Part shown: positions 1-64,000 of the stretch, piece by piece
Position numbering within the stretch: the first letter of the stretch is position 1
Layout: the number at the start of each line of letters is the position of its first letter
Sequence record: PZ496580.1
DNA length: 64,000 nt
From: a phage
Strand: one strand, 5' to 3'
Notes under the pieces: generated by a model
What the model saw: only the letters and a program-made list of their open reading frames with translations
Database searches by the model: none
What the model was told of the DNA's origin: nothing
Position numbers and translations under genes: made by a program

Positions 1-392
1 GATATCTCGTCGGTCATGTCTTCTTCCCCTAAGAGAGCACCATTTACCCATTCGTATTGTTCAGACACATAATCACAGATTGCATTATATTCTGCTGGGG
101 TTATGTTGTTATGTTTGTAATGTTTGAATACATTATCTCCAAAGTCTTCGGAGTGTACTTCATACATCACATTAATGATTTTCTTGACAAATCCATAATC
201 TTGCGTCTCACGCTCAAGGAAGCGAATAACCTTCACGTAATCATCAAAGTTAATCTGATCGCTGATCATCTCAGTGATCATGTAACCATTAATCCCCTCA
301 ATGCCATATGTTTCGATGTAATTATCCATACGTTCCATCATTGATTCGCGTGATTCTTCTGAAAGACGAAAATCCTGTAATTGTTTGAACAT
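1..392 (-). CDS. hypothetical protein, 5' part only (gene continues past window start)
   Basis: ATG at 392 preceded by GGGAGGT SD; frame open to position 1 (MFKQLQDFRLSEE...); absent from ORF track because no stop in window. Confidence 0.4.
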   Translation of the reverse strand, partial: MFKQLQDFRLSEESRESMMERMDNYIETYGIEGINGYMITEMISDQINFDDYVKVIRFLERETQDYGFVKKIINVMYEVHSEDFGDNVFKHYKHNNITPAEYNAICDYVSEQYEWVNGALLGEEDMTDEI

Positions 393-414
393 TTTAAACC
401 TCCCATATAACAGA

Positions 415-446
415 AAACGGGGCTAGTATAAAACTAGTCCCCGTTT
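415..446 (-). terminator. intrinsic terminator downstream of alt
   Basis: approx coords; GC-rich inverted repeat AAACGGGG..CCCCGTTT with 5-nt loop, followed on minus strand by U-rich run. Confidence 0.5.
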
Positions 447-470
447 GAGTCAACCATTATTTCTTAAAAA

Positions 471-2522
471 TTACATTTTAAATTTATCTGGCATTGCGTC
501 TACAGATACCAGATCAGCGATAAGCTGACGTAGAGTTGCCTTATCTGCTTTCTTACGTTCGGTTTTAGCTTCGGTAATGAAGCTGGAGAAAGAAAGGTCA
601 GAAGCAGGTTTAACAACACCTTCACGGATGAATGCATCACCGTCCGCGATCATCTCGCCAGATTCTTGTAATGCTGCCAGTTCATTTTTGTTCATAATAT
701 GTGCCTCAATGTAATAAGTTTCTTGTGAATCCGTTGATGCCGTAGCACGAGTTACCGTATCAAAGGATAACACAACACCGCGAGGAAGTAAAATCTCGCA
801 TTCTTTGTAAGCAAATGCCTTGTTACCTACTGGCAATACAGGGATGTTTTCCGCGCCAGCGATAGAGAAAGCAACATTAGCGCCACCTTCACCGCGAGAT
901 CCCGCCATAGAATCAACACCAGCAACGGCACTAGCCACGTTTGCATTCCACCCACCAAAAATATTAGGTGCAAGGGAAGTGCTCACATAGTTTTTAAAGT
1001 AAAACGCTTTTTGCTTACGTGCAGTTTCCCACATTTGAGACCGGAAGTCCATACCACGATACAGAATAGTACCAGGATCAAGTTTAACGCCATAGTTAGA
1101 GAAGGCATTATCCAGTGCATCACACATCTTGACCAATTCTTCTGGGTCTGCGATGCCATCAAACTCTTCCAGCTTACGATCGGTTAGGAAGTTGTTCATA
1201 TTGATGTATGCTGCATCGGCATATTCGCTCAACACAAAACCTTCCGCGCCAGGCAGGTCAAGATCAATATCTGCCATCATTTCACCCATGTTGCTAGCAA
1301 TTGCTTCAAACATACCGGAAGCAACATTACGCAGGGCATCGGTTTTAATCTGCGTGATGTGACTACGAAGCATTTCAGCTTTTACATCTGCTGGCATAGA
1401 CTGGTCTACTCGATCCATTGCTAAGGCAGTGATCTTGTTTTCGAATACTTCCTCGTTCATGATTTCTTTTAAGCGTTTGATTGATGCTGCGATAACTTCC
1501 GCAGACAACGGATCATATTGATCCTGAACTTTTACCAGTTCGCTTACTGCGTATTTTGCATCGGCCTCGCTTTCAAAAATAGTACGCATGAAACCATAGC
1601 GAGTGATAATATCACTTGTCCAATCATTCAGAGAACGCGCGGTTGAACGTTCTAAGGCTTGACGGTCAATCAGAGTATTAAACTGTTTCTTAGGTTCGGC
1701 TTCGGTGATATCTTCTTCCGGTTTAAGATTAATTTTTTCTGGATGATTCACATAGTCGCTGTTATAGGTCGCTTGAGTTTTCAGCATTTCTTCTTTAGTC
1801 AAACGAGATTTAGCCGCTACGCGTTGTTCTGCTTCCGCGTTTCGTTCTTCTTCTGACACAAGACTAGCCGCATACGCTTCATCTTTAGTCAGAGATTCGC
1901 CAGTAGCCTTAGATACCCAGCGATCACCTAAATCACTTTCTACTTTAGTGAACAAGGATTCATCAAGTTTAATCCCTTTAATCTTATCAATCGCCATCCC
2001 GCGACGTTTGACAACAACTAAAGCGATCTTTTTGCTGGTCATTACTTCCTGCTGGAATACTTCAAACTTCGGTGTACGACGCACCAAACGCTCTATAACG
2101 CGCTTAACCAGTTCGGTCTTACCTTTCATGCGGGATACGTTAAAACGGAACATAACAGCGTCTAATTGCGCTTTACGGGCTGTTTCCATAACCACATCAA
2201 AAGCACTTGCCATAACTGCAATCGGGTTATCGCCTAGACCATTTTTAAGCTGTACAATACGACCGCTTTTGTTCATTTCGCACAGTACAACATGTGCGGT
2301 CTTGTCACCCATACGAATGATTTTAGGTGTTTTGTTGGTGAAGTTACAAAGACGGACAATCACATCTTTATCGCGTGTCTGTACTGCAAAAAGCTGTTTA
2401 GGATTCTGCTTAGGCTTTAAGCACTGTACCGGGGCAATACTGCCAAAGTTTTCTTCCTCTTCTGTCAACAGCCATTTCTCGAAAGATTCAATCATTAGAT
2501 CGTCGATTTCTAAGTTAAACAT
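471..2522 (-). CDS. alt: Alt-like ADP-ribosyltransferase (virion-packaged RNAP-modifying enzyme)
   Basis: 683 aa (T4 Alt ~682 aa); C-terminal region has R (LYRGM), STS (YVSTSL) and ExE (KECEI) ART signature; sits after gene 30 as in T4. Confidence 0.7.
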   Translation of the reverse strand: MFNLEIDDLMIESFEKWLLTEEEENFGSIAPVQCLKPKQNPKQLFAVQTRDKDVIVRLCNFTNKTPKIIRMGDKTAHVVLCEMNKSGRIVQLKNGLGDNPIAVMASAFDVVMETARKAQLDAVMFRFNVSRMKGKTELVKRVIERLVRRTPKFEVFQQEVMTSKKIALVVVKRRGMAIDKIKGIKLDESLFTKVESDLGDRWVSKATGESLTKDEAYAASLVSEEERNAEAEQRVAAKSRLTKEEMLKTQATYNSDYVNHPEKINLKPEEDITEAEPKKQFNTLIDRQALERSTARSLNDWTSDIITRYGFMRTIFESEADAKYAVSELVKVQDQYDPLSAEVIAASIKRLKEIMNEEVFENKITALAMDRVDQSMPADVKAEMLRSHITQIKTDALRNVASGMFEAIASNMGEMMADIDLDLPGAEGFVLSEYADAAYINMNNFLTDRKLEEFDGIADPEELVKMCDALDNAFSNYGVKLDPGTILYRGMDFRSQMWETARKQKAFYFKNYVSTSLAPNIFGGWNANVASAVAGVDSMAGSRGEGGANVAFSIAGAENIPVLPVGNKAFAYKECEILLPRGVVLSFDTVTRATASTDSQETYYIEAHIMNKNELAALQESGEMIADGDAFIREGVVKPASDLSFSSFITEAKTERKKADKATLRQLIADLVSVDAMPDKFKM

Positions 2523-2563
2523 TTTATATCCTCTAGTTGATAACCTATAAACCTATATTTATG

Positions 2564-2588
2564 AAAAAGGGGCTTAACGCCCCTTTTA
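2564..2588. terminator. bidirectional hairpin terminator
   Basis: approx; AAAAGGGGC-loop-GCCCCTTTT with A-tract on one side and T-tract on the other. Confidence 0.45.
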
Positions 2589-2801
2589 TTATAATGCACC
2601 ATCAAGCAATTGCTCTAAGGTGTATCCTGAATAGTCTTTTTCAATCAGGATATATTTTCCTACTCGTTTAATCCAACCGCGCATTTCAACGTATTCTGCG
2701 TAGTTGATGGTACGAGTTGTTCCATCTTCCAGTAATGCAGTACCGATTTCGTTGATGCGGTCATAAGTTACGTCGGTAATGATGATTTCGATGTTAGCCA
2801 T
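2589..2801 (-). CDS. hypothetical small protein (70 aa)
   Basis: track ORF 2589..2852 trimmed to internal ATG (MANIEII...) because the upstream part overlaps the promoter -10; TAAGGAG SD. Confidence 0.5.
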   Translation of the reverse strand: MANIEIIITDVTYDRINEIGTALLEDGTTRTINYAEYVEMRGWIKRVGKYILIEKDYSGYTLEQLLDGAL

Positions 2802-2837
2802 TTGATACTCCTTAGTAGTTCGTTTCGGTATGTGTGC

Positions 2838-2866
2838 ATTATAGGGGATCACCGATCCCCTGTCAA
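2838..2866 (-). promoter_or_regulatory. sigma70-type early promoter cassette (PeSL-like)
   Basis: approx; TTGACA-17-TATAAT with palindromic spacer GGGGATCGGTGATCCCC, then conserved leader and SD. Confidence 0.6.
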
Positions 2867-2874
2867 CAACTTTT

Positions 2875-3393
2875 TTAGTTATTTTTTAATTGCTCATCTT
2901 GCAATAGGGCAATCACATGCTGGCGATGTTCTTCCGATTGAGGCACACCGAAAAAGTTTGTTTTGTAGAAATACTCTAATCGGTCTTCTCGTGTGCTCTC
3001 TTCCATCATGATCGCTGGTAGACCAAGATTGCGGAAACGTCGCTTTTCTGCTGGCGTAAAATCGCTGTAATACAGCATAGAATCATCATTACCAGCAATG
3101 CTAAACTCATCCTTCATGAAGGAGAATATTGCGTTTAAACGCTGTTTACCGTCCACGATTTCGATCTCATAGCGAGAGCCATCATCAATCTTAGCCATTG
3201 CGATAGCGCCTACCGGAAAATCATTAATCAGGTTTTCGATAAACATACGTTTGTTTTCTGTGTCCCATACCAAAGGACGCTGATAATCTGGGTTCATGTT
3301 GATATAGCCATCTTCTAACCATGCTTCGTAAACAGAGATGACAAAGTTTTTAGTATTGGTATAGTAACGGCGTTTAGGCGTTAAACGGTTCAT
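2875..3393 (-). CDS. DUF262 / ParB-Srx-like nuclease-NTPase domain protein
   Basis: 172 aa; DYQRPLVW ... DGKQRL motifs match the DUF262 N-terminal signature; ATGA overlap with upstream small ORF. Confidence 0.5.
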   Translation of the reverse strand: MNRLTPKRRYYTNTKNFVISVYEAWLEDGYINMNPDYQRPLVWDTENKRMFIENLINDFPVGAIAMAKIDDGSRYEIEIVDGKQRLNAIFSFMKDEFSIAGNDDSMLYYSDFTPAEKRRFRNLGLPAIMMEESTREDRLEYFYKTNFFGVPQSEEHRQHVIALLQDEQLKNN

Positions 3394-3569
3394 AATGTGC
3401 TTACCTTTTCAATATATGCGTCCGCATACTGGCGAATGCTCATTTCTTCTCGTACTGCTGCTACAAATTCTTTCATGGATTCAAACCATTTGTAGGTGTC
3501 GCGATACATGACCAACTCTTCCCAAGTAAGATCGCAAATCTCTTTACCGTGTAGTTGTGGTGTTATCAT
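3390..3569 (-). CDS. hypothetical small protein (59 aa, below ORF-track cutoff)
   Basis: ATG overlaps stop of zinc-ribbon gene (ATGA) and its stop overlaps the DUF262 ATG (ATGA); AGGAGAA SD. Confidence 0.4.
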   Translation of the reverse strand: MITPQLHGKEICDLTWEELVMYRDTYKWFESMKEFVAAVREEMSIRQYADAYIEKVSTL

Positions 3570-3901
3570 AATATAGTTCTCCTGAATGGATCATCACGTA
3601 AATCAATATCTTTTAAGAACTCATCCCATGAATGGCGGATATTGTTCTTAATTCTCCAGATAAGCGCAGGGATTGAACGCTCACCCATCTGGAAGTAAGG
3701 ATCATATGATCCGTATGCCCAATATGCTACTACAATTCCACAATCAGCGCAATAGTATTCTATCTCGCTTGCTGGCGACCAAAGTCCATCAATATGATCG
3801 GTGATCTTGCTTTCAATGTTATGACTATGGCAATTAGGGCAACGTATGCAATGACCTTGTTTATCGTAATTTGACGTTAGAGAATACTTAAACAATCTCA
3901 T
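3566..3901 (-). CDS. zinc-ribbon protein (CxxC..CxxC)
   Basis: 111 aa with CIRCPNCH and CADCG cysteine pairs; translationally coupled to the upstream methyltransferase-like gene. Confidence 0.45.
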   Translation of the reverse strand: MRLFKYSLTSNYDKQGHCIRCPNCHSHNIESKITDHIDGLWSPASEIEYYCADCGIVVAYWAYGSYDPYFQMGERSIPALIWRIKNNIRHSWDEFLKDIDLRDDPFRRTIL

Positions 3902-4617
3902 TATAGATCCTTATTGGCTTCAAATACTGCCTTTGCGAATCCTCGCGGGGTAAGTGACCTGATAGTCTTTGTTCTGGTTCCTTTCCCGCCTAGCTTAGAA
4001 TGCTGTTTGCTGTACCCTTTATTAATCGGCAACGGTTTCTTTTCTGGCATTATAAAGCCTTGTCCGGTCCACAAGCAAGTCTTTTTCGGGTACATATCAC
4101 GGGAGGCAATATACTCAGGAAACGTAGGATGTATATCATCTTCCGGCAAATAACCGCCATATTCCCACGGATGGAACATGTAATCAGGCTTACGCCACAT
4201 GCTAGAGATAACGCTTACAGGATTCTCTATCATGTAGGGAACTCCTAGCCATTCACCCAAATAAGCGGTTATTTTAGCTGCCCTTACATCATGAATTTGA
4301 ATTAATGGTCCTTGCTCTCGTTTCTTTCGTTCAAAGTGTGCAGCGCCACTAACAGCTAAATTGGTGCATGGTGGGAATGCAAATATAATATCCGGTTTCC
4401 CCCATTCAAGGTCCATTGCTCTTTCCAGCCAGTTCAAATCAATCCATGTGTTTACATAGGTAATGTTTGGATGTTCAAATCGGGTATTATATTTTTTGTA
4501 TGTACCGTGGTCGCCATCGTCAGCATTAAAGCAGATCACCTTATGACCTGCTTTAGCCCATTCTAGCCCCATTATCCCCGATCCGTCAAAGTTGCAGAAT
4601 ATTAATTTTTGTTTCAT
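3901..4617 (-). CDS. minimal C5-cytosine methyltransferase-like protein (no target-recognition domain)
   Basis: 238 aa; motif I-like FCNFDGSG, motif IV-like FPPCT (Pro-Cys nucleophile), motif VI-like ENP; much shorter than canonical DNA C5-MTases. Confidence 0.4.
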   Translation of the reverse strand: MKQKLIFCNFDGSGIMGLEWAKAGHKVICFNADDGDHGTYKKYNTRFEHPNITYVNTWIDLNWLERAMDLEWGKPDIIFAFPPCTNLAVSGAAHFERKKREQGPLIQIHDVRAAKITAYLGEWLGVPYMIENPVSVISSMWRKPDYMFHPWEYGGYLPEDDIHPTFPEYIASRDMYPKKTCLWTGQGFIMPEKKPLPINKGYSKQHSKLGGKGTRTKTIRSLTPRGFAKAVFEANKDL

Positions 4618-4859
4618 ATACGCCCCTTTAACCCAACACAGATTTTAGAAGGTTCTTTACCGTGCCACATTAAGTAAAGTCCGTTAGTGCGGCCTTGTTT
4701 TGTATATGATTCTTTTCTAATCTTCTTATAGTGTCGTGCTTCCTCAACCGATTGTTTAGAATACCAATCATAAAGGAAGATGAACAAAGGCCAACCATTA
4801 GCGGCCTTAATGCAGTTATTAAGAAATTCCTTATTGCGTTTAATTAATTTTCTTTTCAC
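4614..4859 (-). CDS. hypothetical protein (81 aa, basic)
   Basis: ORF track; overlaps neighbours by 4 nt at both ends (coupled). Confidence 0.4.
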   Translation of the reverse strand: MKRKLIKRNKEFLNNCIKAANGWPLFIFLYDWYSKQSVEEARHYKKIRKESYTKQGRTNGLYLMWHGKEPSKICVGLKGRI

Positions 4860-5107
4860 GCTGCCCCCGTTGGTTTGATAGTAACAGAATCTAAAAGACC
4901 TTTGTTAGCCAGTTCGCGGCAAGTTTTCAGATCCGCAACTTCCCAGCCAGCCGCAATCAGGTTATCAATCAGGCTGTTAGCAACTTCTTCGCTCATGAAA
5001 GAGCACTGTTTGCCGATGGTGTAGCGTACACGCTGTAATTTCAGTTTACGGAAGCCTTTAACGTTCAGGTCTTTAGCGATTTTCTTTGCGGTTTCGATGT
5101 TAGCCAT
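4856..5107 (-). CDS. hypothetical protein (83 aa)
   Basis: ORF track; ATG follows conserved leader and AGGAGAATC SD downstream of promoter cassette. Confidence 0.5.
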   Translation of the reverse strand: MANIETAKKIAKDLNVKGFRKLKLQRVRYTIGKQCSFMSEEVANSLIDNLIAAGWEVADLKTCRELANKGLLDSVTIKPTGAA

Positions 5108-5147
5108 TGTTTGATTCTCCTAAGTAGTATCTCGTCTTGATGTGTGT

Positions 5148-5176
5148 ATTATAGGGGATGGTGTCTCCCCTGTCAA
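5148..5176 (-). promoter_or_regulatory. sigma70-type early promoter cassette
   Basis: approx; TTGACA-17-TATAAT, GGGGA..TCCCC palindromic spacer. Confidence 0.55.
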
Positions 5177-5190
5177 CACTTTTTATAAAA

Positions 5191-5358
5191 TTATTTGTTA
5201 ATTTCCGGTGCGTTGCTCGGATAGTAACCTTCTTTAACTCCGAGGTATTTCGCAACCATCCCTACAATCTTCTGTGCTACTACAATGTCAAATTTCAGAT
5301 AATCTTCGCCGTGGGTTTCAATGATATATGCTTCACATGCTGCTTTAGTCTCGAACAT
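5191..5358 (-). CDS. hypothetical small protein (55 aa), copy 1 of duplicated gene
   Basis: MFETKAACEAYI...YYPSNAPEINK; about 90 percent nt identity to second copy at 8945..9112; follows conserved leader and SD. Confidence 0.45.
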   Translation of the reverse strand: MFETKAACEAYIIETHGEDYLKFDIVVAQKIVGMVAKYLGVKEGYYPSNAPEINK

Positions 5359-5391
5359 TTTGATTCTCCTATTTCGTTTCGGTATGTGTGT

Positions 5392-5420
5392 ATTATAGGG
5401 GATCTCCCGATCCCCGTCAA
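5392..5420 (-). promoter_or_regulatory. sigma70-type early promoter cassette
   Basis: approx; TTGACG-17-TATAAT. Confidence 0.5.
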
Positions 5421-5434
5421 CAACTTTTTTAAAA

Positions 5435-5716
5435 TTATTCGTGATTAGTTTCGATATTGTACATTTTGCACCAGTTCAGCCAATCGCCCAGATCTTGATA
5501 GTTGATGCTTTTATCTGCTGCCATAGTTTTTGTCTTGATACCCATATGTGCGTTATGAGTAAGCATTTTTACAGTGAACTCGATTTTATCGCCTTTAGCT
5601 TTAACATCAACCAGTTTGGTCCACTGGCTACCAGCGCCGCGAATGTTCATACCAACGATGTTTCCGATGTATGCTTCTTTGTTTTTCAGGATTTCGGTTG
5701 CTTTGATGAATTTCAT
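5435..5716 (-). CDS. hypothetical protein (93 aa)
   Basis: ORF track; conserved leader and SD upstream. Confidence 0.5.
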   Translation of the reverse strand: MKFIKATEILKNKEAYIGNIVGMNIRGAGSQWTKLVDVKAKGDKIEFTVKMLTHNAHMGIKTKTMAADKSINYQDLGDWLNWCKMYNIETNHE

Positions 5717-5749
5717 TTTTGATTCTCCAGTTCGTTTCGGTATGTGTGT

Positions 5750-5778
5750 ATTATGCTATGTTCTTACTTTGGTGTCAA
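5750..5778 (-). promoter_or_regulatory. sigma70-type early promoter cassette
   Basis: approx; TTGACA-17-CATAAT. Confidence 0.5.
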
Positions 5779-5786
5779 CAACTTTT

Positions 5787-6056
5787 TTAGATATTTTCAG
5801 AAATAAATTTTAAAACTTGACGTAAATGTTTCTCATCTTTGATAGTCGCCGGAAGTTCTTCTTTTACTTCCTGTGCAAGATAGATATTTCCGTTCCAAGT
5901 GAAAGATCCGTCTTCGTTTACGCGATAGCTGAACATCCACTCGCAATCATTTTCGATTTCATATACACACAGAAGGGTGTAATCATTAAAGCTGTTGATT
6001 TCAAGGTCGAGGCCGTGACGTTTTGCAAAGTTGGTAGTGGTTTTAGTCAATGCCAT
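5787..6056 (-). CDS. hypothetical protein (89 aa)
   Basis: ORF track; conserved leader and SD. Confidence 0.5.
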   Translation of the reverse strand: MALTKTTTNFAKRHGLDLEINSFNDYTLLCVYEIENDCEWMFSYRVNEDGSFTWNGNIYLAQEVKEELPATIKDEKHLRQVLKFISENI

Positions 6057-6096
6057 TGTTTGATTCTCCTAAGTGGTATCTCGTTTCGATAGGTGT

Positions 6097-6125
6097 ATTA
6101 TGATATAGGCGTGATCTGGTGTCAA
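6097..6125 (-). promoter_or_regulatory. sigma70-type early promoter cassette
   Basis: approx; TTGACA-17-CATAAT. Confidence 0.5.
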
Positions 6126-6146
6126 CAACTTTTTTAAAATTTAGGC

Positions 6147-6172
6147 AATAAAAAGCCGACACTAAGGTCGGC
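6147..6172 (-). terminator. intrinsic terminator (copy 1 of duplicated module)
   Basis: approx; GCCGAC-loop-GTCGGC followed on minus strand by TTTTTATTGCC; near-identical copy at ~6655..6680. Confidence 0.5.
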
Positions 6173-6177
6173 ACATT

Positions 6178-6495
6178 TTAAAAATTCTTGCTATATATGC
6201 AAGCCTCATAATCTAGAGGATGACCGCCAATCCTACCAGGCTTAATATTCCAACCGCATCGATATTTGCTGACCATGCTAACCGTTTCGGTTCTTAGAGC
6301 ATTTCTTTGCAAATCATACCCCCTAAATTCTTGTCTATAAGGACAGTCCGCTTTGCAAGTTGGCGGTTCTACGTCATTTAGCGGGTCAGAAGCAGTTGGC
6401 TTTATTATCAATTCTTTGTTTGCAATAATCATAAGCACATCCCATTGAAGGCAATTTAACATCTTCGCAATAAGTGTTGAATCCGTCAAATACAA
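6178..6495 (-). CDS. hypothetical Cys-containing protein (start uncertain)
   Basis: ORF track 105 aa; overlaps 6386..6565 in another frame; likely internal start (MIIANKEL...). Confidence 0.3.
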   Translation of the reverse strand: MYLTDSTLIAKMLNCLQWDVLMIIANKELIIKPTASDPLNDVEPPTCKADCPYRQEFRGYDLQRNALRTETVSMVSKYRCGWNIKPGRIGGHPLDYEACIYSKNF

Positions 6496-6565
6496 TCACT
6501 TCGTATTTGACTCCATCGGCGATAGCTTTTACTTTATACCATCCATGCTTGTATAAAATCTTCAT
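6386..6565 (-). CDS. hypothetical small protein (~59 aa)
   Basis: track ORF trimmed to ATG after GAGGGA SD in conserved leader. Confidence 0.35.
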   Translation of the reverse strand: MKILYKHGWYKVKAIADGVKYEVIVFDGFNTYCEDVKLPSMGCAYDYCKQRIDNKANCF

Positions 6566-6599
6566 CTTTATTTCCCTCAATCTCGTTTCGATGGGTGTA

Positions 6600-6628
6600 T
6601 TATGCTATAGGCGTGATCTGGTGTCAAT
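6600..6628 (-). promoter_or_regulatory. sigma70-type early promoter cassette
   Basis: approx; TTGACA-17-CATAAT. Confidence 0.5.
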
Positions 6629-6654
6629 GCCTTTTTTTTTAAAAATTTTATGCA

Positions 6655-6680
6655 ATAAAAAGCCGACACTAAGGTCGGCT
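6655..6680 (-). terminator. intrinsic terminator (copy 2 of duplicated module)
   Basis: approx; same GCCGACACTAAGGTCGGC hairpin plus T-tract as at ~6147..6172. Confidence 0.5.
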
Positions 6681-6687
6681 AATAAAA

Positions 6688-6996
6688 TCATTTAGACAAA
6701 TAATCATTCTGTGCAATCCGGTCGGCGTATGCTGGTGTTATGTCAATCGCCAGCACTTTAACGCGTGCTTTCTTGCGACCTGAGTTTTCTCGTAACCAGT
6801 GCTCATGACCGTGAACATTTTTATACTTTGATGCTGTTTCGAAAGTACGGATCGGACCTGGGTAATCAGCGTAAAGGATCTCTAGGTCTTCGGTGATGTA
6901 AAAATATACATCATAATTACTGTTCTCTAGTTTAAGCAGAGAGTTGCGTAATTGTGGTAAATTCTCGCGGGTAAATTCAACTACAAGATTTTTCAT
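6688..6996 (-). CDS. paralog family member A (HxHW / VLAxDV motif family)
   Basis: track ORF trimmed to ATG with GAGGAT SD; shares YFYI..D, H.HW and VLAIDI motifs with five neighbouring ORFs. Confidence 0.5.
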   Translation of the reverse strand: MKNLVVEFTRENLPQLRNSLLKLENSNYDVYFYITEDLEILYADYPGPIRTFETASKYKNVHGHEHWLRENSGRKKARVKVLAIDITPAYADRIAQNDYLSK

Positions 6997-7021
6997 AGTG
7001 ATATCCTCATTCAGATAGATT

Positions 7022-7040
7022 AAAAGGGGCTTAACGCCCC
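7022..7040 (-). terminator. hairpin terminator
   Basis: approx; GGGGC-TTAA-GCCCC with flanking A/T runs. Confidence 0.4.
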
Positions 7041-7045
7041 ATATA

Positions 7046-7333
7046 TTAAAACAGTCCTTCCTGTACACCGTAGTAGAGTTCATCGCTGATAATTTCATTA
7101 ATGCGACGGTGTGCATATTCCTGATTTGCGAAGTTGTCAGCAAGTTCTACTTTAGTTTCGCCGTCATGAGTCCATTTAGTGATAACTTTACCATCTGCAA
7201 ATTTGAAGTTGAACTCTTTAGCTACTGCATCGCGTACCAGACGTGCAAACTTGTTGTTACGGATTGCATTATCGGTCTCGTGTGCAGCGTGAGCAAATTT
7301 GTTAACTTTCAGCGTGATAGTGATGTATGCCAT
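7046..7333 (-). CDS. hypothetical protein (95 aa)
   Basis: ORF track; conserved leader and SD. Confidence 0.5.
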   Translation of the reverse strand: MAYITITLKVNKFAHAAHETDNAIRNNKFARLVRDAVAKEFNFKFADGKVITKWTHDGETKVELADNFANQEYAHRRINEIISDELYYGVQEGLF

Positions 7334-7373
7334 TGTTTGATTCTCCTAAGTGGTATCTCGTTTCGATGGGTGT

Positions 7374-7402
7374 ATTATGCTATACACCCGATCTTATGTC
7401 AA
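7374..7402 (-). promoter_or_regulatory. sigma70-type early promoter cassette
   Basis: approx; TTGACA-17-CATAAT. Confidence 0.5.
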
Positions 7403-7407
7403 CACTT

Positions 7408-7686
7408 TTATAAAATAATTTTTTGATATTTTTCTATGATGTTTGAGTAGGTCACATCAACCGCTAGCACCGTTGCTTCGAATCCACCGTCTAGCCAATG
7501 GCTATGGTCATGATCGTGAAAGAAACCAAGACCAGTACGAAGACCTTCTTTATATTCGGCGCGTACATTCAGTTTGTCGTCGATAAACAGATAAAACCAT
7601 GAATTTTTACTAGGATTGATGATACAACCTTTCAGATTAGGGAGAATATCACGACTAAGAATAAACTTATCACCTACTTTGAACAT
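7408..7686 (-). CDS. paralog family member B
   Basis: trimmed to MFKVGD start with GTGAGGA SD; motifs WFYLFIDD, HDHSHWL, VLAVDV. Confidence 0.5.
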   Translation of the reverse strand: MFKVGDKFILSRDILPNLKGCIINPSKNSWFYLFIDDKLNVRAEYKEGLRTGLGFFHDHDHSHWLDGGFEATVLAVDVTYSNIIEKYQKIIL

Positions 7687-7709
7687 AATATTGTCCTCAC
7701 TTATAAAGT

Positions 7710-8009
7710 TTAACTGTTGTTTTTCTCGTAATGCTGCATACGTGCTTGATCTGCTTCCGCTGGTGATAGATTCCATGCGATCACTACAACTTCTGACGCA
7801 TCATGATCATTATCACTTACCCAATGATTATGATTCATACAATTGTTTGCTATCGCGTGAGCAAATGATCTCATTACAGGAGACGTATAATCATAGTAAC
7901 GGATTTTCAGATTTTCATCAACGTACAAATAGATCGTATAAGGTTTATATTCAGTAACCAGTAACAGACAGTTACGCAATTCTGGGAAAATCTTTTTAGT
8001 TAATTTCAT
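7710..8009 (-). CDS. paralog family member C
   Basis: ORF track; motifs IYLYVDE, NHNHW, VVVIAWN. Confidence 0.45.
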   Translation of the reverse strand: MKLTKKIFPELRNCLLLVTEYKPYTIYLYVDENLKIRYYDYTSPVMRSFAHAIANNCMNHNHWVSDNDHDASEVVVIAWNLSPAEADQARMQHYEKNNS

Positions 8010-8211
8010 ATTCTAGTTCTCCGTAATACACGGTAATCCATTTTTCTTCATACTTTGTATCTTTCCAGCACACAATCCCGTTTACTGCGCAATCTTTGGA
8101 ATTGACGAATGATTCATATTGTTCTGCATCTTCCATCATTGCATGAGCGGTCTTTTCATCGAATATATCGCAGATCGCTTTATATGCTCGATAATCTTTA
8201 AATTTGCTCAT
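7996..8211 (-). CDS. hypothetical protein, MSKFKDY tandem duplicate 1
   Basis: trimmed to MSKFKDYRAY; paralogous to adjacent 8214..8423 (shared MSKFKDY..AY...MMEDA..W(K)(D/E)T.Y). Confidence 0.4.
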   Translation of the reverse strand: MSKFKDYRAYKAICDIFDEKTAHAMMEDAEQYESFVNSKDCAVNGIVCWKDTKYEEKWITVYYGELEYEIN

Positions 8212-8213
8212 AA

Positions 8214-8423
8214 TTAACACCATTCAAGAGTTTTTGAAAACACGTCTATCCATTGTTGAGTGTAGCATGTTTCTTTCCATGATACAATACGAGTAGAATA
8301 ATGGTTTTTGTTTCCAGAAAAGGACGGGCATTTTGATGCATCTTCCATCATCTTTTCGGCGAACTCTGGTTCGTATACCCGCAGGATCTGTTGATATGCT
8401 TTATAATCTTTAAATTTGCTCAT
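8214..8423 (-). CDS. hypothetical protein, MSKFKDY tandem duplicate 2
   Basis: ORF track; same N-terminal nucleotide motif as neighbour. Confidence 0.45.
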   Translation of the reverse strand: MSKFKDYKAYQQILRVYEPEFAEKMMEDASKCPSFSGNKNHYSTRIVSWKETCYTQQWIDVFSKTLEWC

Positions 8424-8688
8424 AATTGTTAACTACCTTATCAGCTTCTTTTATTGTTTTTACATCAACTGCGATAATCCGTAAAGGTTCGTCGAAGGTC
8501 CACCAATGATCGTGAATATCAGCTTGTGATTTATCACCAAAGGAATCACGAATATCATTTTTACATTTATAGCTAATATGGCCTTCATAGTCAACATAAA
8601 GGTAATTATCGAAAATCGGCGTTTTTAAGATCATACCGAAAAATCTTTCTTTGTGTGTCTTATCCAGCGTTGCAGTAATTCGCATCAT
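8410..8688 (-). CDS. paralog family member D
   Basis: ORF track; motifs NYLYVDYEG, HDHWW, IIAVDV; GAGGAA SD. Confidence 0.5.
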   Translation of the reverse strand: MMRITATLDKTHKERFFGMILKTPIFDNYLYVDYEGHISYKCKNDIRDSFGDKSQADIHDHWWTFDEPLRIIAVDVKTIKEADKVVNNYEQI

Positions 8689-8700
8689 AATATATTCCTC

Positions 8701-8880
8701 TTAGAAAGGGATGGTCATTTCTTGAGCTTGTACATTCTCATTAGGATTAAACTTCATCCAGCCGATATTGTCTACCAGCATATGCACATTTTTATCATAT
8801 CCTACGTGGGTAGTCAATACTGTATGTGCTTTACCTTCAATTATGAGTTCCATGTACTTCTGAACTTCGATAGCTTTCAT
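8701..8880 (-). CDS. hypothetical small protein (59 aa, below ORF-track cutoff)
   Basis: ATG directly after conserved leader and SD (cat tttgattctcc on plus strand); MKAIEVQKYMELIIEGKAH... Confidence 0.4.
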   Translation of the reverse strand: MKAIEVQKYMELIIEGKAHTVLTTHVGYDKNVHMLVDNIGWMKFNPNENVQAQEMTIPF

Positions 8881-8912
8881 TTTGATTCTCCGTTTGTTGT
8901 CTTGATGGGAGT

Positions 8913-8941
8913 ATCTTACTACTCCCTTTAATCATTGTCAA
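8913..8941 (-). promoter_or_regulatory. sigma70-type early promoter cassette
   Basis: approx; TTGACA-17-TAAGAT; -10 embedded in GGGAGTAGTAAGATACTCCC palindrome. Confidence 0.45.
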
Positions 8942-8944
8942 CTA

Positions 8945-9112
8945 TTATTTGTTAATTTCTGGTGCGTTGCTCGGATAGTAACCTTCTTTAACACCCAGAT
9001 ATTTTGCAACCATTCCGGTGATCTTCTGTGCTACTACGATATCGAATTTCAGGTAGTCTTCACCGTGGTTTGCTACAATGTATGCTTCGCATTCTGCTTT
9101 AGTCTGGAACAT
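8945..9112 (-). CDS. hypothetical small protein (55 aa), copy 2 of duplicated gene
   Basis: MFQTKAECEAYIVANHGEDYLKFDIVVAQK...; near-identical to 5191..5358. Confidence 0.45.
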   Translation of the reverse strand: MFQTKAECEAYIVANHGEDYLKFDIVVAQKITGMVAKYLGVKEGYYPSNAPEINK

Positions 9113-9147
9113 TTTTTGATTCTCCTATATCTCGTTGGTATGTGTGC

Positions 9148-9176
9148 ATTATAGGGGATCACCGATCCCCTGTCAA
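9148..9176 (-). promoter_or_regulatory. sigma70-type early promoter cassette
   Basis: approx; TTGACA-17-TATAAT, spacer GGGGATCGGTGATCCCC identical to cassette at 2838..2866. Confidence 0.6.
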
Positions 9177-9181
9177 CAACT

Positions 9182-9475
9182 TTATAATGCTTTATATGCG
9201 TATTTCATAAATTTGTCTGCCACTTCATTGGCATGTTCAGCTTCTACGCCTGATTCGAGAACAATAGCTAGGTCGGTTTCGTCATTCCCGCCGTACCAAT
9301 GATTTGATGTTCGATTTTTTTCAATTGGAAATTGGTCACTTTTATCTGTGCGACAAAATACATCTAAATGCTCGTCGATGTAAAAGATCCAATCTTCATA
9401 AAGAATAACGGTATTAGCCAGATTTTTATTGCCTTCAACGAAAGGTTCGGCTACAAACAAATTAGTATGTTCCAT
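9182..9475 (-). CDS. paralog family member E (divergent)
   Basis: trimmed to MEHTNLF start with GAGGAA SD; motifs IFYIDEHLDV, SNHW, AIVLESG. Confidence 0.4.
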   Translation of the reverse strand: MEHTNLFVAEPFVEGNKNLANTVILYEDWIFYIDEHLDVFCRTDKSDQFPIEKNRTSNHWYGGNDETDLAIVLESGVEAEHANEVADKFMKYAYKAL

Positions 9476-9491
9476 AACAATTTCCTCAAAA

Positions 9492-9683
9492 TTATACAAC
9501 TTCGTAAACTTCCCAATGTTCAGCGCCAGCACGCTTAACGAAAAGGTTTTCTTTGATGTTATTCATAAACGTATGAATGGATTTAATGCGGTTGGAAGGT
9601 TTCCAGTCTTCGTTAGCATTGCGGCGATACATTATAACATTACCAGATCGCTTATATTCAGCAACCATTTTAAGACCACACAT
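9492..9683 (-). CDS. hypothetical protein (63 aa)
   Basis: ORF track; GAGGAT SD. Confidence 0.4.
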   Translation of the reverse strand: MCGLKMVAEYKRSGNVIMYRRNANEDWKPSNRIKSIHTFMNNIKENLFVKRAGAEHWEVYEVV

Positions 9684-9732
9684 AATATTATCCTCAATTT
9701 GTGGGAGAGTATTACCCCTCCCGATGTTTGTT

Positions 9733-9761
9733 ATATTACATTACACAAAATGGCGTGTCAA
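9733..9761 (-). promoter_or_regulatory. sigma70-type early promoter
   Basis: approx; TTGACA-17-TAATAT, -35 lies inside 3' end of upstream ORF. Confidence 0.4.
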
Positions 9762-10061
9762 TGCTTCTTTTGCTGTTCCGCTAAGACTTTCGATCTCGCC
9801 TGGCATAACATCAACTGCCAGAACTTCTACAACATCCTCGGACCCTAACCAGTGAGTATGACCTTTGTAGAACTTGATGACCAGACTACCTTCCTCGTCC
9901 CATTTAACGCTATCGCTAGCCCACCACACATCACCGTCGATAAAGTTGATGTAAAGCACACTACGCCACATTGAATTAATTACTTTCAATACTGCGCCTT
10001 TCATCTCTTCCACGGTATGGTCTTCCATTTTGAAGACCTCACCTACCTGAACTTTTGCCAT
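9741..10061 (-). CDS. paralog family member F
   Basis: ORF track; motifs LYINFIDGD, GHTHWL, VLAVDVM; GAGAGG SD. Confidence 0.5.
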   Translation of the reverse strand: MAKVQVGEVFKMEDHTVEEMKGAVLKVINSMWRSVLYINFIDGDVWWASDSVKWDEEGSLVIKFYKGHTHWLGSEDVVEVLAVDVMPGEIESLSGTAKEALTRHFV

Positions 10062-10081
10062 TTAGTTTTACCTCTCGTTAA

Positions 10082-10261
10082 TTACATTACGATCACGCCA
10101 GCCGTTGAAAGTTGATGTTTCAACTGAGCATTTTCTGCTACCGTCAAATCAATGATTTCTTGTGACGCTGCAATCATATAGCCATTGGTGATATTGTTTT
10201 GCATCAGTTCAATGGTTTCTTCGTTGTAGCGGATTTTAGCGATGATTTCGTTGAAGTTCAT
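10082..10261 (-). CDS. hypothetical small protein (59 aa)
   Basis: track ORF 10082..10327 trimmed to MNFNEII start; upstream part is the promoter/leader itself. Confidence 0.45.
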   Translation of the reverse strand: MNFNEIIAKIRYNEETIELMQNNITNGYMIAASQEIIDLTVAENAQLKHQLSTAGVIVM

Positions 10262-10295
10262 AATTGATTCTCCTAGTTCGTTTCGGTATGTGTGT

Positions 10296-10324
10296 AGTAT
10301 AGGGGATCGGTGATCCCCTGTCAA
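10296..10324 (-). promoter_or_regulatory. sigma70-type early promoter cassette
   Basis: approx; TTGACA-17-TATACT; GGGGATCACCGATCCCC spacer. Confidence 0.5.
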
Positions 10325-10337
10325 CAACTTTTTTGAA

Positions 10338-10814
10338 TTATTTTTCTTGATGCTCGCGCTCGTACTTTTCGAAATAAAATTCTACTGGCTGGTCGTGGAT
10401 TGAAAGCAAGCCAAAGCGTTTAGCCGCTCGTAATCCCATATTGCGCTGAATGTACTTCTGGAAGTTCTCGCGTATACACTTACGCCAGTATTCTAAGCCC
10501 ATACAGCTTTTATAAAGATTGCATTGCACACATGCCGGATTCATGTTATCAAGTATATCATGCTCCGGTTTATGCATTCCTACAACCTTATACTTCCACG
10601 ATCCATCATCGTTACGGGAAATGCGCCCATTTTCATCATAGACTACTTTTGAGCGTCGTAATACTGGTTTGATATGATCCGCGTGCCAGCGTTCTCCTAG
10701 TACCTCTCCGCAATAGGCACAACGTCCACCGTATTTCATTTTCAGGATCTGGCGTTGCTCTTTCTTTGACAATTTTTTAGGTTTAGGGGCTTTCGCCCCT
10801 TCATTATCACACAT
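10338..10814 (-). CDS. HNH endonuclease (free-standing, candidate homing endonuclease)
   Basis: 158 aa; CAYCGEV...HADHIKP...C..CN motif typical of HNH; start overlaps 3' end of ligase gene by 8 nt. Confidence 0.6.
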   Translation of the reverse strand: MCDNEGAKAPKPKKLSKKEQRQILKMKYGGRCAYCGEVLGERWHADHIKPVLRRSKVVYDENGRISRNDDGSWKYKVVGMHKPEHDILDNMNPACVQCNLYKSCMGLEYWRKCIRENFQKYIQRNMGLRAAKRFGLLSIHDQPVEFYFEKYEREHQEK

Positions 10815-12303
10815 CGAATACCTCTTTTACTGTATTTGCAGTGGTCTTGTCGTAGCGAATACGTTTGATGATCGGGAGAAATAAAGAGAACTCCGGTTCA
10901 TCTTCTTTACGTGATTTGCTGCGGATATACCCGTTGCATGTCATCTCAATGACTTTTCCGATCAGGTTATGACGGTCAGCCCATAACATTTCTCGGTCAA
11001 GTTCATTTCGACGATCGAACGGAATTACACGTTCAATACCATCATCACCTTTTTCGGTTGTGGTGTCGGTCAATCCCGATCCGGTGTTAGTCATCATTCG
11101 TCCGCACGCACTACGGACAGTAAAACCGCCTACCTTATTAGGATCTTTACTATGCGGATATACATCAACAATTTCCGCGTCGAAGTCAATCACTTCTTTA
11201 AATTTAACCTGATCTTTACTGCGACGATCTTCAAATACACCATGTAAATTTTTAAGGATAATACCTTCTAAGCCCATGTTTACATAGCGATGATATACTT
11301 CGCGAGCTTCATCTATATTGTTAACTACAGTGTTTTCGATTATCTGAACACGAGGATCGTTAAGTTCTTCAACAATCTGTTTTAGTTCTTCGAATCGATC
11401 TTTATATTGCTTCGTTGCTTTCTCGTTTCCGTAATACACATCACGGTCGATAACATCCCAGACAGTGTAAACAATACATTGGGCTTCTTCTTTTGGAATA
11501 GTTCCTTTCAGTGATTTGTTGAGGATGCCATTTCCGGTCTGACGATCTGCAACAACGGATTCTTTCACTGCTTCCGCTACTGGCGTTAATGGCATTTCCT
11601 CTTCTTCAAATATCCATGACAGAGTACCGTCATAAACGCTCTCAACGAAGTTCTGCGCTGGTGTTTGCGAAAGGGTAGGCATATATACCAATTCGCCATC
11701 TAGAACAATTCCACGTCCTCGTAGACGCTCTAAAACCGCAAACAAATCATCAAGCCCCTGATAGGTATTACCTGAACGGGTATAGATTGCTAATGTTTCC
11801 CCGTCAATATCAGCCATACCACGAGCGCCATCGCTTTTAAGTTGTGCATATGCAGGATATTTGATATTAGCAATGGCCTTATCAGAATATGACGATGCAA
11901 GGTGGCACGGTTGCTGGGGGATCAGTTTCTTCCATACCTTGTTTGCAGTGGTAGCGGAACAACCGCATTCCAGGTCACGATTCAGGACCATCATTGCAAC
12001 TTTAGCATCATCTTCTGACAAGCAAGTCAGAGTATCGGTAACTAGCTGTAATGCTGCATTGCCAGTTACTTGACGTGTGGCAAGTTTATTTTTAAAGACT
12101 TGTAATGCACCGGATAAAGACAATACAGACGAATATCGCGATGGTTTATCGTATTTCTTTACGCCAAACGTAACCTGTTTGCAATATGCCAGATAAAAGC
12201 ATTCTTTCAGAGTGTCATTGCTTGCTGATTCTTTCAGGATCTTTTCTTTCAGCGATGTTTTGTCTGTTGCTGCAAGCTGATTAATGATATTAAGAATTGA
12301 CAT
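10807..12303 (-). CDS. 30: ATP-dependent DNA ligase
   Basis: ~498 aa; collinear with T4 gp30 from memory (KADGARC-type adenylation Lys region LKSDGARG, GLEGIILKN, C-terminal IKRIRYDKT); track start is GTG, likely true ATG 6 nt downstream. Confidence 0.85.
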   Translation of the reverse strand: MSILNIINQLAATDKTSLKEKILKESASNDTLKECFYLAYCKQVTFGVKKYDKPSRYSSVLSLSGALQVFKNKLATRQVTGNAALQLVTDTLTCLSEDDAKVAMMVLNRDLECGCSATTANKVWKKLIPQQPCHLASSYSDKAIANIKYPAYAQLKSDGARGMADIDGETLAIYTRSGNTYQGLDDLFAVLERLRGRGIVLDGELVYMPTLSQTPAQNFVESVYDGTLSWIFEEEEMPLTPVAEAVKESVVADRQTGNGILNKSLKGTIPKEEAQCIVYTVWDVIDRDVYYGNEKATKQYKDRFEELKQIVEELNDPRVQIIENTVVNNIDEAREVYHRYVNMGLEGIILKNLHGVFEDRRSKDQVKFKEVIDFDAEIVDVYPHSKDPNKVGGFTVRSACGRMMTNTGSGLTDTTTEKGDDGIERVIPFDRRNELDREMLWADRHNLIGKVIEMTCNGYIRSKSRKEDEPEFSLFLPIIKRIRYDKTTANTVKEVFDV

Positions 12304-12769
12304 TTTCACCTCGTTTTGTTAAACGTTCACGAATATCATTGAGGATACTACAAAATTCTGATTCGGTCAATATGGTCTTTAACGGATCAGTTCCACCTAT
12401 GCTATGACGTAATTTCTTATTTCCGGTAGCGAGTAACGCTTTACAAAATTCCGGGTTATTCCTTGCCATCGTAACAAATGCCAGATGTACCAGTCTGTAA
12501 TAATGCTCACTCATTCGATGAATCGGGCGACCCTGAAAATATAACATGTGATTCTCTATCTTTTCAGTCCTTCCGGTTCTTTTTGCTTTGCCACCGTACA
12601 TCAAAAAGATTTCTCTTTGTCTCTGAGGGTTCTTAAATCTTAGCCCCTGTAAAAATCCTTCTGTGCTGTTAATATCGCAACCAAATAGACGGAATGGTCT
12701 TTTATTGAAATTACTCAATTCACCAGATGGATAAGGTCCACCCGCATAGATATCAATTTCAGAAGTCAT
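12290..12769 (-). CDS. NADAR (YbiA/DUF1768)-like protein, candidate ADP-ribose-processing glycohydrolase
   Basis: 159 aa; GELSNF, STEGFLQGLRF and KALLATGNKKL motifs resemble NADAR family signatures. Confidence 0.5.
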   Translation of the reverse strand: MTSEIDIYAGGPYPSGELSNFNKRPFRLFGCDINSTEGFLQGLRFKNPQRQREIFLMYGGKAKRTGRTEKIENHMLYFQGRPIHRMSEHYYRLVHLAFVTMARNNPEFCKALLATGNKKLRHSIGGTDPLKTILTESEFCSILNDIRERLTKRGENVNS

Positions 12770-12923
12770 TGAAACTAATCTCGCTAATCAGAGAGAACGG
12801 ATCATAATCGTCATGAGGAATATCGATAGTAATCGAATGAGGATTTACCCATACACCAAACTGGTCTTCTTCGGTGAATACTTCGGTATGGATTTCGTGG
12901 ATGTTTACATTCATAGTTTTCAT
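12759..12923 (-). CDS. hypothetical small protein (54 aa, below cutoff)
   Basis: stop overlaps ATG of NADAR gene; weak AAGGAA SD. Confidence 0.3.
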   Translation of the reverse strand: MKTMNVNIHEIHTEVFTEEDQFGVWVNPHSITIDIPHDDYDPFSLISEISFNDF

Positions 12924-12977
12924 AATAAAAATTCCTTAATAATCAATAACTTACAAAATCATATAGCCAAAATATAG

Positions 12978-12998
12978 GCGGGATTATTACCCGCCGTT
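12978..12998 (-). terminator. intrinsic terminator after gene 31
   Basis: approx; GGCGGG-loop-CCCGCC then U-rich tail on minus strand. Confidence 0.45.
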
Positions 12999-13006
12999 TA
13001 AAATCA

Positions 13007-13330
13007 TTAACCGTAAACTACCACAATATTCTGTTTGTGCGTTACAGTCCATTTCAGGTCGATCTCTTCTTCCTTCTTAACGCCGTTAATAACGTCTGGA
13101 TGAGGAACTTTATTCATCTTTCCATGTGGCAGTAGAACAGTTTTACCCAGCAATTCTTTATCTACCGTTTCACCAATATCAATAATCTTACCTACCAGCG
13201 GAATCTCGCCCATAGTGCGCTTTTGCTCAATAATGATCCCCATAGAGCTTTTTACTTCGGTCCCTGCGCTTTCTGCTTTAGCTTCGATAATTACATAATC
13301 ACCAAGTGCTTTAGGAGTTTTAACGGTCAT
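13007..13330 (-). CDS. 31: GroES-like co-chaperonin
   Basis: 107 aa; position between cd and 30 and weak similarity to T4 gp31 (GxYV...E...G.I). Confidence 0.5.
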   Translation of the reverse strand: MTVKTPKALGDYVIIEAKAESAGTEVKSSMGIIIEQKRTMGEIPLVGKIIDIGETVDKELLGKTVLLPHGKMNKVPHPDVINGVKKEEEIDLKWTVTHKQNIVVVYG

Positions 13331-13371
13331 AATTTTATTACCTCTTCAAATCAATACAGTTTAATGATGAA

Positions 13372-13692
13372 TTATTTATAAATTTCGACGATCTGCGCTG
13401 GCGTCAATCCGTCTACATGAATCAGGCTATCAAGACCAAAACTACGAAAACCTTCAACTGCAATTTCATATACTGGCAAAGATGTTTCTGATTCTTTACG
13501 CGGTTTTTCAACATTCGGAACTAACCATTTTTCGTATGTTTCGAAAGGCATCAGTGCCGGATCTCGCGTGGCGATCATCTCGCGGACAGTACCATCTTTC
13601 TTAGTAAACTGCAAAGAGTGAGTACCGACCGAAAACATTTTCTTTAGTGCTTCACGAAGTGCGATATTATCAATTTGTTCAGTCATTATCAA
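13372..13692 (-). CDS. hypothetical protein (106 aa)
   Basis: ORF track; overlaps cd by 14 nt. Confidence 0.4.
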   Translation of the reverse strand: MIMTEQIDNIALREALKKMFSVGTHSLQFTKKDGTVREMIATRDPALMPFETYEKWLVPNVEKPRKESETSLPVYEIAVEGFRSFGLDSLIHVDGLTPAQIVEIYK

Positions 13693-14185
13693 TACCCTTC
13701 AAATCAGTCAATAATGCTTTTGGAATACGCGTGATCGTAATATCTGCATTATTCAGAATATCAGCCCAATCACGCCCACCATTTCGATCATATGTGTCGC
13801 AATAGTATAGATGTTTAATTCCACTGTTTGCAATTGCTTTAGCGCAATCTGGACACGGTGAAGCAGTACACCACATACTAGCGCCTTCAATCGATACACC
13901 GCTACGGGCAGCAAACAAAATAGCATTTAATTCAGCATGGATCTCGTTTTTCTGTGACCATGCACTATGTTCTGGTCGTTTTTCTGGGATCATTTTGCCG
14001 TCATCATCCAGCCAACCGCTTTTATGTGCATGACAGCTACAATTTACTTGCCCTGCTGGAGTGCCGTTAAATCCAGTAGAAATGATTCGCCCGTCTTTTT
14101 CAATTAGTGCGCCTACCTTCCACGAAACGCATTTAGAGTTCTTTGCGATTAGATAGGCGATCTGCATGTAAGTTTGTGACAACAT
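13679..14185 (-). CDS. cd: dCMP deaminase
   Basis: 168 aa; zinc-binding HAELNAI and PCPDCA motifs of the cytidine/dCMP deaminase family. Confidence 0.8.
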   Translation of the reverse strand: MLSQTYMQIAYLIAKNSKCVSWKVGALIEKDGRIISTGFNGTPAGQVNCSCHAHKSGWLDDDGKMIPEKRPEHSAWSQKNEIHAELNAILFAARSGVSIEGASMWCTASPCPDCAKAIANSGIKHLYYCDTYDRNGGRDWADILNNADITITRIPKALLTDLKGIDND

Positions 14186-14206
14186 AATATAATCCTCACA
14201 TATTAA

Positions 14207-14410
14207 TTAACCGTATACGCGAAAGTATTCTACCGATCCGTCGCTATACTGTTTTACATTGAATGTATTCACACCATGATCATTGCTCATAATGACATAT
14301 ACACTGCGACGCTCATCACCAAACGGGTTAACTGGTGCGGGTTCAATTTCAACATTAAAACCACGTTTAGCAAGTGCTTCGCCTAATTGCTTGAGTTTAT
14401 CGGTAAACAT
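14207..14410 (-). CDS. hypothetical protein (67 aa)
   Basis: ORF track; immediately downstream of pseT. Confidence 0.4.
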   Translation of the reverse strand: MFTDKLKQLGEALAKRGFNVEIEPAPVNPFGDERRSVYVIMSNDHGVNTFNVKQYSDGSVEYFRVYG

Positions 14411-15288
14411 TAAAAGTCTCCGTAGTTAACCTGAAAACATTCTACACCAATTGAGCGGTACATGTCAACCACTTGATCACGGTCATCTACTGCCAAAACA
14501 ACATGATAACGCGGTGCAATTTCAGAGAAGAAAATCTCTTTCTTTACTTCATGATCAGGACGACGATCATTAGTTTCACGCTGGAAGTGATCGCTAGGTT
14601 CAATACCCTGTTCACGCAGCCATTGCAGAGTATCTTCTTCGCAAACATCCTCACGCCCTGAGCATGTAATGATACGATAACCATTATCACGATACAGTTT
14701 AAGCATTTCGATCACTTGCGGACGCGGTTTATCTTCTTTGACCTTTGTCCAGTCAAACGGATGACGACCGCCCTTATCCGCTAATGTACCATCAATATCA
14801 AAGATCACTGCCTTTGGCAGCATGGTATTAGGTTTGTATACTTCTTGACCCATATATTCCTGCATCAGATAAAATTGGTTACGCAAATGAGATAGCGGAA
14901 TTGCTTTCTCTCCGCGATAGAAATTACGTTTCTTTAGTGTCTCAAACGGTTCATTGAACACTTGTTCAGTATACACCGCGTTAAATTCTTTTGCAAGTTC
15001 TTTGTAGAATACACGATGTTTTTCTTTCAGGTTGGTATCAGAGATAATGATACTCAATCCGCGTGATAGAGTCTCACGAGCAATCATTCTCTGAATAGAC
15101 TCTACCAGCTTTTCTTTTTCCTTAGTATACTTGTATTTCAAAAGTGAGTCAACACCAAACAACATAAGACGAAGATCATCACGATTCACATTACGATAAT
15201 TACTAAACCGTTTACATGTTTCCATAGCCCATGTAGTTTTACCGGACCCAGAACAACCAACGGTTAAAATCACTTCACATTTCGGCAT
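14410..15288 (-). CDS. pseT: polynucleotide 5'-kinase / 3'-phosphatase
   Basis: trimmed to MPKCEV start (GAAGGAGA SD); Walker A GCSGSGKTT, HAD motif DIDGT, C-terminal WQV..GDF as in T4 Pnk. Confidence 0.85.
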   Translation of the reverse strand: MPKCEVILTVGCSGSGKTTWAMETCKRFSNYRNVNRDDLRLMLFGVDSLLKYKYTKEKEKLVESIQRMIARETLSRGLSIIISDTNLKEKHRVFYKELAKEFNAVYTEQVFNEPFETLKKRNFYRGEKAIPLSHLRNQFYLMQEYMGQEVYKPNTMLPKAVIFDIDGTLADKGGRHPFDWTKVKEDKPRPQVIEMLKLYRDNGYRIITCSGREDVCEEDTLQWLREQGIEPSDHFQRETNDRRPDHEVKKEIFFSEIAPRYHVVLAVDDRDQVVDMYRSIGVECFQVNYGDF

Positions 15289-15740
15289 TATTTCTCCTTC
15301 GGTTTGCACCTTTCCTCATTAAGTTCTTTGCGATAATAACACATGATCATCTTACTTTCAAGTGTATATCTCTTAATATCCGCAAGCCAGACTCTGAATT
15401 TTTGGGAGTCCTCCCACGACATAGAAACTCTAGGTTTACCGTCTATTGTATCCACTTTCAGGTCAATGTCAACTTTTTCTATTGGTGCTGGTAGTGGTGG
15501 ATGTAATTTCGGTTCCTGTGAATAATGGTCCATTGTACACGAAGAAAGAGCAAATACAATAGGTACAGCGAAGACATGGATTATGGCGGTCTGAAAATTC
15601 TTATGTGCTTTCTTAAACATCCAGTGTATCACGAAAATTGAAAACACCATCAGGATAATAATGCTTGCACCTATCCCCAGATAATCAACCAGATTAAAAT
15701 TGCTTATCTGCTCTTGCGTAGGCAATATTTCTATGCTCAT
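15288..15740 (-). CDS. membrane protein, possible o-spanin (internal lipobox LSSC)
   Basis: 150 aa; ATG overlaps i-spanin stop (ATGA) with AAAGGAGG SD; N-terminal TM, second hydrophobic segment ending in LSSC, Pro-rich Cys-containing tail. Confidence 0.35.
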   Translation of the reverse strand: MSIEILPTQEQISNFNLVDYLGIGASIIILMVFSIFVIHWMFKKAHKNFQTAIIHVFAVPIVFALSSCTMDHYSQEPKLHPPLPAPIEKVDIDLKVDTIDGKPRVSMSWEDSQKFRVWLADIKRYTLESKMIMCYYRKELNEERCKPKEK

Positions 15741-16060
15741 TTAGTCGCCTCCTTTAATTCTTCGGTAAACTCCTTAAATGAATCATTAAGCTGTTTCTCT
15801 ACCAACTTGGGTTTTTGTGCTACTACATAGCCTCGTGTAGCGTCTTTCATTGCTTTGTTTTGTTCTTCTGCAAACTTAGTTCTTATTCCGTACATCTCCT
15901 TTTGCAGCGAGTCTACAATCTTCATCTTCTCATCTGTCTTTTTCTTATATTCTGTAAATTCCTGATTCAGTCGATCTACCTCCTTTTTATTTTCCCACCA
16001 CATATTGCCACCTACCCCCAGCAACACAGATATGATAACAATGTATATCAGCTTTGACAT
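15737..16060 (-). CDS. i-spanin-like protein (N-terminal TM plus coiled coil)
   Basis: track ORF (TTG start) trimmed to MSKLIYIVII; single N-terminal TM then charged helical region; next to pseT where T4 spanins lie. Confidence 0.45.
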   Translation of the reverse strand: MSKLIYIVIISVLLGVGGNMWWENKKEVDRLNQEFTEYKKKTDEKMKIVDSLQKEMYGIRTKFAEEQNKAMKDATRGYVVAQKPKLVEKQLNDSFKEFTEELKEATK

Positions 16061-16075
16061 ATTACCCCCAACGAC

Positions 16076-16098
16076 AAAAGGCGGGGAACTAGCCCCGC
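16076..16098 (-). terminator. intrinsic terminator after rnlA
   Basis: approx; GCGGGG-loop-CCCCGC followed by TTTTGT on minus strand. Confidence 0.4.
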
Positions 16099-16104
16099 TT
16101 ATTA

Positions 16105-17274
16105 TTACCAATCAATCTTATCAGCCGGAATCAGTTTCTTATAATTCCGTAGATAGTAAGTTTTCATTGAAGCCAGAATACGGTCATAATCAAGACCATC
16201 AAATGCAATCATCAGACACATGAAAATATATGCTTGTGCATCACCATGTTTACGTGATTCGATAGTCGCATTGGATGCATATGTCTTTCTGTCTTCTCCC
16301 GCGTGCGCGTTATAAAATTCTGTTGCTGTCGTAAAGGCATTGCGAAGAATGGACCTGAATGCTTCCTCGAATAGCTCGATTCGTTCCAGTGCTTCCGGTT
16401 CGCCTTCATATGCAGCACGCAAATCATCGGTTTCACTTTCTACGACATAGTAGATCAGGTTATTAGGAAACATCGATGTGTTTTTAATGTTATGCACACC
16501 AATATACCATTCACTCTTCACCTTGAACATTTGACCGTCTTTAGTGCGTGCAACAATTCCTTCGATACCTTCTGCGGTCCGAACTTCATCAAGAATATTG
16601 CTAAACCGCGCTGAATCAACCTGTAACGCGTTTACCAGATGAGGACGTAGGATTGCATCGGCGAATAGCATTTGATGCGGTACATACTCTCCTGTGACGT
16701 TATGGCGTACATTCAGAAGTGTTAGCGACGGTTCAGAATATTCTACAACAATTCGGTTGCTGGGTGCTGTATATTCAAAGTTGAAAGTATAATCAGATCC
16801 AATATCGGCGATCTTAGCGCGTAGATCCGCATACTTCTCGGAATACAGAAGACCGTTTGCTCTCTCTGCCTGGCTTGAGTACAAGGCCGCTTTAGACTTC
16901 AACTGAACATAGCCGTTATCAATGTATGTGCTTACTAGACTACCGTCCATTTTGTCCATGACCATTTCCACATCTTCCGGCTTAAAGCGAGCGCGATCAT
17001 TCTCACCTAAATTAAAAAACTTCTCCATAGGACGAGATGCAATGCGGACAGGTCGGTCTTTATCATCGATTTCAAACATGATCCCTCGACACTCTAACGC
17101 GTCTGGTTTATTCCACATTTCCGGTTTGCTCAAGTACAGATAACTAAAAATGCGCATACGGGTTTGCATCGCCGTAATTTCATCTTTGTAATAGAACGTA
17201 TCAGATCCGTTACATAGTGCCATCAGATTTTTGAACAATGCTAAAACTTTTTTGTTGTTTTCTTTTGTTGACAT
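16105..17274 (-). CDS. rnlA: RNA ligase 1
   Basis: 389 aa; ALECRGIMFE...PVRIASRPMEKFFNL...KMDGSLVSTY matches T4 Rnl1 including the catalytic Lys motif. Confidence 0.85.
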   Translation of the reverse strand: MSTKENNKKVLALFKNLMALCNGSDTFYYKDEITAMQTRMRIFSYLYLSKPEMWNKPDALECRGIMFEIDDKDRPVRIASRPMEKFFNLGENDRARFKPEDVEMVMDKMDGSLVSTYIDNGYVQLKSKAALYSSQAERANGLLYSEKYADLRAKIADIGSDYTFNFEYTAPSNRIVVEYSEPSLTLLNVRHNVTGEYVPHQMLFADAILRPHLVNALQVDSARFSNILDEVRTAEGIEGIVARTKDGQMFKVKSEWYIGVHNIKNTSMFPNNLIYYVVESETDDLRAAYEGEPEALERIELFEEAFRSILRNAFTTATEFYNAHAGEDRKTYASNATIESRKHGDAQAYIFMCLMIAFDGLDYDRILASMKTYYLRNYKKLIPADKIDW

Positions 17275-17671
17275 AATTTGTGTTCCATTCTGGTTTAAAT
17301 TTGGTGATCAAAACAGGTTCTTCGATATCGGCAGTGCTTATAATATCCTTACCCGTTGGATTCTCGATGTACAACTCAAAGCACTGGCGGTAATAGAATG
17401 TTACTGTCTTACCTTCCTCTAGCGCCTTATGAATATTCTTACTCTTGCGAGTATCCGCCGTTGGTGTTTGTCTGTTAATGCTAGTCCGGTAATAATTGAT
17501 CCGCTTTCTGAGATTAACAGTCTGACCAATGTATACCAGTTCATCATCAACCGCAATAGCGTAAAGAACATTTAAACGGTTCTTCTGAGGCGGTAGAATC
17601 ACATCACCATCTTTACACTCTAAACATGAATATTTAACGAATCCATAGTTTTCTATTAGCTCATTAATCAT
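17210..17671 (-). CDS. denA: GIY-YIG endonuclease II
   Basis: 153 aa; NVLYAIAVDDELVYIGQT..NLRKRINYYRT matches T4 DenA GIY-YIG core; C-terminus overlaps rnlA start. Confidence 0.7.
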   Translation of the reverse strand: MINELIENYGFVKYSCLECKDGDVILPPQKNRLNVLYAIAVDDELVYIGQTVNLRKRINYYRTSINRQTPTADTRKSKNIHKALEEGKTVTFYYRQCFELYIENPTGKDIISTADIEEPVLITKFKPEWNTNYVNKRKQQKSFSIVQKSDGTM

Positions 17672-17696
17672 TATCCTTTCCTCACGTCACAACAAA

Positions 17697-17716
17697 GGCG
17701 GGATTTCTCCCGCCCG
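17697..17716 (-). terminator. intrinsic terminator
   Basis: approx; GGCGGGA-loop-TCCCGCC then TTTGTTGT on minus strand. Confidence 0.4.
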
Positions 17717-17721
17717 CCTTA

Positions 17722-18120
17722 TTAACTTTCCAGAATATCTCGAGCTTCGTTACGCTCCTTGATGATTTTCAGGACAAATTCCAGTTTTTCTTTGTTCAGT
17801 GTTCCGTTTTCCATTGCTTCTTTGACGGTAAACACTCCGCCACCTTGCCCGTATACAGTGACAGTGATTTCACCTAACATCGTGGTATGAAAACCGCCAA
17901 TTTTCGGTGATTCGAAAGAAACAATTACCTCGCGGACAGTATTACCGTCGTTGATTTCTGAGAGGGTAATGTCGTTTTTGTAGGCGGTTGCTTTAACCAT
18001 ACGGATCAGCATAGTCTGATCTGGGGAGATGGTCATTTTGTCCATTGCATGTTGCAATGCAGCGTAACCGAAAACTTTAACGAAGTCCAGAACGTCTTTG
18101 CGAGTTTGAAATTTAATCAT
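17722..18120 (-). CDS. hypothetical protein (132 aa)
   Basis: ORF track; TAAGGAG SD. Confidence 0.45.
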   Translation of the reverse strand: MIKFQTRKDVLDFVKVFGYAALQHAMDKMTISPDQTMLIRMVKATAYKNDITLSEINDGNTVREVIVSFESPKIGGFHTTMLGEITVTVYGQGGGVFTVKEAMENGTLNKEKLEFVLKIIKERNEARDILES

Positions 18121-18161
18121 CTTGATACTCCTTAGTAAGTGTGTTTCGTTTCGATGGGGGT

Positions 18162-18190
18162 ATATTACTACCCCCGTTTCATGCTGTCAA
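18162..18190 (-). promoter_or_regulatory. sigma70-type early promoter cassette
   Basis: approx; TTGACA-17-TAATAT with GGGGGTAGTAATATACCCCC palindrome over -10. Confidence 0.45.
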
Positions 18191-18409
18191 CTACTTTTTA
18201 ATGACAAGTTCGAATTTTGCTACCTTACGTCCTCGTTTATTGAAAGCAACCCACGGACGGTTTTCAATGTAGAACAATTCTTCACCAATAATGAATACTG
18301 GCTGATTGTAAAGGCGACCCATCAGGTCACGCTGGCGAATGGTAGTAGATTCGTATACTTCGCCTACTACAAAGTGTTTGCTGATAGAGTCGGTGCAGAT
18401 AAATTTCAT
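18191..18409 (-). CDS. hypothetical protein, MK..C small-protein family
   Basis: 72 aa MKFICTDSI...; related ORFs at 20787..20954 and 45516..45722. Confidence 0.45.
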   Translation of the reverse strand: MKFICTDSISKHFVVGEVYESTTIRQRDLMGRLYNQPVFIIGEELFYIENRPWVAFNKRGRKVAKFELVIKK

Positions 18410-18442
18410 TTTGATTCTCCTTTGTTTCGTTTCGATGGGAGT

Positions 18443-18471
18443 ATCTTACTACCCCCGTTATTCAGTGTCAA
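18443..18471 (-). promoter_or_regulatory. sigma70-type early promoter cassette
   Basis: approx; TTGACA-17-TAAGAT. Confidence 0.45.
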
Positions 18472-18478
18472 CTACTTT

Positions 18479-18697
18479 TTACTTGTTGTATTCATTCCAC
18501 CATTGGGTTAACTTATCAATTATTTTTGTGTTTCTATCCAACTTATCCCACCGTTTTCGAGGGTTTATCAACCGGAATAGGTAAGGTGTACTTGTTAAGT
18601 GAACTCGGTCAATATAGTGATTGATGTACTGCTTTTCGATTCTAAGTTTCATCTTTTTACGATGAAAATATGCAATGACTTGTTCTTCTGTTTCCAT
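18479..18697 (-). CDS. hypothetical protein (72 aa)
   Basis: ORF track; GGAGG SD. Confidence 0.4.
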   Translation of the reverse strand: METEEQVIAYFHRKKMKLRIEKQYINHYIDRVHLTSTPYLFRLINPRKRWDKLDRNTKIIDKLTQWWNEYNK

Positions 18698-18721
18698 ATG
18701 TTCCTCCGTTTCGATGTGCGT

Positions 18722-18750
18722 ATTATGCTATGGCAAGATCCGATTGTCAA
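18722..18750 (-). promoter_or_regulatory. sigma70-type early promoter cassette
   Basis: approx; TTGACA-17-CATAAT. Confidence 0.45.
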
Positions 18751-18797
18751 CACCCAATAACAAAAAAGTCGCCACTATGGGCGACTTTGAACAAACA

Positions 18798-19274
18798 TTA
18801 ATCATGACCGTGATTTGCAATATCCGCTCGCGTCTTATCTTTGTGATTTCCTACGTCAAAGACACGATAACCATTTTCACGCAAAACTTTAATCACTTCT
18901 GGGTTATCCTCAAAGACTCCCACCACTTCATCTTTATCAAAGGATTTAATTACCTCTAATTTGATGTGATAGTCTTTACGAGAATCGGTACGGCCTCTCA
19001 TAAAGATTTTATCAAAACACACCCCGTTAGAAATTAACCAATCAATTGTTTCCATGTAAGCATGTGAACTTCGTCCGGTGAGGATGTAAATCAAATGCCC
19101 GTTGTCGGAAAGAGCATTAATAACACGAATTACATCGTAAATGGGGGAATCTCCCCCACATGCCTTGTTATATTCGATCCATGACTCGACTTTATCAAGA
19201 TTTTCGGTTGGCATCTTTGCTAGTCGATGTGTTGGATCTGTGATCGTAAAATCTAAATCGACAAAATATATCAT
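18798..19274 (-). CDS. HAD-superfamily phosphatase
   Basis: 158 aa; N-terminal DLDFT (DxDxT) motif and GNHKD-type downstream motifs. Confidence 0.5.
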   Translation of the reverse strand: MIYFVDLDFTITDPTHRLAKMPTENLDKVESWIEYNKACGGDSPIYDVIRVINALSDNGHLIYILTGRSSHAYMETIDWLISNGVCFDKIFMRGRTDSRKDYHIKLEVIKSFDKDEVVGVFEDNPEVIKVLRENGYRVFDVGNHKDKTRADIANHGHD

Positions 19275-20431
19275 AGATATTTCCCGAATCGGTTGTAGTC
19301 ATCGTCTGTTAAATCGGTATTAACCTGAGATACCAGATACATGATCTCTACTTCTTGCGCCGCGTTTTGAACTTCGTCAGAGTTTAACCACTTACGCATC
19401 CACGGTAAAGGATGACGACGAACACTAAACGGGCTTTTCAGTCCGGCAGCACGCATACGGGAATCTGCCAAATATTCTACATAGGTTTTCAGAATTTCCG
19501 GTGATAGGTTAGGAATTGCCCCCATTGCGAATAGGTGGTCTACCCATTCTTTTTCTTGCTCGACAACATCCAGAAAGATTTTCGTTGCTTCGTCTTCAAG
19601 TTCTTCCGCAATCTGTTTCCACTCATCACCATCAGCCCCCGTTTGCCATTGACGAATAATGTATTGTGTGCCTTTTAAGTGAAGTTGTTCATCACGCGCA
19701 ATAAATTTCATGATCTTCGCGTTACCTTCCAGTAAACCACGTTCGGCAAAGCTGAAAGTACATGCAAAGGACACATAAAAACGGATTGCTTCCAGTGCAT
19801 TAACGCAGTGTGCACACAGATAAATCGAAGCCATCAGATCTCGTTTTGTATCTTCAAAAAATCTTCTTGCATCATCTAATGCTGTCTGGTCGTCTCGTTC
19901 TTCCCAATAGCGGAGATCTTCTTTTGCATTCTCATACTTACGAATCCAATAGAGAACATCATCATAATATTGCCCGATAGATTCCGCTCGCTTCATGATA
20001 GCAGGGTTATCGATGATCTGGTCAAACTCACTAGCCGGATCAATGAAACAGTTACGCATGATGTGTGTATAGCTTCGGCTATGAATCGTTTCGCTGAATG
20101 TCCATGTTTGCAACCATGTATCAAGAGTTGGATCAGATACAATTGGACCAAATGCTGCGGACGGTGCGCGACCTTGAATAGAATCAAGTAATGTCTGATA
20201 CTTCAAGTTTTCTGTAAAGAAACGTTTTTCAACATCGCCCATATTCAGATATTGAATGCGGTCGGTTGCAAGTGAAATCTCTTCTGGACGCCAGAAAAAT
20301 GACAATTGCTTTTCGATCAGTTCTTCAAATACTTGATGACGCTGAATATCATAGCGAGCGATACCCAACCCACTACCCAGAAACATCGGTTCGTTCATAA
20401 TATCAACATGTTCGCGGTTAAATACGCTCAT
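19271..20431 (-). CDS. nrdB: ribonucleotide reductase beta subunit
   Basis: 386 aa (T4 NrdB ~388); ferritin-like fold motifs; ORF uninterrupted (no intron). Confidence 0.85.
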   Translation of the reverse strand: MSVFNREHVDIMNEPMFLGSGLGIARYDIQRHQVFEELIEKQLSFFWRPEEISLATDRIQYLNMGDVEKRFFTENLKYQTLLDSIQGRAPSAAFGPIVSDPTLDTWLQTWTFSETIHSRSYTHIMRNCFIDPASEFDQIIDNPAIMKRAESIGQYYDDVLYWIRKYENAKEDLRYWEERDDQTALDDARRFFEDTKRDLMASIYLCAHCVNALEAIRFYVSFACTFSFAERGLLEGNAKIMKFIARDEQLHLKGTQYIIRQWQTGADGDEWKQIAEELEDEATKIFLDVVEQEKEWVDHLFAMGAIPNLSPEILKTYVEYLADSRMRAAGLKSPFSVRRHPLPWMRKWLNSDEVQNAAQEVEIMYLVSQVNTDLTDDDYNRFGKYL

Positions 20432-20446
20432 TAATTCACCTCACTA

Positions 20447-20614
20447 TCACTTTTTAACACAAAAGAACTTAGTATTTCTGTTTATTTCGTTATCCTGTTG
20501 CAATTCCTGCACGGCTTCAAAACAACTTTGATGTGATGAAAACTCCACGCTGGTAACAGTTCCTTTATTATATGATCCTACGCTAACGGAAAGCAATAAC
20601 CATATTGTAGCCAT
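20447..20614 (-). CDS. hypothetical small hydrophobic-N-terminus protein (55 aa)
   Basis: MATIWLLLSVSVGSYNKG...; TAATG coupling to upstream paralog; below ORF-track cutoff. Confidence 0.35.
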   Translation of the reverse strand: MATIWLLLSVSVGSYNKGTVTSVEFSSHQSCFEAVQELQQDNEINRNTKFFCVKK

Positions 20615-20787
20615 TAGTTCACCTTCTGCTTTTCAATGCAATACAGATTCATAAAGCGTTTATTGTCTTCGCGGATAATCTCGCGAGCTTTAACGCAATC
20701 CTGCTTTGTTGCAAATTCAATGCTTGACATATTTCCGTAATTATACATTGAATTGCTTATTGCAATCAATAACCATACAGTAGCCAT
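20614..20787 (-). CDS. hypothetical small hydrophobic-N-terminus protein (57 aa)
   Basis: MATVWLLIAISNSMYNYG...; TAATG coupling with gene above; paralog of 20447..20614. Confidence 0.35.
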   Translation of the reverse strand: MATVWLLIAISNSMYNYGNMSSIEFATKQDCVKAREIIREDNKRFMNLYCIEKQKVN

Positions 20788-20954
20788 TATCCGACAACCT
20801 CAAAACATTTATCATCAGGAAGAATAGCCCATTCTACGCCGTATTCATCCTCAACGTAGTAGCAAGTCCCATCATGTCGAGCATCATATACATCACCGAC
20901 AACAAAGCTATCAGCTAGTTCAAAATCTACAGCAACACATTTTAATTTGGTCAT
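20787..20954 (-). CDS. hypothetical protein, MK..C small-protein family
   Basis: track ORF trimmed to MTKLKCVAVDF (promoter sits in the discarded part). Confidence 0.4.
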   Translation of the reverse strand: MTKLKCVAVDFELADSFVVGDVYDARHDGTCYYVEDEYGVEWAILPDDKCFEVVG

Positions 20955-20985
20955 AATAAAATCCTCACTTGTTTTTGATGGTTGA

Positions 20986-21014
20986 ATTATAGCGGGGATT
21001 TCTCCCCGCGTCAA
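20986..21014 (-). promoter_or_regulatory. sigma70-type early promoter with hairpin in spacer
   Basis: approx; TTGACG-17-TATAAT, spacer GCGGGGAGAAATCCCCGC doubles as terminator-like hairpin after nrdA. Confidence 0.5.
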
Positions 21015-21022
21015 CACTTATT

Positions 21023-23266
21023 TTACAGTTTACAAGATGAACATTCACTAGAGTCTTCCGTACCATCAGCACCATCACGCACGTTAGCGTAATACAGTGT
21101 CTTGAGGCCGTAATATTGAGCAAACAACATATCATCTAATACATCAGCAATATCGACTTTACCAGTCTTATAAGTGCTTGGATCATAGGATGTGTTGGAA
21201 CTAATCGCCTGATCTACAAACTTCTGCATGATCGCTGCCAGTGTCAGATAAGGCTTGTTACCTTTCTTGATCAGTGTCCAAAGCAGGTCAATAACATCAG
21301 CATTATTCTCTACGTTCGGAATAACCTGATTAAATTGCCCTTCTTTCGATCCTTTAACCGATACAATCCCGCGAGGCGGTTCAATACCGTTTGTGCTGTT
21401 AGATACCTGAGAAGACGACTCACAAGGCATCAGAGCCGAAAGCGTACTGTTACGAATGCCATATTTTTTCAGGTCTTCGCGCAGTTCCTCCCAATCCATC
21501 TCATACACCGGATCAACCAGTTCATCTACTGTCTTTTTGTACCAGTCGATAGGAAGTTCACCGCGACCATAACGTGTTTCGTGCATCAGTTCGCAAGCAC
21601 CCTTCTCTTTAGCCAGTTGCACACTAGCCTTAATCAGAGCATATTGCAAGCGTTCAAACGTTTTATGCGTAAACTCGTTAGCGTCTTCATATGTGAAGAA
21701 ATTATCCGCGAGATACGATGCAAAGTTAGTCACACCAACACCCAGAGATCGACGTTTTTTGGCTGTCAGAGCTTGTTCTACAGGATAATCCTGGTAATCT
21801 AACAAGTTGTCAAGTGCACGCACCATAACCATAGCAATGCGTTCTACTTCTTCCATATTTTCGATATCGAAATTACCTAAAACATATGCTGCCAAAGTAC
21901 ATAGGCTGATCTCTGAATCATCACGACCCATCGGTTTAGTAGGCAGTGCAATTTCACAACACAGGTTAGATTGTTTAATCGGTGCTACATTACGAATAAA
22001 CGCCCCGTGATTGTTCATGTTGTCTGTGAACGCTGGATAGATTCGACCAGTGTTAAAACGTTCAATTGCCACCGCTAAAAACAGGTCTTCGGCTTTAACA
22101 CGAGTTTTACGAACACTCGGATCTTTTTCCAGTTTTTCGTAAAGCTGGCGGAAACCTTCCTCATCTCGGAAGTACAGATCCCACAACAAGCCACCTGCAA
22201 CATCTGGACTAAACAGAGTAATGTAATCCCGTTTAAGGAATCGCTCTACCATCAGGTTATTAATCTGTACGCCGTAATCAAGATGGCGAATGCGGTTATC
22301 TTCTACCCCTTTGTTGTTCTTCAACACAATAAGACTTTCAAACTCTAAATGCCACATTGGGTAATAGAGAGTCGCCGCCCCGCCACGAATACCGCCTTGT
22401 GAGCATGACTTAACGGCAGTCTGAAAATGTTTCCAGAATGGGATAACGCCAGTATGACGAACTTCACCATGCCCGATCTTAGATCCTTCCGCGCGAATCA
22501 TGCCAGCGTTGATACCGATGCCAGCACGCTTACTAATATACTTGATGATTGCATTTGCTGTTTCGTTGATGCCCTGCAATGAGTCATCAGATTCGATCAC
22601 CACACACGAACTAAATTGGCGTGTTGGAGTACGCACACCAGCCATAATCGGAGTAGGAAGAGAAATTTGCTTATTAGCAACAGCATTATAAAAATCAATC
22701 ACATGTTCAAGTCGATTTTCTGTCTCTTCTTGATGTAAACACATACCGATCAGCATATACGCAAATTGCGGTGTTTCGATGATTTTCTTAGTGCTGCGAT
22801 CCTGAACAAGATATTTCTCTTTTAATTGCATCGCACCAGCATAGGTCATTTTAAAATCAAGTTTATGATCGATGAATTTCTCCAGATATTCCACTTCTTC
22901 ACGGGAATACTTTTGCAGAATTTCACGATCATATTTTCCGGTTGCAATATTACGCTCAATGTGGCTATAAAAATCAATAGGTTGGAATTGACCGTATACT
23001 GATTTACGAAGCGCGAACATTGCAAGGTTACTTGCTACATATTGATAATCTGGTGTTTCTACAGTAATGTTATCTGCTGCGACCTTAATCAATACTTTCT
23101 GGATATCATTGGTAGACATACCTTCTGTCAGAAGTGGTTCAACCATATCAAACAATTCATATGGATCAACGTTATGACCTTCGGCTGCCGCTTCCAGAAT
23201 TTTCATTACTTTTTCTTTTTCAAACGGAACAGTCAGACCGGAAGACTTAACAACATTTTTAATCAT
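21023..23266 (-). CDS. nrdA: ribonucleotide reductase alpha subunit
   Basis: 747 aa (T4 NrdA ~754); ATP-cone N-terminus, catalytic NLCCEI and C-terminal CSSCKL-type tail. Confidence 0.9.
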   Translation of the reverse strand: MIKNVVKSSGLTVPFEKEKVMKILEAAAEGHNVDPYELFDMVEPLLTEGMSTNDIQKVLIKVAADNITVETPDYQYVASNLAMFALRKSVYGQFQPIDFYSHIERNIATGKYDREILQKYSREEVEYLEKFIDHKLDFKMTYAGAMQLKEKYLVQDRSTKKIIETPQFAYMLIGMCLHQEETENRLEHVIDFYNAVANKQISLPTPIMAGVRTPTRQFSSCVVIESDDSLQGINETANAIIKYISKRAGIGINAGMIRAEGSKIGHGEVRHTGVIPFWKHFQTAVKSCSQGGIRGGAATLYYPMWHLEFESLIVLKNNKGVEDNRIRHLDYGVQINNLMVERFLKRDYITLFSPDVAGGLLWDLYFRDEEGFRQLYEKLEKDPSVRKTRVKAEDLFLAVAIERFNTGRIYPAFTDNMNNHGAFIRNVAPIKQSNLCCEIALPTKPMGRDDSEISLCTLAAYVLGNFDIENMEEVERIAMVMVRALDNLLDYQDYPVEQALTAKKRRSLGVGVTNFASYLADNFFTYEDANEFTHKTFERLQYALIKASVQLAKEKGACELMHETRYGRGELPIDWYKKTVDELVDPVYEMDWEELREDLKKYGIRNSTLSALMPCESSSQVSNSTNGIEPPRGIVSVKGSKEGQFNQVIPNVENNADVIDLLWTLIKKGNKPYLTLAAIMQKFVDQAISSNTSYDPSTYKTGKVDIADVLDDMLFAQYYGLKTLYYANVRDGADGTEDSSECSSCKL

Positions 23267-23313
23267 ATTACCTCACTTCATATTTTAGCAGGAACAAGTT
23301 TATCCTCCATAAC

Positions 23314-23330
23314 GGGGGCTTTCGCCCCCT
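23314..23330 (-). other. GC-rich hairpin in td-nrdA spacer
   Basis: approx; GGGGGC-TTTC-GCCCCC, no clear U-tract on minus strand. Confidence 0.3.
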
Positions 23331-23334
23331 TTGT

Positions 23335-24567
23335 TTATACTGCCATTTGAGCGGTGATTGCTGGATGGCTTTGATAGTTGTGAATTTTAAAGTCTTTCGG
23401 AGTCTTTGTCAATACCTCATCTAAAGATTTAAATTCCGGCAACTCGATTGTTGGTTTATCAAACGGAACACGGCTTAACTGTTCCATAACTTGATCAAAA
23501 TGGTTTTTGTAAATGTGAGTATCTCCACCAGAGAAAATCAGTTCTCCTACCTCAAGATCACACATTTTCGCTATGATGTGAGTTAACAGCGCATAGCTGG
23601 CAACATTAAAGGGCAAGCCCAAAAAGCTGTCTACGCTTCGCTGAAACCACATACAAGACAGTTTACCTTCATTGACATAGAATTGTACGAACGGATGACA
23701 TACACCCAATACAGCATTATGTGTTCCTTGTACGTTCCATGAGTCAATGATGATACGTCGATCCGTTGGATTGTTTTTAATTTGTTCAATCACGTTTTGT
23801 AACTGGTCTTCCCAAATCTTCGGGCGATAGACATATTCTTCATCGTCTTTAGTGCTCGATGTGTCTACGTCCATACTAGCAAAGATCGTGGTATCTGGCG
23901 CTAAAATATCCCCGCCCAGATAATCACTATCAAGCAGATAACCGAAATAACCATCATCTACCCATTCCTGGAATCCCCACAAGCAATATGCATCATTAAC
24001 AAAATTAGATTGAGTCTTCCAGTGGTCTGCTACTAAGAATAGATTATATTCAGAATCAAACTCTTCATAACGCATACCACGCCAGATAGCACATAAACGG
24101 TCTTCTGTTTCATTGGTTGGCGTAAAGTCTTCTACCCACGGGTGCTTAAATGTATGTGTATATTTGCTCTTAACGCGCTTAATTTTGATTTCACCGTGTG
24201 GATGAATCGGTTTGCGTCGCCACGCCATACCATACATATTGCCGACATTATAACCATTGAATCGCAAAGGATTCTTTTCTTTCATATCAAGACAGTTGCC
24301 GCGCCAAATGTCGAAGGCTTCTTCGTCAAACTGACCGCGTGTAATTTCCTGTAAGCGACGGCGGTCAAGTGATCCCTCCATAAACCATAGCAACTCGCCA
24401 ATTACAGAGGCTGTAGCCATCTTTTTAGTGGTCAGTAATGGGAAACCCTTGTTTAAATCGATTCGCATCTCTGCGCCGAATTTAGAGAGCGTACCTACCC
24501 CCGTGCGGTCTTCACGAGGCCAGCCATTATCAAGAACATCACGCAACAGTTTCAAATATTCTTTCAT
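23335..24567 (-). CDS. td: thymidylate synthase with large internal insertion
   Basis: 410 aa; ThyA motifs (DRTGVGT, CHPFVQFYV, GLPFNVASYALL, GGDTHIYKNH) flank a ~130-aa in-frame insert after the YGMAWR segment. Confidence 0.8.
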   Translation of the reverse strand: MKEYLKLLRDVLDNGWPREDRTGVGTLSKFGAEMRIDLNKGFPLLTTKKMATASVIGELLWFMEGSLDRRRLQEITRGQFDEEAFDIWRGNCLDMKEKNPLRFNGYNVGNMYGMAWRRKPIHPHGEIKIKRVKSKYTHTFKHPWVEDFTPTNETEDRLCAIWRGMRYEEFDSEYNLFLVADHWKTQSNFVNDAYCLWGFQEWVDDGYFGYLLDSDYLGGDILAPDTTIFASMDVDTSSTKDDEEYVYRPKIWEDQLQNVIEQIKNNPTDRRIIIDSWNVQGTHNAVLGVCHPFVQFYVNEGKLSCMWFQRSVDSFLGLPFNVASYALLTHIIAKMCDLEVGELIFSGGDTHIYKNHFDQVMEQLSRVPFDKPTIELPEFKSLDEVLTKTPKDFKIHNYQSHPAITAQMAV

Positions 24568-24835
24568 CCCACATCACCTTTTTCTTGTTGATTGCTTTCT
24601 TACGCAGTTTTGCTACTGTCTCGTCAATATTGATAAAGACAACGCCCGGATCGAATACAGTAACAGGTCTTGAAATATCGCTATTTTCCTGTACTGGAAG
24701 CCATGATGCTTTAGCTTCATCATAGAGATATTGTAAACCGTAATAATCTACGGCTACTGCGTAGTTTTCACTGGTAGCTGACCATAATTGAATAATGGTT
24801 ATTTTCATTATTGTTCCCGTCCACAATGTAAACAC
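24539..24835 (-). CDS. hypothetical protein (start uncertain)
   Basis: ORF track; overlaps td start; likely internal start MKITIIQ. Confidence 0.35.
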   Translation of the reverse strand: MFTLWTGTIMKITIIQLWSATSENYAVAVDYYGLQYLYDEAKASWLPVQENSDISRPVTVFDPGVVFINIDETVAKLRKKAINKKKVMWDERIFETVA

Positions 24836-24901
24836 CGACTACCAGCAAACATCAAAGATTCACCACAATGTTTGCACTCATAATCTGTCAGAATTTTCAT
24901 G

Positions 24902-25471
24902 TTACGCCTTCTTACGTTCCAAAATTTGCTCACTGATCAGGTAATCATCAAGGAAGTAATTATGTTCTTCTTTTGTTGCAAAGTCAAAATATAATTCCTG
25001 AATCATTTCCTTAGAGATACCAACATCATATTCGAACGGATCGTTGATTCCTGAACGTTGAACATACGTTAACACAATACGGTCCGCAAAGTCAACCGCT
25101 TTTTCAATCAGGGAAGGTCCGCCGATAACACTTACCAAACCTTGCGTTTTCTCTAGGGCTTTTAACAGATCCTTCAATTCAATTCCAGTGTACACATCTG
25201 GTTGGTCGCCGTTTTTTGTTTTCGGTTCTGGCTTGCTGGTATCGGTACTAACAACCACATTCAAACGTCCCCAAAGTGCTTTAGGCAGACTTTCAAAGGT
25301 ATTACGTCCCATTACTACCGCAGCAAAATCAACCTCGCCAATAGTGCGAATTTTAAAGTTTTCCATATCCTTTTTGATTGGACGACCCCACGGTAAACCG
25401 CCTTTAAAACCAAACGCCCAATTTTCATCTGACATTTTAGTGTCACCAATCGCAAATACACATTGAATCAT
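24902..25471 (-). CDS. frd: dihydrofolate reductase
   Basis: 189 aa; MIQCVFAIG...GLPW...MGRNTFESLP matches DHFR fold motifs and T4 Frd start. Confidence 0.8.
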   Translation of the reverse strand: MIQCVFAIGDTKMSDENWAFGFKGGLPWGRPIKKDMENFKIRTIGEVDFAAVVMGRNTFESLPKALWGRLNVVVSTDTSKPEPKTKNGDQPDVYTGIELKDLLKALEKTQGLVSVIGGPSLIEKAVDFADRIVLTYVQRSGINDPFEYDVGISKEMIQELYFDFATKEEHNYFLDDYLISEQILERKKA

Positions 25472-25485
25472 AATATAATCTCCTA

Positions 25486-25815
25486 TTAAATCAGTTTAAA
25501 GAAGTTTTCGTTTACATTTTCTTCGGTGATTGCTGTCTTAAATTCTTGACCGTTATCCGGTGTGATGAAATAACGGTCAGAATAATCACGAAAACGTTTT
25601 AAGTGAGATACTCCAACATTAACACCATTTTCCCAGAAACGAAAGGTAATCATTTTTGGTTCATATCGATAGTCGCTGGTTAACACAGTACCATCACCGC
25701 GACGGGCTTCATAAACCGTAATACACTCACGATTAGCGGCTTTAAGGCATTCTTCAATAGTGCCGCACGAGATAATACTTACTGTTTCATCTACGATTTG
25801 TTCTACTGTCCACAT
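25486..25815 (-). CDS. hypothetical protein (109 aa)
   Basis: ORF track; frd-32 spacer as T4 frd.x genes. Confidence 0.45.
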   Translation of the reverse strand: MWTVEQIVDETVSIISCGTIEECLKAANRECITVYEARRGDGTVLTSDYRYEPKMITFRFWENGVNVGVSHLKRFRDYSDRYFITPDNGQEFKTAITEENVNENFFKLI

Positions 25816-25846
25816 AATATAATCCTCTCTTTGTTTCGATGTTTGT

Positions 25847-25874
25847 ATTATACATCATCTGTATTCGGTGTCAA
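25847..25874 (-). promoter_or_regulatory. sigma70-type early promoter cassette
   Basis: approx; TTGACA-16-TATAAT. Confidence 0.45.
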
Positions 25875-26200
25875 CCTTTTTGTTCCATGAAAAGCGGTGC
25901 TGTTTCTTCTTTCAGTTTGATAACTAGCGCGGAAACTTCATCAAGAAAATCTTTTTCCATATGAGCAAGCATTGATTTAGAATCTTTGATGACTTTCAAA
26001 GAATATTCACTTAGATTTCCTTTTCCTAACAATAATGCGGGATACACACTATGTGGGATCTCGATTTCGTGATATTCGCTCATAGTATAATATTTGTGAA
26101 TTTTTAAATCTATATTTCTTCGTTGTACGTCTACATCAGCAATGACATACAGAAGTTCGATTTTATCACTTTTCTGGGAAAGGGTAGCATTCAAAAACAT
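25871..26200 (-). CDS. hypothetical protein (109 aa)
   Basis: ORF track. Confidence 0.45.
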   Translation of the reverse strand: MFLNATLSQKSDKIELLYVIADVDVQRRNIDLKIHKYYTMSEYHEIEIPHSVYPALLLGKGNLSEYSLKVIKDSKSMLAHMEKDFLDEVSALVIKLKEETAPLFMEQKG

Positions 26201-26229
26201 TGTTAATCCTCCGTTGTTTCGATGCTTGT

Positions 26230-26258
26230 ATTATACAACCTCATCTCAGCATGTCAAT
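26230..26258 (-). promoter_or_regulatory. sigma70-type early promoter cassette
   Basis: approx; TTGACA-17-TATAAT. Confidence 0.45.
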
Positions 26259-26283
26259 ATCTTTTTCATAAAATTTTAGGCAA

Positions 26284-26308
26284 TAAAAAAGCCTCCCCGA
26301 AGGGAGGC
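26284..26308 (-). terminator. intrinsic terminator after gene 32
   Basis: approx; GCCTCCC-CGAA-GGGAGGC followed on minus strand by TTTTTTATTGCC. Confidence 0.6.
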
Positions 26309-26319
26309 TGTAAAATTCA

Positions 26320-27288
26320 TTACATCGCTAACAGAGAGTCCAGGTCATCCAGATCAGAAGCGGAGGAAGTACCGCCACCCAGATCCAGTGATGCCATCAG
26401 GTCATCAGCGGAAGAATCTGACGCCGTGCTAGCTGCGTTAATACCAACTACAGTGCTAGCTGCGGTAATACCAGAATCGAATGCATTTAAAGCAGCGTCA
26501 AAATCGTCAAGCTGGCTGTTAATCGCTGCCGCAGCACTGGAAGCCGCAGCACCAGCTACCATAGAAACACCCATAGTTTTCTTAAATTTGGTTTCCAGTT
26601 CGTCAAACGGTTTAAACTGGCTAGGCGCTACAATCTCGCCCAGATCAACCATGTTTTCCATCAGATATTTCTGATATGCTTCGTCTTCAATTTTCGGAAG
26701 CTGTGATTGCTGCATGAAACGAGAATCATCATAGTTCTGGTGTTTATCAACTTTCTTAGCTTTCAGGAGGAAGTTAGAACCGGAGAACACACAAGTTACA
26801 TCTACCGGAACTTCGCCCATGTCGGTATTCACGTTCACCATTGCAACGATCTTATCATAAATTTTCTGACCGAAGCGGAATTTGAATACCTTACCTTCAT
26901 TTTCTGGTGCTTGAGGATCTTTCAGTACCAGAATATTTGCGTAGTAAGACGCTTTACGCTTAATCAGTTGCCATTCGGTTTTATCGGTATTGTACAGGTC
27001 TTTTTCGTTAATATATTTGCACACAGGGCAAGAATCAAAATCACCGTGGGTGCTGGAGCAGTTTTCCCAATACCATTTACCATTAACTTTGAAGGAATGG
27101 TTTACCAGTTTCACAATCGGCAGACCGTCTTCTGTCTTAGACGGCAGGAAGCGAATCAGGGCTTCACCGTTACCCGCTGCATCAGTCTTAATCTTCCACT
27201 CTTTCGGATCTTCTTTGGAGAAACCGTTGCCACCTTTCAGTGCGGCCAGTTGAGCTTGCAGTTTGGAAGAATCTTGGCGTTTAAACAT
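26320..27288 (-). CDS. 32: single-stranded DNA-binding protein
   Basis: track ORF trimmed to MFKRQ; collinear with T4 gp32 incl. zinc site [14 protein letters not shown] and acidic Ser/Asp-rich C-terminus. Confidence 0.9.
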
Positions 27289-27348
27289 ATTCACTATTCC
27301 TTCTTTTGATTAATTTACTAGACTATTATACAGATTTAAATTTACTTG

Positions 27349-28029
27349 TCAACTATTTGTTTCGGCTTTTAATTGAGATATTTCTTTACACTCTTTAACT
27401 ACTTTAACAAATAATGCTCTTGCTTTTGCGGCGTCAATAACAAGTAGTTTCTTGTACGCCTTCATTTTAACACTATAAGTTTGCCAAATCAAGTCTTTGG
27501 CTACCTTGTCGTGTTCGTCGATTATATTTAGAAAGCTATCTAACAACATAAACGACTCAAACGATATAATCCGATTTTGCAGTAGTTTAAAGATACCGCT
27601 AGTTTCGGTTGCGGGATTGTATGTAATTAGCTCTTTAAGAGTAACCCCGCGTTTCTCGGAGAAGTATACCAGACTTTTAATGTCATCGTCAAATCTTGTT
27701 GCTGCATCGGTTATCTTTCCTATGTATTCCATATAAAAGCCGTATGCGTCAACATCAGTGATTTCACCTACCCATGCATCGGTATTAGCTACCAGATTGC
27801 TTAGGAATAGGAAGTATAATTCTCTTAGATTGTACTTTTCCGCTAATTTCGCGAAATAATACTTATCTCTGCGTTTATTGAATGCGGCATCAGACAACCG
27901 CATCCTCCAATTGTATTTTACGCAATCATAACGCCCGTTCATATGAGCTTTCATCATGCAATATAACATATACACAGATTTAGCATTAATTCGCATATCT
28001 GGATCTGGAGGAAGACGGTTTCTGATCAT
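27349..28029 (-). CDS. 59: helicase loader
   Basis: 226 aa; KSVY.LY.M.K.HMNG.YD..KYNW.MR.SDAA..KRRDKY.F.KL matches T4 gp59. Confidence 0.85.
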   Translation of the reverse strand: MIRNRLPPDPDMRINAKSVYMLYCMMKAHMNGRYDCVKYNWRMRLSDAAFNKRRDKYYFAKLAEKYNLRELYFLFLSNLVANTDAWVGEITDVDAYGFYMEYIGKITDAATRFDDDIKSLVYFSEKRGVTLKELITYNPATETSGIFKLLQNRIISFESFMLLDSFLNIIDEHDKVAKDLIWQTYSVKMKAYKKLLVIDAAKARALFVKVVKECKEISQLKAETNS

Positions 28030-28038
28030 ACATACCCC

Positions 28039-28308
28039 TTAAATATCGAGAGTGTTGGTCGGTTCGTCGATCACTCCCTTCCTGAGCGTTCTATTTACTA
28101 TACATTCTTGTGTGATCTTGTCAATAATGGACACCGGAATATACTTCTGATAGTGACCATATTCGATAGAGTTTTCCTCTACAAACTGCGTTGTCGCTTC
28201 AAGATAAGTCAATCCCTCTTCAACAACCAGTTTTTCGATTGCAAGACCGTTTGCTGTTTTGTTCGCGGCTTTTACCGCATGTTCATTAAGCATTGAACAC
28301 CCGATCAT
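28039..28308 (-). CDS. 33: late-transcription accessory protein
   Basis: 89 aa; YLEATTQFVEENSI matches T4 gp33 core; true start may be the internal MLNEH. Confidence 0.65.
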   Translation of the reverse strand: MIGCSMLNEHAVKAANKTANGLAIEKLVVEEGLTYLEATTQFVEENSIEYGHYQKYIPVSIIDKITQECIVNRTLRKGVIDEPTNTLDI

Positions 28309-28561
28309 AGAGTTCTACTGCCTCGTCGCGTTCTGCTTCGAAAGTTTCGCGCTGTTGTTGGTGATACAGTTTAAACAGAATGCCCCACATTTTACCGTCT
28401 ACGCCTAATTCTTCTTTAGCACGCTGCTTGATCTCTTTGATCTTATCGCCATATGCTTCTTGAATGGTTTTCTGATCGCTGGCTTCTTTAATCAGTTGTG
28501 CCAGGGTATTTCCGTGCACTGCTTCGTCAAATACTACTTTTTCTTTTTTCTGTTCAGTCAT
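28286..28561 (-). CDS. hypothetical protein at dsbA position
   Basis: 91 aa charged protein between 33 and rnh side; assignment by position only. Confidence 0.35.
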   Translation of the reverse strand: MTEQKKEKVVFDEAVHGNTLAQLIKEASDQKTIQEAYGDKIKEIKQRAKEELGVDGKMWGILFKLYHQQQRETFEAERDEAVELYDRVFNA

Positions 28562-28565
28562 AATA

Positions 28566-29165
28566 TTAACCCTCTTTAGTCATTAATTGAAAACCACGTT
28601 CAGCTTTTGAGATTTCGCTAGGACTTAAATCGTCACCCACATATTCTAGCATCATTTCTCGGATAATGTCAAGTGCTTTTTCATCACCTGATTTTAACTC
28701 GAACTCAAGTTCATAGTGAGCAACATCACCAATTGATTCACCAAATTTGCCATAGTAGAACGTGTCTTTGCACATTTCAACTATACCACATCCCATATCT
28801 AGAGTCAATGCCTTGCGATATGTCAATACTTGCAATCGAGGAATGACATGGTCTGAGTTTACGCCTAGACTATCAACATAATGATCAAAATCATCCCATT
28901 TTGAAAATGTCATCTCCTCTCGGTTGAATAGCCCAGATTCAGCACTTCCTACTTTGACCATGACCAATGATCTGTTAAAGTCAAGTCGTGCATAAATTCC
29001 TTTTTGACGTAACGCATGATCTTCGGTATCATAATAAAATTCGTGTTTTAATATGTTATCTCGGTCTACGAGATTGTACCCGTCATACATTGCTACCCAC
29101 AAATCACAGATGGTTTCGACGCCAATTTGTGAGTGTGCATAGTATTTTAATTCAAGTTCTTTCAT
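28566..29165 (-). CDS. CYTH-domain (triphosphate tunnel metalloenzyme) protein
   Basis: 199 aa; N-terminal ELELKY (ExExK), FYYDTEDHALRQKG.YARL and C-terminal YELEFELK acidic strand motifs typical of CYTH. Confidence 0.5.
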   Translation of the reverse strand: MKELELKYYAHSQIGVETICDLWVAMYDGYNLVDRDNILKHEFYYDTEDHALRQKGIYARLDFNRSLVMVKVGSAESGLFNREEMTFSKWDDFDHYVDSLGVNSDHVIPRLQVLTYRKALTLDMGCGIVEMCKDTFYYGKFGESIGDVAHYELEFELKSGDEKALDIIREMMLEYVGDDLSPSEISKAERGFQLMTKEG

Positions 29166-29175
29166 ATGTCAACCC

Positions 29176-30123
29176 TTAGAACTCACCAATTTTCTGCAAC
29201 ATTTTAACTAACGCATTTGTTACAAAATAGTTATAAATTTTACCGCGTGGTGCTGGTTTAGATTTTTCCCATGCTAACAAAATTTCATATTCGATGTTAT
29301 CGGGAATAAATTCAAAATCAATAAGTTCGCGGTTTTCGTCAAAACGTCGTGCTTCTTCCTCTGTCATCAAAGACTTTGGATCTTCGGCATCGAAAATTTG
29401 CTCTAACCATTTGGTTGCAATTGGTTTAGCTCGTTCCCCTTCCAGTCGTGAGATAATGAAATCACTACGGCACTTGATAGAAGCTACACCGTCTTTTGCG
29501 TCACCCTTAACACATTTTACCATAAGGTCTTTGTAAGGGCTACCATATTTGCATTTCTTCCATGCTTTCTGTACTGGCGCCCACTGTTTCACGTTTTTGT
29601 ATTTGTGCAACTGTGTGTAGTCACCATCGCCGGAGTTGATCAGCACCTGACGACCTTCTACAGAAAACTTTTTAGTTAGCACAGCGATTATATCATCCGC
29701 TTCAACTTTGTCAACCTTAATAACGTGATAAGGCATGTTCTCTTTAAACTCTTCGGTGATCTTATTGATCGCAGCAAAGATCATCTCCCAATCACGCGGA
29801 TCTGCGTCTCGTTTTTCCTTACGGTTGCGTTTATAGTAAGGTGCGATATCACGTCGCCAGTAACCTTTGCTTGAATCAAAAGCAAGTACAGTAATCGGGT
29901 ATTGCTCTTTGAATTTTGTCATATTATAACGCATGGTGTCAAGAATAAGATGACGGATCATGCCTTCACTAATAGGATCTTCCGGTTTAAAGGTATGAGA
30001 GATAGTAGCAATCATAAGTTGAGACATATCAATCAAATGCACACCTTCCGGTAGTTTATCTTCTGGATCATCAAAAAAATCATTAAGTGTAGCGGTAGTT
30101 TTTGTAAACGGGTTATACGTCAT
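29176..30123 (-). CDS. rnh: RNase H / 5'-3' flap exonuclease
   Basis: 315 aa; FEN-family acidic clusters (VLAFDS, EADDIIAVL, SGDGDYTQL); position before tail-fibre genes as in T4. Confidence 0.8.
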   Translation of the reverse strand: MTYNPFTKTTATLNDFFDDPEDKLPEGVHLIDMSQLMIATISHTFKPEDPISEGMIRHLILDTMRYNMTKFKEQYPITVLAFDSSKGYWRRDIAPYYKRNRKEKRDADPRDWEMIFAAINKITEEFKENMPYHVIKVDKVEADDIIAVLTKKFSVEGRQVLINSGDGDYTQLHKYKNVKQWAPVQKAWKKCKYGSPYKDLMVKCVKGDAKDGVASIKCRSDFIISRLEGERAKPIATKWLEQIFDAEDPKSLMTEEEARRFDENRELIDFEFIPDNIEYEILLAWEKSKPAPRGKIYNYFVTNALVKMLQKIGEF

Positions 30124-30125
30124 AA

Positions 30126-30311
30126 TTAAGTTCTCTCCACTCTCACAACAACATATTCGCCAAACGAGTTAGATACTTCACGATCATACCCGTATTTCTC
30201 CATAACTCGCAGAATTGCATTGTTTAATTCGGCACGGAAATAATTGTAATCCTTATCTGGGATTCTGTCAACTATCCATTTTGCACCGTCTGACAAATCA
30301 ACTTTAACCAT
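30126..30311 (-). CDS. hypothetical protein (61 aa)
   Basis: ORF track. Confidence 0.35.
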   Translation of the reverse strand: MVKVDLSDGAKWIVDRIPDKDYNYFRAELNNAILRVMEKYGYDREVSNSFGEYVVVRVERT

Positions 30312-30350
30312 AATATATCATCCTCTTTTGTTTCTATCAAGCCTTATTTT

Positions 30351-30358
30351 ATAAATAT
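30351..30358 (+). promoter_or_regulatory. T4-type late promoter
   Basis: exact TATAAATA about 28 nt upstream of gp34 ATG. Confidence 0.7.
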
Positions 30359-30385
30359 GAACATACTATAAAAGGAGACCCAATA

Positions 30386-33300
30386 ATGGCAGATTTTTCT
30401 CAACATTTCAAGGCCACATTTGGCTTTGACGCTGGTAATGAAAAGGTCGTCAATGTAGCATTGGCTGATAAGAATGTCAACACCGATGCGGTCAACGTTG
30501 AATTTTTCAATTACCATAATGGTATTACTCAGTATGACACAACTCGCGGTTATGATCAATACGGAACTACAATCTATCAAAACCGCCCGTATTATGCAAA
30601 AGAAGATATCACAAAGCCAGCAGGTGATTTTGACCCGACTAAATGGCAAGCACTGCGCACGGACCCACGTTGGGATTATATTGCAGCAACTTCCGGTGAT
30701 ACTCCTTTAAAGTCTGGTGATTATATCGCAGCAGATGGTCAATTTGCAAACTTGACTTTCTCTATGCCAAATAAACCAGCAGAGGGAGACACTATAACAG
30801 TAAAAGATATCGGTGGCAAGTGTGGTGTTAACGAATTATCGTTCTTGAGTTCAGGACATGAGTTTTACCATAACGGTAATGTGTATAACCGCAAATGGTA
30901 TTGCACTACCCCGTATGCAATGAACTATTTCATCTTTGTTCGTAATCGTTGGCATGTTTATCAGACGGGAACAGAGCCACGCGGTGTGTACGCACAACCA
31001 GCGATTGATGCTATTCAAATGCAGAATGGTGATCAGGTATTTCGTCGTAGTTCGTTGGGTAATATTACCTTAGTGCTTCCTAAGTTTGCCAACAATGGCG
31101 ACATGATCCAAACTACAGATCTTGACGGGTTAACCGCAACCAACCACGTTACGGTTAAAGTTCATGAGCACGCAGAAGAACAATCAATTGGCACGTTCGG
31201 TCTAAAAGAGATTATCGGTAAGCGTAGCGGTCATGGTGTATTCATCTTTGACAAGCCGGAAAACTTATGGCGTGTGTGGGATGGTGATCAGTCTGTTCGT
31301 CTTAAACCGATCATCGATGACACTCGCTTGCAACCTAATAGCTATGTTGCTGTATTTGGTGATCATGATGTTACTCTGACGCTGCCGACCAATGTCGAGC
31401 CGGGTGATCGTATTCAAGTTTCTATGCAGTATATGCACGGAAACCAGAATTGCCGTATTATCACCGCCGCAGAGGATACAAAAATCCTTATGCAGAAAAA
31501 TATGGTTCAGTTTCCTAAGCGTAGCGAGTACCCATTCAACGGGACCGAGACATGGAAGGAAGTGTCTGAATTGTCGTTCAATGCGGCTAGTGATTATGTA
31601 CCTTATCTGGAGTTCTCTTATTCAGAAGGTGATGATGGTAAGAAACATTGGCTGGTAGCACACTCTCATCCGATCGTCGAACGAGTAGACCCTACTCGTA
31701 AAGAGCGTGTTGGTGTAATTGCACTGGCTACCCAGACTGAAACGAATAAAAACCATGAAGAGAATCCTAGCGACGAAGTTGCAGTAACACCAAAAATGCT
31801 GGCTAATAAAACCGCCAACGAAACTCGACGCGGTATTGCTCGTATTGCTACTCAGGCGGAAACGCATCAAGATACTGGTTCCAGCTTCCTGGATGATGTT
31901 ATCGTTACACCTAAAAAGTTAAATGACTGTGTTGCTACCGAAGCCCGTCGTGGTGTGATGGAAATTGCAACCCAGCACGAAACCAATGAAGGTTTAGATG
32001 ATACCCGCGCTATTACTCCTAAGAAATTAGAAGAACGTCGAGCGTCCGAGGATCTTGCTGGTATTGCTGAAATTGTTCAGGTTGGCGGTCGTGCTGCCGC
32101 TCGACGTGGCGAAGCTGGTACAGGGATCTATAACATCAACGACCATGCTAAAATTGTTACGCCACAAAACATCAACGAAGTTAAGGCGACAGAAACTTCC
32201 CGTGGTGTTGGCTATCTGGCAACTGACGCGGAAGTGCAAGGGGCTACAGAATCAACCCCGCAAGATGCTTTACTAATCACGACTCGCACGCTAACGAAAC
32301 GTACTGCTACCGAATCGCGTACTGGTATCGCTGAAATTGCAACTCAGGAAGAAACAAACTTAGGTCAAAGTGATAACCATATCATCACGCCTAAAAAGCT
32401 GCATACTCGCCGCGCAACGGAAACTTTACACGGTTTAGCAGAAATTGCAACTCAGCCGGAATTTGACGCAGGTCGTGACGATGCTCGCATTTCTACCCCA
32501 TTGAAGATTAAAACCTTCTTTGAGAATGCACAGCGCTTGAAAGTAGATCCGACTCAGGGGCTTAACCTTACTGGTGATTTGTGGCAAGGTATCATGATCA
32601 GCGGTCTGGATGCAACCGAAGACACAAAAGGTGTCGCTAAAGTTGCTACTACTCAGCTTACGGATGCTGGTCAAGATGATACTACAATCATTACTCCTAA
32701 AAAGCTGCAAGGCAAAAAGGCAACCGAAGGTAAAGAAGGTATTATCCGAGTTGGTACTCAAGCCGAAACCGTGGCTGGTACACTGGCTAATGTAGCAATT
32801 TCTCCGAAGAACTTCAAATATGTTGTTCAGACAGAGGATACATGGAAAGCAACCGAAGCGCGTCGTGGTTTCTTGAAAGTTGCTACTCAGGAAAACTGTT
32901 TTGTTGGTGACAATCTGCAAGGTTCTACTCAAGAACTAGTAAACTACCCGCATGACGGAATTGCTGTTACCCCGAAAGGATTAAACTATGCACTTGCTAA
33001 TTTCTTACCTAAGATGGCAACCGCTCAGAATAGTTTGAAATTGGGTAACGTAGAGGCCGCTAAATGGGCGCGTAGAGACATTGACCAGACCATTGAGAGC
33101 AATTACACGTTTAATAAAAACGTTAACGTGAAGGGCGATTTAGAGTGCTTAAAATCAGGTTCCTTTGAAACTCTGTATGTGACTAAGAACTCTACTGATG
33201 ATCCGAGTAATGGTCATCTGGTGTTGGGTGAGCGTGGAGTTGACGGTCACACCGGAATTACTCTGCATGGCACAACAGAATCGGAAGGTATGGAAAACTC

Positions 33301-34126
33301 ATGGTCTATTATCGTTGGTGGTACTGGTACGGCGCAAGTAGTTGATGGTGATGCGATCGCTTTCGGTAAAATTAATGATGGTGGATTCGTCGAGCATTAC
33401 GCCTTTGCTATGGAACACAATGGCGACGCGGCAGCATATCGAGACTTTATTGCAGGTCGTAACCTGTATGCGAAACAAGGCGGTTTATACATTGTTGACC
33501 AGTCTAATCCGGCAATGACTCGTTCCCCGGATGGTATGCTGAATATCGGTCACGGTGGAAGTGTTAACATCAAGGCAGGTTATCAAACGTTAACTACAGA
33601 GATCGCCGGACAGAAATATCAGATCGTACACGCAGGAAACGCTGACGAAGTTCTTAACCGTCAGTTTGTTAAGAATGCTGGCGATACAATGGTCGGTAAG
33701 CTGATTATGGATAATGCGCCTATTGTTTCTGTTAAGCATGAAGCTAGCGCAGCAACCGCTCCGGCAATCGGTAACATCGGTTTCTGGAATATGCGCGTTA
33801 CTACCCAGAACATCAAAGAAACTTATCCAGAGAAGAAAAACGGTACTCTGATGCAATGGGGTACTGACGAGGACGGGCTTACCCAGCTTTGGTCCCCTGA
33901 TGGTACTCATAAACATTATATCCGTTCCGGTACTGGTGGTCAATGGACCGCATGGGGTGAAATTTACACCAAACAGAATAAGCCTACCGCTCAGGAAATC
34001 GGGGCAGTAGTTGCAGAAGGTGGTTTAATGAACTCTATGACGGTTCGTGATTGGATCAAAGTTGGTAATGTTAAAATCATCGCCAATAATCTGACTCGTA
34101 CCGTAGACTTTATCTGGGAAGACTAA
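30386..34126 (+). CDS. 34: long tail fibre proximal subunit
   Basis: 1246 aa; strong collinearity with T4 gp34 incl. repeated ATE.RRG.A.IATQ.E...ITPKKL units and C-terminal NVKIIAN...DFIWED. Confidence 0.9.
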   Translation: MADFSQHFKATFGFDAGNEKVVNVALADKNVNTDAVNVEFFNYHNGITQYDTTRGYDQYGTTIYQNRPYYAKEDITKPAGDFDPTKWQALRTDPRWDYIAATSGDTPLKSGDYIAADGQFANLTFSMPNKPAEGDTITVKDIGGKCGVNELSFLSSGHEFYHNGNVYNRKWYCTTPYAMNYFIFVRNRWHVYQTGTEPRGVYAQPAIDAIQMQNGDQVFRRSSLGNITLVLPKFANNGDMIQTTDLDGLTATNHVTVKVHEHAEEQSIGTFGLKEIIGKRSGHGVFIFDKPENLWRVWDGDQSVRLKPIIDDTRLQPNSYVAVFGDHDVTLTLPTNVEPGDRIQVSMQYMHGNQNCRIITAAEDTKILMQKNMVQFPKRSEYPFNGTETWKEVSELSFNAASDYVPYLEFSYSEGDDGKKHWLVAHSHPIVERVDPTRKERVGVIALATQTETNKNHEENPSDEVAVTPKMLANKTANETRRGIARIATQAETHQDTGSSFLDDVIVTPKKLNDCVATEARRGVMEIATQHETNEGLDDTRAITPKKLEERRASEDLAGIAEIVQVGGRAAARRGEAGTGIYNINDHAKIVTPQNINEVKATETSRGVGYLATDAEVQGATESTPQDALLITTRTLTKRTATESRTGIAEIATQEETNLGQSDNHIITPKKLHTRRATETLHGLAEIATQPEFDAGRDDARISTPLKIKTFFENAQRLKVDPTQGLNLTGDLWQGIMISGLDATEDTKGVAKVATTQLTDAGQDDTTIITPKKLQGKKATEGKEGIIRVGTQAETVAGTLANVAISPKNFKYVVQTEDTWKATEARRGFLKVATQENCFVGDNLQGSTQELVNYPHDGIAVTPKGLNYALANFLPKMATAQNSLKLGNVEAAKWARRDIDQTIESNYTFNKNVNVKGDLECLKSGSFETLYVTKNSTDDPSNGHLVLGERGVDGHTGITLHGTTESEGMENSWSIIVGGTGTAQVVDGDAIAFGKINDGGFVEHYAFAMEHNGDAAAYRDFIAGRNLYAKQGGLYIVDQSNPAMTRSPDGMLNIGHGGSVNIKAGYQTLTTEIAGQKYQIVHAGNADEVLNRQFVKNAGDTMVGKLIMDNAPIVSVKHEASAATAPAIGNIGFWNMRVTTQNIKETYPEKKNGTLMQWGTDEDGLTQLWSPDGTHKHYIRSGTGGQWTAWGEIYTKQNKPTAQEIGAVVAEGGLMNSMTVRDWIKVGNVKIIANNLTRTVDFIWED

Positions 34127-34129
34127 TTA

Positions 34130-34150
34130 AAGGGGGGCGAAAGCCCCCTA
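34130..34150 (+). other. GC-rich hairpin between genes 34 and 35
   Basis: approx; GGGGGGC-GAAA-GCCCCCC, no T-tract; possible attenuator or processing site. Confidence 0.3.
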
Positions 34151-34160
34151 TGGGGTTATT

Positions 34161-35300
34161 ATGACACAAGAGATAGAATTACGCAATACTGGAATTAAGT
34201 TTGCGCATTTCGATGAGGACTCCGCGACATTTACCAGCATTTCAGAAAATAACTCTGTAATGTATAAACTTGAGGTTAGAGGATCTAATGCGGATTCTAC
34301 CAAACCAGCAAGGATTAGATTTAATGGAGTGGAGATCGTTGGCACTGGTTATGAAAATGGCCTAAATTTTAAAGTTCTTACTCCAACTGGACAATTACAC
34401 GAAGAAAAGGTATTCTATGGTCGAGGTGCTGTTTTGGCAATGCGTGATTATCTTTCTTTGCTGAAAGGTGATTATATCATTGCGATGGCAACGCATGGAG
34501 AATTGTTTGCAGATCCGGTAAGTGATGATGTATTTTCTAAGCTGGGATCGGTATCATTCCCGAATCACATTTTGCTACAGCAAATGCCTCGTGTATCATA
34601 TGCAGCAATTTATTCTACGAAAATGGGTAAAATTGTTTGTGAAGGTATGCAAGCGACCCACGGGGAAGGACAAGATTCATCTATACAAATTGAGAAGGTT
34701 TATGATACTATAGATGATCTTGCTATAACAGGAACACCACAACGATTTTTAGATTATCCGGTTGAATATGTTAGCGAAGATGCCGAACATTTCGAGCTAG
34801 TACAATGGCCTCATGATGAGATCAGCGCACCACTTGAATATTTTAACATAAAGGCAGGTGACAAACTATCAATATCTTTTGAATTGTTCCGTGATAGTGC
34901 CGCAGCCGCAGCCAACGTAACAGCGCGTTTCTATCACAACTACTTCACCGATGGACAATATAAAACTGGTGTTCGATACAATGCCAGCAAAAAAGATCAA
35001 TGGGAAAAGTTTGAAGCCGTCTATACCGTACCGGAAGGAGTTGATAGTGTAGTAACTGGTTGCGTTAGATATCCAACCAACTCCAATGAAGGTATTGTTA
35101 AAGTTAGAAACATACTAATAACGCCGATCAGTGGAGTCGTCAAAACTACTGGTCCTACTTCATTTGGTGTTAATGGTGTTAGAACAACTCATATTCAGGA
35201 TAACGGTGATTTTACTAACCCTGTAATGAGTCTTCTTAAACTACCCAGAGACAATAAACATATCACATCCAACAACTTTAAAGAGTTCGATGTTGATTAA
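34161..35300 (+). CDS. 35: long tail fibre hinge connector
   Basis: 379 aa (T4 gp35 ~372) located between 34 and 36. Confidence 0.7.
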   Translation: MTQEIELRNTGIKFAHFDEDSATFTSISENNSVMYKLEVRGSNADSTKPARIRFNGVEIVGTGYENGLNFKVLTPTGQLHEEKVFYGRGAVLAMRDYLSLLKGDYIIAMATHGELFADPVSDDVFSKLGSVSFPNHILLQQMPRVSYAAIYSTKMGKIVCEGMQATHGEGQDSSIQIEKVYDTIDDLAITGTPQRFLDYPVEYVSEDAEHFELVQWPHDEISAPLEYFNIKAGDKLSISFELFRDSAAAAANVTARFYHNYFTDGQYKTGVRYNASKKDQWEKFEAVYTVPEGVDSVVTGCVRYPTNSNEGIVKVRNILITPISGVVKTTGPTSFGVNGVRTTHIQDNGDFTNPVMSLLKLPRDNKHITSNNFKEFDVD

Positions 35301-35310
35301 CATTTTTAAC

Positions 35311-35340
35311 AAGCCGATCCATGTGGTCGGCTTTATTTTT
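35311..35340 (+). terminator. intrinsic terminator after gene 35
   Basis: approx; AAGCCGA-loop-TCGGCTT followed by TTTATTTTT. Confidence 0.6.
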
Positions 35341-35461
35341 ATACAGTTGGTTAAATTATAACCAAAACGAAGAAAGATCTTTAGAATATAGAAAAGTTTG
35401 TTTCGGTTAAAAATTAGTCAGTGCCTACGGCACGTCGCGAAGCGATATTTTGTTAACATTC

Positions 35462-35469
35462 TATAAATA
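35462..35469 (+). promoter_or_regulatory. T4-type late promoter
   Basis: exact TATAAATA ~34 nt upstream of gp36 ATG. Confidence 0.7.
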
Positions 35470-35502
35470 CTCGGAACTATAACTAATTTTTGAGGTTACT
35501 TT

Positions 35503-36993
35503 ATGGCAGATTTGAAACATGGATCTACTGTAGGCGGATCTCCCATTTGGACGCAAGGAAACTTGACGATCCAGCCAGCGGGAGATCAGCTTTTCTACAA
35601 AGGTCATAAAATCTATACCGCTTTTGATAGACCTTCGGCTACCGATTTTGATGCTGTTAGTGCATCCGAAGGTGGCACATTTCAAAAGCAAGTTCATTTC
35701 GAGGAAGGTTTAAGCGTAGGTAGCGCATCGGCTGGAGAAACCAAAAAGAATGGTATCTTTAAAGGCCAGAGTGATGCTGCTAATTTTGACGGCGTAAGCT
35801 GGGGTTTGCATTCATGGAAGTCAATCGGCTTTGTTAATGCCCGTGATGGCGTTATCATGGCGTATATTGACACCACAACGGGCGAATTTAAGTCTAAAGG
35901 GACTATCGAAGGGACAACCATTAAAGACACAGGTCAACGCGTCTACAGCCCTGTTAATAAACCGACGAATAATGATTTGGATTTGGTTTCCCGTCGCGGT
36001 GATACTCTCACAGGAACATATAATTTAAACACTGTCACTGTTAAACTATCGGTTGATTCGAAATTAATTGCAAGGGAACGTGATTTAATTAATTTTGATG
36101 CGACTAAGATCTATTATGGTAACGTTCTTGATACGTTGGTCTTCCGAAGTAAAGATGAGCCTACCATTTTTGTTAATGGCAAAGAAGGTCGTTTTTATCA
36201 CACCAACAATAAACCAACTAAAGCCGATGTTGGACTAGGCAATGTCACCAATGATGCACAGGTTAAACGTGCTGGTGATATTATGGAAGGTAACTTGCAA
36301 GCGCCTAGAATGTTGGCGACAAACGATCCTGCTGGTCCTAATGAATTGGTTCGTTTGAGCTACTTTGAGAAAAAATCAATGGTAGCAAATCCAACCATCA
36401 TTGGAAACGTTGATTGGAACACTCTTATTAATCGCGGTATCTATCGTGTGGAAAATGCTGGGTCAGGTACTAACAAACCGTCTGATAGCTATTATAACGG
36501 CGTTTTGATGGTATATCGCCCAGAAGATGCGGTCGGTACTCGTCGAATTGTTCAGGTTTATTATCCTGAATCTATTGACCATCCGATGTGCTGGCGTTCT
36601 TGTTCTAATGAATCATGGACTGCATGGAACTATGTAGATCACCGTAAATTAGCCGATATTCGCTATGTTAACGTAACTGGCGATACCATGACAGGACAGT
36701 TAACTGTTCCGGCTGCAAATGGCGTTAAAACGGCTAGAGGTGCATATAATGGTGATAACTACTATGCTGGGTTAAATAGTGCTGATGGCACGGCTATGAT
36801 TCACCGTATCAGCGATATTAAAGCCACCGAAAAATTGGGTATTACGCACGATTCTAAAGCTGTTTTCATTAAAGCGCGTGGAAATACTCAAGACACAGAC
36901 CGCTATGAACTTTACCACGAAGGCCATAAACCGACACCCGCAGAGGTTGGCGCGGTTCCACTTAATGCGGTGATTGATTTTGGTACTTTCTAA
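35503..36993 (+). CDS. 36: long tail fibre distal connector (enlarged)
   Basis: 496 aa; N-terminus MADLKHGSTVGGSPIW matches T4 gp36 (MADLKVGSTTGGSVIW) but protein is >2x longer. Confidence 0.8.
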   Translation: MADLKHGSTVGGSPIWTQGNLTIQPAGDQLFYKGHKIYTAFDRPSATDFDAVSASEGGTFQKQVHFEEGLSVGSASAGETKKNGIFKGQSDAANFDGVSWGLHSWKSIGFVNARDGVIMAYIDTTTGEFKSKGTIEGTTIKDTGQRVYSPVNKPTNNDLDLVSRRGDTLTGTYNLNTVTVKLSVDSKLIARERDLINFDATKIYYGNVLDTLVFRSKDEPTIFVNGKEGRFYHTNNKPTKADVGLGNVTNDAQVKRAGDIMEGNLQAPRMLATNDPAGPNELVRLSYFEKKSMVANPTIIGNVDWNTLINRGIYRVENAGSGTNKPSDSYYNGVLMVYRPEDAVGTRRIVQVYYPESIDHPMCWRSCSNESWTAWNYVDHRKLADIRYVNVTGDTMTGQLTVPAANGVKTARGAYNGDNYYAGLNSADGTAMIHRISDIKATEKLGITHDSKAVFIKARGNTQDTDRYELYHEGHKPTPAEVGAVPLNAVIDFGTF

Positions 36994-36997
36994 TTTT

Positions 36998-37024
36998 AGC
37001 GGGGAGATAATCCCCGCTTTTCTA
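36998..37024 (+). terminator. intrinsic terminator after gene 36
   Basis: approx; AGCGGGGA-GATAA-TCCCCGCT followed by TTTTCT. Confidence 0.5.
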
Positions 37025-37028
37025 AATA
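37021..37028 (+). promoter_or_regulatory. possible late promoter variant
   Basis: approx; TCTAAATA (one mismatch to TATAAATA) ~36 nt upstream of gp37 ATG. Confidence 0.25.
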
Positions 37029-37063
37029 ATATTATTCTAATAACCGTTTAAGGATTTTATAAA

Positions 37064-39976
37064 ATGGCAGATTTAAGCAGAATCCAATTTAAACGCACTA
37101 GCACTAAAGGTCGTCGACCTGATGCTGGTACGATGAATCCGGGGGAATTGGCAATCAACCTTGCGGATCAATATCTTCTTACTAAAAATGATTCCGGTGC
37201 TATTATCAATTTAAGTTGTCCTCCGGTTTATGACCGCGATGTTACAATGGCTGGTAAAGTTAAAGGTAATAATTATATCTTAAGTAAAACCGCTAACTAT
37301 TTGGAAGACCAGACAGCGAGAGACCTTAACTACTTTGGTGCTTTCCGTACCAATGGTCTTGATGGCTTTCTCGAACTCACGCTAAACGTTCCTCATTCTT
37401 CTGGTGTTCAGCATGGTCGAGGATTTACTTTCCAGTATGGACACACTGGATCACGAGTAGAAACCTATGGCTATAATAGAGAAGGTCAAAAAGCATTTAG
37501 CTATAAAATGTATCACGAAGGTGATAAACCAACTCCTGGAGAATTGAACGTTTACAGCAAACAAGAAGTTGACCGTATGTTTGTTAAAAACGTTAAACTT
37601 GCTACAGTTCCTGTTGATACCGTTGAAGGCTATTTTAAATTAGCAACTGCAATGATTCCACAAAACGGTCGTAGCGTATTTTTCCGTATTCATGGCGGCA
37701 ACGGATATAATGTTACTGCATACGATCAAGTTGATATTGTAGAAATTGTTATTCGCAGTGGAAATAATCGCCCTAAAAGTGTTAACGTTATTGCATATCG
37801 CCGAAATACAAACAAATCATTTGATGTTTTGGCTGTTAATACTTCTGGTGATAACTATGATATCTATGTGAAATATCAGCGTTACACTGATAACGTTATT
37901 GTTGAATTTGGTAAAAGTGTTGATGTTAATCTGGTAGTTCATGACGTTCCAGACTTTGTTGCTGACCGTCCTGCTGGCGATAATGTTATTGGCGGTCGCG
38001 CGGTAACTCTTTTCAACACCGAAAACAAACGCGGTGTATTGAGTTTTGACGATAACACACAAAATAGTTATGATATTGTTCACTTGAGTAATGATAAAGG
38101 TACTGGACGAAAATATATTCGTAAATTCCGTAGCAACTATAACGAAATGATCTGGCATGAGACTGTTCAAGGTAATACATATCGATTGGCAACCGGAACG
38201 ACTGATGCATCGGAAGTTTTTAGAATTACTAGTCGCACCATGTTTACTGGTAAAGGTGTATTTGATGCCGGACAAAACGTTCTTAGATTAGAGCGTCCTA
38301 GTAACCAATCAAACTATATTGAATGGCAAGATCGCCGAAATGGTGCTGATGCTCGTCAAGGTTGGATCGGTTTTGGTAGTGCTGAAACAAATAACTTCCA
38401 ATGGTATAGCGATCACGGAAAAAACTCATTCCAGTTGGATGCTAATGGTCAATGCTCTATTACTACTGGTGCGACCAAAATTGTATATACCAACGGACAA
38501 TATTATTCCGCTAACTCTGATGCATATCGTATGATCTATGGCAATTACGGTGCATTCTGGCGCAATGACGGGACTAAAGTTTATCTTCTTTCCACCAAAG
38601 AAAATGACCGTTTTGGTGGATGGAACGGCAACCGACCATTCATTTACGATTTGACGACTGGTAAAGTTACTTTAGGTGGTGACGGTAACGAAGGTGCATT
38701 AGTTCTTGAAAGAGATAGCCGTGCGGCTAGATTTGCTGGCGACATTTACGTTGGCAAAGGGATGTTAACATTTGATGCCGGACGATTAAATTCTCGTGAT
38801 TACTTCCGGTTTAACCATTGGGGCGATAGCAATAACGCGCGTGATAACATCCTACAGCTTGACGATAGCAAAGGTGCACACTTCACCACTGAACGTACTT
38901 TAGCAACTGGTGCGATTAAAACTAAATTCTTCGGTGATTTGGAATCTGCTGGTCAGATTAAATGGGGTAAAGGGACCGCCACATCTACGTTTACTATACG
39001 TGTTTGGGGTGCTGATGCTCGTAAACAAATATTTGAATGCGGCGATGAAAGCGGGTGGCATTGGTATACACAGCGTGCTGGTGGACCGGGAACTCCCGCA
39101 ATTGATTTTAGTATTAACGGTACTGTAAGGCCGCAAACTATGGATTGTGGCGGTAATATCACCCTTCGTGGTGCTGATATTGAATTTAAACGAAGCGGTA
39201 ACAAGCATTTATGGTTTAGAGATCCAAACGGATTAGAATTGGGTTTGATTTATTGTGATGATGCTGGTGTTATTCGTGTCCGTGGTGAGAAGTCGACCGA
39301 AGTATGGAAATTCTCGGCAAAACAGATTCATTTAGAAACGGGTACTGCCGGAAATGGTGTAGGCTTGCTTCGTGGTGCTGTAGGTGGTGGCGCATGGACT
39401 CAATGGAGAGATCGTGGTACTGGTTTGCAGGTTGACTGTCAGCAATCAGAAAACTCAGCACACAACATATGGCGAGCGACTCATCAAGGCAAATACCATC
39501 TTGCAGCAATGGGTGTTCATGCATCCGGTGGTAGTGTTGCTAATACCGTTGTTAGATTACATGTCCATGACTCAAACTATGATTTCACTGCGGTTGGTGA
39601 CTTCACCGCAGGTCGTAACGGTTCGTTTAACGATGTGTACATTCGTTCTGATGCTCGCCTTAAAATCAACAAGGAAGAGTATAAGGAGAATGCCACCGAT
39701 AAAGTTAATCGCTTGACGGTATATACCTATGACAAGGTTAAATCTTTAACCGACCGTACTGTCATTGCTCATGAAGTTGGTATTATTGCTCAGGATCTTG
39801 AGAAAGAATTGCCAGAAGCAGTAACAACCTCGAAGATCGGCGACGGTGATACACCAGAAGAGATCTTAACAATTTCTAACTCTGCTGTCAACGCTCTTTT
39901 AATTAAGGCGTTTCAGGAAATGAGCGAAGAATTGAAAGCCGTTAAAGCTGAACTAGCGGAACTTAAAAAGAATTAA
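37064..39976 (+). CDS. 37: long tail fibre distal subunit with C-terminal intramolecular chaperone domain
   Basis: 970 aa; N-terminus MADLSRIQFKRTSTKGRRP..GELAINL matches T4 gp37; C-terminal ~110 aa has SDARLK...GIIAQDL...coiled coil typical of S74-type auto-cleaving chaperone. Confidence 0.85.
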   Translation: MADLSRIQFKRTSTKGRRPDAGTMNPGELAINLADQYLLTKNDSGAIINLSCPPVYDRDVTMAGKVKGNNYILSKTANYLEDQTARDLNYFGAFRTNGLDGFLELTLNVPHSSGVQHGRGFTFQYGHTGSRVETYGYNREGQKAFSYKMYHEGDKPTPGELNVYSKQEVDRMFVKNVKLATVPVDTVEGYFKLATAMIPQNGRSVFFRIHGGNGYNVTAYDQVDIVEIVIRSGNNRPKSVNVIAYRRNTNKSFDVLAVNTSGDNYDIYVKYQRYTDNVIVEFGKSVDVNLVVHDVPDFVADRPAGDNVIGGRAVTLFNTENKRGVLSFDDNTQNSYDIVHLSNDKGTGRKYIRKFRSNYNEMIWHETVQGNTYRLATGTTDASEVFRITSRTMFTGKGVFDAGQNVLRLERPSNQSNYIEWQDRRNGADARQGWIGFGSAETNNFQWYSDHGKNSFQLDANGQCSITTGATKIVYTNGQYYSANSDAYRMIYGNYGAFWRNDGTKVYLLSTKENDRFGGWNGNRPFIYDLTTGKVTLGGDGNEGALVLERDSRAARFAGDIYVGKGMLTFDAGRLNSRDYFRFNHWGDSNNARDNILQLDDSKGAHFTTERTLATGAIKTKFFGDLESAGQIKWGKGTATSTFTIRVWGADARKQIFECGDESGWHWYTQRAGGPGTPAIDFSINGTVRPQTMDCGGNITLRGADIEFKRSGNKHLWFRDPNGLELGLIYCDDAGVIRVRGEKSTEVWKFSAKQIHLETGTAGNGVGLLRGAVGGGAWTQWRDRGTGLQVDCQQSENSAHNIWRATHQGKYHLAAMGVHASGGSVANTVVRLHVHDSNYDFTAVGDFTAGRNGSFNDVYIRSDARLKINKEEYKENATDKVNRLTVYTYDKVKSLTDRTVIAHEVGIIAQDLEKELPEAVTTSKIGDGDTPEEILTISNSAVNALLIKAFQEMSEELKAVKAELAELKKN

Positions 39977-40018
39977 GGAAAACTCCCAGGGAAGGGAAAC
40001 TACTAAGGAGAAACGGCT

Positions 40019-40258
40019 ATGGTCTATAATATCGTCATTGGTGCTTTGTCTAGTTTCGGAATGAAACTATTGTCAAAGTTAATTAGTGAAAAGATGCTCA
40101 CTAAAATTTTCTTCTATTGCGCTCGTCGTCTTGCGGCTTATACCAATACGCCAATTGATGATCGTTTTGTGGAAGAACTTTATAAGGAGTTTAATAAAGA
40201 TCAGTCAGAAGATAGTAACGAGCAAGATAAACCTAGTGATAGTCAACTACCTAAATAA
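40019..40258 (+). CDS. hypothetical small membrane-associated protein
   Basis: 79 aa; hydrophobic N-terminus; AAGGAGA SD; occupies the slot where gp38 would be expected but is unrelated in size. Confidence 0.45.
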   Translation: MVYNIVIGALSSFGMKLLSKLISEKMLTKIFFYCARRLAAYTNTPIDDRFVEELYKEFNKDQSEDSNEQDKPSDSQLPK

Positions 40259-40291
40259 GAGTACACTGTCATAGTTATCTTAGGGCATTAT

Positions 40292-40948
40292 ATGCAAGTT
40301 TCTGAAAAAGAGAAAGACTTTGCTATCTCAAATGTCCTGCGCGCTATTTTCACAACTAAAAGCACGGAGTTGCTCGTACTTCGTGTTTTTGCTGCCGTCG
40401 TGTTGTCCATATTAGCATTTGTCGTTTATAGTAAAAACGAGTTATTTGCGCTTTATAAAGAGACTCGTTATGAGACTTATGCTCACGTTCTCCAGGTAGA
40501 GAAAGACCGCAATTTTGATAATGCAGCACAGGAGCAGTTACAGATAGTTCATGTGTCGGCTGATGCCGATTTTTCTGCTGTTTTTAGTTTTCGTCCGAAA
40601 AACCTAAACTATTTTGTTGATTTGGTGGCATATGAAGGAAAGCTACCGCATACGATCGATGAAAAGAATTTAGGCGGATTCCCTATCAATAAAACGAGTG
40701 AAGAATATCGTAGGCATCTTTTAGGTAAATCCTATTTTACTGATAAAGATTTCCAGTATATTCCATCGAGGGAGAAAAAATTAGAGAATATCGATATAGG
40801 ATTCATGTATTCTTGTCCTATATTCAATCTCGATAATGTCTATTCTGGTAGTATCGCCATTGCATGGAAGAATAAACCGGATATTGACATTGAGAATTTA
40901 GATACTCTTTGCAATCAATCTGCCAGAATCCTCGGAAGGATTAGATAA
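40292..40948 (+). CDS. t: holin
   Basis: 218 aa; collinear with T4 holin T (LEQLQIVH.S.EADFSAVYSFRPKNLNYFVD..AYEGKLP...ARILGR). Confidence 0.9.
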   Translation: MQVSEKEKDFAISNVLRAIFTTKSTELLVLRVFAAVVLSILAFVVYSKNELFALYKETRYETYAHVLQVEKDRNFDNAAQEQLQIVHVSADADFSAVFSFRPKNLNYFVDLVAYEGKLPHTIDEKNLGGFPINKTSEEYRRHLLGKSYFTDKDFQYIPSREKKLENIDIGFMYSCPIFNLDNVYSGSIAIAWKNKPDIDIENLDTLCNQSARILGRIR

Positions 40949-40951
40949 CTT

Positions 40952-40988
40952 AAAGGGGAAGCCTTTCGGCCTCCCCTTCTTTTTTATT
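40952..40988. terminator. bidirectional intrinsic terminator between t and convergent minus-strand genes
   Basis: approx; GGGGAAGCC-TTTC-GGCCTCCCC followed by TTCTTTTTTATT. Confidence 0.6.
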
Positions 40989-41232
40989 GGTGCATAGAAG
41001 CCCCTGAATCACATTTTGACGCTGTATGATGAAAACAGGTAGCGTACCAGTCATCGGCTTGTTTGTCTTCGTCAGAAAACGCGTAATTTCGTTGTATACC
41101 GTTTTCTACTTTGACCAGTGCAATAGCTGTTTCTGGAAGATCAATCAATCGAACAAAATCACCATCTTCCCACTCTACACGAGCAATATCATAGCCCATC
41201 TCAAAATAAACAATCGCTTGTTCTAATTTCAT
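40984..41232 (-). CDS. hypothetical protein (82 aa)
   Basis: ORF track. Confidence 0.4.
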   Translation of the reverse strand: MKLEQAIVYFEMGYDIARVEWEDGDFVRLIDLPETAIALVKVENGIQRNYAFSDEDKQADDWYATCFHHTASKCDSGASMHQ

Positions 41233-41576
41233 TCTGGAAACTTCCCGTAAATGTTCTCTGCCAGCTTACGTGCATCGCTAATAATATCTTTCATGTGATG
41301 GTCGTATTGCTTTGCCATAATAAGAATACAATCAATGAAGAATGAATAACGTCTAGAATTTACTAAAAAGTTTTTACCTAGTGAATCAAACGGATCTAGA
41401 TCATCAAGTTCGATAGATTCTCTAACTTTAGACAATTCTTTCATTACAAGGTTTACATCGTTTATAATATCTTTTGATTTATATGCGCCTTTCTTTAACA
41501 ATATGGCGGTCAATTCTGACGCAGTTTCTTGAAATTCTTTCTGATAAGCTGAGTTTACATCATCGATATTAAACAT
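41229..41576 (-). CDS. hypothetical protein, tandem paralog 1 (MFN..D ... ENIYG)
   Basis: 115 aa; shares N- and C-terminal motifs with 41586..41918. Confidence 0.45.
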   Translation of the reverse strand: MFNIDDVNSAYQKEFQETASELTAILLKKGAYKSKDIINDVNLVMKELSKVRESIELDDLDPFDSLGKNFLVNSRRYSFFIDCILIMAKQYDHHMKDIISDARKLAENIYGKFPE

Positions 41577-41585
41577 AATCGCCTC

Positions 41586-41918
41586 TCAAATATTGCCGTA
41601 AATGTTTTCAGTCATGGTTCTTGCTTCTTCCAGCATTTTGGTCATGCTCATGGTGTAGTTGTTATCTCGTACAGACTTAATAACGACAAGCAAGGAATCT
41701 AGGAAAACTTTATATACTCTCCATTTTACGCTATTGTTGAATAGTTTTATATCTTCTACTTTATCGATCAGATAACCTAAAACAGATAGCGCCTCGTTCA
41801 CTTCTTCCGTTACTTTACTGCCACTAAACCAGATGGGGTAAAGCTGGATTGACAGCGACCGTGCTGCCTCTTTCAGTTCGGTCGCCTTCCATGATTCATA
41901 TTGATCAAAGTTAAACAT
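41586..41918 (-). CDS. hypothetical protein, tandem paralog 2
   Basis: 110 aa; MFNFDQYESW...TENIYGNI. Confidence 0.45.
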   Translation of the reverse strand: MFNFDQYESWKATELKEAARSLSIQLYPIWFSGSKVTEEVNEALSVLGYLIDKVEDIKLFNNSVKWRVYKVFLDSLLVVIKSVRDNNYTMSMTKMLEEARTMTENIYGNI

Positions 41919-41930
41919 TATAGAATACCC

Positions 41931-42263
41931 TTACAGATGAAAACCTGTTACGATCACCGCGTCGATCATACCGCTAGGGATAAACGGTTCACCCTCTTTT
42001 ATCTCAACTTTGAATTGATGCCATTTCGCTAATACTTCTTCCGGTACACCCAGCGATTCGGCATCTGCTTTAGTTTCATCCATAATCCAACTAGGCTGCA
42101 TGAGAGCATAGTTTACATAGTCCATTTCTGGGGTCATGTCATCAATGTTAATATATTTGCAGTTGACGCGTTTCAGAATTTCAAATTCTTTATCATCAAC
42201 CTGTACCATGTACAATTCGGTAGTTTCTGGAATCAGTTCCCATACAATCAGTACATTTTTCAT
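41931..42263 (-). CDS. hypothetical protein (110 aa)
   Basis: ORF track. Confidence 0.4.
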   Translation of the reverse strand: MKNVLIVWELIPETTELYMVQVDDKEFEILKRVNCKYINIDDMTPEMDYVNYALMQPSWIMDETKADAESLGVPEEVLAKWHQFKVEIKEGEPFIPSGMIDAVIVTGFHL

Positions 42264-42271
42264 AGGTCACC

Positions 42272-42640
42272 TCACTTAACAAAGATTTTCTTTAATGCTT
42301 TCAGGATCGTTGCTTCCGGCGCTTCTTCCGGTGGAGGAAGCAATTCTACCACTTCCTCTTCCAACTCGATATAGTCTACCAGATATTCTACATAGAATGC
42401 AAGTGCTTCCATGAAATTAAATGCTACATCCGATTCACCACACGCTCCTACATGCATTGTATAAACATCACTGCGATCAAGTTTGTGGATACTGCCTAGA
42501 TAGTTCCGGTTATACCAGACTTCCCACACTTTCAGCTTTCCGGTTTTGGTTGCTGTTTTATAATCGGTTTCGTAGTGGTGCAATTGACGTTGCAGATCAT
42601 TGATAATAACACATTTTTCGTAATTGTTTTGAATTTCCAT
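42272..42640 (-). CDS. hypothetical protein (122 aa)
   Basis: ORF track. Confidence 0.4.
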   Translation of the reverse strand: MEIQNNYEKCVIINDLQRQLHHYETDYKTATKTGKLKVWEVWYNRNYLGSIHKLDRSDVYTMHVGACGESDVAFNFMEALAFYVEYLVDYIELEEEVVELLPPPEEAPEATILKALKKIFVK

Positions 42641-42650
42641 GATGTAATCC

Positions 42651-42842
42651 TCACTTATCGTTAAGAAGTTCTAAAACTTTCTGTCGTACTTTGTCAATAT
42701 TAGTTGATTCAAAAACTGTACGGTATCCCCAGCTTTGACCGTATGACCGCGAGCAATCCCCATATCCCCATTGTTCAACCTGATAGTATTCAAGGAATGG
42801 ATGTTGCCGAACTATTATACCATCGCGATTAAAAATTACCAT
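42651..42842 (-). CDS. hypothetical protein (63 aa)
   Basis: ORF track. Confidence 0.35.
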   Translation of the reverse strand: MVIFNRDGIIVRQHPFLEYYQVEQWGYGDCSRSYGQSWGYRTVFESTNIDKVRQKVLELLNDK

Positions 42843-42864
42843 AATATAATCCTCACGTCAAAAC

Positions 42865-43164
42865 TTATTTTCGGTTGTGGTCACGATATGTTTTAAAATA
42901 TCCCTCGTACCACGGTAAAACATCTGGATTTTTACCACTATACAGACTTTTAACCATCATGTCAATAAGACCGTCCGGTGTTTGATAATTACCAGCTTTT
43001 ATAAGCTCTCTGATTAAAATCTCTCTGTATATGTCTTTAGGATCTTCGTAATCAACTTGTATTGTGGTTGTTGTCTCGCTTAATTTGGTTTCTGGGGTAT
43101 CTTGCATCGCCTTCCACCAATCTTTTGTAATCTTCATGCTGTTGAATTTCATAATTATCTGCAC
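42865..43164 (-). CDS. hypothetical protein (99 aa)
   Basis: ORF track; overlaps upstream gene by 10 nt. Confidence 0.4.
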   Translation of the reverse strand: MQIIMKFNSMKITKDWWKAMQDTPETKLSETTTTIQVDYEDPKDIYREILIRELIKAGNYQTPDGLIDMMVKSLYSGKNPDVLPWYEGYFKTYRDHNRK

Positions 43165-43925
43165 CCGTACTGGTCAACATAGATTTTAGAGTATCCTTGT
43201 TCGCGGACTTCTAAGCGAATGATATCGCTATCCTGTTCACGCCACACATAATACTTTTTATTTTCTTTCCAGCCGCTAAAAACGATCATTCCGTTGTCAT
43301 CAACTACTCGTTTTGTGTTTGCCTTATGCACATCATTATTGTCGATGTATGTAAAATGGATAATCTGACCATCTTTTACTTTCAGAGTCAATTCACCTGG
43401 ATTGTACTCTTTATAAAATGGCTGTGCTTTCGGCTTAGTGTTTGCTCCGTCGATATTTTTCCATTTAAAGTGAGATTCACATTGCAAGGTAAACTCGCTG
43501 GTTTGTGGTTTCTTTTCTTTCTTCGGTTGCTCTACCACTTTTTCTTCCTGTTTCGGTTGTTGTTCTTCGTCAACCTTAACGGAAGTCTCTGAATCGCTTT
43601 CTGACGCGGTTTCTTCTTTAGGTAATACATTCATCAAGTTTTGAATTTGAGCGTTATATACAGCCTCCAGTGGCTGAATCTGCCCGATATTGATCATAGT
43701 ATCACGAACAGTTTTATTCCAGTTGCGTTGCTCTTGTTTCAGAGACGGATCAATCTTAACAGCCTTAACATACACCTCATGAAGTTTCGAATCCAGTGCG
43801 GAGATTGACTCATTAGCACAAATAAACTTCTCTGATTTGGTAGTAGCTTTAGCGCAATCAAAGGACGCAGCATTGGCACCGAAAGCAGTAGCGGAAAGAA
43901 CGATAGCAGCGATAATGTTTTTCAT
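43155..43925 (-). CDS. secreted protein with LprI/DUF1311-like N-terminal domain
   Basis: 256 aa; signal peptide MKNIIAAIVLSATAFGANA; FDCAKATT.EK.IC....ALD..L...Y......EQRNWNK.VRD resembles lysozyme-inhibitor LprI family; Lys/Glu-rich linker. Confidence 0.45.
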   Translation of the reverse strand: MKNIIAAIVLSATAFGANAASFDCAKATTKSEKFICANESISALDSKLHEVYVKAVKIDPSLKQEQRNWNKTVRDTMINIGQIQPLEAVYNAQIQNLMNVLPKEETASESDSETSVKVDEEQQPKQEEKVVEQPKKEKKPQTSEFTLQCESHFKWKNIDGANTKPKAQPFYKEYNPGELTLKVKDGQIIHFTYIDNNDVHKANTKRVVDDNGMIVFSGWKENKKYYVWREQDSDIIRLEVREQGYSKIYVDQYGCR

Positions 43926-43959
43926 AATATATTCCTCAATGTTTTGTCTTGATGGGAGT

Positions 43960-43988
43960 ATCTTACTACTCCCTTAATCCGGTGTCAA
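43960..43988 (-). promoter_or_regulatory. sigma70-type early promoter cassette
   Basis: approx; TTGACA-17-TAAGAT. Confidence 0.45.
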
Positions 43989-43995
43989 CTACTTT

Positions 43996-44151
43996 TTAAA
44001 TTTCTTCTACAGTAAAGTCTTCAATGTTGTTGTGCTCTGCGAACGTTGCCAGACCAGCATCCCACGCATCATCCTCAGAGAAGAATACACCGTAACGTTC
44101 ATATCCTTTAGCGCCTTCAAATTTAACCATTAATTTGTGAGTATGTTTCAT
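43996..44151 (-). CDS. hypothetical small protein (51 aa)
   Basis: track ORF trimmed to MKHTHKL (upstream part is promoter/leader). Confidence 0.4.
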   Translation of the reverse strand: MKHTHKLMVKFEGAKGYERYGVFFSEDDAWDAGLATFAEHNNIEDFTVEEI

Positions 44152-44182
44152 TTTGATTCTCCTTCGTTGTCTTGATGAGTTC

Positions 44183-44211
44183 ATTATAGGGGATCTGCGA
44201 TCCCCTGTCAA
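44183..44211 (-). promoter_or_regulatory. sigma70-type early promoter cassette
   Basis: approx; TTGACA-17-TATAAT, GGGGATCGCAGATCCCC spacer. Confidence 0.55.
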
Positions 44212-44220
44212 TAACTATTT

Positions 44221-44433
44221 TTAATTTTTACCCGCTCGTGCATTAATACGCATTTTCTGCATAGCCATGATCTGGCTTACTGCTTCTTCTTTACGTTCTT
44301 GCGTGATAACGTGACCAGATTCCGCAAACTCTCCCGCAACTTCTTCTACGATCTCGCGAACTTGAGAACGTCCAAAGATGCGGTTTCCTTCGTAGCTCAT
44401 AAACTCTGTTACTACTTGCTCGATAGATTTCAT
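44221..44433 (-). CDS. hypothetical protein (70 aa)
   Basis: ORF track; leader and SD. Confidence 0.45.
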   Translation of the reverse strand: MKSIEQVVTEFMSYEGNRIFGRSQVREIVEEVAGEFAESGHVITQERKEEAVSQIMAMQKMRINARAGKN

Positions 44434-44462
44434 GTGATTCTCCTTTTGTTTGGTATGGGAGT

Positions 44463-44491
44463 ATGTTACTACTCCCTTATCTTTACGTCAA
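44463..44491 (-). promoter_or_regulatory. sigma70-type early promoter cassette
   Basis: approx; TTGACG-17-TAACAT. Confidence 0.4.
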
Positions 44492-44498
44492 CTAGTTT

Positions 44499-44741
44499 TT
44501 AGAAATTTTTCGCTTCTTCTTCGGTCATCATAACCGCGCATTCGTGCATAACTTTGAAAACCGGATCAATCATGTCGAATGCTTCGCGAGACAATTTACG
44601 AGAAGCGATTTTGATTGCTTCATCGTCTTCGACTACAGGAACAAAAACAGTTTTCAGTTCATCGAGAATGGCAGCTTCTTTTTCATTCAGGAAGATACCA
44701 GCGTCATACAGTGCAACTTCGATAACATTAACTTTAACCAT
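44499..44741 (-). CDS. hypothetical acidic protein (80 aa)
   Basis: ORF track. Confidence 0.45.
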   Translation of the reverse strand: MVKVNVIEVALYDAGIFLNEKEAAILDELKTVFVPVVEDDEAIKIASRKLSREAFDMIDPVFKVMHECAVMMTEEEAKNF

Positions 44742-44774
44742 TTTAATTCCTCCAGTTCGTTTCGGTATGGGAGT

Positions 44775-44803
44775 ATAATACTACCGATGACCTTTGGCGT
44801 CAA
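44775..44803 (-). promoter_or_regulatory. sigma70-type early promoter cassette
   Basis: approx; TTGACG-17-TATTAT. Confidence 0.4.
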
Positions 44804-45005
44804 CTGCTTTTTTATTATTTTCGTGAAAATTTTTCGTCGCCTCATGTGCTTTTCGCTGGGCTTCTTGTTGTGCTTGCTGGCGTGCTGCCTCTTGCGATGC
44901 CATAACAGACGCATTTGCAGCAGTTACAGCCGCGACCATCGCTGCGGTATTGGCATTTACAGTACATGCGCTCGCCAACAAAGCAATCGCAATCATTTTC
45001 TTCAT
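44781..45005 (-). CDS. small secreted protein (signal peptide, Ala/Gln-rich)
   Basis: 74 aa; MKKMIAIALLASACTVNA signal-like N-terminus. Confidence 0.4.
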   Translation of the reverse strand: MKKMIAIALLASACTVNANTAAMVAAVTAANASVMASQEAARQQAQQEAQRKAHEATKNFHENNKKAVDAKGHR

Positions 45006-45172
45006 AGTTTCCCCTTTATGTTATCTTCGACCTTCATCCATTCCGCGTATTCTTGCGCGGCTACTTTCGGATTTAGTCCGTCTTCGTACATTGCTTCAAG
45101 TAATTCTTCGTCGGTGGGCTTATACCCTAGATAAGCCTCCACCTGATTTTTCCAAATTTTATACCAGTTCAT
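45002..45172 (-). CDS. hypothetical protein
   Basis: track ORF trimmed to MNWYKIW. Confidence 0.35.
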   Translation of the reverse strand: MNWYKIWKNQVEAYLGYKPTDEELLEAMYEDGLNPKVAAQEYAEWMKVEDNIKGKL

Positions 45173-45176
45173 ATTA

Positions 45177-45449
45177 TCACCAGTCAAGAGCGCGTGTCTC
45201 TGCGTCTTCCCATGCTTGATCCATAACAGCCTTAAAAACATATTCTAAGGTATCATCTTTCGAGAATCCGAAGACCTTAGACGGAATATCTTCAATTGCT
45301 ACTCCAGCAACTTCCGCATTACGAGCCTGACAATAATGCAACTCTAAGTTATCGAGATAGCGACCGCCTAATTTCTCCATATCATCCCAACATTTCCAGT
45401 AACCTACTTTATCGGCAATTGCTAACACTTTGCTGTTTTCGTTGCTCAT
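45177..45449 (-). CDS. hypothetical protein
   Basis: track ORF trimmed to MSNENSKVL below the promoter. Confidence 0.4.
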   Translation of the reverse strand: MSNENSKVLAIADKVGYWKCWDDMEKLGGRYLDNLELHYCQARNAEVAGVAIEDIPSKVFGFSKDDTLEYVFKAVMDQAWEDAETRALDW

Positions 45450-45480
45450 CTTTGATTCTCCTTTCGTTTGGTGTGGGAGT

Positions 45481-45510
45481 ATGTTACTACTCCCATTATT
45501 CAGTGTCAAT
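45481..45510 (-). promoter_or_regulatory. sigma70-type early promoter cassette
   Basis: approx; TTGACA-18-TAACAT. Confidence 0.35.
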
Positions 45511-45515
45511 AGATT

Positions 45516-45722
45516 TTATTCGATTATTTCAAATTTTGCTACCGGATCACCGTTTCGTTTGGTTGCGGTAAGTTGTTGTTTGTCAAAGTAAAACCAAATA
45601 TAGTCACCATGAACTACATCAAATGTGTTTCCGTTATTGTTCGTGAATACATCAACATCATAATCACACCCGACACTAAAGCTATAATTGATGTGATCGG
45701 TTTCAATGCAACGTACTTTCAT
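45516..45722 (-). CDS. hypothetical protein, MK..C small-protein family
   Basis: trimmed to MKVRCIETDHI. Confidence 0.4.
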   Translation of the reverse strand: MKVRCIETDHINYSFSVGCDYDVDVFTNNNGNTFDVVHGDYIWFYFDKQQLTATKRNGDPVAKFEIIE

Positions 45723-45753
45723 TTTTGAATCTCCTTTTTGTTTCACTGTGTGT

Positions 45754-45782
45754 ATTATGCGGTGCTGGATTATGGAAGTCAA
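45754..45782 (-). promoter_or_regulatory. sigma70-type early promoter cassette
   Basis: approx; TTGACT-17-CATAAT. Confidence 0.4.
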
Positions 45783-45792
45783 CAACTTTTTA

Positions 45793-45823
45793 AAATAAAA
45801 AAGCCGACCACAAGGATCGGCTT
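45793..45823 (-). terminator. intrinsic terminator
   Basis: approx; AAGCCGA-loop-TCGGCTT followed by TTTTTTATTTT on minus strand. Confidence 0.5.
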
Positions 45824-45832
45824 AATAATCAG

Positions 45833-46228
45833 TTACTTACTAAATTTCTTTTTGGCTTCGTCTACTGCATGAGATGCCAGTACCGCCGCCGCATGTGCAT
45901 TTTTATCTGTGTTGCAGAGAACACCCAGATAAACATCACGCCAAAGTTTAATCATCTCGTAGATCATATCAATATCATTTTCTTGTTTGTTGGCGATGCT
46001 ATTCGTCGTTATCTGGTAAGGTAACGGCTTGATCTGTACTGGTTCCGCCATCGGGCTAATAGGTTTCGGATCGGTCATAATAGGTGCTGTTGTCGGTGAT
46101 GTTTTCCATACGTCATTATTCCACGGTTTAACGGTTGTACCGTATATTTTATAAGGATTTTTGTCTGGATCAACCATCCATGTATGATGAATACCTAAAC
46201 CATTTGAAGTAATGCGTCGCTCAGTCAT
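45833..46228 (-). CDS. hypothetical protein (131 aa)
   Basis: ORF track. Confidence 0.45.
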   Translation of the reverse strand: MTERRITSNGLGIHHTWMVDPDKNPYKIYGTTVKPWNNDVWKTSPTTAPIMTDPKPISPMAEPVQIKPLPYQITTNSIANKQENDIDMIYEMIKLWRDVYLGVLCNTDKNAHAAAVLASHAVDEAKKKFSK

Positions 46229-46433
46229 GTTTTACCCCCTCTGATAATTCTTTCATCCAATAATCTATCGTTGCTCTGTGTTCTGGTGTGTTTGTTATCC
46301 CTGCGAACTTGTTCAGAGATTCAATATTGATCCGGTTGGCTTCTTCCATAGTCTCAACGACCATTGGTACAATCTTTTCATTGTTGTACACGAAAGCCAC
46401 ATAACCACCTACGGGATATTCTTTCATAATCAA
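46221..46433 (-). CDS. hypothetical protein (70 aa)
   Basis: ORF track; coupled overlaps with both neighbours. Confidence 0.4.
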   Translation of the reverse strand: MIMKEYPVGGYVAFVYNNEKIVPMVVETMEEANRINIESLNKFAGITNTPEHRATIDYWMKELSEGVKHD

Positions 46434-47791
46434 CCCTTCTTAAGTTCTTTAAGATCCTTCTTATATTCCTTCATTGCGGTCGTCTTTGTCCAATACTCAT
46501 ATTCACTATGATGTTTATCGGCATCTTTGACCAGTCGATCATACTCTTCTTGAGTAACGCTATACAATGGCATAGAAACGAGCTTATCGGCGTATGAACG
46601 CAGTTTTTCATGTCCATTGATGGATTGCATTACCTCGGCCTTTTTCTTTCCCTGTAGCTCGATTTCGCCCTTAATTACGCGATCGATAAATTCGGCTTTA
46701 GCCATTGCATAATTGTATGCTTCCAGCGTTTCCGCTTGCATCAATTCAATGCGTTTATCGACATACCATAAGCGGATTTCGACGAATCGACGAATCAGGT
46801 CGCTAGCTTTCTCGAATACTTCAACTAAACCACGTTCATTAACCACTACGATATTCTGGGCTACTAACTGCGTTAGTTTAAAATCCTTCATGATTTGCTC
46901 ATGTCGAGCGGATTCATCTTCGCTTTTGAAATAATCGCGTTTCAGTGTTACTTCAAATCTAAATCCATCCTTAGAGCAACGGTCATTATATGAGACAATC
47001 AGATCTTTTTCTTCCAGTGCATCCAGTACCGCTACATATTCTTCACGGTCGAACTTATAAGGAACTTCTGATATTGTCAGTTTAGTCTTGCCGTTTAGTT
47101 CATATGTACCCTCAAGAATGACACCATCGCGGTCATCACGCGGGATAACTTTACCGGTGAATTTTGGGAATTGAACACTAGGTTCTTTATCCAGTTTTCC
47201 GGCAAGTGCTAGCTCTGTGCATTCAATGAGGCTTTCCAGTGAATGCGGTAAAATGTCAGTTTTATACCCTGTAGCAATACCACTAATACCATTAGCCAAT
47301 ACCATTGGCACAACTGGCAAGTAGAACGCTGGCGGGATGTGTTCCAGATCTTCGTGCTTAGGTGCGCAATTCATATCTTTATAGATTTTAAAGAAGTTTT
47401 CATGCACACGAGCAAAGATATAACGTGCCGCGCCTGCTTTCTGGACTAAACGCGAACCGAAGTTACCTTGACCGTCAAGCAGTGGAGTATTATTGCTCCA
47501 TGTATTCGCCATGAGTGATCCGGCTTCTACGGCATTAGTTTCGCCGTGGTGATACCCCAATTCAGCAACACCAGATCCAATATCTGCCATCTTACGGAAT
47601 TTCTTACGGTCGCCTTTACTCTTTTGCAAAGCACATTCCATAACAAAGCGTTGCACTGGTTTAAGCCCATCCACTAATTGAGGAATCCCGCGTTCCTCGG
47701 CAGAATAGATCGCATATTCCTTAGCTTCATTATGTACAATGCTTTCAAGGCTGCGGTAAGTAACTGATTTATTCATCTTCACCTCATACAC
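46430..47791 (-). CDS. 52: DNA topoisomerase II medium subunit
   Basis: 453 aa; GyrA-like DGLKPVQR motif and catalytic Tyr region. Confidence 0.85.
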   Translation of the reverse strand: MYEVKMNKSVTYRSLESIVHNEAKEYAIYSAEERGIPQLVDGLKPVQRFVMECALQKSKGDRKKFRKMADIGSGVAELGYHHGETNAVEAGSLMANTWSNNTPLLDGQGNFGSRLVQKAGAARYIFARVHENFFKIYKDMNCAPKHEDLEHIPPAFYLPVVPMVLANGISGIATGYKTDILPHSLESLIECTELALAGKLDKEPSVQFPKFTGKVIPRDDRDGVILEGTYELNGKTKLTISEVPYKFDREEYVAVLDALEEKDLIVSYNDRCSKDGFRFEVTLKRDYFKSEDESARHEQIMKDFKLTQLVAQNIVVVNERGLVEVFEKASDLIRRFVEIRLWYVDKRIELMQAETLEAYNYAMAKAEFIDRVIKGEIELQGKKKAEVMQSINGHEKLRSYADKLVSMPLYSVTQEEYDRLVKDADKHHSEYEYWTKTTAMKEYKKDLKELKKG

Positions 47792-48146
47792 GCTTACAAA
47801 TCACATTCTTTACTTTATCAGATTTATCAGCCCAATCCAATAGCCATTTTAACGGAAGGATTGAAACAATAAACGGGGTAGCAATCAAAGCAAACATGAT
47901 ACACCGGATAATCAGGAAAGCGCAAGTAACAAAGCTAGCGATAGCGATCCCGACAAAACAAAATACCATAGAAAACAGAGTAATGATATAGAAAGGCCAA
48001 AATACCCACTCCCGCATCTTAACGCCTTTGTATTCTCTGAATTGCTTAAAATCTACAAACAACTCTCGGATAGACGCGTACAGGACCGAAAAATCATCTT
48101 TCATTGCTCTGAATGAGCAATCTTCTATTTTAGAATGACCTAGCAT
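47784..48146 (-). CDS. hypothetical integral membrane protein
   Basis: 120 aa with 2-3 predicted TM helices. Confidence 0.45.
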   Translation of the reverse strand: MLGHSKIEDCSFRAMKDDFSVLYASIRELFVDFKQFREYKGVKMREWVFWPFYIITLFSMVFCFVGIAIASFVTCAFLIIRCIMFALIATPFIVSILPLKWLLDWADKSDKVKNVICKRV

Positions 48147-48148
48147 TA

Positions 48149-48442
48149 TTAACCGCCTTTCATCATTGATACTGGAATTGTTTTCTGATTTGTGTATAAT
48201 TGGCCTACTTCAATTTTTTCTTGAATCACCACAACGTTACAATAACCACTGTCTTTAAGTTTTCTGATAATGACTCTCTTTTGTTCGTCGGTGATAGGAT
48301 TGACTGTTCTCACCAATTCACCGCAAATAATAGCACCATCTTTACAATTACCAGTAACTTTCATGCTACGACCGTGAACAACAACCACATCACCGTAAAT
48401 CACATTTTCGTCGTCGTATTTGGTAATAATCGTGACCGTCAT
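48149..48442 (-). CDS. hypothetical protein (97 aa)
   Basis: ORF track. Confidence 0.4.
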   Translation of the reverse strand: MTVTIITKYDDENVIYGDVVVVHGRSMKVTGNCKDGAIICGELVRTVNPITDEQKRVIIRKLKDSGYCNVVVIQEKIEVGQLYTNQKTIPVSMMKGG

Positions 48443-48487
48443 AATGTATTCCCTCTAAGAAAGGCCGCGCAAAGCGGCCTATGTTGA

Positions 48488-48814
48488 TTATTGTTCTACA
48501 GTATAACCGTTGTTTTCAAGCCATGCAATAACAATCTTTTCGCCAATTTCATCGAGCATTTCATCAGAGCCATATTCTTTGATGAAAATCGATGGGTCAT
48601 TATTGCTTACTACGTGCTGGATCACAACATGTTCAGGAATTGCGTCTAGCAGTTCGCTATGATCATACTCATTAACGATATCTTCAACACTAACATTATT
48701 AACCAAATCAACATCATCCATAGTCACAGTAACGCGACCGGACGGACGCAATGAATATTGGCTACTTTCAACTTCAACATGTGCACTTTCGCAAGTAACT
48801 TTCATATCAACCAT
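48488..48814 (-). CDS. hypothetical acidic protein (108 aa)
   Basis: ORF track. Confidence 0.4.
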   Translation of the reverse strand: MVDMKVTCESAHVEVESSQYSLRPSGRVTVTMDDVDLVNNVSVEDIVNEYDHSELLDAIPEHVVIQHVVSNNDPSIFIKEYGSDEMLDEIGEKIVIAWLENNGYTVEQ

Positions 48815-48828
48815 AATTAATTCCTCTG

Positions 48829-49830
48829 TTAGTAATGGCTAAAACCTTCGGTTACATCTTCAACCACATAGTAACGATGACAGCGCATTTTGGCATTCGC
48901 ATAATCTTTCGGGATACTTACAACGTGACGCGGATCAACTTTACATTTAATGATTCGGCCTCGTCCACCGCCATAGTGCGGAATATAGTGTTTCGCTGCA
49001 ACGTGGAGGCCATTAGAGCAAGTACGGTCATCATCGGGGTCCACGTCTTTACGCTTCATTTTAACCGTGCGCCCTGGGCTATTATCAAACGTATGCGTAA
49101 AGAAATCTTTATAATCAACATCAACACGTTTCCATGCATAGAAACAACCATCTTCCCCGATCTCAATGTCGTTGTGCTCTAAGAAGTCAAACAGACGATC
49201 TACCGCCTTACGGCTAGGGTTTTTCTTGCACTTCTCAAAGAAGTTCAGATAGTGCGTATATGGCTTATTCTCTTTAATCGACTCCACAACTCGACGAGTC
49301 AGATTATTATCAAGAACAATATTATGATAATACACAATACCATTTTCGATACGGAAAGCGCCGTGATAATATACTTCAACCGCTTTCTTAATGTCAATCA
49401 GCGTAATTGCTTTAATGAAATCATTCTGCTTAACTGCCTCCAGTGCTTCATTAAAGTTAACATGCGACGGATCAGCAGTATAAACAATGTCACCACATGT
49501 AATAGTAATAAATTTAGATGAGGCTATTGCTACGATTTTTGAGGAAGTAGTCACGGGCTTTTTTGCGCGTTCACCGCCTTTTCCTTTACTGGTTTTACGT
49601 CGTGCTTTACGTTTTTCTAGTGCCTTGCGACCTTCCGCTACTGCGTCTTTCTGAATCAGTAATACACGGGAGGCAGTACGACGAGATACACCAAATGCTG
49701 CCGCAAGTGCTTCGCGGGTAGTAAACTTACCCTCACCCCACTGTTTAGCCAGTTTGATTTGTTTTGCAGAGTCCAGACATTGAACGTTACGGTCAGAGAC
49801 GGTGATTTTTGCTTTAGTCATAGTATTCAT
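48829..49830 (-). CDS. rIIB: rIIB protein
   Basis: 333 aa; C-terminal two-thirds collinear with T4 rIIB as recalled (NPS.KAV.RLFDFL..NDIEI.EDG.FYAWK, TFDNSPG..VKM.R..V..DD...CS.GLHV, PRDVVSIP.DY.DAKMR). Confidence 0.85.
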   Translation of the reverse strand: MNTMTKAKITVSDRNVQCLDSAKQIKLAKQWGEGKFTTREALAAAFGVSRRTASRVLLIQKDAVAEGRKALEKRKARRKTSKGKGGERAKKPVTTSSKIVAIASSKFITITCGDIVYTADPSHVNFNEALEAVKQNDFIKAITLIDIKKAVEVYYHGAFRIENGIVYYHNIVLDNNLTRRVVESIKENKPYTHYLNFFEKCKKNPSRKAVDRLFDFLEHNDIEIGEDGCFYAWKRVDVDYKDFFTHTFDNSPGRTVKMKRKDVDPDDDRTCSNGLHVAAKHYIPHYGGGRGRIIKCKVDPRHVVSIPKDYANAKMRCHRYYVVEDVTEGFSHY

Positions 49831-49882
49831 TCCTCTATTAGTGGGCGACTCTCGCCGCCCGATTCACATCATTATACCAGAA

Positions 49883-50014
49883 TTATTTTGCTTCTACAAC
49901 CTTGCGGATTGTGCGGTCTGATACATTATAGATTCGTGCCAGTTCGCCTTTAGTCAAGCCGCGAGCGTATTGTTTACGGATGGTTTCTTTCTGGATAGCG
50001 GTCAGTTTAGTCAT
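49883..50014 (-). CDS. HTH mini-protein (43 aa) resembling rIIB N-terminus
   Basis: MTKLTAIQKETIRKQYARGLTKGELARIYNVSDRTIRKVVEAK; GAGGTGA SD; fills rIIA-rIIB spacer; below ORF-track cutoff. Confidence 0.45.
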   Translation of the reverse strand: MTKLTAIQKETIRKQYARGLTKGELARIYNVSDRTIRKVVEAK

Positions 50015-50025
50015 AATATCACCTC

Positions 50026-52134
50026 TTAAAATTTAACATTCTTAACCAGTTTCATAAAGTCTTGTGCGCGTTTGTCGTTATGCAGAATACGATACCAGTT
50101 ATCTACAATATCATACAGTAACGGGCTATTCTCTTTAAACTTCGCACAAACTGCTTTAATTCGTTCGTTTGCTGCCGTGAATTTTTCGTCACAGATCTTT
50201 TTAGTTTCTTCGTCCATAATCCAACGAGTACGAAGGAGTAACTTGGAAACCTCTTTATTATAATGACGACCGTACAGTCTGTCAACAAATTCTGGAATAC
50301 AGCGTTCTAATTCATCGTCATGATACAACATAGTGATCACACCCAGATATTCGCCATACCCCAGATGATTGGTCTTAACCTTCTTAGCCAGACCAGCCAG
50401 CTTACCGCGAACAAATTCTAGCGCACATTCCAATTGTTCGTCAACGAGATATTTTTGTGTCTCATTACGGGTAATAATATACTTTGTTACCCCGAAGTAG
50501 TCAAGCGCCGTGTGTAATGTATTTTCATTATAGATCGATTGACGGCTACGGCTTTCGAATGCATCACCCACGCGGAACATGTGCAAGCCTGATAACTCGC
50601 GAATCTCTGCCGCTTTCATGTGATGGCTGGTTTTATGCCAACTGTCACCAATCTTTTCCATAATATACACGTTAGGTAGCTTAGGAGTCGCTTCACGCTG
50701 TGTACGTTCGGTCTTCTCCGGTTTAACTGCTTTAGCACGCAGATCATCGGCCTCAGATACCTTAATCACGGTCATTTCAGATTCATCATAATACTGTTTG
50801 ATGTACTCGAAAGTCTCCATATGTTTTTCGTTGCGCTGACGGAACACCAGTACCTTTTTATTGATGCCGTATTCCTGGACCATGCCGTTAAGAGTCAGTG
50901 CACGCAGTTTCGGTTTATCGGTATCATCAATAAGACACGTAATATCTTCTTTATGCATCCATACAAAATGCGTAATGTTGTATTGACTGCTAACGAAAGC
51001 AGGGCGCAATTTACTGATTGTGTGTCGAGTACGATACAGAGTATACACTTGACCTTCTACGTCATTAGGCGAATCTTTACCAGCATTAACAAACTTATTA
51101 TAGATTTCTACCGGATCATCCCATTGTCCGATCTTACCCATCTTGCTAATAATATTGCGTTGAGTCGATGAATACTCGCTCATAAATTGCGCAAGTTTAC
51201 GCTCTGTTTTAATGTTGGCGATCTTCTCTTTGACCTTTTCCAACATCATTTCATTGATTTCTGCAATACGTTTTTCGATGTTCGCTTTAGTCTCAATTGA
51301 CAAGTGAACTTCTTCACGCGATGGCATCAGGTCCAGATCACCCAAATCAAAATTAATGTAAATGGTCTGGTGCTGACGGTTTACAGCTTCTAACCATGTT
51401 CCGCGAACGTATTCATACGGGATCGGATACTGGATCTTACCCATGATTGCATATACTACATAGGAATCGTTATCACGCCCATTACAAACATAATAATTAT
51501 CAAAGCTAGGGAAATAATTAATTTCGATTGCATTGATATTAGGTTTGTGTTCCCCAAAATGACGCAGTACAAATTGTGCTTCTCTATGCCATGTCTGAAT
51601 ATCTTTCTCTTTCACTGGAATAGTGATTTTCAGACCATTGTCTTCATAGGTCGGTTCGTCGAAAATCTGCACCATTTTCGGCATAGAGTTTTGCACAAAT
51701 GCCGTAAAGCCATAAGCGCGACCATTGTAATAGTTTACGATTGTAAAGGTGTCGGTATAGCTATAAGCAGACTTCGCACCCAAACCAAAAGATCCGATAT
51801 AATCATTAGTTTGGTCTTTTGTTGATTCAAAGTAAACCGTAAACAGTTGTTCTAATTCTTTCTTAGACGGAATACCAGTACCATAATCACGCACAGAAAA
51901 ATACGGTTCGATTGCAGTCGGTAAATGAATATCAAACGGACGATCTAAGGTTCCGGCTTCTTTGTGGGTGTCGGTAGCATTACATGAATACTCACGGACG
52001 CAAGCACGCTCACAATATTGATAAGTGTTCTTAGAAAGCACCATAAAAGCCTTGCTACTTGCTTTCAGAGAAAAATCAACCGCACCGCTCAAGTCACTGC
52101 CAAATACTTCTTCATTATCAATATGCATTTTCAT
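50026..52134 (-). CDS. rIIA: rIIA protein
   Basis: 702 aa (T4 rIIA ~725); GHKL-ATPase-like GSFGLGAKSAYSYTDTF region; directly upstream of rIIB. Confidence 0.8.
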   Translation of the reverse strand: MKMHIDNEEVFGSDLSGAVDFSLKASSKAFMVLSKNTYQYCERACVREYSCNATDTHKEAGTLDRPFDIHLPTAIEPYFSVRDYGTGIPSKKELEQLFTVYFESTKDQTNDYIGSFGLGAKSAYSYTDTFTIVNYYNGRAYGFTAFVQNSMPKMVQIFDEPTYEDNGLKITIPVKEKDIQTWHREAQFVLRHFGEHKPNINAIEINYFPSFDNYYVCNGRDNDSYVVYAIMGKIQYPIPYEYVRGTWLEAVNRQHQTIYINFDLGDLDLMPSREEVHLSIETKANIEKRIAEINEMMLEKVKEKIANIKTERKLAQFMSEYSSTQRNIISKMGKIGQWDDPVEIYNKFVNAGKDSPNDVEGQVYTLYRTRHTISKLRPAFVSSQYNITHFVWMHKEDITCLIDDTDKPKLRALTLNGMVQEYGINKKVLVFRQRNEKHMETFEYIKQYYDESEMTVIKVSEADDLRAKAVKPEKTERTQREATPKLPNVYIMEKIGDSWHKTSHHMKAAEIRELSGLHMFRVGDAFESRSRQSIYNENTLHTALDYFGVTKYIITRNETQKYLVDEQLECALEFVRGKLAGLAKKVKTNHLGYGEYLGVITMLYHDDELERCIPEFVDRLYGRHYNKEVSKLLLRTRWIMDEETKKICDEKFTAANERIKAVCAKFKENSPLLYDIVDNWYRILHNDKRAQDFMKLVKNVKF

Positions 52135-52148
52135 AATATAATCCTCAC

Positions 52149-52406
52149 TTAATTAAAATCTTCTTTTTCCATCTCTGCGTAGATTACATCCCACGCCCAT
52201 AAATCAATAAACGCATTATATGTTATGGTGCAATCGTTATCAATCACTTCTTTCGCATATTTCTTGATGTTTTCGTAGGAAACTTGCGGATTAATTTTGT
52301 TCTTCCGAAGGTGCGCATATTCATACCTCAAACATTTCATAAACAGGTCCATCGATTTCTTTTCTCGATGACACTTGGCGATCATAAAATCAAAACTTCG
52401 ACTCAT
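52149..52406 (-). CDS. hypothetical protein (85 aa)
   Basis: ORF track. Confidence 0.4.
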   Translation of the reverse strand: MSRSFDFMIAKCHREKKSMDLFMKCLRYEYAHLRKNKINPQVSYENIKKYAKEVIDNDCTITYNAFIDLWAWDVIYAEMEKEDFN

Positions 52407-52417
52407 TTTTCTACTCC

Positions 52418-52612
52418 TTATACATTTTCAATTACCCATTGCAGATGGGCTTCTGCGTCAACCAGTTCAGCGCGGCTTTTCTCTAAGCACTTGCTGTATT
52501 CTTTACGTTCCCAATCAGCAATTTCGTTTTTCAGGACTTCTTCATAGTAAGCAATTACGCCTTTCAGGTCTGAAACTTTACGGCTTGCCAATTCGATGTA
52601 ATGGTTACGCAT
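52418..52612 (-). CDS. hypothetical protein (64 aa)
   Basis: ORF track; leader and SD. Confidence 0.4.
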   Translation of the reverse strand: MRNHYIELASRKVSDLKGVIAYYEEVLKNEIADWERKEYSKCLEKSRAELVDAEAHLQWVIENV

Positions 52613-52650
52613 TTTGATTCTCCTAAGTGGTATCTCGTTTCGATGGGGAC

Positions 52651-52679
52651 ATTATGATATATCCCCGATCCAGTGTCAA
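52651..52679 (-). promoter_or_regulatory. sigma70-type early promoter cassette
   Basis: approx; TTGACA-17-CATAAT. Confidence 0.45.
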
Positions 52680-52687
52680 CAACTTTT

Positions 52688-52987
52688 TTAATCTTTTTTC
52701 AGTGCGTCCATTACTCGCTCTGCGATCAGTTCTCGTAAGCACTGATAACCATGATATTTGATGGCAATGTCACGCAGATCATTAACCAGTTCCCGTACTT
52801 CATGGTCTTTCAGATCGTCTCTGTATTTCGATTTAATCGTATCTTTAGGTTGATTGCGGATAACCTGAAAACCTTGTTCTGCAATCACTGCGGCTTCTCG
52901 CTGGCGTTCATGCTGTACTGTATTTTTGATCAGGTTTGCTTCCATGAACTTTGCCATACTCATCATCATGTTATTCTTTTTGCTCAT
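52688..52987 (-). CDS. hypothetical protein (99 aa)
   Basis: ORF track. Confidence 0.4.
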   Translation of the reverse strand: MSKKNNMMMSMAKFMEANLIKNTVQHERQREAAVIAEQGFQVIRNQPKDTIKSKYRDDLKDHEVRELVNDLRDIAIKYHGYQCLRELIAERVMDALKKD

Positions 52988-53053
52988 CGTTAAATCCTCA
53001 TAAAAAGAAAAGGGAGACTCCCATTATAGAGAATCTCCCTTGTATGTCAAGTG

Positions 53054-54877
53054 TTATGATTGCATCCAAATTTTGCGTTGATCTGCATCTTCACTATAGA
53101 GCAAATCGAATAGCTCTTTATAGTTTTCCGGCAACGTGATGATCTCCATTACAGGATCGTTGATCACGCGATGATAGTCTGATTCTGTGAGCGATGCTAA
53201 ACCTTTGATATATCGAATGTTGTAACCTTTGATATTATCGCGATCGTTCTCAAAATCTTCTAGGTCATAATACCATCGAACATCATCACCTTTCTTTGGT
53301 TCCGCAATGATAATAGGTGTTTTGATAAACCGGATTCGACCATCTTCGAACAATTCAGGCCAACGTGCAAAGAAAGAGATCAGACTAGGCTTAATAGACC
53401 CGATCCCGTCAGTATCAGCGTCTGTCATAATCGCAATATTTTTGTATTGCATAACTTCCAATGCATCAACACCAAATTGCAAGCCAGTGATCGCCATGAT
53501 GTTAAAAATTTCGGCGTTCTTAACGATCTTTGCCTCCGGTTGTTCCCACGTTGTAAGAGTTTTGCCTCGCAACGGGAAACCGCCATGTAAATCTTGATCA
53601 CGTACAGAGATCAGATAGTTGATCGCGGAATCACCTTCCGTCAAAAACAGGGTAGTTTCTGCGTCAGTTCCAATAAGGTTAGCTTTAACGTGCTTTGCTA
53701 CCTTAGCCCGTTTTGCTGCCTTTGCTGCCTTAGTCGCTGCCGCTTTATCTGCTGCCTCTTTGCGTGCCAGGACTACAGCAATAATAGGCATGATAATGTT
53801 TTCTTTCTTCGCAATGATTTTAGCCAGTTTTTTAAAATCCAGATCAATGTGTCGCTTGATATCACCAGTTGGATTAGTCAAGCGTTCTTTTGTCTGTGAA
53901 TCAAAACGAAGGTTAGGCAATTCACGAACAATAAGAATACAGGTCAATCCAGACTTAACCGCAGCTTTAGTAACATCAACCTTATATTCTTTCTTGATTC
54001 GTTTTACAATCTCTTCACAAAGATCATCTGTCACGTAGTCTACGTGTGTTCCCCCGTTTTTGGTAAACAGACCATTAGCAAAGGATACTGATTTAAAACC
54101 TTCTCCCTCGACCGCAGGAACTAGGGCAAGTGAAAAGTTTTTATCTTCAATGACAAACGGATCATCATTGTATAGTTTAGCATAATCCTTGAACTTACTA
54201 ACAATACGTTTACCATTAAACTTAAACGTGATCTTAGGAAAGATTACGCTCAATGATTGCAGACGATCATGAACAATATCTAAAACAGAGTTGTCCATCA
54301 TATAACCTTCGAAGTGGTCGAAGTCTGGGCAAAATGTAACCTTTGTTCCCTTCAATTTTGATGGTTTCGATGACCATGTGATATTTTCAGCACCATTTGT
54401 ACACTGTACGGTCATTTCTGTTTCACCGTCACATGTCACACCAGTAAACCAATCGCTAAAGAAATTTGACAACGACGACCCTACACCGTTCATCCCTTGC
54501 GTTAATCGATTGGTATCATCAAAGTTAGACCCTGCTTTTGTTCGTGTCCATGCGGCTACAGGTTGCGGAATCTGCGTACCCTCTGGGGTAGTGACCATAT
54601 GTTGAGGAATACCGCGACCATTGTCTGTTACCGTAACAATATTGTTTTGGATATCGACGCTAATCACATTGGCAAATTCAAAATTAGTGCGAATCGCCTC
54701 GTCTACAGAGTTGTCGATGATCTCATCAATGATTTTAACCAGTCCGGGAACGTATGAAATTTTTGTCCACTTACCGAACAGGAAACGTTGATGTTCTTCG
54801 TATGTAGTTGACCCTATGTACATCCCAGCACGCTTAAGGACATGTTCACGATCAGATAAAATGCGGAACTCACTCAT
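53054..54877 (-). CDS. 39: DNA topoisomerase II large (ATPase) subunit, unsplit
   Basis: 607 aa; GyrB-like ATPase N-terminus (VDEAI, DNGRGIP) continuous through the region that is split into genes 39 and 60 in T4. Confidence 0.85.
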   Translation of the reverse strand: MSEFRILSDREHVLKRAGMYIGSTTYEEHQRFLFGKWTKISYVPGLVKIIDEIIDNSVDEAIRTNFEFANVISVDIQNNIVTVTDNGRGIPQHMVTTPEGTQIPQPVAAWTRTKAGSNFDDTNRLTQGMNGVGSSLSNFFSDWFTGVTCDGETEMTVQCTNGAENITWSSKPSKLKGTKVTFCPDFDHFEGYMMDNSVLDIVHDRLQSLSVIFPKITFKFNGKRIVSKFKDYAKLYNDDPFVIEDKNFSLALVPAVEGEGFKSVSFANGLFTKNGGTHVDYVTDDLCEEIVKRIKKEYKVDVTKAAVKSGLTCILIVRELPNLRFDSQTKERLTNPTGDIKRHIDLDFKKLAKIIAKKENIIMPIIAVVLARKEAADKAAATKAAKAAKRAKVAKHVKANLIGTDAETTLFLTEGDSAINYLISVRDQDLHGGFPLRGKTLTTWEQPEAKIVKNAEIFNIMAITGLQFGVDALEVMQYKNIAIMTDADTDGIGSIKPSLISFFARWPELFEDGRIRFIKTPIIIAEPKKGDDVRWYYDLEDFENDRDNIKGYNIRYIKGLASLTESDYHRVINDPVMEIITLPENYKELFDLLYSEDADQRKIWMQS

Positions 54878-54980
54878 TATTAAACCTCTTCATAACATAA
54901 CCATAACTTACTGCAACCGCCACAAAGACGGCTGCAACAATCATATTAAAAATTGAGTGATTGTCAAGTATATGACTCAT
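54870..54980 (-). CDS. hypothetical single-TM peptide (36 aa)
   Basis: ATGA overlap with upstream zinc-ribbon gene and 8-nt overlap with gene 39 start; hydrophobic core MIVAAVFVAVAV. Confidence 0.3.
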   Translation of the reverse strand: MSHILDNHSIFNMIVAAVFVAVAVSYGYVMKRFNNE

Positions 54981-55150
54981 GACACGCGCACATTTTTATC
55001 GTAATACCCGCCATTAATCCCGCGCGGGGCAGTCAATCCCTGTTTGCATTCTTTACCACATTCAGGGCATTCTGCCTTTTCACGCTCGGAAATTTTGCGG
55101 ATTTTCTGAAATTGACCGTGTTCTTCACAAGAATAATCATATAATGGCAT
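54977..55150 (-). CDS. FmdB-family zinc-ribbon protein
   Basis: track ORF trimmed to MPLYDYSCEEHG...CPECG (characteristic FmdB N-terminus and CxxC pairs). Confidence 0.5.
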   Translation of the reverse strand: MPLYDYSCEEHGQFQKIRKISEREKAECPECGKECKQGLTAPRGINGGYYDKNVRVS

Positions 55151-55151
55151 A

Positions 55152-55820
55152 TTATCCCCTTTGTTTCTTAACTGAATTTGGATCTGGATTTTCTGGCAAG
55201 TCTTCCAGACCCATAGCATAACGTTGTGCATAGATTAGCATAAGAATATCGCGAGCGCAATCATGAATTGCATCATGCGCGATAAATCCGTCTAGCGTAC
55301 CCATTGGTAACGGGCATTCACACATACCACGATGCATCAATGTACGCTCAATGGCGGTGCGAACATCTCGGATGTTCCAGAATCGCACAGGTTCAAGGCT
55401 GAACGTCTCTCGTGTATTGTGTGCACGTCGAATCATATCAACTAGTAACGGAATATCAAACGCATTACCGCGTGACCACATTACGGATTTAACCGGATCT
55501 ACTCCTACGGATTCACAGAATGCGTTAAAACGCGCTAAACCTTCTTTAGTTGATACTTCCGTACCATTTGTGATTAATTGCTTTCTCATGCCTTCTGAGG
55601 CGGTATTCTTCCACCATTCAACCACACCATGATCAAACACTCTTACACCTTTCTGGGAAGGAATATCAAATTTTACCAGAAAGGAATTGTCAACCAGTTC
55701 TTTAAATGTAGGTGGATTGTGCGGATCTTCTTTAAATCCGATTGCCGCCATATTGATAACCGCCCCATCAGGCGGATAACCTAAACTTTCAAAGTCAATC
55801 ATTAAATCCACTGGAAGCAT
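55152..55820 (-). CDS. dexA: 3'-5' exonuclease A
   Basis: track ORF trimmed to MLPVDLMIDFESLG; DnaQ-like exo motifs and C-terminal GTLDGF.AHD.IHDCA.DILM..YA.RYAMGLED as in T4 DexA. Confidence 0.8.
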   Translation of the reverse strand: MLPVDLMIDFESLGYPPDGAVINMAAIGFKEDPHNPPTFKELVDNSFLVKFDIPSQKGVRVFDHGVVEWWKNTASEGMRKQLITNGTEVSTKEGLARFNAFCESVGVDPVKSVMWSRGNAFDIPLLVDMIRRAHNTRETFSLEPVRFWNIRDVRTAIERTLMHRGMCECPLPMGTLDGFIAHDAIHDCARDILMLIYAQRYAMGLEDLPENPDPNSVKKQRG

Positions 55821-55821
55821 T

Positions 55822-56064
55822 TTAAATATCCTCCGCGATATGCCGGAACAACTCCAGATCGTTTTTATCCAGAATGAAACCGCTACAATCAATAATCCCT
55901 TTACCGTAATTATCGGTTAACAGTCGGTCCGTTGCCATGTATGCGCGTACTTTGTTGTTAAAATTCATTACATGTTGTGCATAGTCACAATGAATCTTTT
56001 GACGGTTCCACGCGACAATTGATTGTAGATGTATTACATTAGCCATATCATTAATAACAACCAT
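55822..56064 (-). CDS. hypothetical protein (80 aa)
   Basis: ORF track. Confidence 0.4.
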   Translation of the reverse strand: MVVINDMANVIHLQSIVAWNRQKIHCDYAQHVMNFNNKVRAYMATDRLLTDNYGKGIIDCSGFILDKNDLELFRHIAEDI

Positions 56065-56243
56065 ATCAAAACCCTCGCTTAGTGAAATGCTCGATCATTT
56101 TATTGATACATGCAGCTTCACTATCGCCGGACACATTCCAGCCATATAGACCCCATCTAAAACACATGGTAACAGTTCCATTGTGACGGCTTACCGTCAC
56201 ATCATTAAATTCTGGGATACTTCGCATAATCATAATAATTTCC

Positions 56244-57635
56244 TCAAATATAGTCTACTCGATACCGCGCACGGGTAACACCCACATATAATAACTGCAT
56301 TGCCAATTCAAAGTCAACATTGTCTGTACACATGCAAGGAGTATACAGGAACACGCGGTCTACGCTGATCCCTTGTGACTTATGAATGGTGCAAGCTGGT
56401 AATGCTTTTACATTCAAGAACATACGTTTCATCGTCCAGAAGGAATCCCAATCTGGTTTAAATTTTGGATTCTCTTTCTTCATTTCGCGATATTGTCCGG
56501 CGACCGTATTCAGATAGATAGAGAAAATGTTCTTCTGACGTTGTTCTGTCAGAATGTTGATTTCTACTAAATCCGGTTTATCTGTAGTGATTCCGACTGC
56601 ATCTAAACCAACTTTCTGATTTAGGATTTCTTTGTCTTCGTCATCATCGACGCTTTCCACTTTCAGAGTATAGCCTAAAACTGGTTGCGGATCTACCCCC
56701 GTGCAACGTAATGTAAATTCACGCGGGATGACCTCTTTAACTCGGATCATCTCACCATTGTTAAAAATAACATTGGGAATCTTCTTCCCGCGTTCATCTC
56801 GCAGATATTCGATCAATGGTTCCTGAGTAACCAGAATTTCATCTATAATCACTGGTTCATCGGTGTTATAAACGCGCTTACGTACAATTTCATTGAGTTT
56901 TTCGACGCTCTTGTTAGTGTAGGCCAGAATACGGTTTTCTAGAAGGTCTTCCGGCGTTTTAACGGTTTCGAAATAATGCTTCATAAACTCCGGCAGAGTT
57001 GAGCTATGGAATACACCCTCGTTACCGCACTGCTTTTCGAATACCCATTTACCATTACGAACAGCGGTCGCCACATCAATGATCGGTGCATTAGATCGTT
57101 TAATTTCTGTCAACTCCACGTTTTGAAAATTTTCATCCGTGAAGAAAGGAGAAATTGACGTTGCACCACTCGGATCAACTGGTCGTAACTGGTGCGGATC
57201 GCCAACTGCAATAACAACAATTCGACCGTTGATACTCTTCATGAGAATATCAAATAGTTTCTTATCGACCATACTCGCTTCATCAACAATGATGATCTGA
57301 ACATCATCTAGTTTAGGAGTATCTTTTTGCTCAAATACTTGAGTATCTTCATAGTTGGTCGGGTTAAGACGCAATAAAGCATGTAAAGTAAATGCTTGAC
57401 GACCTACCGCTTTACTCAAAACTTTTTTAGCCTGGTGGGTAGGCGTTGCCAAAACCACACCAGTCACACCCCGGCGGACCATTTCCTGAACAATGAATTT
57501 CATCATTGCGGTTTTACCAGTACCAGCCGCACCACGGACAGTTGTATGCTTCTTTTGTTCAATGCGTTTCATTAGAACATCAAAAGCATGTTTTTGTCCG
57601 TCTGTCAACATATCGAAAGTTAATACTCTGCTCAT
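56244..57635 (-). CDS. dda: Dda 5'-3' DNA helicase (SF1B)
   Basis: 463 aa; LT.GQK.AF..VMK.I..KKH....G.AGTGKT and AAPTH.AKK.L, C-terminal LYVGVTR.RY.V collinear with T4 Dda. Confidence 0.9.
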   Translation of the reverse strand: MSRVLTFDMLTDGQKHAFDVLMKRIEQKKHTTVRGAAGTGKTAMMKFIVQEMVRRGVTGVVLATPTHQAKKVLSKAVGRQAFTLHALLRLNPTNYEDTQVFEQKDTPKLDDVQIIIVDEASMVDKKLFDILMKSINGRIVVIAVGDPHQLRPVDPSGATSISPFFTDENFQNVELTEIKRSNAPIIDVATAVRNGKWVFEKQCGNEGVFHSSTLPEFMKHYFETVKTPEDLLENRILAYTNKSVEKLNEIVRKRVYNTDEPVIIDEILVTQEPLIEYLRDERGKKIPNVIFNNGEMIRVKEVIPREFTLRCTGVDPQPVLGYTLKVESVDDDEDKEILNQKVGLDAVGITTDKPDLVEINILTEQRQKNIFSIYLNTVAGQYREMKKENPKFKPDWDSFWTMKRMFLNVKALPACTIHKSQGISVDRVFLYTPCMCTDNVDFELAMQLLYVGVTRARYRVDYI

Positions 57636-57949
57636 TATCCTAAAATCCTCACCTTGCGAACACAGATAGTATTGAGTTCTCGCCGTACCCGTTCTTTTTC
57701 ATATTCAGGAATTTTGTATTCTATACCATCCCGAACAATTTCAGAAGATCGGATTATACCAAATTTTCGTTTAGGCACAACCTTGTATTTCGGTTCACCT
57801 GCCAATAGACTCTCACAATAATCTATCTGATCACACATTGACGCTAACGCTGCATCATGTGTTTCGCAAGTTAGGACGCGACCCTTCGCGTCCACTGAGT
57901 ATTGAAAGAATCCGTCTTTATCACGATAACATACAGCAAATACATGCAT
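57635..57949 (-). CDS. hypothetical protein (104 aa)
   Basis: ORF track; coupled to dda start. Confidence 0.4.
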   Translation of the reverse strand: MHVFAVCYRDKDGFFQYSVDAKGRVLTCETHDAALASMCDQIDYCESLLAGEPKYKVVPKRKFGIIRSSEIVRDGIEYKIPEYEKERVRRELNTICVRKVRILG

Positions 57950-58704
57950 TATAAACCTACCTTCGCTTTCATCAATTCAATCCACGACGCATCAATCGGA
58001 AGCCCGTATTTCACGCGTTCTTTTTGTGCTGGCGTTAAGTTCTCATACTTAGAAAGAGATTCAATCAAAACGCTGGTATATTTTAGCACGATTTCGGTAT
58101 TGTTTGCAATAGCCTTAAGTTTTTCTTCTTTCTTGTTGATTTCGCTAAGGGCTTGCTTGAGATCTGCAATTTTCTGATAACGTTCTTCCATACGGAAGAG
58201 AGTATTTTTAATCGCTCGCTCGGCTGCCTCTGCTTTCTCCGGTTCGTTGTGCTTTTTGTGGCGCTCGATTGCTAATTTCTTTTCTTCGATTGCCATTTCC
58301 TGATTTTTGATGCGATTCTCGTTAAGTTCGATCCACTCGATGTACTTCGCACGTAGGGCAATTTCATCATCAGAAAGTTTACCGTTAGTTCCTAGTTCCT
58401 GGATCTCTTTAAGAGATTCGATAGTGTGATTGCCACGGAAAGAATTGTATTTCAGTTTAACCGGAATTACATTGCCATCAACATATCCCAGATTGCAATC
58501 AATGCGCTCTAAGGAGAGTCCGTCATCACCTTCACCGAAAGCCTCACCTGAATAGGCGCAATGAGTCTGACGGTAAATGTTACGCACAGTGACTAAGCTC
58601 ATAGAGAAGTCTTTGTTGCGACGTGAAGCGCCAGCCATGATAGAGTTCAGACGGAAAACAACCAGCGCCAATTCTTCGTTAGATTTAAAAGCAAACAGTT
58701 TCAT
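57949..58704 (-). CDS. hypothetical protein with degenerate HNH-like segment and C-terminal coiled coil (srd position)
   Basis: 251 aa; CAYSGE...LSLERID.N.GYVDGNV resembles an HNH-type motif; rest Lys/Glu-rich helical. Confidence 0.35.
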   Translation of the reverse strand: MKLFAFKSNEELALVVFRLNSIMAGASRRNKDFSMSLVTVRNIYRQTHCAYSGEAFGEGDDGLSLERIDCNLGYVDGNVIPVKLKYNSFRGNHTIESLKEIQELGTNGKLSDDEIALRAKYIEWIELNENRIKNQEMAIEEKKLAIERHKKHNEPEKAEAAERAIKNTLFRMEERYQKIADLKQALSEINKKEEKLKAIANNTEIVLKYTSVLIESLSKYENLTPAQKERVKYGLPIDASWIELMKAKVGL

Positions 58705-58733
58705 AATTGATTCTCCTTAGTTGGTATGTGTGT

Positions 58734-58762
58734 ATTATTGTCTATCTGGTTTGTGCTGTCAA
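58734..58762 (-). promoter_or_regulatory. sigma70-type early promoter cassette
   Basis: approx; TTGACA-17-AATAAT. Confidence 0.35.
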
Positions 58763-58765
58763 CAC

Positions 58766-59269
58766 TTAAATTAAAGAAAATTTGTAAATCTCTATCAGAT
58801 CGCCGTTACATGCGTAAACTTCCTCGATCTCATCAAGGATCATGGTCGTCCCTGTCTTGTATATGCACTCGCGCTCATCCGCCAACATAGCATACAAAGA
58901 CAGTCGAGTAGTCGGATTGTCATACTCTTTAGACACCACTCGATCAATAGCATGTTCGTAATAATTCATGCAAGGCTTGGTAGGTTTTATTGCAATAATC
59001 TTTCCTGTTGCATAAACATCGGTTGCAAAGTCCTCTGCTGTTGATTGCAGTGGCGTAAAGCTCATAGGACGCTCTACAACGAAAGAATCACCTACAATTA
59101 AGGTATCCAGCTTACGGCCTTCTCTTTTGCTCACACCGCGATACAAGGCTTCATGATGCACTAACCGTTCAGTCTTTTCAATCAATCCATTAAGGATCGA
59201 CATATCGATATTTTCTTTAGAGTTCATCACTTCATCAATGATGTTAAGTTCTTCTGGTGTAAATTGCAT
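58766..59269 (-). CDS. ModA/ModB-like ADP-ribosyltransferase
   Basis: 167 aa; ordered R (ALYRG), ST (QSTAED) and ExE (DERECI) motifs with spacing typical of R-S-E ARTs; lies between dda side and gene 56 as T4 mod genes do. Confidence 0.5.
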   Translation of the reverse strand: MQFTPEELNIIDEVMNSKENIDMSILNGLIEKTERLVHHEALYRGVSKREGRKLDTLIVGDSFVVERPMSFTPLQSTAEDFATDVYATGKIIAIKPTKPCMNYYEHAIDRVVSKEYDNPTTRLSLYAMLADERECIYKTGTTMILDEIEEVYACNGDLIEIYKFSLI

Positions 59270-59272
59270 AAT

Positions 59273-59302
59273 AAAAAAGCCTCCAATCTTTCGACGGGAG
59301 GC
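59273..59302 (-). terminator. hairpin plus U-tract that also sequesters the downstream SD
   Basis: approx; GCCTCC-12nt loop-GGAGGC followed by TTTTTTATT ATG; 3' arm contains the GGAGG SD of the ART-like gene. Confidence 0.45.
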
Positions 59303-59331
59303 ATAATAAAACCATTATAGAGTAGTGTCAA
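59303..59331 (-). promoter_or_regulatory. sigma70-type early promoter overlapping hairpin
   Basis: approx; TTGACA-17-TATTAT; predicted start site falls inside hairpin 5' arm. Confidence 0.4.
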
Positions 59332-59338
59332 CTAATTT

Positions 59339-59863
59339 TTAGTAGCCGCGTTCTTGACGGGCGAAGTTTTCAGCATTTTTCAGATAGTACAGCTTGAAGA
59401 TATCCTTAGCGGTTAAACCTAAGCCCAGCATTTTAATCAGCACAAAATGCCAGATATCGATCAATTCCATCGCAATTTCGGTTTTATCGTCATCTGACAG
59501 ATCAGCAAATTTACGCGCTCGTGCTTCGCCGTGGTTCTTCTTCCACACTTTAGTAATTGCGCTTGCATCTTTGCCATTTGACATGCCACCCAGGGCAACA
59601 TAAAGTTCTCGTGTCTCGTCGTCGATTGCGTCATCCCACAACTTCATCCAGTCAAGGATCTCCCCGCAAGTTTCCAGCTTATCAGGATGCGGCACCCACT
59701 CAAATTTATCAGCTAGTGCGACCTGTAAGCCTTTTTGCATATCTAACATTACTTGCAGCGGATCTTTGCCGCTAGTGATTGCCTCGGAATACGCAATACC
59801 AGCTTTAGACATAGTTTCGTCGCTAACCAGACCAGCACAAGAATTAAATTCTGACATATTCAC
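59339..59863 (-). CDS. 56: dCTP pyrophosphatase-like NTP pyrophosphohydrolase
   Basis: 174 aa (T4 gp56 ~171) all-alpha MazG-like features (ELIDIWHFVL), position between mod region and gene 61. Confidence 0.45.
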   Translation of the reverse strand: MNMSEFNSCAGLVSDETMSKAGIAYSEAITSGKDPLQVMLDMQKGLQVALADKFEWVPHPDKLETCGEILDWMKLWDDAIDDETRELYVALGGMSNGKDASAITKVWKKNHGEARARKFADLSDDDKTEIAMELIDIWHFVLIKMLGLGLTAKDIFKLYYLKNAENFARQERGY

Positions 59864-59871
59864 CTCATTAA

Positions 59872-60900
59872 TTAAAATTTACAATATTTCATAAACCGCA
59901 TTTTAGCCATCAGACCTTGTACGGTGTTCTCTTTGATGTATTCCATGATCTGGTCGCGTGTAGCGCCCTCGTCCTGAATCATGGCGTTAACGTCTTTAGA
60001 ATGCCACGGGCAACGATCCCACAAAACAATCTTTTCCCCTGCATTGATAAACTTTTCCAGTCGGTGCATTGTATCGGCTGACCGTGGTTCCGCATCAAGT
60101 ACAAACACTCGCTGGTCTGGGAAAGGGATTTCATCTAATCCCAAAGTACCGCCAGTAATTGCACACCCGTTATCAATAAACAATGAATCGATCGGACCTT
60201 CTAAGAAATACACTGGCTTACTCGGATCGGCGCGTTCAAGACCATAGACCTTACTCGCTAACTCATGAGTTTTAATCGTCATATATTTGGTCTTTCCGTA
60301 ATCCTTTCTCAATGCTCTCCCCTGAATGGATTCTATCTTGTTCTCGCGGTTAAAGATAGGAATCACTAAACGCGGTTCAGGTTGTGGATTCTTGAAAGTA
60401 TCAGCTTTAATATGATTTGCTACCTTTTGCCATTCTCTCGTGAAATACAGAAGATCCCATTTATCGTGGGGAATGCAACGATCACTGACATACTTTATTA
60501 TAGGATGATTAGCCGGAAGAGTATCTAATCTCTCGCAGAAAGGCAATGTTTGCACTTTCTTAATCTCCGGCTTTTCTACCTTTTTCAGTGGCTTGAACGT
60601 GGTGTTCTTGTGGTCGCCTTGTTCCTTCCGTCGTTCCATAAGCCATTCCCTGAATAGGTCCGGCTTATATTGTTTAAGAAATTCACCTAACGGCTGATTG
60701 TAGTTACAGTTGAAACACCCGGCTCGCAAACTATCCTTATAGGTATAGATACGGAATCGCGCTTGAGTATGATTTTTCTTTGAGTCACCGCAGATCGGAC
60801 AACTACAGACCAGCGTAAATGAGCTAGTATGCAACCGTTTAAAATTTCGTTCGCCGTATATGGCTTTTTCCGCTATTTCATAATCTGCGTAGTAAATCAT
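59872..60900 (-). CDS. 61: DNA primase
   Basis: 342 aa (same as T4 gp61); N-terminal zinc ribbon CSCPICGD...CFNC and TOPRIM-like acidic core. Confidence 0.85.
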   Translation of the reverse strand: MIYYADYEIAEKAIYGERNFKRLHTSSFTLVCSCPICGDSKKNHTQARFRIYTYKDSLRAGCFNCNYNQPLGEFLKQYKPDLFREWLMERRKEQGDHKNTTFKPLKKVEKPEIKKVQTLPFCERLDTLPANHPIIKYVSDRCIPHDKWDLLYFTREWQKVANHIKADTFKNPQPEPRLVIPIFNRENKIESIQGRALRKDYGKTKYMTIKTHELASKVYGLERADPSKPVYFLEGPIDSLFIDNGCAITGGTLGLDEIPFPDQRVFVLDAEPRSADTMHRLEKFINAGEKIVLWDRCPWHSKDVNAMIQDEGATRDQIMEYIKENTVQGLMAKMRFMKYCKF

Positions 60901-60909
60901 AATAACCTC

Positions 60910-61113
60910 TTATATCTCAAATTTCATGAAAGTTCCTACACTTTCATTTTCATTCTCTCCGTTCTCATCTAAGCCAAATTTGTAGACACTACCATCTGGC
61001 GATGTGTAAGAGAATACACGAAAACGGCCTACCGGGTCAAGTTCTGTAAATTCATATTCTTTTCCGGCTTCAAACAGTGCATATGTGCTTTTAAGACATT
61101 TCATCGTAATCAT
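60910..61113 (-). CDS. hypothetical protein (67 aa)
   Basis: ORF track. Confidence 0.4.
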   Translation of the reverse strand: MITMKCLKSTYALFEAGKEYEFTELDPVGRFRVFSYTSPDGSVYKFGLDENGENENESVGTFMKFEI

Positions 61114-61268
61114 TTAAGCGCCACCGACAACAGAATGAGAACTACACCAACATACATTGTGATCTCGGATAACTTTTCTGTTTTTGTTTTGTGTCCAGAT
61201 AATCCGAAAACAACAACACCGATAATAGCGGACAGCAAGCCAACGATAAACATGATGATACTAAGCAC
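61110..61268 (-). CDS. hypothetical two-TM peptide (52 aa, GTG start)
   Basis: AGGAGA SD 6 nt before GTG; stop overlaps next ATG (ATGA); below cutoff. Confidence 0.3.
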   Translation of the reverse strand: MLSIIMFIVGLLSAIIGVVVFGLSGHKTKTEKLSEITMYVGVVLILLSVALK

Positions 61269-61437
61269 CGTCTTTCTCCTTTTTGCGTTTTTCTTTACCC
61301 GCTACACTAGGTCCACGATTGGTAATAGATCCGCTCGTTTCACCTGCTGCGATCTTCTCAGGATTGCCGCCAGCATCGCCAGCGGTCATATCTTCTTTGA
61401 GTTTATTTTCTTCAACAAACTGTTTAAAGCCAATCAT
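61261..61437 (-). CDS. hypothetical small protein (58 aa)
   Basis: ATG overlaps stop of 61434..61808 (ATGA); Gly/Lys-rich tail. Confidence 0.35.
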   Translation of the reverse strand: MIGFKQFVEENKLKEDMTAGDAGGNPEKIAAGETSGSITNRGPSVAGKEKRKKEKDGA

Positions 61438-61808
61438 AGAATAATCTCTTTCAGTAAGTCAACAATCTGGTCTTTCGTCAGTTTATCCTGATTCTCTACA
61501 ATCTTGATAACACAAGCGTTAACATCTTTTCGAGTCACGCGGGAGATCGTTTTAATACGGTTAAACGGTTCGTAGAAATACACTGCTTCATTATAGAGAG
61601 CGGATACTTTACGACGCATTTGATCTTTATCTGACAAGAAAACAAGTGCTGTTTTATGATCTACACCCGCCACGTTATATAGTTCAGCAACACCCCAGCG
61701 ACCTTCCGGTTCAATCATTCCGGCGTGTTTACCGTCGATAAAAATAAGAATATCTCCGTTGAATGCGGTTTTGAATGCTACATCTTCCGGCGTAATCATA
61801 TTTTTCAT
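61434..61808 (-). CDS. hypothetical protein (124 aa)
   Basis: ORF track. Confidence 0.45.
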   Translation of the reverse strand: MKNMITPEDVAFKTAFNGDILIFIDGKHAGMIEPEGRWGVAELYNVAGVDHKTALVFLSDKDQMRRKVSALYNEAVYFYEPFNRIKTISRVTRKDVNACVIKIVENQDKLTKDQIVDLLKEIIL

Positions 61809-61838
61809 AATATAGTCTCCTTAGAGTTTCAATATAGG

Positions 61839-62474
61839 TCAGGCGAACGTAGAAAGCAAATGTTTCGTTTCTTTCAGTTGTCGTTCAAGATCTTTTCGTT
61901 TCTCTTTAAGTTGCATTTTAGCATTATTTCGCTGTTTTTCAACATCTTTATCAATATGCTTAGTCCAATTATCAATATCAGAATAAGTTGGCATACCCAA
62001 TTCTAGACCTAATGCGGTTGGATACAGGGTAACAGTCCATAGACCGCTAATCTTCTTAAACAGGTCTGGGTTTAGTGTACTACCTACATCTTCCGGTGTC
62101 AACTCTTTTTCTTCTTTCAGTGGTGGGATCTCGTCATATGGTTCCAGTGCATTTACTTTAATATCAGATACCTCATCAAAGAATCCGCGTACATCCGCAG
62201 GAAATACACAAGCAATTTCCCAACCGTGATCACGCAGAGAAGTAATATTTTTCACTCCCCCACCATGTGTGATGATTGATGTGACATTGCCATCAAGGTC
62301 CACCGAATTTACGAGAAATGGCTTATCGTCTGTCAGATCATTATAAAACTGTGCTTCGGCTGTAGTCATCTCCAGAAACAGATCTCGGATCGGACGACCA
62401 TCAGGTGCGTTACCTTCCTTGAGAGTATAAAAACGACTTACGATCCATTTTGGCGGTAAAGCATTAGCGATCAT
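61839..62474 (-). CDS. hypothetical protein (211 aa)
   Basis: ORF track; between genes 41 and 61. Confidence 0.45.
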   Translation of the reverse strand: MIANALPPKWIVSRFYTLKEGNAPDGRPIRDLFLEMTTAEAQFYNDLTDDKPFLVNSVDLDGNVTSIITHGGGVKNITSLRDHGWEIACVFPADVRGFFDEVSDIKVNALEPYDEIPPLKEEKELTPEDVGSTLNPDLFKKISGLWTVTLYPTALGLELGMPTYSDIDNWTKHIDKDVEKQRNNAKMQLKEKRKDLERQLKETKHLLSTFA

Positions 62475-62524
62475 GTTATATCTCCTATCAAATCATTCAC
62501 CAGCGCCCCGCAGGGCGCATTTTA

Positions 62525-63937
62525 TTAGAAAGTCATGTTATTTGCTAGCTCGTCGAGTTTTTCTCGTTTCTCGGCTTGCTGTGCGCTTTGTGGTTTAACT
62601 TGTGCATTCTCCTGATCTGCGATCTGGTTTGGTACTTCATACCAACGCTGATTGCCTTTCTTCACACCAACGTTAAACCGTGAATAATAGTTCTTATCAC
62701 CGTAACGAGACTTGATCTGCTTCATGAGTTGAACGCCCATTTTAGCAAGGTCTTCGGTCTCGATAACACCCAACATAAAATCGGCTGTAGCCGGAAGACC
62801 TGCTGATTCAGCGGTATCACTCATGTTAAGGTCTGACGCATCCCAACCCGCGCGGGTAGTCTGTGCCGCAGTCCAACCAACAACATCCCACTTAACAAAA
62901 AAACCTCGCAGTTCTTCCGCAATCGCCTTAACTAGTGTGTAACTATTTTCAGAGTATACACGCAAGCGAGACGATGCGCAAATCCCCAGATAGTCAACAA
63001 TCACAACATCAGGTTTAAACTGTTTCTTGAGTCGCAATTCATTCATTAACGCCTCAAAGTGATTGGAGTTCGCGCCACCAGTCGGATACTGCTTGATCAT
63101 CAATTTTCCAACCGGACGATCTCCGATCTTCTTATTCTTAACACGCTTCATACGTGCGGAATATTCCGCAAAAGAAACATTACCATTATCCAATTCATCT
63201 AATGTAATGTCAAGCAAGTTTGCGTCGATACGTTTGGCTACGACATGCTCTGCCATCTCCATTGAGATATACAATACATCATAACCACATTCCATATAAT
63301 CCGCAGCAAGAGAACACAATCCAAGCGATTTACCAACATTTACACCAGCAAGCAACACATTTAGCGTTTTTCTTTCCGCACCTCCTTTCGTGATTTTATT
63401 CAACATCGGCAGCTTAAACGGGATCTTATTCGCCTTAGTCTGATATAGCAAGAATCGTTTTTCAAAGTCATTAAACCAGTCATGACCTACATCAGAATCA
63501 AACGTAATGGATAGTGCTTCCTGCATGATCTCAGGAATAGCTCCCTCGCCAGGCAATTTCTTATTCTGTTTCTCTTTTGGTAGTTGTGCGTTCGCCTGAA
63601 TCTCTAGCGCCCGTGACATTGCGTTATACATGGCACGGTCACGAATAAATTTTTCGGTTTCCTTCATTAACCAATCAAGGTCTTCCGGTGTATTCTCCAG
63701 CGAATCGAGAAGAGTTTTAGCCCCTTCATATGTTGTCTGATTGCCTCTCTCCTTGTCTAAAGCAATCTGTAATGCAGTTGGCGTAGGAATGTTGGAATAT
63801 TCGTCTACGTGCTTTTTAATCAGCTTATAAATCAGTTTTTCTTCGTCTTCGGTGAAGTAGTCCGCTTTAAGGTGAGGCCATACATTCGTAAAGAATGCGC
63901 CATTGTAAATCAACTGTGAAAAGATAGTTTTAATCAT
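62525..63937 (-). CDS. 41: replicative DnaB-like helicase
   Basis: 470 aa (T4 gp41 ~475); Walker A GVNVGKS and RecA-like core. Confidence 0.9.
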   Translation of the reverse strand: MIKTIFSQLIYNGAFFTNVWPHLKADYFTEDEEKLIYKLIKKHVDEYSNIPTPTALQIALDKERGNQTTYEGAKTLLDSLENTPEDLDWLMKETEKFIRDRAMYNAMSRALEIQANAQLPKEKQNKKLPGEGAIPEIMQEALSITFDSDVGHDWFNDFEKRFLLYQTKANKIPFKLPMLNKITKGGAERKTLNVLLAGVNVGKSLGLCSLAADYMECGYDVLYISMEMAEHVVAKRIDANLLDITLDELDNGNVSFAEYSARMKRVKNKKIGDRPVGKLMIKQYPTGGANSNHFEALMNELRLKKQFKPDVVIVDYLGICASSRLRVYSENSYTLVKAIAEELRGFFVKWDVVGWTAAQTTRAGWDASDLNMSDTAESAGLPATADFMLGVIETEDLAKMGVQLMKQIKSRYGDKNYYSRFNVGVKKGNQRWYEVPNQIADQENAQVKPQSAQQAEKREKLDELANNMTF

Positions 63938-64000
63938 ACATAGCCCCCAACTACACGCATAACAAAGGTCTTGAGTTTATACCAGAAAGTTTCTTTTTTC
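63936..64000 (-). CDS. 3' end of upstream gene (partial)
   Basis: open frame entering from window end, stop TGA overlaps gene 41 ATG (ATGA). Confidence 0.3.

Follow-up and report, generated by a model that had tools for sequence, protein, structure and literature searches.

The composite regulatory cassettes called PeSLs were defined in the coliphages RB49 and phi1, and their promoter, terminator, and mini-circle activities were assayed in the alt-ligase region (Arbiol, Comeau, Kutateladze, Adamia and Krisch 2010, Genome Biol Evol 2:140; PMC2839356). They combine an AT-rich tract, sigma-70 -35 and -10 elements, a Gn-loop-Cn stem-loop at a variable position, a Shine-Dalgarno (SD) sequence, and ATG. 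The cassettes described below share genus, locus, and this composite anatomy with those of RB49 and phi1; single cassettes are orthologous, the association with ORFan indels is the same, and there is no difference in kind. Compared with RB49 and phi1, the present phage carries a distinct set of cassettes: it is without ORF186, ORF192, ORF210, and ORF211, has a converted leader in module 7402, and retains an ORF195/196-like segment (6173-6579), which phi1 lacks.

The PeSLs and PmSLs of T4/PST and KVP40/nt-1 (Comeau, Arbiol and Krisch 2014; PMC4122927) are likewise composites of promoter and stem-loop in hyperplastic regions (HPRs), and adjoin indels between sister phages as in this phage. However, their stems follow another consensus (A3-4G3-loop-C3T3-4 or AGNA-loop-TCNT), the promoter in some of them is T4-type or MotA-dependent, and their stem-loops lie mostly upstream of the -35 (PMC4122927). 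Integron gene cassettes and lambdoid 'morons' are also small accessory ORFs, each of which moves together with the signals for its expression, and for them, too, circular intermediates have been either proposed or demonstrated. Unlike integrons, the phage cassettes have no integrase or attC/attI and would be exchanged via general homologous recombination between regulatory repeats; unlike in morons, the regulatory sequence itself would be the recombination substrate in PeSLs.

Identity of the locus and anatomy of the modules

The window, i.e. the whole 64-kb stretch of DNA analysed (PZ496580.1), matched 64-65 phage records, all of Krischvirus type. RB49-group phages were ~95-96% identical to it, with Brandy, JK32, and RB49 at 95-96%, and by sequence the window is that of an RB49-like Krischvirus. 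The region is colinear, gene by gene, with RB49 from ORF184 (RB49p184, alt) to ORF213 (RB49p213, gene 30 ligase), a gene order that identifies the locus as the alt-to-ligase HPR, RB49 ORFs 185-212.

The first-pass annotation had counted at least 11 module copies on the minus strand. These repeats are real and far above chance, but copy 9761 is marginal, which leaves ten clear copies and a weak one of an intergenic module of ~85 bp between 2799 and 10349 (Table 1). In the module an A-rich tract precedes TTGACA; a 17-bp spacer and a -10 resembling TATAAT come next, and then a conserved A/C-rich leader followed by GGAGAATCAA and ATG. A repeat search recovered the repeats where the first-pass annotation had placed them: family D1 (six copies of 72 nt at 2816, 5126, 5370, 5728, 9126, and 10274), family D2 (four copies of 89 nt at 5101, 6050, 6552, and 7327), and family D5, a duplicated terminator block (6130-6172 and 6637-6679, 91% identical). 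The copies at 2838, 9148, and 10296, which had been called near-identical, are so in the promoter core, but over 72 nt identity to 2816-2887 falls to 81% (9126-9197) and 86% (10274-10345).

Matches to TTGACA-N17-TAWAMT with at most one mismatch numbered 36 in the window, where shuffled sequence gave 2.87 ± 1.81; 33 of the 36 lie on the minus strand and 11 inside 2838-10324. The nine top sigma-70 matches within 2000-12500 (11-12 of 12 positions) are all PeSL modules, and the other two copies match TTGACA-17-TATAAT at 10 of 12 positions. About 24 complete modules with SD and ATG occur in the window, 12 of them concentrated within the 10-kb alt-ligase interval upstream of small hypothetical ORFs (ORFans); the modules cover only ~9% of this interval. 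Over a 63-nt core, ungapped identity was 75-84% among modules 2866, 5420, 9176, and 10324 and 76-84% among 6125, 6627, and 7402, where random 63-mers gave 26 ± 5.5% with a maximum of 44%; copy 9761 reached 37-44% with the other copies, the top of the random range. The TTGAC, -10, and SD columns of the module alignment are invariant, and GGAGAATCAA was found 13 times exactly and 19 times with at most one mismatch, against 6.0 expected. A tract of the AAAAAAGTTG type precedes the -35, with stop codons ~10-25 nt upstream in ten copies; copy 9761 has the upstream gene's stop codon within its spacer. In all 11 copies an SD-like purine run (GGAG in nine, GGGA in 6627, GAGG in 9761) is followed 5-8 nt on by the ATG of an RB49-ORF homologue.

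Table 1 Coordinates of the cassettes and associated elements.
Feature	Position	Strand	Details
Extra PeSL-type module outside the reported region, downstream of alt	390..478	-	hairpin over -10
PeSL 5' of ORF185 homologue (2589-2801); module 2866	2799..2891	-	-35 2861-2866, -10 2838-2843
Spacer hairpin AGGGGATC-GGT-GATCCCCT of module 2866	2843-2861	-	
PeSL 5' of ORF190 homologue (4856-5107); module 5176	5105..5201	-	imperfect spacer hairpin GGGGAGACACCATCCCC
PeSL 5' of ORF191 homologue (5191-5358); module 5420	5356..5445	-	-35 TTGACG; spacer hairpin GGGATC-GGGA-GATCCC
PeSL-type promoter/leader 5' of ORF193 homologue (5435-5716); module 5778	5714..5803	-	no stable hairpin predicted (z = +1.4)
Terminator-plus-promoter block 5' of ORF194 homologue (5787-6056); module 6125	6054..6172	-	promoter 6097-6125, no hairpin inside it
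Canonical terminator GCCGACCTTAGTGTCGGC + TTTTTATT of block 6054..6172	6155-6172	-	
Duplicate terminator-plus-promoter block 5' of small ORF starting 6565; module 6627	6563..6680	-	terminator 6661-6680, promoter 6599-6627
PeSL 5' of ORF198 homologue (7046-7333); module 7402	7331..7427	-	hairpin GGGTGTAT-AGCATA-ATACACCC over -10; GAT/ATC pairing lengthens stem
PeSL 5' of ORF204 homologue (8701-8880); module 8941	8878..8966	-	hairpin GGGAGTA-GTAAGA-TACTCCC over -10 (TAAGAT)
PeSL 5' of ORF205 homologue (8945-9112); module 9176	9110..9201	-	spacer hairpin; RB49 PeSL206/205 orthologue
Marginal copy 5' of ORF207 homologue (9492-9683); copy 9761	9681..9786	-	TTGACA-N17-TAATAT; GGGAG..CTCCC downstream of -10
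PeSL between HNH endonuclease gene (ORF212 homologue, 10338-10814) and ORF209 homologue (10082-10261); module 10324	10259..10349	-	spacer hairpin GGGGATC-ACC-GATCCCC, reverse complement of 2866 spacer

Several modules are homologous to RB49/phi1 elements, including ones with experimental data. Module 9176 has the sequence of RB49 PeSL206/205 with one extra A before ATG, and PeSL206/205 is a strong promoter by experiment (~13,000 Miller units; PMC2839356). Module 10324 is close to PeSL211/210 and PeSL210/209, and the stem-loop of PeSL211/210 cut lacZ expression like rrnB T1 in uninfected E. coli, without phage proteins (PMC2839356). Module 5420 equals RB49 PeSL192/191 from -35 to ATG. In RB49 and phi1, mini-circles with crossovers inside PeSLs have also been sequenced (PMC2839356). 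By analogy with these orthologues, the cassettes of this phage would be expected to act as early promoters, to lower read-through by means of the hairpin, and to give rise to mini-circles. The minus-strand repeats are the already published promoter-hairpin cassettes of RB49-type coliphages; the first-pass annotation, which had likened them to the PeSLs of a T4-type phage in the alt-ligase HPR, was a correct rediscovery, borne out by the colinearity with RB49 and by the PeSL206/205 and PeSL211/210 orthologues, and contains nothing new. That the repeats are, as a whole, PeSLs, composite regulatory cassettes of Krischvirus in the alt-gene 30 HPR, is in our judgement very likely.

Each cassette lies between two small early ORFs, in the gap from the stop codon of the first to the start codon of the second. 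In the proposed working, its A-rich tract and consensus sigma-70 promoter (TTGACA-17-TATAAT) would be used early by unmodified host RNA polymerase, and the G-rich/C-rich stem-loop, present only in upstream read-through RNA, may attenuate or end such RNA, while the cassette would supply a short, unstructured A/C-rich leader and the stereotyped SD. Because ~50-100 bp recur at intervals of about 250-1500 bp, all in one orientation, phage homologous recombination would cross between cassettes, and such crossovers would delete, insert, or swap the intervening ORFs, each moving with its own promoter.

Hairpins and terminators

The spacer had been described as often a perfect palindrome. A spacer hairpin is indeed present, but only in five of the 11 copies (2866, 5176, 5420, 9176, and 10324), and it is a 7-8-bp inverted repeat with a 3-nt loop rather than a palindrome; GGGGATCGGTGATCCCC is such a repeat, perfect over 7 bp (8 bp with flanking A/T). 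The hairpin lies over the -10 in 7402 and 8941 and downstream of it in 9761, and in 6125 and 6627 the stem-loop stands upstream of the AT-rich tract as a separate terminator. A Gn-loop-Cn stem-loop at one of five positions was found in every module except 5778, and these positions match the subclasses published for PeSLs (PMC2839356). The MFE z-scores were -2.4 to -4.0 in modules with stems and +0.6 to +2.1 in modules 5778, 6125, and 6627, which have no stem-loop inside the promoter. Compensatory double changes were observed between orthologues (GGGGATAT/ATATCCCC vs GGGTGTAT/ATACACCC), together with G-U intermediates. Searching the leader and hairpin with the Rfam 15 covariance models gave a single match in 1-13000, at chance level (E = 0.81; bit score 25.7, gathering score 50).

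Like Rho-independent terminators, the cassettes would give read-through RNA a GC-rich hairpin at a gene end, but the U tract of such terminators does not follow the spacer and -10 hairpins. In a hairpin-plus-U-tract scan of the region, the sequence after these was UAUAAU or lacked a U run, and only 6155-6172, 6661-6680, and 7026-7040 passed. The cassette hairpins were accordingly rejected as canonical intrinsic terminators, and without a U tract the 'terminator' of the spacer and -10 hairpins may be attenuation, processing, or RNA stabilisation. The earlier proposal that the hairpin may end upstream transcripts while the cassette initiates new ones is the published model, and the first-pass description calls for minor correction only, as to the variable hairpin position and the spacer hairpins without a U tract.

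It is unlikely that the hairpins, rather than being terminators, are RNA 3'-end stabilisers or processing sites, such as 3' exonuclease barriers, that set the half-life of small early mRNAs. The decrease in lacZ expression with the PeSL211/210 stem-loop, similar to that with rrnB T1, was measured in uninfected E. coli, a host that has no RegB (PMC2839356). What speaks for such a role is that the spacer and -10 hairpins, unlike the true terminators of the region, have no U tract, and that the SD GGAGAATCAAA resembles the RegB/S1 consensus; cleavage just past the hairpin would leave hairpin-ended upstream fragments. At 10 of 11 positions this shared SD matches the RegB/S1 cleavage consensus GGAGRAYARAA; in the main PeSL reading, too, the GGAG-A-rich SD would make the cassette mRNAs RegB targets.

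The inverted repeats could also act mainly as DNA, either as an operator for early-promoter shut-off or as a cruciform or sequence target initiating recombination, which we consider quite improbable. A 7-3-7 inverted repeat that fills the -35/-10 spacer has the position of a classical operator and no U tract, its loop GGT alternates with the reverse complement ACC at orthologous sites with the flanks unchanged, and Arbiol et al. speculated about a GGGG...CCCC-binding protein (PMC2839356). However, the stem sequences vary while the pairing is kept, by the compensatory changes and by G-U (G-T) pairs that form in the sense-strand RNA only, and the place of the hairpin varies among spacer, -10, downstream, and upstream, which is a better fit to RNA or single-strand structure than to one sequence-specific operator; in addition, an RB49 stem-loop alone was enough to lower the expression of lacZ placed after it in E. 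coli free of phage proteins (PMC2839356). A DNA-level role is compatible with the PeSL explanation and does not exclude it.

Indels and probable exchange of cassettes between related phages

Comparison of cassette positions with related phage genomes, which the first-pass annotation had suggested, revealed nine distinct indel events between the window and ten relatives. In six of them both ends fall within modules (ORF186, ORF191, ORF192, 6173-6579, ORF210/211, and the deletion 2878-5358 in MIZ4), which is in keeping with the suggested role of the cassettes as recombination substrates. Of the other three, 3394-3565 and 4617-4842 lie away from modules, as does 7445-8204 at its right end. Overlapping homology of 24-97 bp was found at five of the six module-bounded junctions, whereas the ORF192 junction, where the A-rich upstream edge of module 5420 marks the site of ORF192 in RB49, has just 5 bp. 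Chimeric modules were seen at two indel junctions: for instance, in module 2866 the promoter half is that of RB49 PeSL187/186 and the leader that of PeSL186/185, and ORF186 is absent from the phage. ORF210 and RB49's ORF211 are missing at the junction of module 10324. A converted patch is directly visible in the module 7402 leader, where ~25 nt are of the 6125 type.

The duplication of a terminator-plus-promoter block proposed at ~6120..6172 and ~6623..6680 was confirmed: the alignment of the two blocks has 144 columns, of which 111 are identical, and between terminator stem and leader they agree almost perfectly. The segment between the two blocks, 6173-6579, is absent from phi1, GEC-3S, ELT3, and ECD7.

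If indels are confined to gene boundaries, of which about 11 of ~30 are estimated to carry a module, the positional enrichment alone is by estimate marginal, and the case for recombination is made by the junction homology and the chimeras. It is very improbable that the modules are ordinary strong early promoters without a recombination role, alike through selection to a sigma-70/UP-element/SD optimum and bounded by indels at gene boundaries for viability: although conservation is highest in the functional columns (-35, -10, and SD) and the enrichment of indel ends is marginal under the gene-boundary null, likeness of 75-84% over 63 nt extends to positions without known promoter function (spacer, leader ACACACATACCGAAACGA, and upstream GTTG), and the 24-97-bp alignment overlaps with relatives, the leader patch of module 7402 copied from another cassette, and the sequenced RB49/phi1 mini-circles (PMC2839356) all speak against it, while the junction cassettes, clean chimeras of both flanking cassettes, largely refute it.

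In the GenBank record of GEC-3S, sites homologous to the window modules carry promoter annotation, including the site homologous to the extra module downstream of alt.

Organization and identity of the repeated module

Reading through the minus strand of 2500-10700 revealed a recurring intergenic module. It opens with an A-rich tract whose last bases are GTTG, followed by TTGACA and, after 17 bp, by a hexamer resembling TATAAT; next come a leader rich in A and C (ACACACATACCGAAACGA or ACACCCATCGAAACGAGA), GGAGAATCAA, and ATG. The modules are named here by the minus-strand coordinate of the -35 box (m2866, m5420, and so on). A repeat search recovered a family of six 72-nt copies (D1), a second family of four 89-nt copies (D2), and a duplicated terminator block (D5). 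The pattern TTGACA-N17-TAWAMT with one mismatch or less occurred 36 times in the window, compared with 2.87 ± 1.81 times in shuffles; 33 of the matches were on the minus strand, and 11 were inside 2838-10324. Thus, the repeats claimed by the first-pass annotation are real, and the terminator-plus-promoter block that it described as duplicated was recovered as D5. Its count of at least 11 copies agreed with the 11 pattern matches, except that m9761 was marginal (core identity, 37-44%).

When a downstream SD and ATG were also required, about 24 complete modules were found in the 64-kb window, 12 of which fell between 390 and 10349. Over a 63-nt ungapped core, identity was 75-84% within the group of m2866, m5420, m9176, and m10324, and 76-84% within that of m6125, m6627, and m7402, against a baseline of 26 ± 5.5% (maximum, 44%) for random pairs. 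A generic sigma-70 scan showed no overall enrichment in promoters (35 sites versus 31.9 expected), and its nine top sites (11-12 of 12) were all modules of this type.

The 8.2-kb region matched 64 phage records, all of the RB49 type (genus Krischvirus), with approximately 95% identity in Brandy, JK32, SAP, and RB49; a similar result was obtained for the 12-kb alt-ligase interval. In the RB49 RefSeq record, the genes from RB49p184 (alt) to RB49p213 (gene 30 ligase) are colinear with the region, which was thus correctly designated the alt-ligase hyperplastic region at first pass. Every gene and every module of the region is on the minus strand, and each module takes up the space from the stop codon of one small hypothetical ORF to the ATG of the ORF that follows.

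In 2010, Arbiol et al. compared RB49 with phi1 and reported about 50 promoter-early stem-loop elements (PeSLs) per genome, mainly in hyperplastic regions and upstream of ORFans (PMC2839356). Each element combines an AT-rich region and consensus sigma-70 boxes with an SD, a start codon, and a Gn-loop-Cn stem-loop, for which there are five alternative positions. PeSL206/205 and PeSL193/192, each named for the RB49 ORFs between which it lies, were cloned as promoters, the former giving about 13,000 Miller units; the stem-loop of PeSL211/210 reduced downstream lacZ to the same extent as rrnB T1; and sequenced mini-circles contained PeSL-PeSL crossovers around ORF192 and ORF210 (PMC2839356), both of which are within the interval studied here. 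Follow-up work published in 2014 added T4/PST and KVP40/nt-1 to the phages with PeSLs (PMC4122927).

Alignment with the tested RB49 elements indicated that m9176 is PeSL206/205 with one extra A ahead of the ATG and that m5420 and PeSL192/191 have the same sequence from the -35 box to the ATG. The promoter and hairpin of PeSL211/210 were found in m10324 (GGGGATCACCGATCCCC versus GGGGATCACGTATCCCC). Furthermore, homologous sites are annotated as promoters with -35/-10 signals in the GenBank record of GEC-3S. The window modules showed every defining feature of PeSLs that can be tested on sequence, which, judged at that level, makes them PeSLs; they belong to a family already known, here at the locus typical of it. 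The PeSL-like reading of the first-pass annotation was supported. The feature is already known, since earlier work on the same phage group has described it at this very locus and characterised it by experiment.

In the most likely working, each step of which has been shown or is directly homologous to one that has, host sigma-70 RNA polymerase would start transcription early in infection at every cassette. Only read-through RNA from upstream would contain the stem-loop, which would lower downstream expression, and recombination between repeated cassettes would excise or insert the intervening ORFs. The hairpins lack a U tract and may therefore reduce read-through otherwise than as canonical terminators. 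PeSLs account for the way in which small accessory genes of T4-like phages are shuffled as cassettes that bring their own expression signals, no dedicated recombinase being needed; this mechanism was published in 2010 for this group and locus. The window opens no new question and adds modestly to that work: a computational confirmation that is independent and draws on ten genomes beyond the two compared originally, and a further naturally occurring set of cassettes, in which the chimeric junctions are clean and one leader is converted.

The window contained 13 exact copies of GGAGAATCAA, almost all of them serving as the SD of an ORF driven by a PeSL. The stereotyped SD, GGAGAAUCAAA, matches 10 of the 11 positions of the T4 RegB/S1 target consensus GGAGRAYARAA (PMC1702504), with C for A at position 8, so that cassette-driven mRNAs may be inactivated by RegB as in T4.

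Recombination between cassettes

BLAST alignments were chained between 400-12400 of the window and the alt-ligase intervals of ten relatives (RB49, GEC-3S, phi1, Brandy, JK32, SAP, ELT3, MIZ4, KMB43, and ECD7). Nine distinct indel events were obtained, six of which had both ends inside modules. The alignment overlap at the junction was 24-97 bp in five of these six and only 5 bp at the ORF192 junction. Modules make up about 9% of the interval. Under a stricter null that lets indels end at gene boundaries only, with modules at an estimated 11 or so of 30 boundaries, the enrichment of indel ends by position was in itself marginal. Hence, junction homology and chimeric cassettes were taken as the evidence.

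In m2866, the promoter and hairpin of PeSL187/186 are joined to the leader of PeSL186/185, with the crossover within the common ATACCGAAACGAA. Brandy and JK32 carry a hybrid cassette with the promoter of m5420 and the leader of m5176. In m7402, the promoter and hairpin are orthologous, matching Brandy, and a leader patch of about 25 nt is of the m6125 type (between GAGATA and ATGGCA, CCACTTAGGAGAATCAAACA; CACTTTCTAACTAGGAGAATCAAATT at the orthologous site of RB49 and Brandy); this patch looks like a conversion of about 25 nt between paralogous cassettes. The suggestion that the cassettes act as recombination substrates was borne out by these chimeric junctions and by the junction homology. An integron-like mobile element with its own enzyme was rejected, because the crossovers were plainly homologous at varying points in the repeat and no integrase or recombinase able to act on the cassettes was found by a Pfam scan of eight ORFs of the region.

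Positions of features (window coordinates unless a relative is named; SD, copies of GGAGAATCAA)
Feature	Position	Strand	Details
ORF186 absence	junction in m2866		window, JK32, ECD7
ORF191 absence	5199-5358; m5176 x m5420		Brandy, JK32
ORF192 presence	junction at A-rich edge of m5420		RB49 only
Absence	6173-6579; m6125 x m6627		phi1, GEC-3S, ELT3, ECD7
ORF210 or ORF210+211 absence	m10324		window, Brandy, JK32, ELT3
2.5-kb deletion	joins m2866 to m5420		MIZ4
Replacement	7445-8204		KMB43; one end 17 bp from m7402
172-bp insertion	3394-3565		away from modules
Loss	4617-4842		JK32; away from modules
Leader patch of m7402	7331-7360		
Stem-loop in spacer	m2866, m5176, m5420, m9176, m10324; elsewhere 21014, 44211		
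Stem-loop over -10	m7402, m8941; elsewhere 453, 18190, 18471, 43988, 44491, 45509, 52679		
Stem-loop downstream of -10	9761, 59331		
Promoter without stem	m5778, m6125, m6627		
Loop sites	2843-2861, 9153-9171, 10301-10319		Brandy ~10062, JK32 ~9575, SAP ~12952, KMB43 ~15716
SD examples	5111-5120, 5360-5369, 5719-5728, 6060-6069, 7337-7346, 8882-8891, 9116-9125, 10264-10273		
D5 terminator block	6130-6172 / 6637-6679		91% identical; repeat search
Duplicated terminator hairpin	2565-2594 / 7022-7051		90% identical over 30 nt
ORF187 homologue, 172 aa	2875-3393	-	N-terminal GmrSD/DUF262 domain only (GmrSD_N), Pfam E = 4e-20
59-aa ORF	3390-3569	-	MITPQLHGKEICDLTWEEL...
Zinc ribbon, sub-threshold	3566-3901		Pfam scan
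ORF189 homologue, 238 aa	3901-4617	-	annotated DNA (C-5 cytosine) methyltransferase in relatives
HNH	10338-10814		Pfam scan
ORF191 / ORF205 homologues	5191-5358 / 8945-9112	-	55 aa each
Adjacent small ORFs	7996-8223 / 8214-8423	-	same initial 43 nt, AATTATGAGCAAATTTAAAGATTAT...

Stem-loops and spacers

Each module was folded with 30 nt of upstream context. MFE z-scores were -2.4 to -4.0 for modules with stems and +0.6 to +2.1 for those without. A canonical terminator, GCCGACCTTAGTGTCGGC then TTTTTATT, precedes each of m6125 and m6627. Hairpin-bearing spacers, described as frequent in the array at first pass, were confirmed in five of the 11 copies and not in the remaining ones, and the example given as a perfect palindrome is actually an inverted repeat of 7-8 bp whose arms enclose a 3-nt loop. 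Compensatory stem changes were observed between orthologues, namely GGGGATAT/ATATCCCC in RB49 versus GGGTGTAT/ATACACCC in the window and Brandy, and GGGAGTA/TACTCCC versus GGGGGTA/TACCCCC; G-U intermediates were also present. Together these argue that pairing in the sense-strand RNA is the conserved feature of the stems. An Rfam search of 1-13000 (E <= 1) gave no RNA family for the leader or the hairpins.

GATC was found in the spacers of 10 of the 24 modules, at 15 sites in 408 bases versus 0.0057 per base genome-wide, which is 6.5-fold denser than in the window, where GATC is not avoided (observed/expected, 1.04). It is kept at spacer positions 4-7 although the three preceding bases vary, probably because GAT pairs with ATC in the leader motif CCCATC and so lengthens the stem. 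A Dam-methylation signal was rejected in view of this pairing and the shared descent of the copies.

At orthologous Krischvirus cassettes, the 3-nt loop of the spacer hairpin read GGT in some phages and ACC, the exact reverse complement, in others, and the flanks were otherwise identical; JK32 versus Brandy upstream of ORF209 is an example. Among nine genomes, PeSL206/205 showed all four combinations of loop and -10 type (TATAAT-G or TATACT-A). Very short ectopic conversion tracts between paralogous cassettes are the simpler explanation, and there is a modest chance that the flip means more than this. It could be the footprint of a DNA hairpin or cruciform, arising via template switching or arm-to-arm exchange, and such a structure might nick the DNA or initiate PeSL-PeSL recombination; that the palindromic spacers are active DNA-level sites beyond templates for RNA hairpins nevertheless seems improbable. 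An IMG/VR scan with TTGACAGGGGATCNNNGATCCCCTATA for loop variants returned two contigs only, too few to test the inversion. We found no mention of the inversion in Arbiol et al. (PMC2839356); it is a side observation and the sole item of this analysis not found there.

Another element present in duplicate is the terminator hairpin AAAAGGGGC-TTAAC-GCCCCTTTT, found downstream of the ORF185 and ORF198 homologues. Since A and T runs flank either side, it could terminate transcription bidirectionally.

Accessory ORFs of the region

Among the eight ORFs scanned against Pfam, matches were limited to GmrSD_N in the ORF187 homologue, HNH at 10338-10814, and the sub-threshold zinc ribbon at 3566-3901; the others had none, including the ORF189 homologue, for which the cutoff was E <= 0.01. 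The 59-aa ORF is in the 172-bp insertion between the ORF187 and ORF188 homologues and was not in any of the ten relatives compared; tblastn matched it in phages FL04 and kaaroe only, with 100% amino acid identity. Neither of its borders carried a PeSL, and Pfam gave no hit.

The ORF191 and ORF205 homologues are paralogues with 89% identical proteins and 85% DNA identity over 172 nt. A PeSL is immediately ahead of each, and the duplicated unit is therefore cassette plus ORF, the copies being 3.75 kb apart. The two adjacent small ORFs share their initial 43 nt (88% identical, 212 bp apart) and represent a small gene duplicated in tandem within the hyperplastic region; no PeSL separates the copies.

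Follow-up and report, generated by a model that had tools for sequence, protein, structure and literature searches.

The locus considered here, six open reading frames (ORFs) on the minus strand of a 64,000-nt stretch of phage DNA (the window; record PZ496580.1), combines genes for a short protein resembling cytosine-C5 methyltransferases (C5-MTases), a zinc-ribbon protein and a protein with a DUF262 domain. It raises the question of whether these genes form one modification or anti-restriction system, as was proposed from the sequence alone, and what use a T4-like phage has for a C5-MTase. The C5 position is already substituted in hmC DNA, so that among T4-like DNAs only the plain-cytosine kind can serve such an enzyme. 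The sequence-only reading had taken the phage for a T-even with modified cytosine and hence no obvious need of a cytosine methylase. This premise fell: genus and synteny comparison identified the source as a Krischvirus (RB49-like, pseudo-T-even), and RB49 is without a hydroxymethylase and has unmodified cytosine in its DNA (PMC4041780).

The operon runs from 5107 to 2875, and both these coordinates and the promoter reported upstream were confirmed. The promoter (5148..5176, minus strand) agrees with the sigma-70 consensus at 12 of 12 positions; its TTGACA and TATAAT boxes are separated by 17 nt that hold a GGGG...CCCC stem-loop (fold z = -2.9). It is followed on the same strand by ORF 1 (83 aa, 4856..5107), ORF 2 (81 aa, GTG start, 4614..4859), the methyltransferase gene (238 aa, 3901..4617), the zinc-ribbon gene (111 aa, 3566..3901), a 59-aa ORF (3390..3569) and the DUF262 gene (172 aa, 2875..3393). 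The junctions read GTGA, ATGA, TAATG, ATGA and ATGA in 5'→3' order; the described chain of ATGA and TAATG overlaps is present except at the first junction, which is GTGA. No internal promoter scoring above 10/12 of the sigma-70 consensus was found within the operon. A second 12/12 promoter (2866-2838) lies directly past the last stop codon, in a cassette (2838..2866, minus strand) that closes the operon and would combine a stem-loop serving as attenuator or terminator (fold z = -3.1) with the promoter of the next gene. By their sequence the six genes are confirmed as an early operon with a single promoter.

Both flanking elements are of the PeSL type, mobile cassettes of a promoter with an embedded stem-loop described in the hyperplastic regions of RB49 and phi1 (Arbiol et al. 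2010, PMC2839356). The promoter/stem-loop pattern occurs seven times in the window against zero expected, and the copy at 2838..2866 is identical in sequence to the one at 9148-9176. As in the PeSL-bounded ORFan cassettes of that study, an early promoter with a GC stem-loop stands on both flanks, close relatives differ by insertion or deletion of whole ORFs, and in phage SAP the PeSL at the cassette end is duplicated. The operon differs from those cassettes in holding six genes instead of one ORFan, and its internal indels are not themselves flanked by PeSLs. These indels concern the two ORFs of 81 and 59 aa. ORF 2 is dispensable, being lost from Krischvirus contig L005 through a 242-bp deletion, and the 59-aa ORF is a variable insertion of 177 bp (3402-3578), present in kaaroe and FL04 and absent from GEC-3S, TB34, L004 and L005. 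All six members of the proposed chain are found here, but its content is not fixed in the genus; four core genes are kept in about 57 Krischvirus genomes.

The smaller products gave few clues. ORF 1 (phrog_14908, function unassigned, no Pfam family) is conserved across Krischvirus and matches the C-terminal region of RT_UG35 weakly in PADLOC (E 2.5e-5). ORF 2 belongs to phrog_7065, and for the 59-aa ORF no significant family was found in Pfam, PHROG, NCBIfam or PADLOC. The zinc ribbon named in the earlier reading was recovered: the 111-aa protein (phrog_2993, CxxC...CxxC) has a PHROG match at E 1e-33 and a weak Pfam Zn_Ribbon_TF match (E 1.3e-4) that stays below the cut-off. A search of NCBIfam with the six operon proteins returned nothing for five and sub-threshold matches only for the zinc-ribbon protein.

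The catalytic motifs claimed for the 238-aa protein were found and do not vary across 26 homologues. Motif I (FxGxG; F10, G12, S13 and G14) reads FDGSG and aligns with FSGAGG of M.HaeIII and FAGLGG of M.HhaI, and motif IV (FPPCT; P82-P83-C84-T85) aligns through PPCT with PPCQ and FPCQ of the same two enzymes. The ENP triplet (E131-N132-P133) is situated at the end of a predicted strand (128-132), and its equivalence to the ENV of motif VI, the Glu of which protonates N3 in C5-MTases, rests on this position in the fold. An invariant IRSLTPRG (R220-R225) resembles motif IX (RxLTxRE). Motifs VIII (QxRxR) and X (GNxV) were not recognisable by sequence, W141-R142 being the sole candidate for the former and N235 for the latter.

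At the level of profiles the link to characterised enzymes is faint. The Pfam PF00145 score of 13.5 bits (E 0.048) falls short of the gathering cut-off of 22, while 18 of the 26 homologues match PF00145 at E≤1 (best 1.3e-6). With phmmer the 238-aa protein found no match among solved C5-MTases, the family profile gave only matches of E 0.6-1.5 over motifs I-IV in the PDB (M.HaeIII at E 0.62), and hhalign against M.HhaI (a sequence identical to 10mh_A) aligned motifs I-IV only, with a probability of 3%. Because this direct sequence link to solved C5-MTases is weak, evidence from the fold was required. The protein has the two-subdomain C5-MTase fold: structural alignments extend over 180-196 residues with C5-MTases against about 120-145 with generic Rossmann methyltransferases, and the nearest structures are the catalytic domain of DNMT3A/3B, the prophage MTase 3g7u and M.HhaI. 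Its assignment as a C5-MTase is supported by this fold together with weak but consistent sequence matches to motifs I-IV, and from fold and motifs it is predicted to be compact but catalytically complete.

The claim that the protein has no target-recognition domain (TRD) was correct in that a variable TRD between motifs VIII and IX is missing; however, a short insert of about aa 150-213 occupies the TRD position and is highly conserved across phages of very different hosts. Compared with the orphan phage C5 DNA methyltransferases (PHROG 757, its own group; PF00145 superfamily), the protein is unusually short, lacks recognisable motifs VIII and X, remains below the Pfam gathering score and has an insert that is short and near-invariant rather than variable.

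The methyltransferase family is large, with 7,329 homologues, and was found in 1,521 of 50,697 phage records (3%). Among 185,579 bacterial and archaeal species genomes only two loci were found, both fragmentary. A restriction partner or Vsr nearby would have spoken for a role on DNA; no Vsr or nuclease family was found among the recurrent phage neighbours. Outside Krischvirus the genes next to the family mostly encode helicases or primases, as would suit an enzyme that works on DNA. The family is usually solitary and restricted to phages. In the literature searched, no experimental characterisation or proven methylation product was found for any member.

The combination of genes had been considered undescribed, but many of 55+ deposited genomes already label them Dcm, DNA methyltransferase or DUF262, and attention had been drawn before to the C5-MTase homologue that the RB49 group carries (PMC8056088).

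The DNA of Krischvirus places limits on what the enzyme can do. RB49 DNA is open to cleavage by HpaII and NheI, both of them sensitive to 5mC (PMC4041780), and in TB34 no modified nucleoside was detectable by HPLC-MS (PMC13390438). Together these results imply that methylation, if any, is sparse and lies outside CCGG and GCTAGC. It is a puzzle that RB49 and TB34 show no bulk cytosine modification despite the predicted C5-MTase. One way to account for the unmodified look of virion DNA is that the enzyme acts on something other than phage DNA, be it RNA (DNMT2-like tRNA methylation), host DNA or a substrate at the nucleotide level; this is considered unlikely.

A different picture has been reported for another Krischvirus, SAP, with 5-hmdC and alpha-glucosyl-hmdC in the DNA and no hydroxymethylase or glucosyltransferase homologue in the genome (PMC13390438). 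The operon might then be part of a cryptic post-replicative route to hypermodified cytosine, in which the C5-MTase-fold enzyme, the sole C5-directed candidate seen here, would install a C5 carbon unit. Such a route through C5-MTase, TET and glycosyltransferase is known in other phages (Burke et al. 2021, PMC8256090), and the operon resembles those clusters in that a phage C5-MTase, possibly a post-replicative route to modified cytosine, stands among small accessory genes. It differs from them in that none of the six ORFs encodes a TET/JBP dioxygenase or glycosyltransferase domain, neither of which is reported from Krischvirus (PMC13390438), and in that published data show RB49 and TB34 to have unmodified DNA. 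At the locus itself, SAP and TB34 differ in very little, a 79-bp PeSL duplication right after the DUF262 gene of SAP and a few intergenic 1-nt indels; no difference occurs in the coding sequences of MTase, zinc ribbon and DUF262. The duplication might be seen in favour of the route, but with the same coding sequences TB34 has plain cytosine, and locus differences were rejected as the cause of the SAP hmC. Full replacement of cytosine would moreover need a non-specific enzyme, which is contradicted by the HpaII and NheI sensitivity of RB49, and the roughly 1,500 phages that carry the MTase family are not known as hypermodified. A hypermodification route is thus very improbable, and a mixed lysate would be the simpler explanation for SAP.

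The DUF262 signature (DYQR...DGKQR) noted in the last gene is solidly supported. Residues 26-122 of the 172-aa protein match Pfam GmrSD_N (PF03235) at E 4.1e-20, scoring 73.2 bits where the cut-off is 33.2, and Y37-Q38-R39..V42-W43 and D81-G82-K83-Q84-R85-L86 are invariant in seven homologues; roles of the QR(xxxW) and DGQQR motifs in nucleotide binding have been described (PMC12065111). PADLOC gave NsnA (E 1e-20) and PD-T4-2_A (E 5e-12), matching only the N-terminal parts of the profiles, for NsnA positions 47-188 of 385. The AF2 model (pLDDT 71) has a ParB-type fold with Noc, ParB, KorB, PadC, DndB and BrxU as top Foldseek matches (probability up to 1.0, with modest E values of at least 4e-3 and a TM of about 0.4), consistent with the ParB/Srx-fold NTPase domain of GmrSD-type proteins.

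The protein shares this N-terminal domain, with its QR and DG(Q/K)QR motifs, with GmrSD, BrxU, SspE and NsnA of Menshen. Unlike GmrSD, BrxU and SspE, it is without the helical ParBDB DNA-binding domain in the middle and the DUF1524 His-Me finger nuclease, ending at residue 172 with no second Pfam domain; unlike Menshen, the operon has no NsnB ABC-ATPase or NsnC effector partner, and no ATPase or nuclease family occurs in the other five ORFs. It also differs from the DUF262 defence proteins in residing in a virulent phage and not in a defence island, and in having a C-terminal NFxGVPQSEEH of its own, invariant in the seven homologues. By its sequence it is solidly assigned as a DUF262/GmrSD_N domain lacking an effector. 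The short stand-alone form is a populated, common family, found also in RB43 and Slopekvirus, where other genes surround it.

Intact NTP-binding motifs in a protein stripped of every effector domain suggest how the genes might work as one anti-restriction module. 5mC placed by the methylase would let the phage escape Type II-like restriction, and the DUF262 protein, possibly with the zinc-ribbon protein, would neutralise Type IV enzymes of the host that read 5mC and are themselves built around a DUF262 domain (GmrSD/BrxU family, Menshen NsnA), acting for instance as a decoy by NTP-dependent heterodimerisation. The shared promoter, the translational coupling and the retention of the four core genes in Krischvirus agree with such a module, as does the sensing of modified DNA by DUF262 domains in GmrSD, SspE and BrxU (PMC12065111). 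In Erwinia phage Hena1 a DNA methyltransferase lies 0.9 kb upstream of a short DUF262 gene; it was rejected as a member of the same family, being an NPPY amino-methylase and so of a different class.

The synteny search did not bear out a coherent module. Of 80 viral loci at which a homologue of the MTase occurs, only two, both of them Krischvirus, have the partners beside it; all 78 others lack them. No MTase was found within 5 kb of the DUF262 relatives in three metagenomic contigs, RB43 and phT4A, nor any family member in the whole RB43 genome, nor an MTase near the zinc-ribbon relatives at three loci (Nonagvirus, Felixounavirus/Suspvirus and Vequintavirinae). Conserved synteny of the three genes was rejected, the combination not being reproduced at any locus outside Krischvirus. 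Tight ORF packing is, besides, normal in the early regions of T4-like phages, and with no 5mC detected in RB49 or TB34 DNA, Type IV enzymes may have nothing to read. A joint module is therefore rather unlikely, although coupling and conservation of the core genes in the genus are compatible with some functional cooperation.

The locus is no new modification system but an accessory-gene cassette of an ordinary kind. On balance it is probably an early cassette in a hyperplastic Krischvirus region, carrying an orphan anti-restriction methylase and an independent DUF262 factor, the side-by-side placing of the methylase, zinc-ribbon and DUF262 genes being a lineage-specific product of modular shuffling and no conserved system of several components. 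Between the mobile PeSLs at its two ends, the sequence shows six genes that host sigma-70 RNA polymerase reads from the promoter at 5176-5148 and whose translation is coupled by overlapping stop and start codons. The 238-aa enzyme would use SAM, with Cys84 as its nucleophile, and after replication would methylate a restricted subset of the cytosines in the unmodified phage DNA. Anti-restriction would most likely be its function, as is thought for orphan methylases of phages, T4 Dam among them. The 172-aa domain may be an NTP-dependent switch or a DNA-associated accessory or anti-defence factor that acts independently of the methylase.

Some observations run against this explanation. No methylation is seen in the Krischvirus DNAs examined (RB49 and TB34), a near-invariant insert at the TRD position is unusual for sequence-specific anti-restriction methylases, and the BASEL study did not link phage C5/N6 methylases to restriction resistance in Drexlerviridae. 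The sub-threshold PF00145 score with the two unrecognisable motifs, and the compatibility with cooperation mentioned above, point the same way. That the protein is no conventional site-specific DNA methylase, and has another substrate or belongs with the zinc-ribbon and DUF262 proteins to a conditional modification or anti-Type-IV module, possibly behind the hmC and glc-hmC of SAP, is nevertheless judged distinctly unlikely.

The result sets right the notion that a C5-methylase is of no use to a T4-like phage. As it stands the case is routine and adds one orphan phage methylase and one DUF262 protein. To know the substrate of the methylase family, which occurs in about 1,500 phage genomes, would put the annotation of thousands of genes on firm ground, and so small an enzyme might yield a very compact C5-methylase tool. 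Short effector-less DUF262 proteins recur in T4-like RB49 and RB43, both reported to be without hmC, and in Slopekvirus; should they act as decoys against host defences built on DUF262, they would be an addition to the anti-defence catalogue.

More than 55 deposited RB49-like genomes (Krischvirus, Straboviridae) showed 95–99% identity to the window over its full length. Six ORFs, all on the minus strand, follow each other in the cassette, encoding proteins of 83 aa (5107–4856), 81 aa with a GTG start (4859–4614), 238 aa (4617–3901), 111 aa (3901–3566), 59 aa (3569–3390) and 172 aa (3393–2875). Their junctions are, in order, GTGA, ATGA, TAATG, ATGA and ATGA overlaps. A sigma-70 promoter matching 12/12 consensus positions lies ahead of the cassette (5176–5148, minus strand) and another after the last stop codon (2866–2838, minus strand, also 12/12), while a scan inside the cassette found no site above 10/12. 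These coordinates, overlaps and the leading promoter bear out the six-ORF coupled operon proposed in the sequence-only reading, whose domain calls for the cassette proteins were also right.

The spacers of both 12/12 promoters hold a GGGG...CCCC stem-loop. Such promoter-early stem-loops (PeSLs) are known from RB49 and phi1, where they double as promoter and terminator and allow accessory genes to be reshuffled as modules (PMC2839356). The promoter/stem-loop cassette occurs seven times in the window against zero expected by chance, always on the minus strand (2838–2866, 5148–5176, 5392–5420, 9148–9176, 10296–10324, 20986–21014 and 44183–44211), and the copies at 2838–2866 and 9148–9176 are identical. 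A gene for a 683-aa Alt-like ADP-ribosyltransferase (471–2522, minus strand), annotated as alt in GEC-3S, adjoins the cassette directly downstream, which places the latter in the early/internal-protein hyperplastic region.

The 238-aa protein matched Pfam PF00145 at E 0.048, under the family cut-off, although 18 out of 26 homologues did match this family. Used alone as a query it gave no match to PDB sequences; the family profile reached E of about 0.6–1.5, and hhalign to M.HhaI gave 3% probability. All these weak alignments with C5-methyltransferases pair FDGSG with motif I and FPPCT with motif IV, the Pro-Cys motif. PHROGs assigned the protein to phrog_757, ‘DNA methyltransferase’ (E 9e-91). 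In an alignment of the 26 homologues (55–64% identity), F10/G12/S13/G14, P82-P83-C84, E131-N132-P133 and R220-S-L-T-x-R225, the last similar to motif IX, are invariant. Based on these motifs, the protein is a compact, catalytically complete-looking C5-methyltransferase. It had been described as lacking a target-recognition domain, which is nearly so; a short insert (about aa 150–213) fills that position and is strikingly conserved, not variable. The family comprises 7,329 homologues in a large protein collection, nearly all of 225–260 aa, commonly annotated as ‘Dcm’, ‘DNA methyltransferase’ or ‘C-5 cytosine DNA methylase’. Among 50,697 phage records, 1,521 contain a member, and these range from Krischvirus, Klebsiella and Escherichia siphophages and rV5-like myophages to phages of Campylobacter, Vibrio and Arthrobacter. 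A search of 185,579 species genomes of bacteria and archaea gave just two fragmentary loci. Its occurrence in RB49-group phages has been recorded (PMC8056088). A literature search found experimental characterisation for no member of the family.

A C5-methyltransferase requires an unsubstituted C5, so a T4-like phage with plain cytosine is the very kind able to use one. RB49 has neither dCMP hydroxymethylase nor glucosyltransferase; its DNA, regarded as unmodified, is cleaved by HpaII and NheI, both sensitive to 5mC (PMC4041780). HPLC-MS detects no modified nucleoside in Krischvirus TB34 (PMC13390438). The argument that a T-even phage has no use for a cytosine methyltransferase is thereby reversed. 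The same data limit the action of the 238-aa enzyme: it performs no dense methylation, and none at CCGG or GCTAGC. Bulk HPLC would miss 5mC that is sparse and site-specific. Action on a non-DNA substrate is a live alternative, but quite improbable.

Phage SAP, 99.96% identical to TB34, was reported in 2026 to contain 5-hmdC and alpha-glucosyl-hmdC, for which no pathway could be recognised (PMC13390438). The coding sequences of the methyltransferase, zinc ribbon and DUF262 protein are identical in both phages. The sole sizeable difference at the locus is a 79-bp tandem PeSL duplication in SAP (locus L002 of OZ034687.1, 1855–1933), straight after the DUF262 stop, just downstream of window position 2875, and taking in the last DUF262 codons. 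It makes up most of the 112-bp difference in genome length and is no explanation for hypermodification. The known post-replicative route of phages requires a TET dioxygenase and glycosyltransferases (PMC8256090), neither of which was found in the operon. A mixed lysate would be the simpler explanation.

The 172-aa protein belongs to Pfam GmrSD_N (DUF262) with E 4.1e-20, well over threshold. In PADLOC its matches were Menshen NsnA (N-terminal part, E 1e-20) and PD-T4-2_A and GmrSD-like profiles. Its predicted structure (pLDDT 71, moderate) matched Noc, ParB, KorB, PadC, DndB and BrxU. Invariant among seven homologues are QR..W and DGKQR, the nucleotide-binding motifs of the ParB-type NTPase domain (PMC12065111), and a family-specific C-terminal motif, NFxGVPQSEEH. 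Unlike GmrSD-type restriction enzymes, the protein has neither a ParBDB DNA-binding domain nor a DUF1524 nuclease, which rules out that identity. An exhaustive representative search showed short stand-alone DUF262 proteins (155–190 aa) to be a populated family. In another common architecture, about 255–290 aa long (P0145, P0152, P0157 and P0163), the DUF262 core is C-terminal and follows a region of about 125 aa without a Pfam match. Short relatives with 35–38% identity occur in RB43 (Pseudotevenvirus; locus L089, 4971–5507), Slopekvirus and Enterobacter phages. Others lie in phT4A (locus L090, 4980–5507) and Hena1 (locus L091, 5001–5516), and those of RB43, phT4A and Hena1 share NFxGVPQSEEH. 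Besides one Vequintavirinae phage, the short form thus recurs in T4-like genera that are not T-evens (RB43, Slopekvirus). RB43 is reported to be without hmC, and the hmC-containing T-evens appear to be without the short form, judged by match counts per organism.

The 111-aa protein is a CxxC...CxxC zinc ribbon with weak Pfam matches (phrog_2993). Relatives in the mutually unrelated phages FritzHoffmann (locus L099, 3962–4270) and SUSP1 (locus L100, 4001–4270) lie in nucleotide-metabolism or replication neighbourhoods, about 1 kb from a dUTPase in the former and immediately ahead of DHFR and thymidylate synthase in the latter. A different zinc-ribbon ORF of 63–87 aa overlaps the mini-methylase start on a phage contig of about 140 kb (L043, 4810–5001) and at two similar loci; it has a weak Lar restriction-alleviation match (E 0.006) and no detectable kinship to the 111-aa protein (BLASTP E 0.1). 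The 83-aa and 81-aa proteins fall in PHROG families without assigned function. The 83-aa ORF (4856–5107, minus strand) has no Pfam family; a C-terminal stretch (positions 722–785 of 938) of RT_UG35, a PADLOC profile for a defence reverse transcriptase, matches it at E 2.5e-5. The 59-aa ORF matched no family in Pfam, PHROG, NCBIfam or PADLOC.

Synteny across viral loci does not support methyltransferase, zinc ribbon and DUF262 protein as a module. Among 80 viral loci that encode a methyltransferase relative, only the two from Krischvirus have zinc-ribbon, DUF262 or 83-aa relatives within 5 kb of it; at the others the genes around it encode SNF2/DnaB-type helicases or are unrelated small ORFs. 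Three phage contigs with distant short-DUF262 relatives have no methyltransferase of the 238-aa family nearby; in RB43 and phT4A the gene sits in another neighbourhood without such a methylase, and the whole RB43 genome holds zero members. A ‘DNA methyltransferase’ 0.9 kb upstream of the DUF262 gene in Erwinia phage Hena1 is an NPPY amino-methylase and was rejected as a member. No methylase lies within 4 kb of the zinc-ribbon relatives in SSBI34, FritzHoffmann and SUSP1. Even within Krischvirus, indels of whole ORFs change the cassette: the window has the 59-aa ORF as a 177-bp insertion, and the 81-aa ORF is absent in one Krischvirus contig (L005). Early regions of T4-like phages normally have tight stop/start overlaps, which are hence little evidence of cooperation. 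That methyltransferase and DUF262 protein cooperate is possible, but unsupported and rather unlikely.

The best reading is an early cassette of accessory genes bounded by PeSLs, in which two genes belong to known kinds and are mobile independently of each other. One encodes a compact orphan C5-methyltransferase, probably an anti-restriction DNA methylase acting at sparse sites; the other encodes an effector-less DUF262 NTPase domain.

Follow-up and report, generated by a model that had tools for sequence, protein, structure and literature searches.

How did two similar genes of only 55 codons, lying in direct orientation with their starts 3754 nt apart, come to occupy the same part of one phage genome, and do they still exchange sequence? 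These genes (copies A and B) reside in a window of 64,000 nt, i.e. the whole stretch of record PZ496580.1 analysed here, whose sequence assigns its source to Krischvirus, among the RB49/phi1/JSE-like T4-type coliphages. A megablast search matched the window to 59 Krischvirus records, with identity of up to 95%. As the preliminary description had stated, a small coding gene has undergone dispersed duplication in the hyperplastic region, which extends here between alt and the DNA ligase gene gp30 and contains about 10 PeSLs within 8 kb. PeSL cassettes were defined in the hyperplastic region that contains RB49p191/RB49p205 (Arbiol 2010, PMC2839356), and the annotated RB49 genes p191 and p205, likewise phi1 ORF191 and ORF205, correspond to copies A and B. 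In our opinion these copies are probably old paralogues, generated by the copying of a PeSL-to-PeSL cassette and still recombining with each other. No tRNA genes were found within the 64-kb window. A supposed enrichment in GATC was dropped (364 observed vs 349 expected).

The proteins encoded by A and B share 49 of 55 residues (89%), differing at six positions (3, 7, 13-15 and 32), and both ORFs begin with ATG. The earlier reading of two near-identical ORFs at these coordinates is therefore correct at the protein level, while the identity of their coding sequences had been overestimated: it amounts to 85.1% (143/168 nt) and not to about 90%. Reciprocal tblastn comparison gave an E value of ~1e-30, far above chance, and revealed no third copy of the gene in the window, whose repeat-family listing contains the pair as a 172-nt direct repeat of 85% identity. 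Nearly all mismatches (24 of the 25) fall within the first 120 nt of the CDS (hypergeometric P = 0.0013). These 25 differences between the copies also speak against a mis-joined or collapsed repeat, and the same arrangement recurs in dozens of independently sequenced genomes; since 52 of the 59 independently deposited records contain two copies, an assembly artefact is ruled out for practical purposes.

The similarity between A and B begins within the PeSL and stops 1 nt past the stop codon (TAA), and the genes flanking copy A are unrelated to those flanking copy B. Judged from these boundaries, the duplicated unit would be exactly one PeSL-to-PeSL cassette, and the term "segmental", applied to it previously, is not appropriate for a single ORF set among unrelated neighbours. 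Other old paralogue sets are present in the interval (the 6688/7408/7710/9741 family and the tandem pair 7996/8214), which points to repeated local duplication. They would suit unequal crossing-over that duplicated a larger block in tandem, followed by PeSL-mediated changes that left the 55-aa gene alone recognisable. However, A and B are not flanked by a second, collinear paralogue pair, and many additional events would be required, which makes this scenario highly improbable.

Table 1. Positions of copies A and B, their PeSL cassettes and neighbouring features in the window
Feature	Position	Strand	Remarks
alt	471..2522		limit of the hyperplastic region
PeSL of an unrelated gene	2802..2879		87% to PeSL(A)
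ORF190 homologue	4856..5107		promoter in PeSL191/190
PeSL191/190, downstream of copy A	5108..5190	-	-35 5176-5171; -10 5153-5148; stem GGGGAG..ATCCCC; 3' limit of the duplicated unit
Copy A, 55-aa early ORFan	5191..5358	-	orthologue of RB49p191 / phi1 ORF191; phrog_8009
PeSL193/191 (PeSL(A)), upstream of copy A	5359..5434	-	AT-rich tract, promoter, stem-loop, GGAG Shine-Dalgarno; -35 TTGACG 5420-5415; -10 TATAAT 5397-5392; stem-loop GGGGATCGGGAGATCCCC 5415-5398
12 small ORFs (ORF193..ORF204 homologues) between the copy A and B cassettes	5435..8880	-	
PeSL205/204, downstream of copy B	8881..8944	-	-35 TTGACA 8941-8936, beginning 3 nt past the copy B stop codon; stem GGGAGTA..TACTCCC overlapping -10-like TAAGAT 8918-8913
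Copy B, 55-aa early ORFan	8945..9112	-	orthologue of RB49p205 / phi1 ORF205; phrog_8009
PeSL206/205 (PeSL(B)), upstream of copy B	9113..9181	-	promoter, stem-loop, GGAG Shine-Dalgarno; -35 TTGACA 9176-9171; -10 TATAAT 9153-9148; stem-loop GGGGATCGGTGATCCCC 9170-9154
PeSL of an unrelated gene	10262..10339		87% to PeSL(A)
DNA ligase gene gp30	10807..12309		limit of the hyperplastic region

Each copy is indeed preceded by its own cassette (Table 1), composed of a near-consensus sigma-70 promoter, a stem-loop and GGAG. The hexamers are arranged as TTGACG-17-TATAAT in PeSL(A) (11/12 matches) and TTGACA-17-TATAAT in PeSL(B) (12/12), with GGGGATC..GATCCCC stems placed between -35 and -10; those of the downstream cassettes score 12/12 and 10/12. 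The MFE of the stem-loops is -15 to -16 kcal/mol, with fold z values of -1.8 for the two upstream cassettes and of -2.6 and -4.5 (the latter for PeSL205/204) for those downstream. The cassettes are intergenic, front ORFans within the hyperplastic region, and have an AT-rich tract ahead of -35 that includes the preceding gene's stop codon, and a Shine-Dalgarno sequence and start codon at the 3' end; the exception is PeSL205/204, where the place of the tract is taken by copy B's own AT-rich 3' end. With a PeSL in front and the next one directly after the stop codon, each copy would constitute a monocistronic early unit. For PeSL206/205, promoter activity of about 13,000 Miller units was reported (relative to the RB49 cassette, that of the window has an additional A in front of the ATG), and the stem-loop of PeSL211/210 terminated transcription like rrnB T1 (Arbiol 2010, PMC2839356).

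It had been proposed that the gene was duplicated together with its promoter cassette. A PeSL does front each copy, and PeSL(A) and PeSL(B) are 87% identical; however, PeSL(A) shows the same identity to two PeSLs preceding unrelated genes. The promoter likeness is thus generic to this PeSL subclass, the shared upstream cassette was rejected as proof of co-duplication, and it is possible that the promoter did not move with the gene.

Comparison of the copies across the genus allowed us to estimate the age of the pair. Within the window, A and B differ with dS of 0.94 (1.78 over codons 1-40) and dN/dS of 0.06, and the differing codons comprise 16 with synonymous changes only and 6 with replacements. 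In contrast, dS between orthologues from different Krischvirus genomes is about 0.0-0.3, mostly 0.1 or less. Two allele classes, A and B, can be distinguished across 12 phages, and both copies occupy the same positions in 52/59 Krischvirus records, including RB49, phi1, JSE, E26 and PTE-Eco09. On these distances, the divergence of A and B long predates the split of the sequenced members of the genus. The preliminary description had considered the event recent, and a recent segmental duplication in this one genome might be suggested by the 172-nt direct repeat and by the similar cassette before each copy. This is refuted by the excess of dS over orthologue values and by the 52 two-copy records, which extend far beyond a single tip, and the sharing of just one ORF between unrelated surroundings also argues against it; we regard it as extremely improbable. 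The strong purifying selection acting on both copies, which also have homologues outside the genus, indicates that both encode a functional protein.

Both proteins are full-length members of phrog_8009 (residues 1-55 of 55; E values 6.8e-38 and 1.2e-38), a PHROGs family without annotated function, and neither Pfam nor a PDB sequence profile search produced a match for the 55-aa protein at E up to 10. The family is small. A word-indexed search of 5.8 billion proteins yielded 4 clusters, and an exhaustive HMMER search of 1.84 billion representatives approximately 4 true family clusters, the other matches being short stretches of long repetitive proteins. A scan of IMG/VR identified 2 related loci only, and relatives were therefore taken from GenBank phage records.

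Homologues are present in unrelated siphoviruses (Swiduovirus swi2, 72% aa identity; SeSz-2; D10; Sashavirus, 40%) and in an E. coli-associated contig. Such a distribution, together with the repeated uptake of foreign ORFs at PeSL sites (RB49 ORF192 and a 312-nt ORF of JSE are both inserted at the site upstream of copy A) and the high dS, would suit independent acquisitions, in which a diverged allele received from another phage at a PeSL became the second copy and the two genes are xenologues. However, neither A nor B has a closer known relative than the other copy (89% aa identity vs no more than 83% to other known homologues), the outgroup states kept by each differ, with E3/E14/T15 in A and E7 in B, in line with a duplication, and no donor lineage was found among the 1.84 billion representative proteins. 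Import therefore seems unlikely, although the shortness of the gene (55 codons) and the scarcity of outgroups make a duplication in situ and the import of a diverged allele inseparable. In the distant relative L013, an ORF194-like gene directly precedes a single 54-aa homologue, which suggests that copy A probably occupies the parental site.

For paralogues of this kind, the origin could be explained by the copying of a single-gene cassette to a second PeSL site via homologous recombination between PeSLs: an excised PeSL mini-circle may have re-integrated at a different PeSL, or genomes replicating together may have undergone unequal exchange. A PeSL mini-circle containing ORFs 191-194 has been detected and sequenced (Arbiol et al. 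2010, PMC2839356). Copy A is ORFan191, contained in that mini-circle, and copy B lies behind the assayed PeSL206/205. The original duplication can be judged by its boundaries alone; these agree with PeSL-mediated movement but, since PeSL similarity is generic, are not decisive. The claim that the pair is direct evidence of cassette-mediated shuffling consequently goes too far for the window itself, whereas direct evidence is provided by related phages, through deletions, a cassette-free site with a chimeric PeSL, and conversion tracts ending within PeSLs.

The direct repeat of approximately 245 nt (PeSL plus gene, 85% identical) is still a substrate for phage homologous recombination, which yields three kinds of product: a 3.75-kb deletion, precise loss of the copy A cassette leaving a chimeric PeSL, and non-allelic conversion tracts. 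In Cognac and FL04, the 3.75-kb block between the copies is missing and a single hybrid cassette remains; this layout (ORF206 - hybrid cassette - ORF190) was found in only 2 of the 59 records. Cognac has its crossover after the B-type leader and before codon 3, whereas that of FL04 falls within the PeSL, in the interval from -35 to the leader. Three other phages (Brandy, JK32 and UPWr_E1) lack copy A and have ORF193 and ORF190 separated by one chimeric PeSL, its 5' half derived from PeSL193/191 and its 3' half from PeSL191/190. MIZ5 has lost ORF191..186, and its crossover is situated at the AT-rich/-35 part. In all six phages the end-points are located in PeSLs and a single chimeric PeSL is left.

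Exchange between the copies has also left mosaic alleles. The A locus of PTE-Eco09 carries B-type sequence between the -10 box and nt 24, the B copies of Brandy and PTE-Eco09 are of A type at nt 51-75, and the B-locus PeSL of E26 carries an A-type loop. Polymorphisms at nt 141 and 153 are shared between the copies, yet nt 33-45 and 87-108 continue to distinguish A from B. Conversion tracts cross the boundary between promoter and CDS. The near-identity of the 3' end (48 nt) is weaker evidence of conversion, because slow evolution of this segment may be partly responsible: the L013 homologue matches A at 36/42 positions there and at 87/120 upstream, and we have softened our reading of the 3' identity as pure gene conversion. 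A B-type patch at nt 114-120 of Cognac was also downgraded, as these sites are polymorphic among A alleles.

The duplication fits the published mechanism of cassette shuffling and is a new instance of a mechanism already known. Genus, region and cassettes are the same as those in the PeSL shuffling described for RB49 and phi1 (PMC2839356; PMC4122927), and the crossovers observed here (AT-rich/-35 part, stem, -10 to ATG) fall within the zones reported for their PeSLs. Word searches of these two papers found no mention of ORF191 and ORF205 as paralogues, nor of duplication or gene conversion as outcomes of PeSL recombination. Beyond them, genomes sequenced later provide the B-to-A deletion, the chimeric PeSL free of cassette A and the conversion tracts. 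The mosaic tracts, shared polymorphisms and near-identical 3' end resemble concerted evolution between dispersed paralogues; unlike in the general case, the phage is lytic and recombines very actively, and the tracts extend from a promoter cassette into coding sequence.

AlphaFold2, run with a 5-sequence alignment, gave a model of low confidence (pLDDT 67) with predicted helices at residues 5-16 and 18-39 and a disordered tail, for which a Foldseek search against BFVD found nothing at E below 1. We would tentatively guess that it is a small early protein of two helices, which may act on a host or defence target.

The A/B cassette pair alters no concept and does not illuminate the function of the protein. 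It does supply the PeSL shuffling model with a clean example from natural isolates, in which a single cassette pair followed through 59 genomes displays all the expected outcomes: duplication, precise cassette loss, block deletion and conversion. It also indicates that small dispersed repeats of T4-type phages can last long under selection despite very active recombination. It is conceivable, though very doubtful, that the copies are kept as direct-repeat "handles", by which the 12-gene block of 3.75 kb might regularly be excised as a PeSL mini-circle with one hybrid cassette, which could be packaged and move between co-infecting phages. If so, the pair would be maintained partly for this shuttle role, besides encoding two functionally diverged early proteins; selection for such a role is pure conjecture. 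Touching on this subject, the deletion product has arisen twice in nature (Cognac, FL04), with different crossovers, and a smaller circle carrying ORF191 was found experimentally by Arbiol et al. (PMC2839356).

Both 55-codon genes of the preliminary description, here copies A and B, are present, and the observation is real once one value is corrected: nucleotide identity, put there at about 90%, is 143/168 (85.1%) on alignment. The encoded proteins share 49/55 residues, the changes from A to B being E3Q, A7E, I13V, E14A, T15N and V32T. A repeat finder reported a single 172-nt direct repeat (5190-5361 and 8944-9115, 85%) with a spacing of 3754 nt, in agreement with the original figure of about 3.7 kb, and tblastn revealed no third copy in the window. 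A 4.8-kb stretch surrounding the copies matches 59 Krischvirus records, among them RB49, phi1, JSE and vB_Eco_SAP, with values reaching 95%; A and B are annotated as RB49p191 and RB49p205 in RB49, and their phi1 counterparts are ORF191 and ORF205.

Features of the region carrying copies A and B (PeSL, promoter-early stem-loop cassette)
Feature	Coordinates	Strand	Details
Copy A	5191..5358	minus	ORF, 55 residues, MFETKAACEAYIIETHGEDYLKFDIVVAQKIVGMVAKYLGVKEGYYPSNAPEINK
Copy B	8945..9112	minus	ORF, 55 residues
PeSL upstream of A		minus	AT-rich tract; TTGACG 5420-5415; stem-loop GGGGATCGGGAGATCCCC 5415-5398; TATAAT 5397-5392; leader; GGAG; ATG
PeSL upstream of B		minus	TTGACA 9176-9171; GGGGATCGGTGATCCCC 9170-9154; TATAAT 9153-9148; leader; GGAG; ATG
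alt	471..2522		one border of the region with both copies
DNA ligase gp30	10807..12309		other border
DNA methyltransferase gene	3901..4617		near GATC-bearing spacers
Diverged paralogous ORFan family, ~90-105 aa	6688-6996, 7408-7686, 7710-8009, 9741-10061		pairwise blastp, 26-35% identity
Further members of this family	8410-8688, 9182-9475		by eye
Tandem paralogous small genes	7996-8211, 8214-8423		both start MSKFKDY...; 44% aa identical
Repeated intrinsic-terminator hairpins	6130-6172 / 6637-6679	minus	GCCGACCTTAGTGTCGGC + T-run
Repeated intrinsic-terminator hairpins	2565-2594 / 7022-7051		GGGGC-TTAA-GCCCC type

Each copy is monocistronic with a PeSL on both sides, so the statement that each has its own cassette in front holds, and folding predicted the expected hairpins in all four flanking cassettes. 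The A/B similarity runs from within the PeSL to one base past the TAA stop codon, where the next PeSL, different at the two loci, begins; the neighbouring genes (ORF193 and ORF190 for A, ORF206 and ORF204 for B, in RB49 numbering) are unrelated. What was duplicated is therefore a single PeSL-to-PeSL cassette, and the term "segmental" has to be abandoned. In the 78 nt that precede the ATG, the two upstream PeSLs are 87% identical, but PeSL(A) is equally similar (87%) to PeSLs driving unrelated genes (2802-2879 and 10262-10339), so the promoter may not have moved along with the gene. PeSL(B) has a 40-nt identical core in common with the PeSL at 2808-2866. Upstream similarity is thus a trait of a PeSL subclass.

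The duplication is also not "recent". By the Nei-Gojobori method, A and B differ by a dS of 0.94 (codons 1-40, 1.78; codons 41-55, 0.125), against ~0.0-0.3, mostly <=0.1, for orthologues (A, B and neighbours in the window, RB49, phi1 and Brandy), the high end of this range being due to the converted Brandy B allele. Alleles from 12 phages form two classes, A and B, and a tblastn census of the 59 Krischvirus records, in which 71 records with 123 places were reconciled, found both copies in 52, B only in 5 and A only in 2. The duplication is therefore older than the divergence of the sequenced genus. An assembly artefact is ruled out for practical purposes, and the dN/dS of 0.06 between A and B indicates that purifying selection maintains both. 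The main rival reading, that the second copy is a diverged allele imported from another phage, is improbable: the nearest known relatives of A and B are each other (89% aa versus <=83%), and each has retained a different subset of outgroup residues.

Homologous recombination is very active in T4-type phages. We infer that a one-gene cassette may have been excised by recombination between two PeSLs and re-integrated at another PeSL; unequal exchange between co-replicating genomes would be an alternative route. The locus boundaries and behaviour agree with the published PeSL model. PeSLs were defined, and PeSL mini-circles detected, in this same hyperplastic region (HPR) between alt and gp30 (Arbiol et al. 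2010, PMC2839356); one sequenced mini-circle carried ORFs 191-194, and hence copy A, and PeSL206/205, in front of copy B, had a promoter activity of ~13,000 Miller units. Text searches found no mention of duplication or paralogy in that paper, nor of duplication, paralogy or gene conversion in its 2014 follow-up (PMC4122927). Mechanistically, the pair is a new instance of known PeSL shuffling, in the region of its original description.

In a distant relative on a Logan contig (SRR5584643; 5484-5926 and 5919-7394), the gene for a 54-aa homologue (83% aa to copy A) overlaps the preceding ORF194-like gene (41% aa) at TGATG, and no PeSL separates the two. This gene order is a mild hint that the neighbourhood of A is older than that of B. 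Immediately adjoining are a truncated E. coli-type PHP-family gene, which we take to be ycdX, and a 2-hydroxyacid dehydrogenase gene, presumably ghrA; the contig is either an integrated element or chimeric.

The preliminary description regarded the pair as direct evidence of cassette-mediated shuffling. The unit is indeed cassette-bounded and recombination cassette-mediated, with the real evidence provided by comparisons with relatives. Only Cognac and FL04 (2/59 records) have the order ORF206 - one 55-aa gene - ORF190, lacking the 12-gene block at 5435-8880; their crossovers differ, the Cognac locus keeping B-type sequence through its leader and turning A-type at codon 3, and the FL04 crossover lying inside the PeSL, between -35 and leader. 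In Brandy, JK32 and UPWr_E1 (ORF193 - one PeSL - ORF190) cassette A is precisely absent and the single PeSL is chimeric, its PeSL193/191 5' half and PeSL191/190 3' half joined within CCCCTATAaTACACACAT. Since the Brandy B allele contains an A-type tract and the flanking genes are no more diverged than those of other phages, loss of A is favoured over primitive absence. MIZ5 (and MIZ4) have lost ORF191 to ORF186, with the junction at the AT-rich/-35 portion of a PeSL. In PTE-Eco09 (1834-2384) copy B directly follows an ORF210 homologue and ORFs 206-209 are absent, a further PeSL-bounded deletion adjoining the duplicated cassette.

Gene conversion is visible at the PTE-Eco09 A locus, B-type between the -10 box and CDS nt 24, and in the Brandy and PTE-Eco09 B alleles, where six diagnostic sites in a row (nt 51-75) are A-type. 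E26 has an A-type loop in its B-locus PeSL, and nt 141 and 153 show the same-base polymorphism in both paralogues. The last 48 nt of A and B differ by one mismatch (non-uniform mismatch distribution, P = 0.0013), and an outgroup is also slow in this segment (36/42 identical versus 87/120 upstream); 3' homogenisation is likely, although not proven.

Insertions recur at the PeSL directly upstream of copy A (5359-5434). The window and phi1 have none there; RB49, MIZ2/3/6, G2494 and FL38 carry ORF192 (477 nt), JSE has an unrelated 312-nt ORF (hydrophobic N-terminus, Lys/Arg-rich), and SSG23 and SFHK24 have ~380 nt extra. The PeSL hairpin occurs in two exactly reverse-complementary forms, GGGGATC-GGT-GATCCCC (9170-9154, 2860-2844) and GGGGATC-ACC-GATCCCC (10318-10302). 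In the PeSL in front of copy B, the window, RB49, JSE and Brandy have a GGT loop, and phi1, MIZ5, PTE-Eco09 and JK32 an ACC loop, which points to hairpin-loop inversion or between-site swapping of whole PeSLs. GATC lies, often twice within the stem, inside 10/38 promoter-like -35/-10 spacers on the minus strand of the window (e.g. 9176-9148, 5420-5392, 2866-2838, 10324-10296 and 44211-44183), a count drawn from related copies and so not independent evidence; across the window GATC is not enriched (364 observed, 349 expected).

Both proteins match phrog_8009 (E ~1e-38), a family of unknown function, and neither has a Pfam or PDB match. It is a tiny family (4 clusters from a 5.8-billion protein set; ~4 true representatives among 1.84 billion), with members in Krischvirus, Swiduovirus, and SeSz-2/D10-type and Sashavirus siphoviruses, usually close to terminase genes. 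AlphaFold2 predicted, with low confidence, a two-helix hairpin with a disordered tail, for which Foldseek found nothing. From the early sigma-70 promoter and the location, one might guess at a small early protein aimed at the host or at defence.

The ~90-105-aa ORFan family, which has a common C-terminal motif, H-x-HW...(V/I)LA(V/I)D(V/I), takes up much of the interval from A to B. A 43-nt repeat (8173-8215 / 8385-8427) lies at the 5' ends of the tandem small genes, and both repeated terminator hairpin pairs lie between HPR genes and are distinct from PeSL stems.
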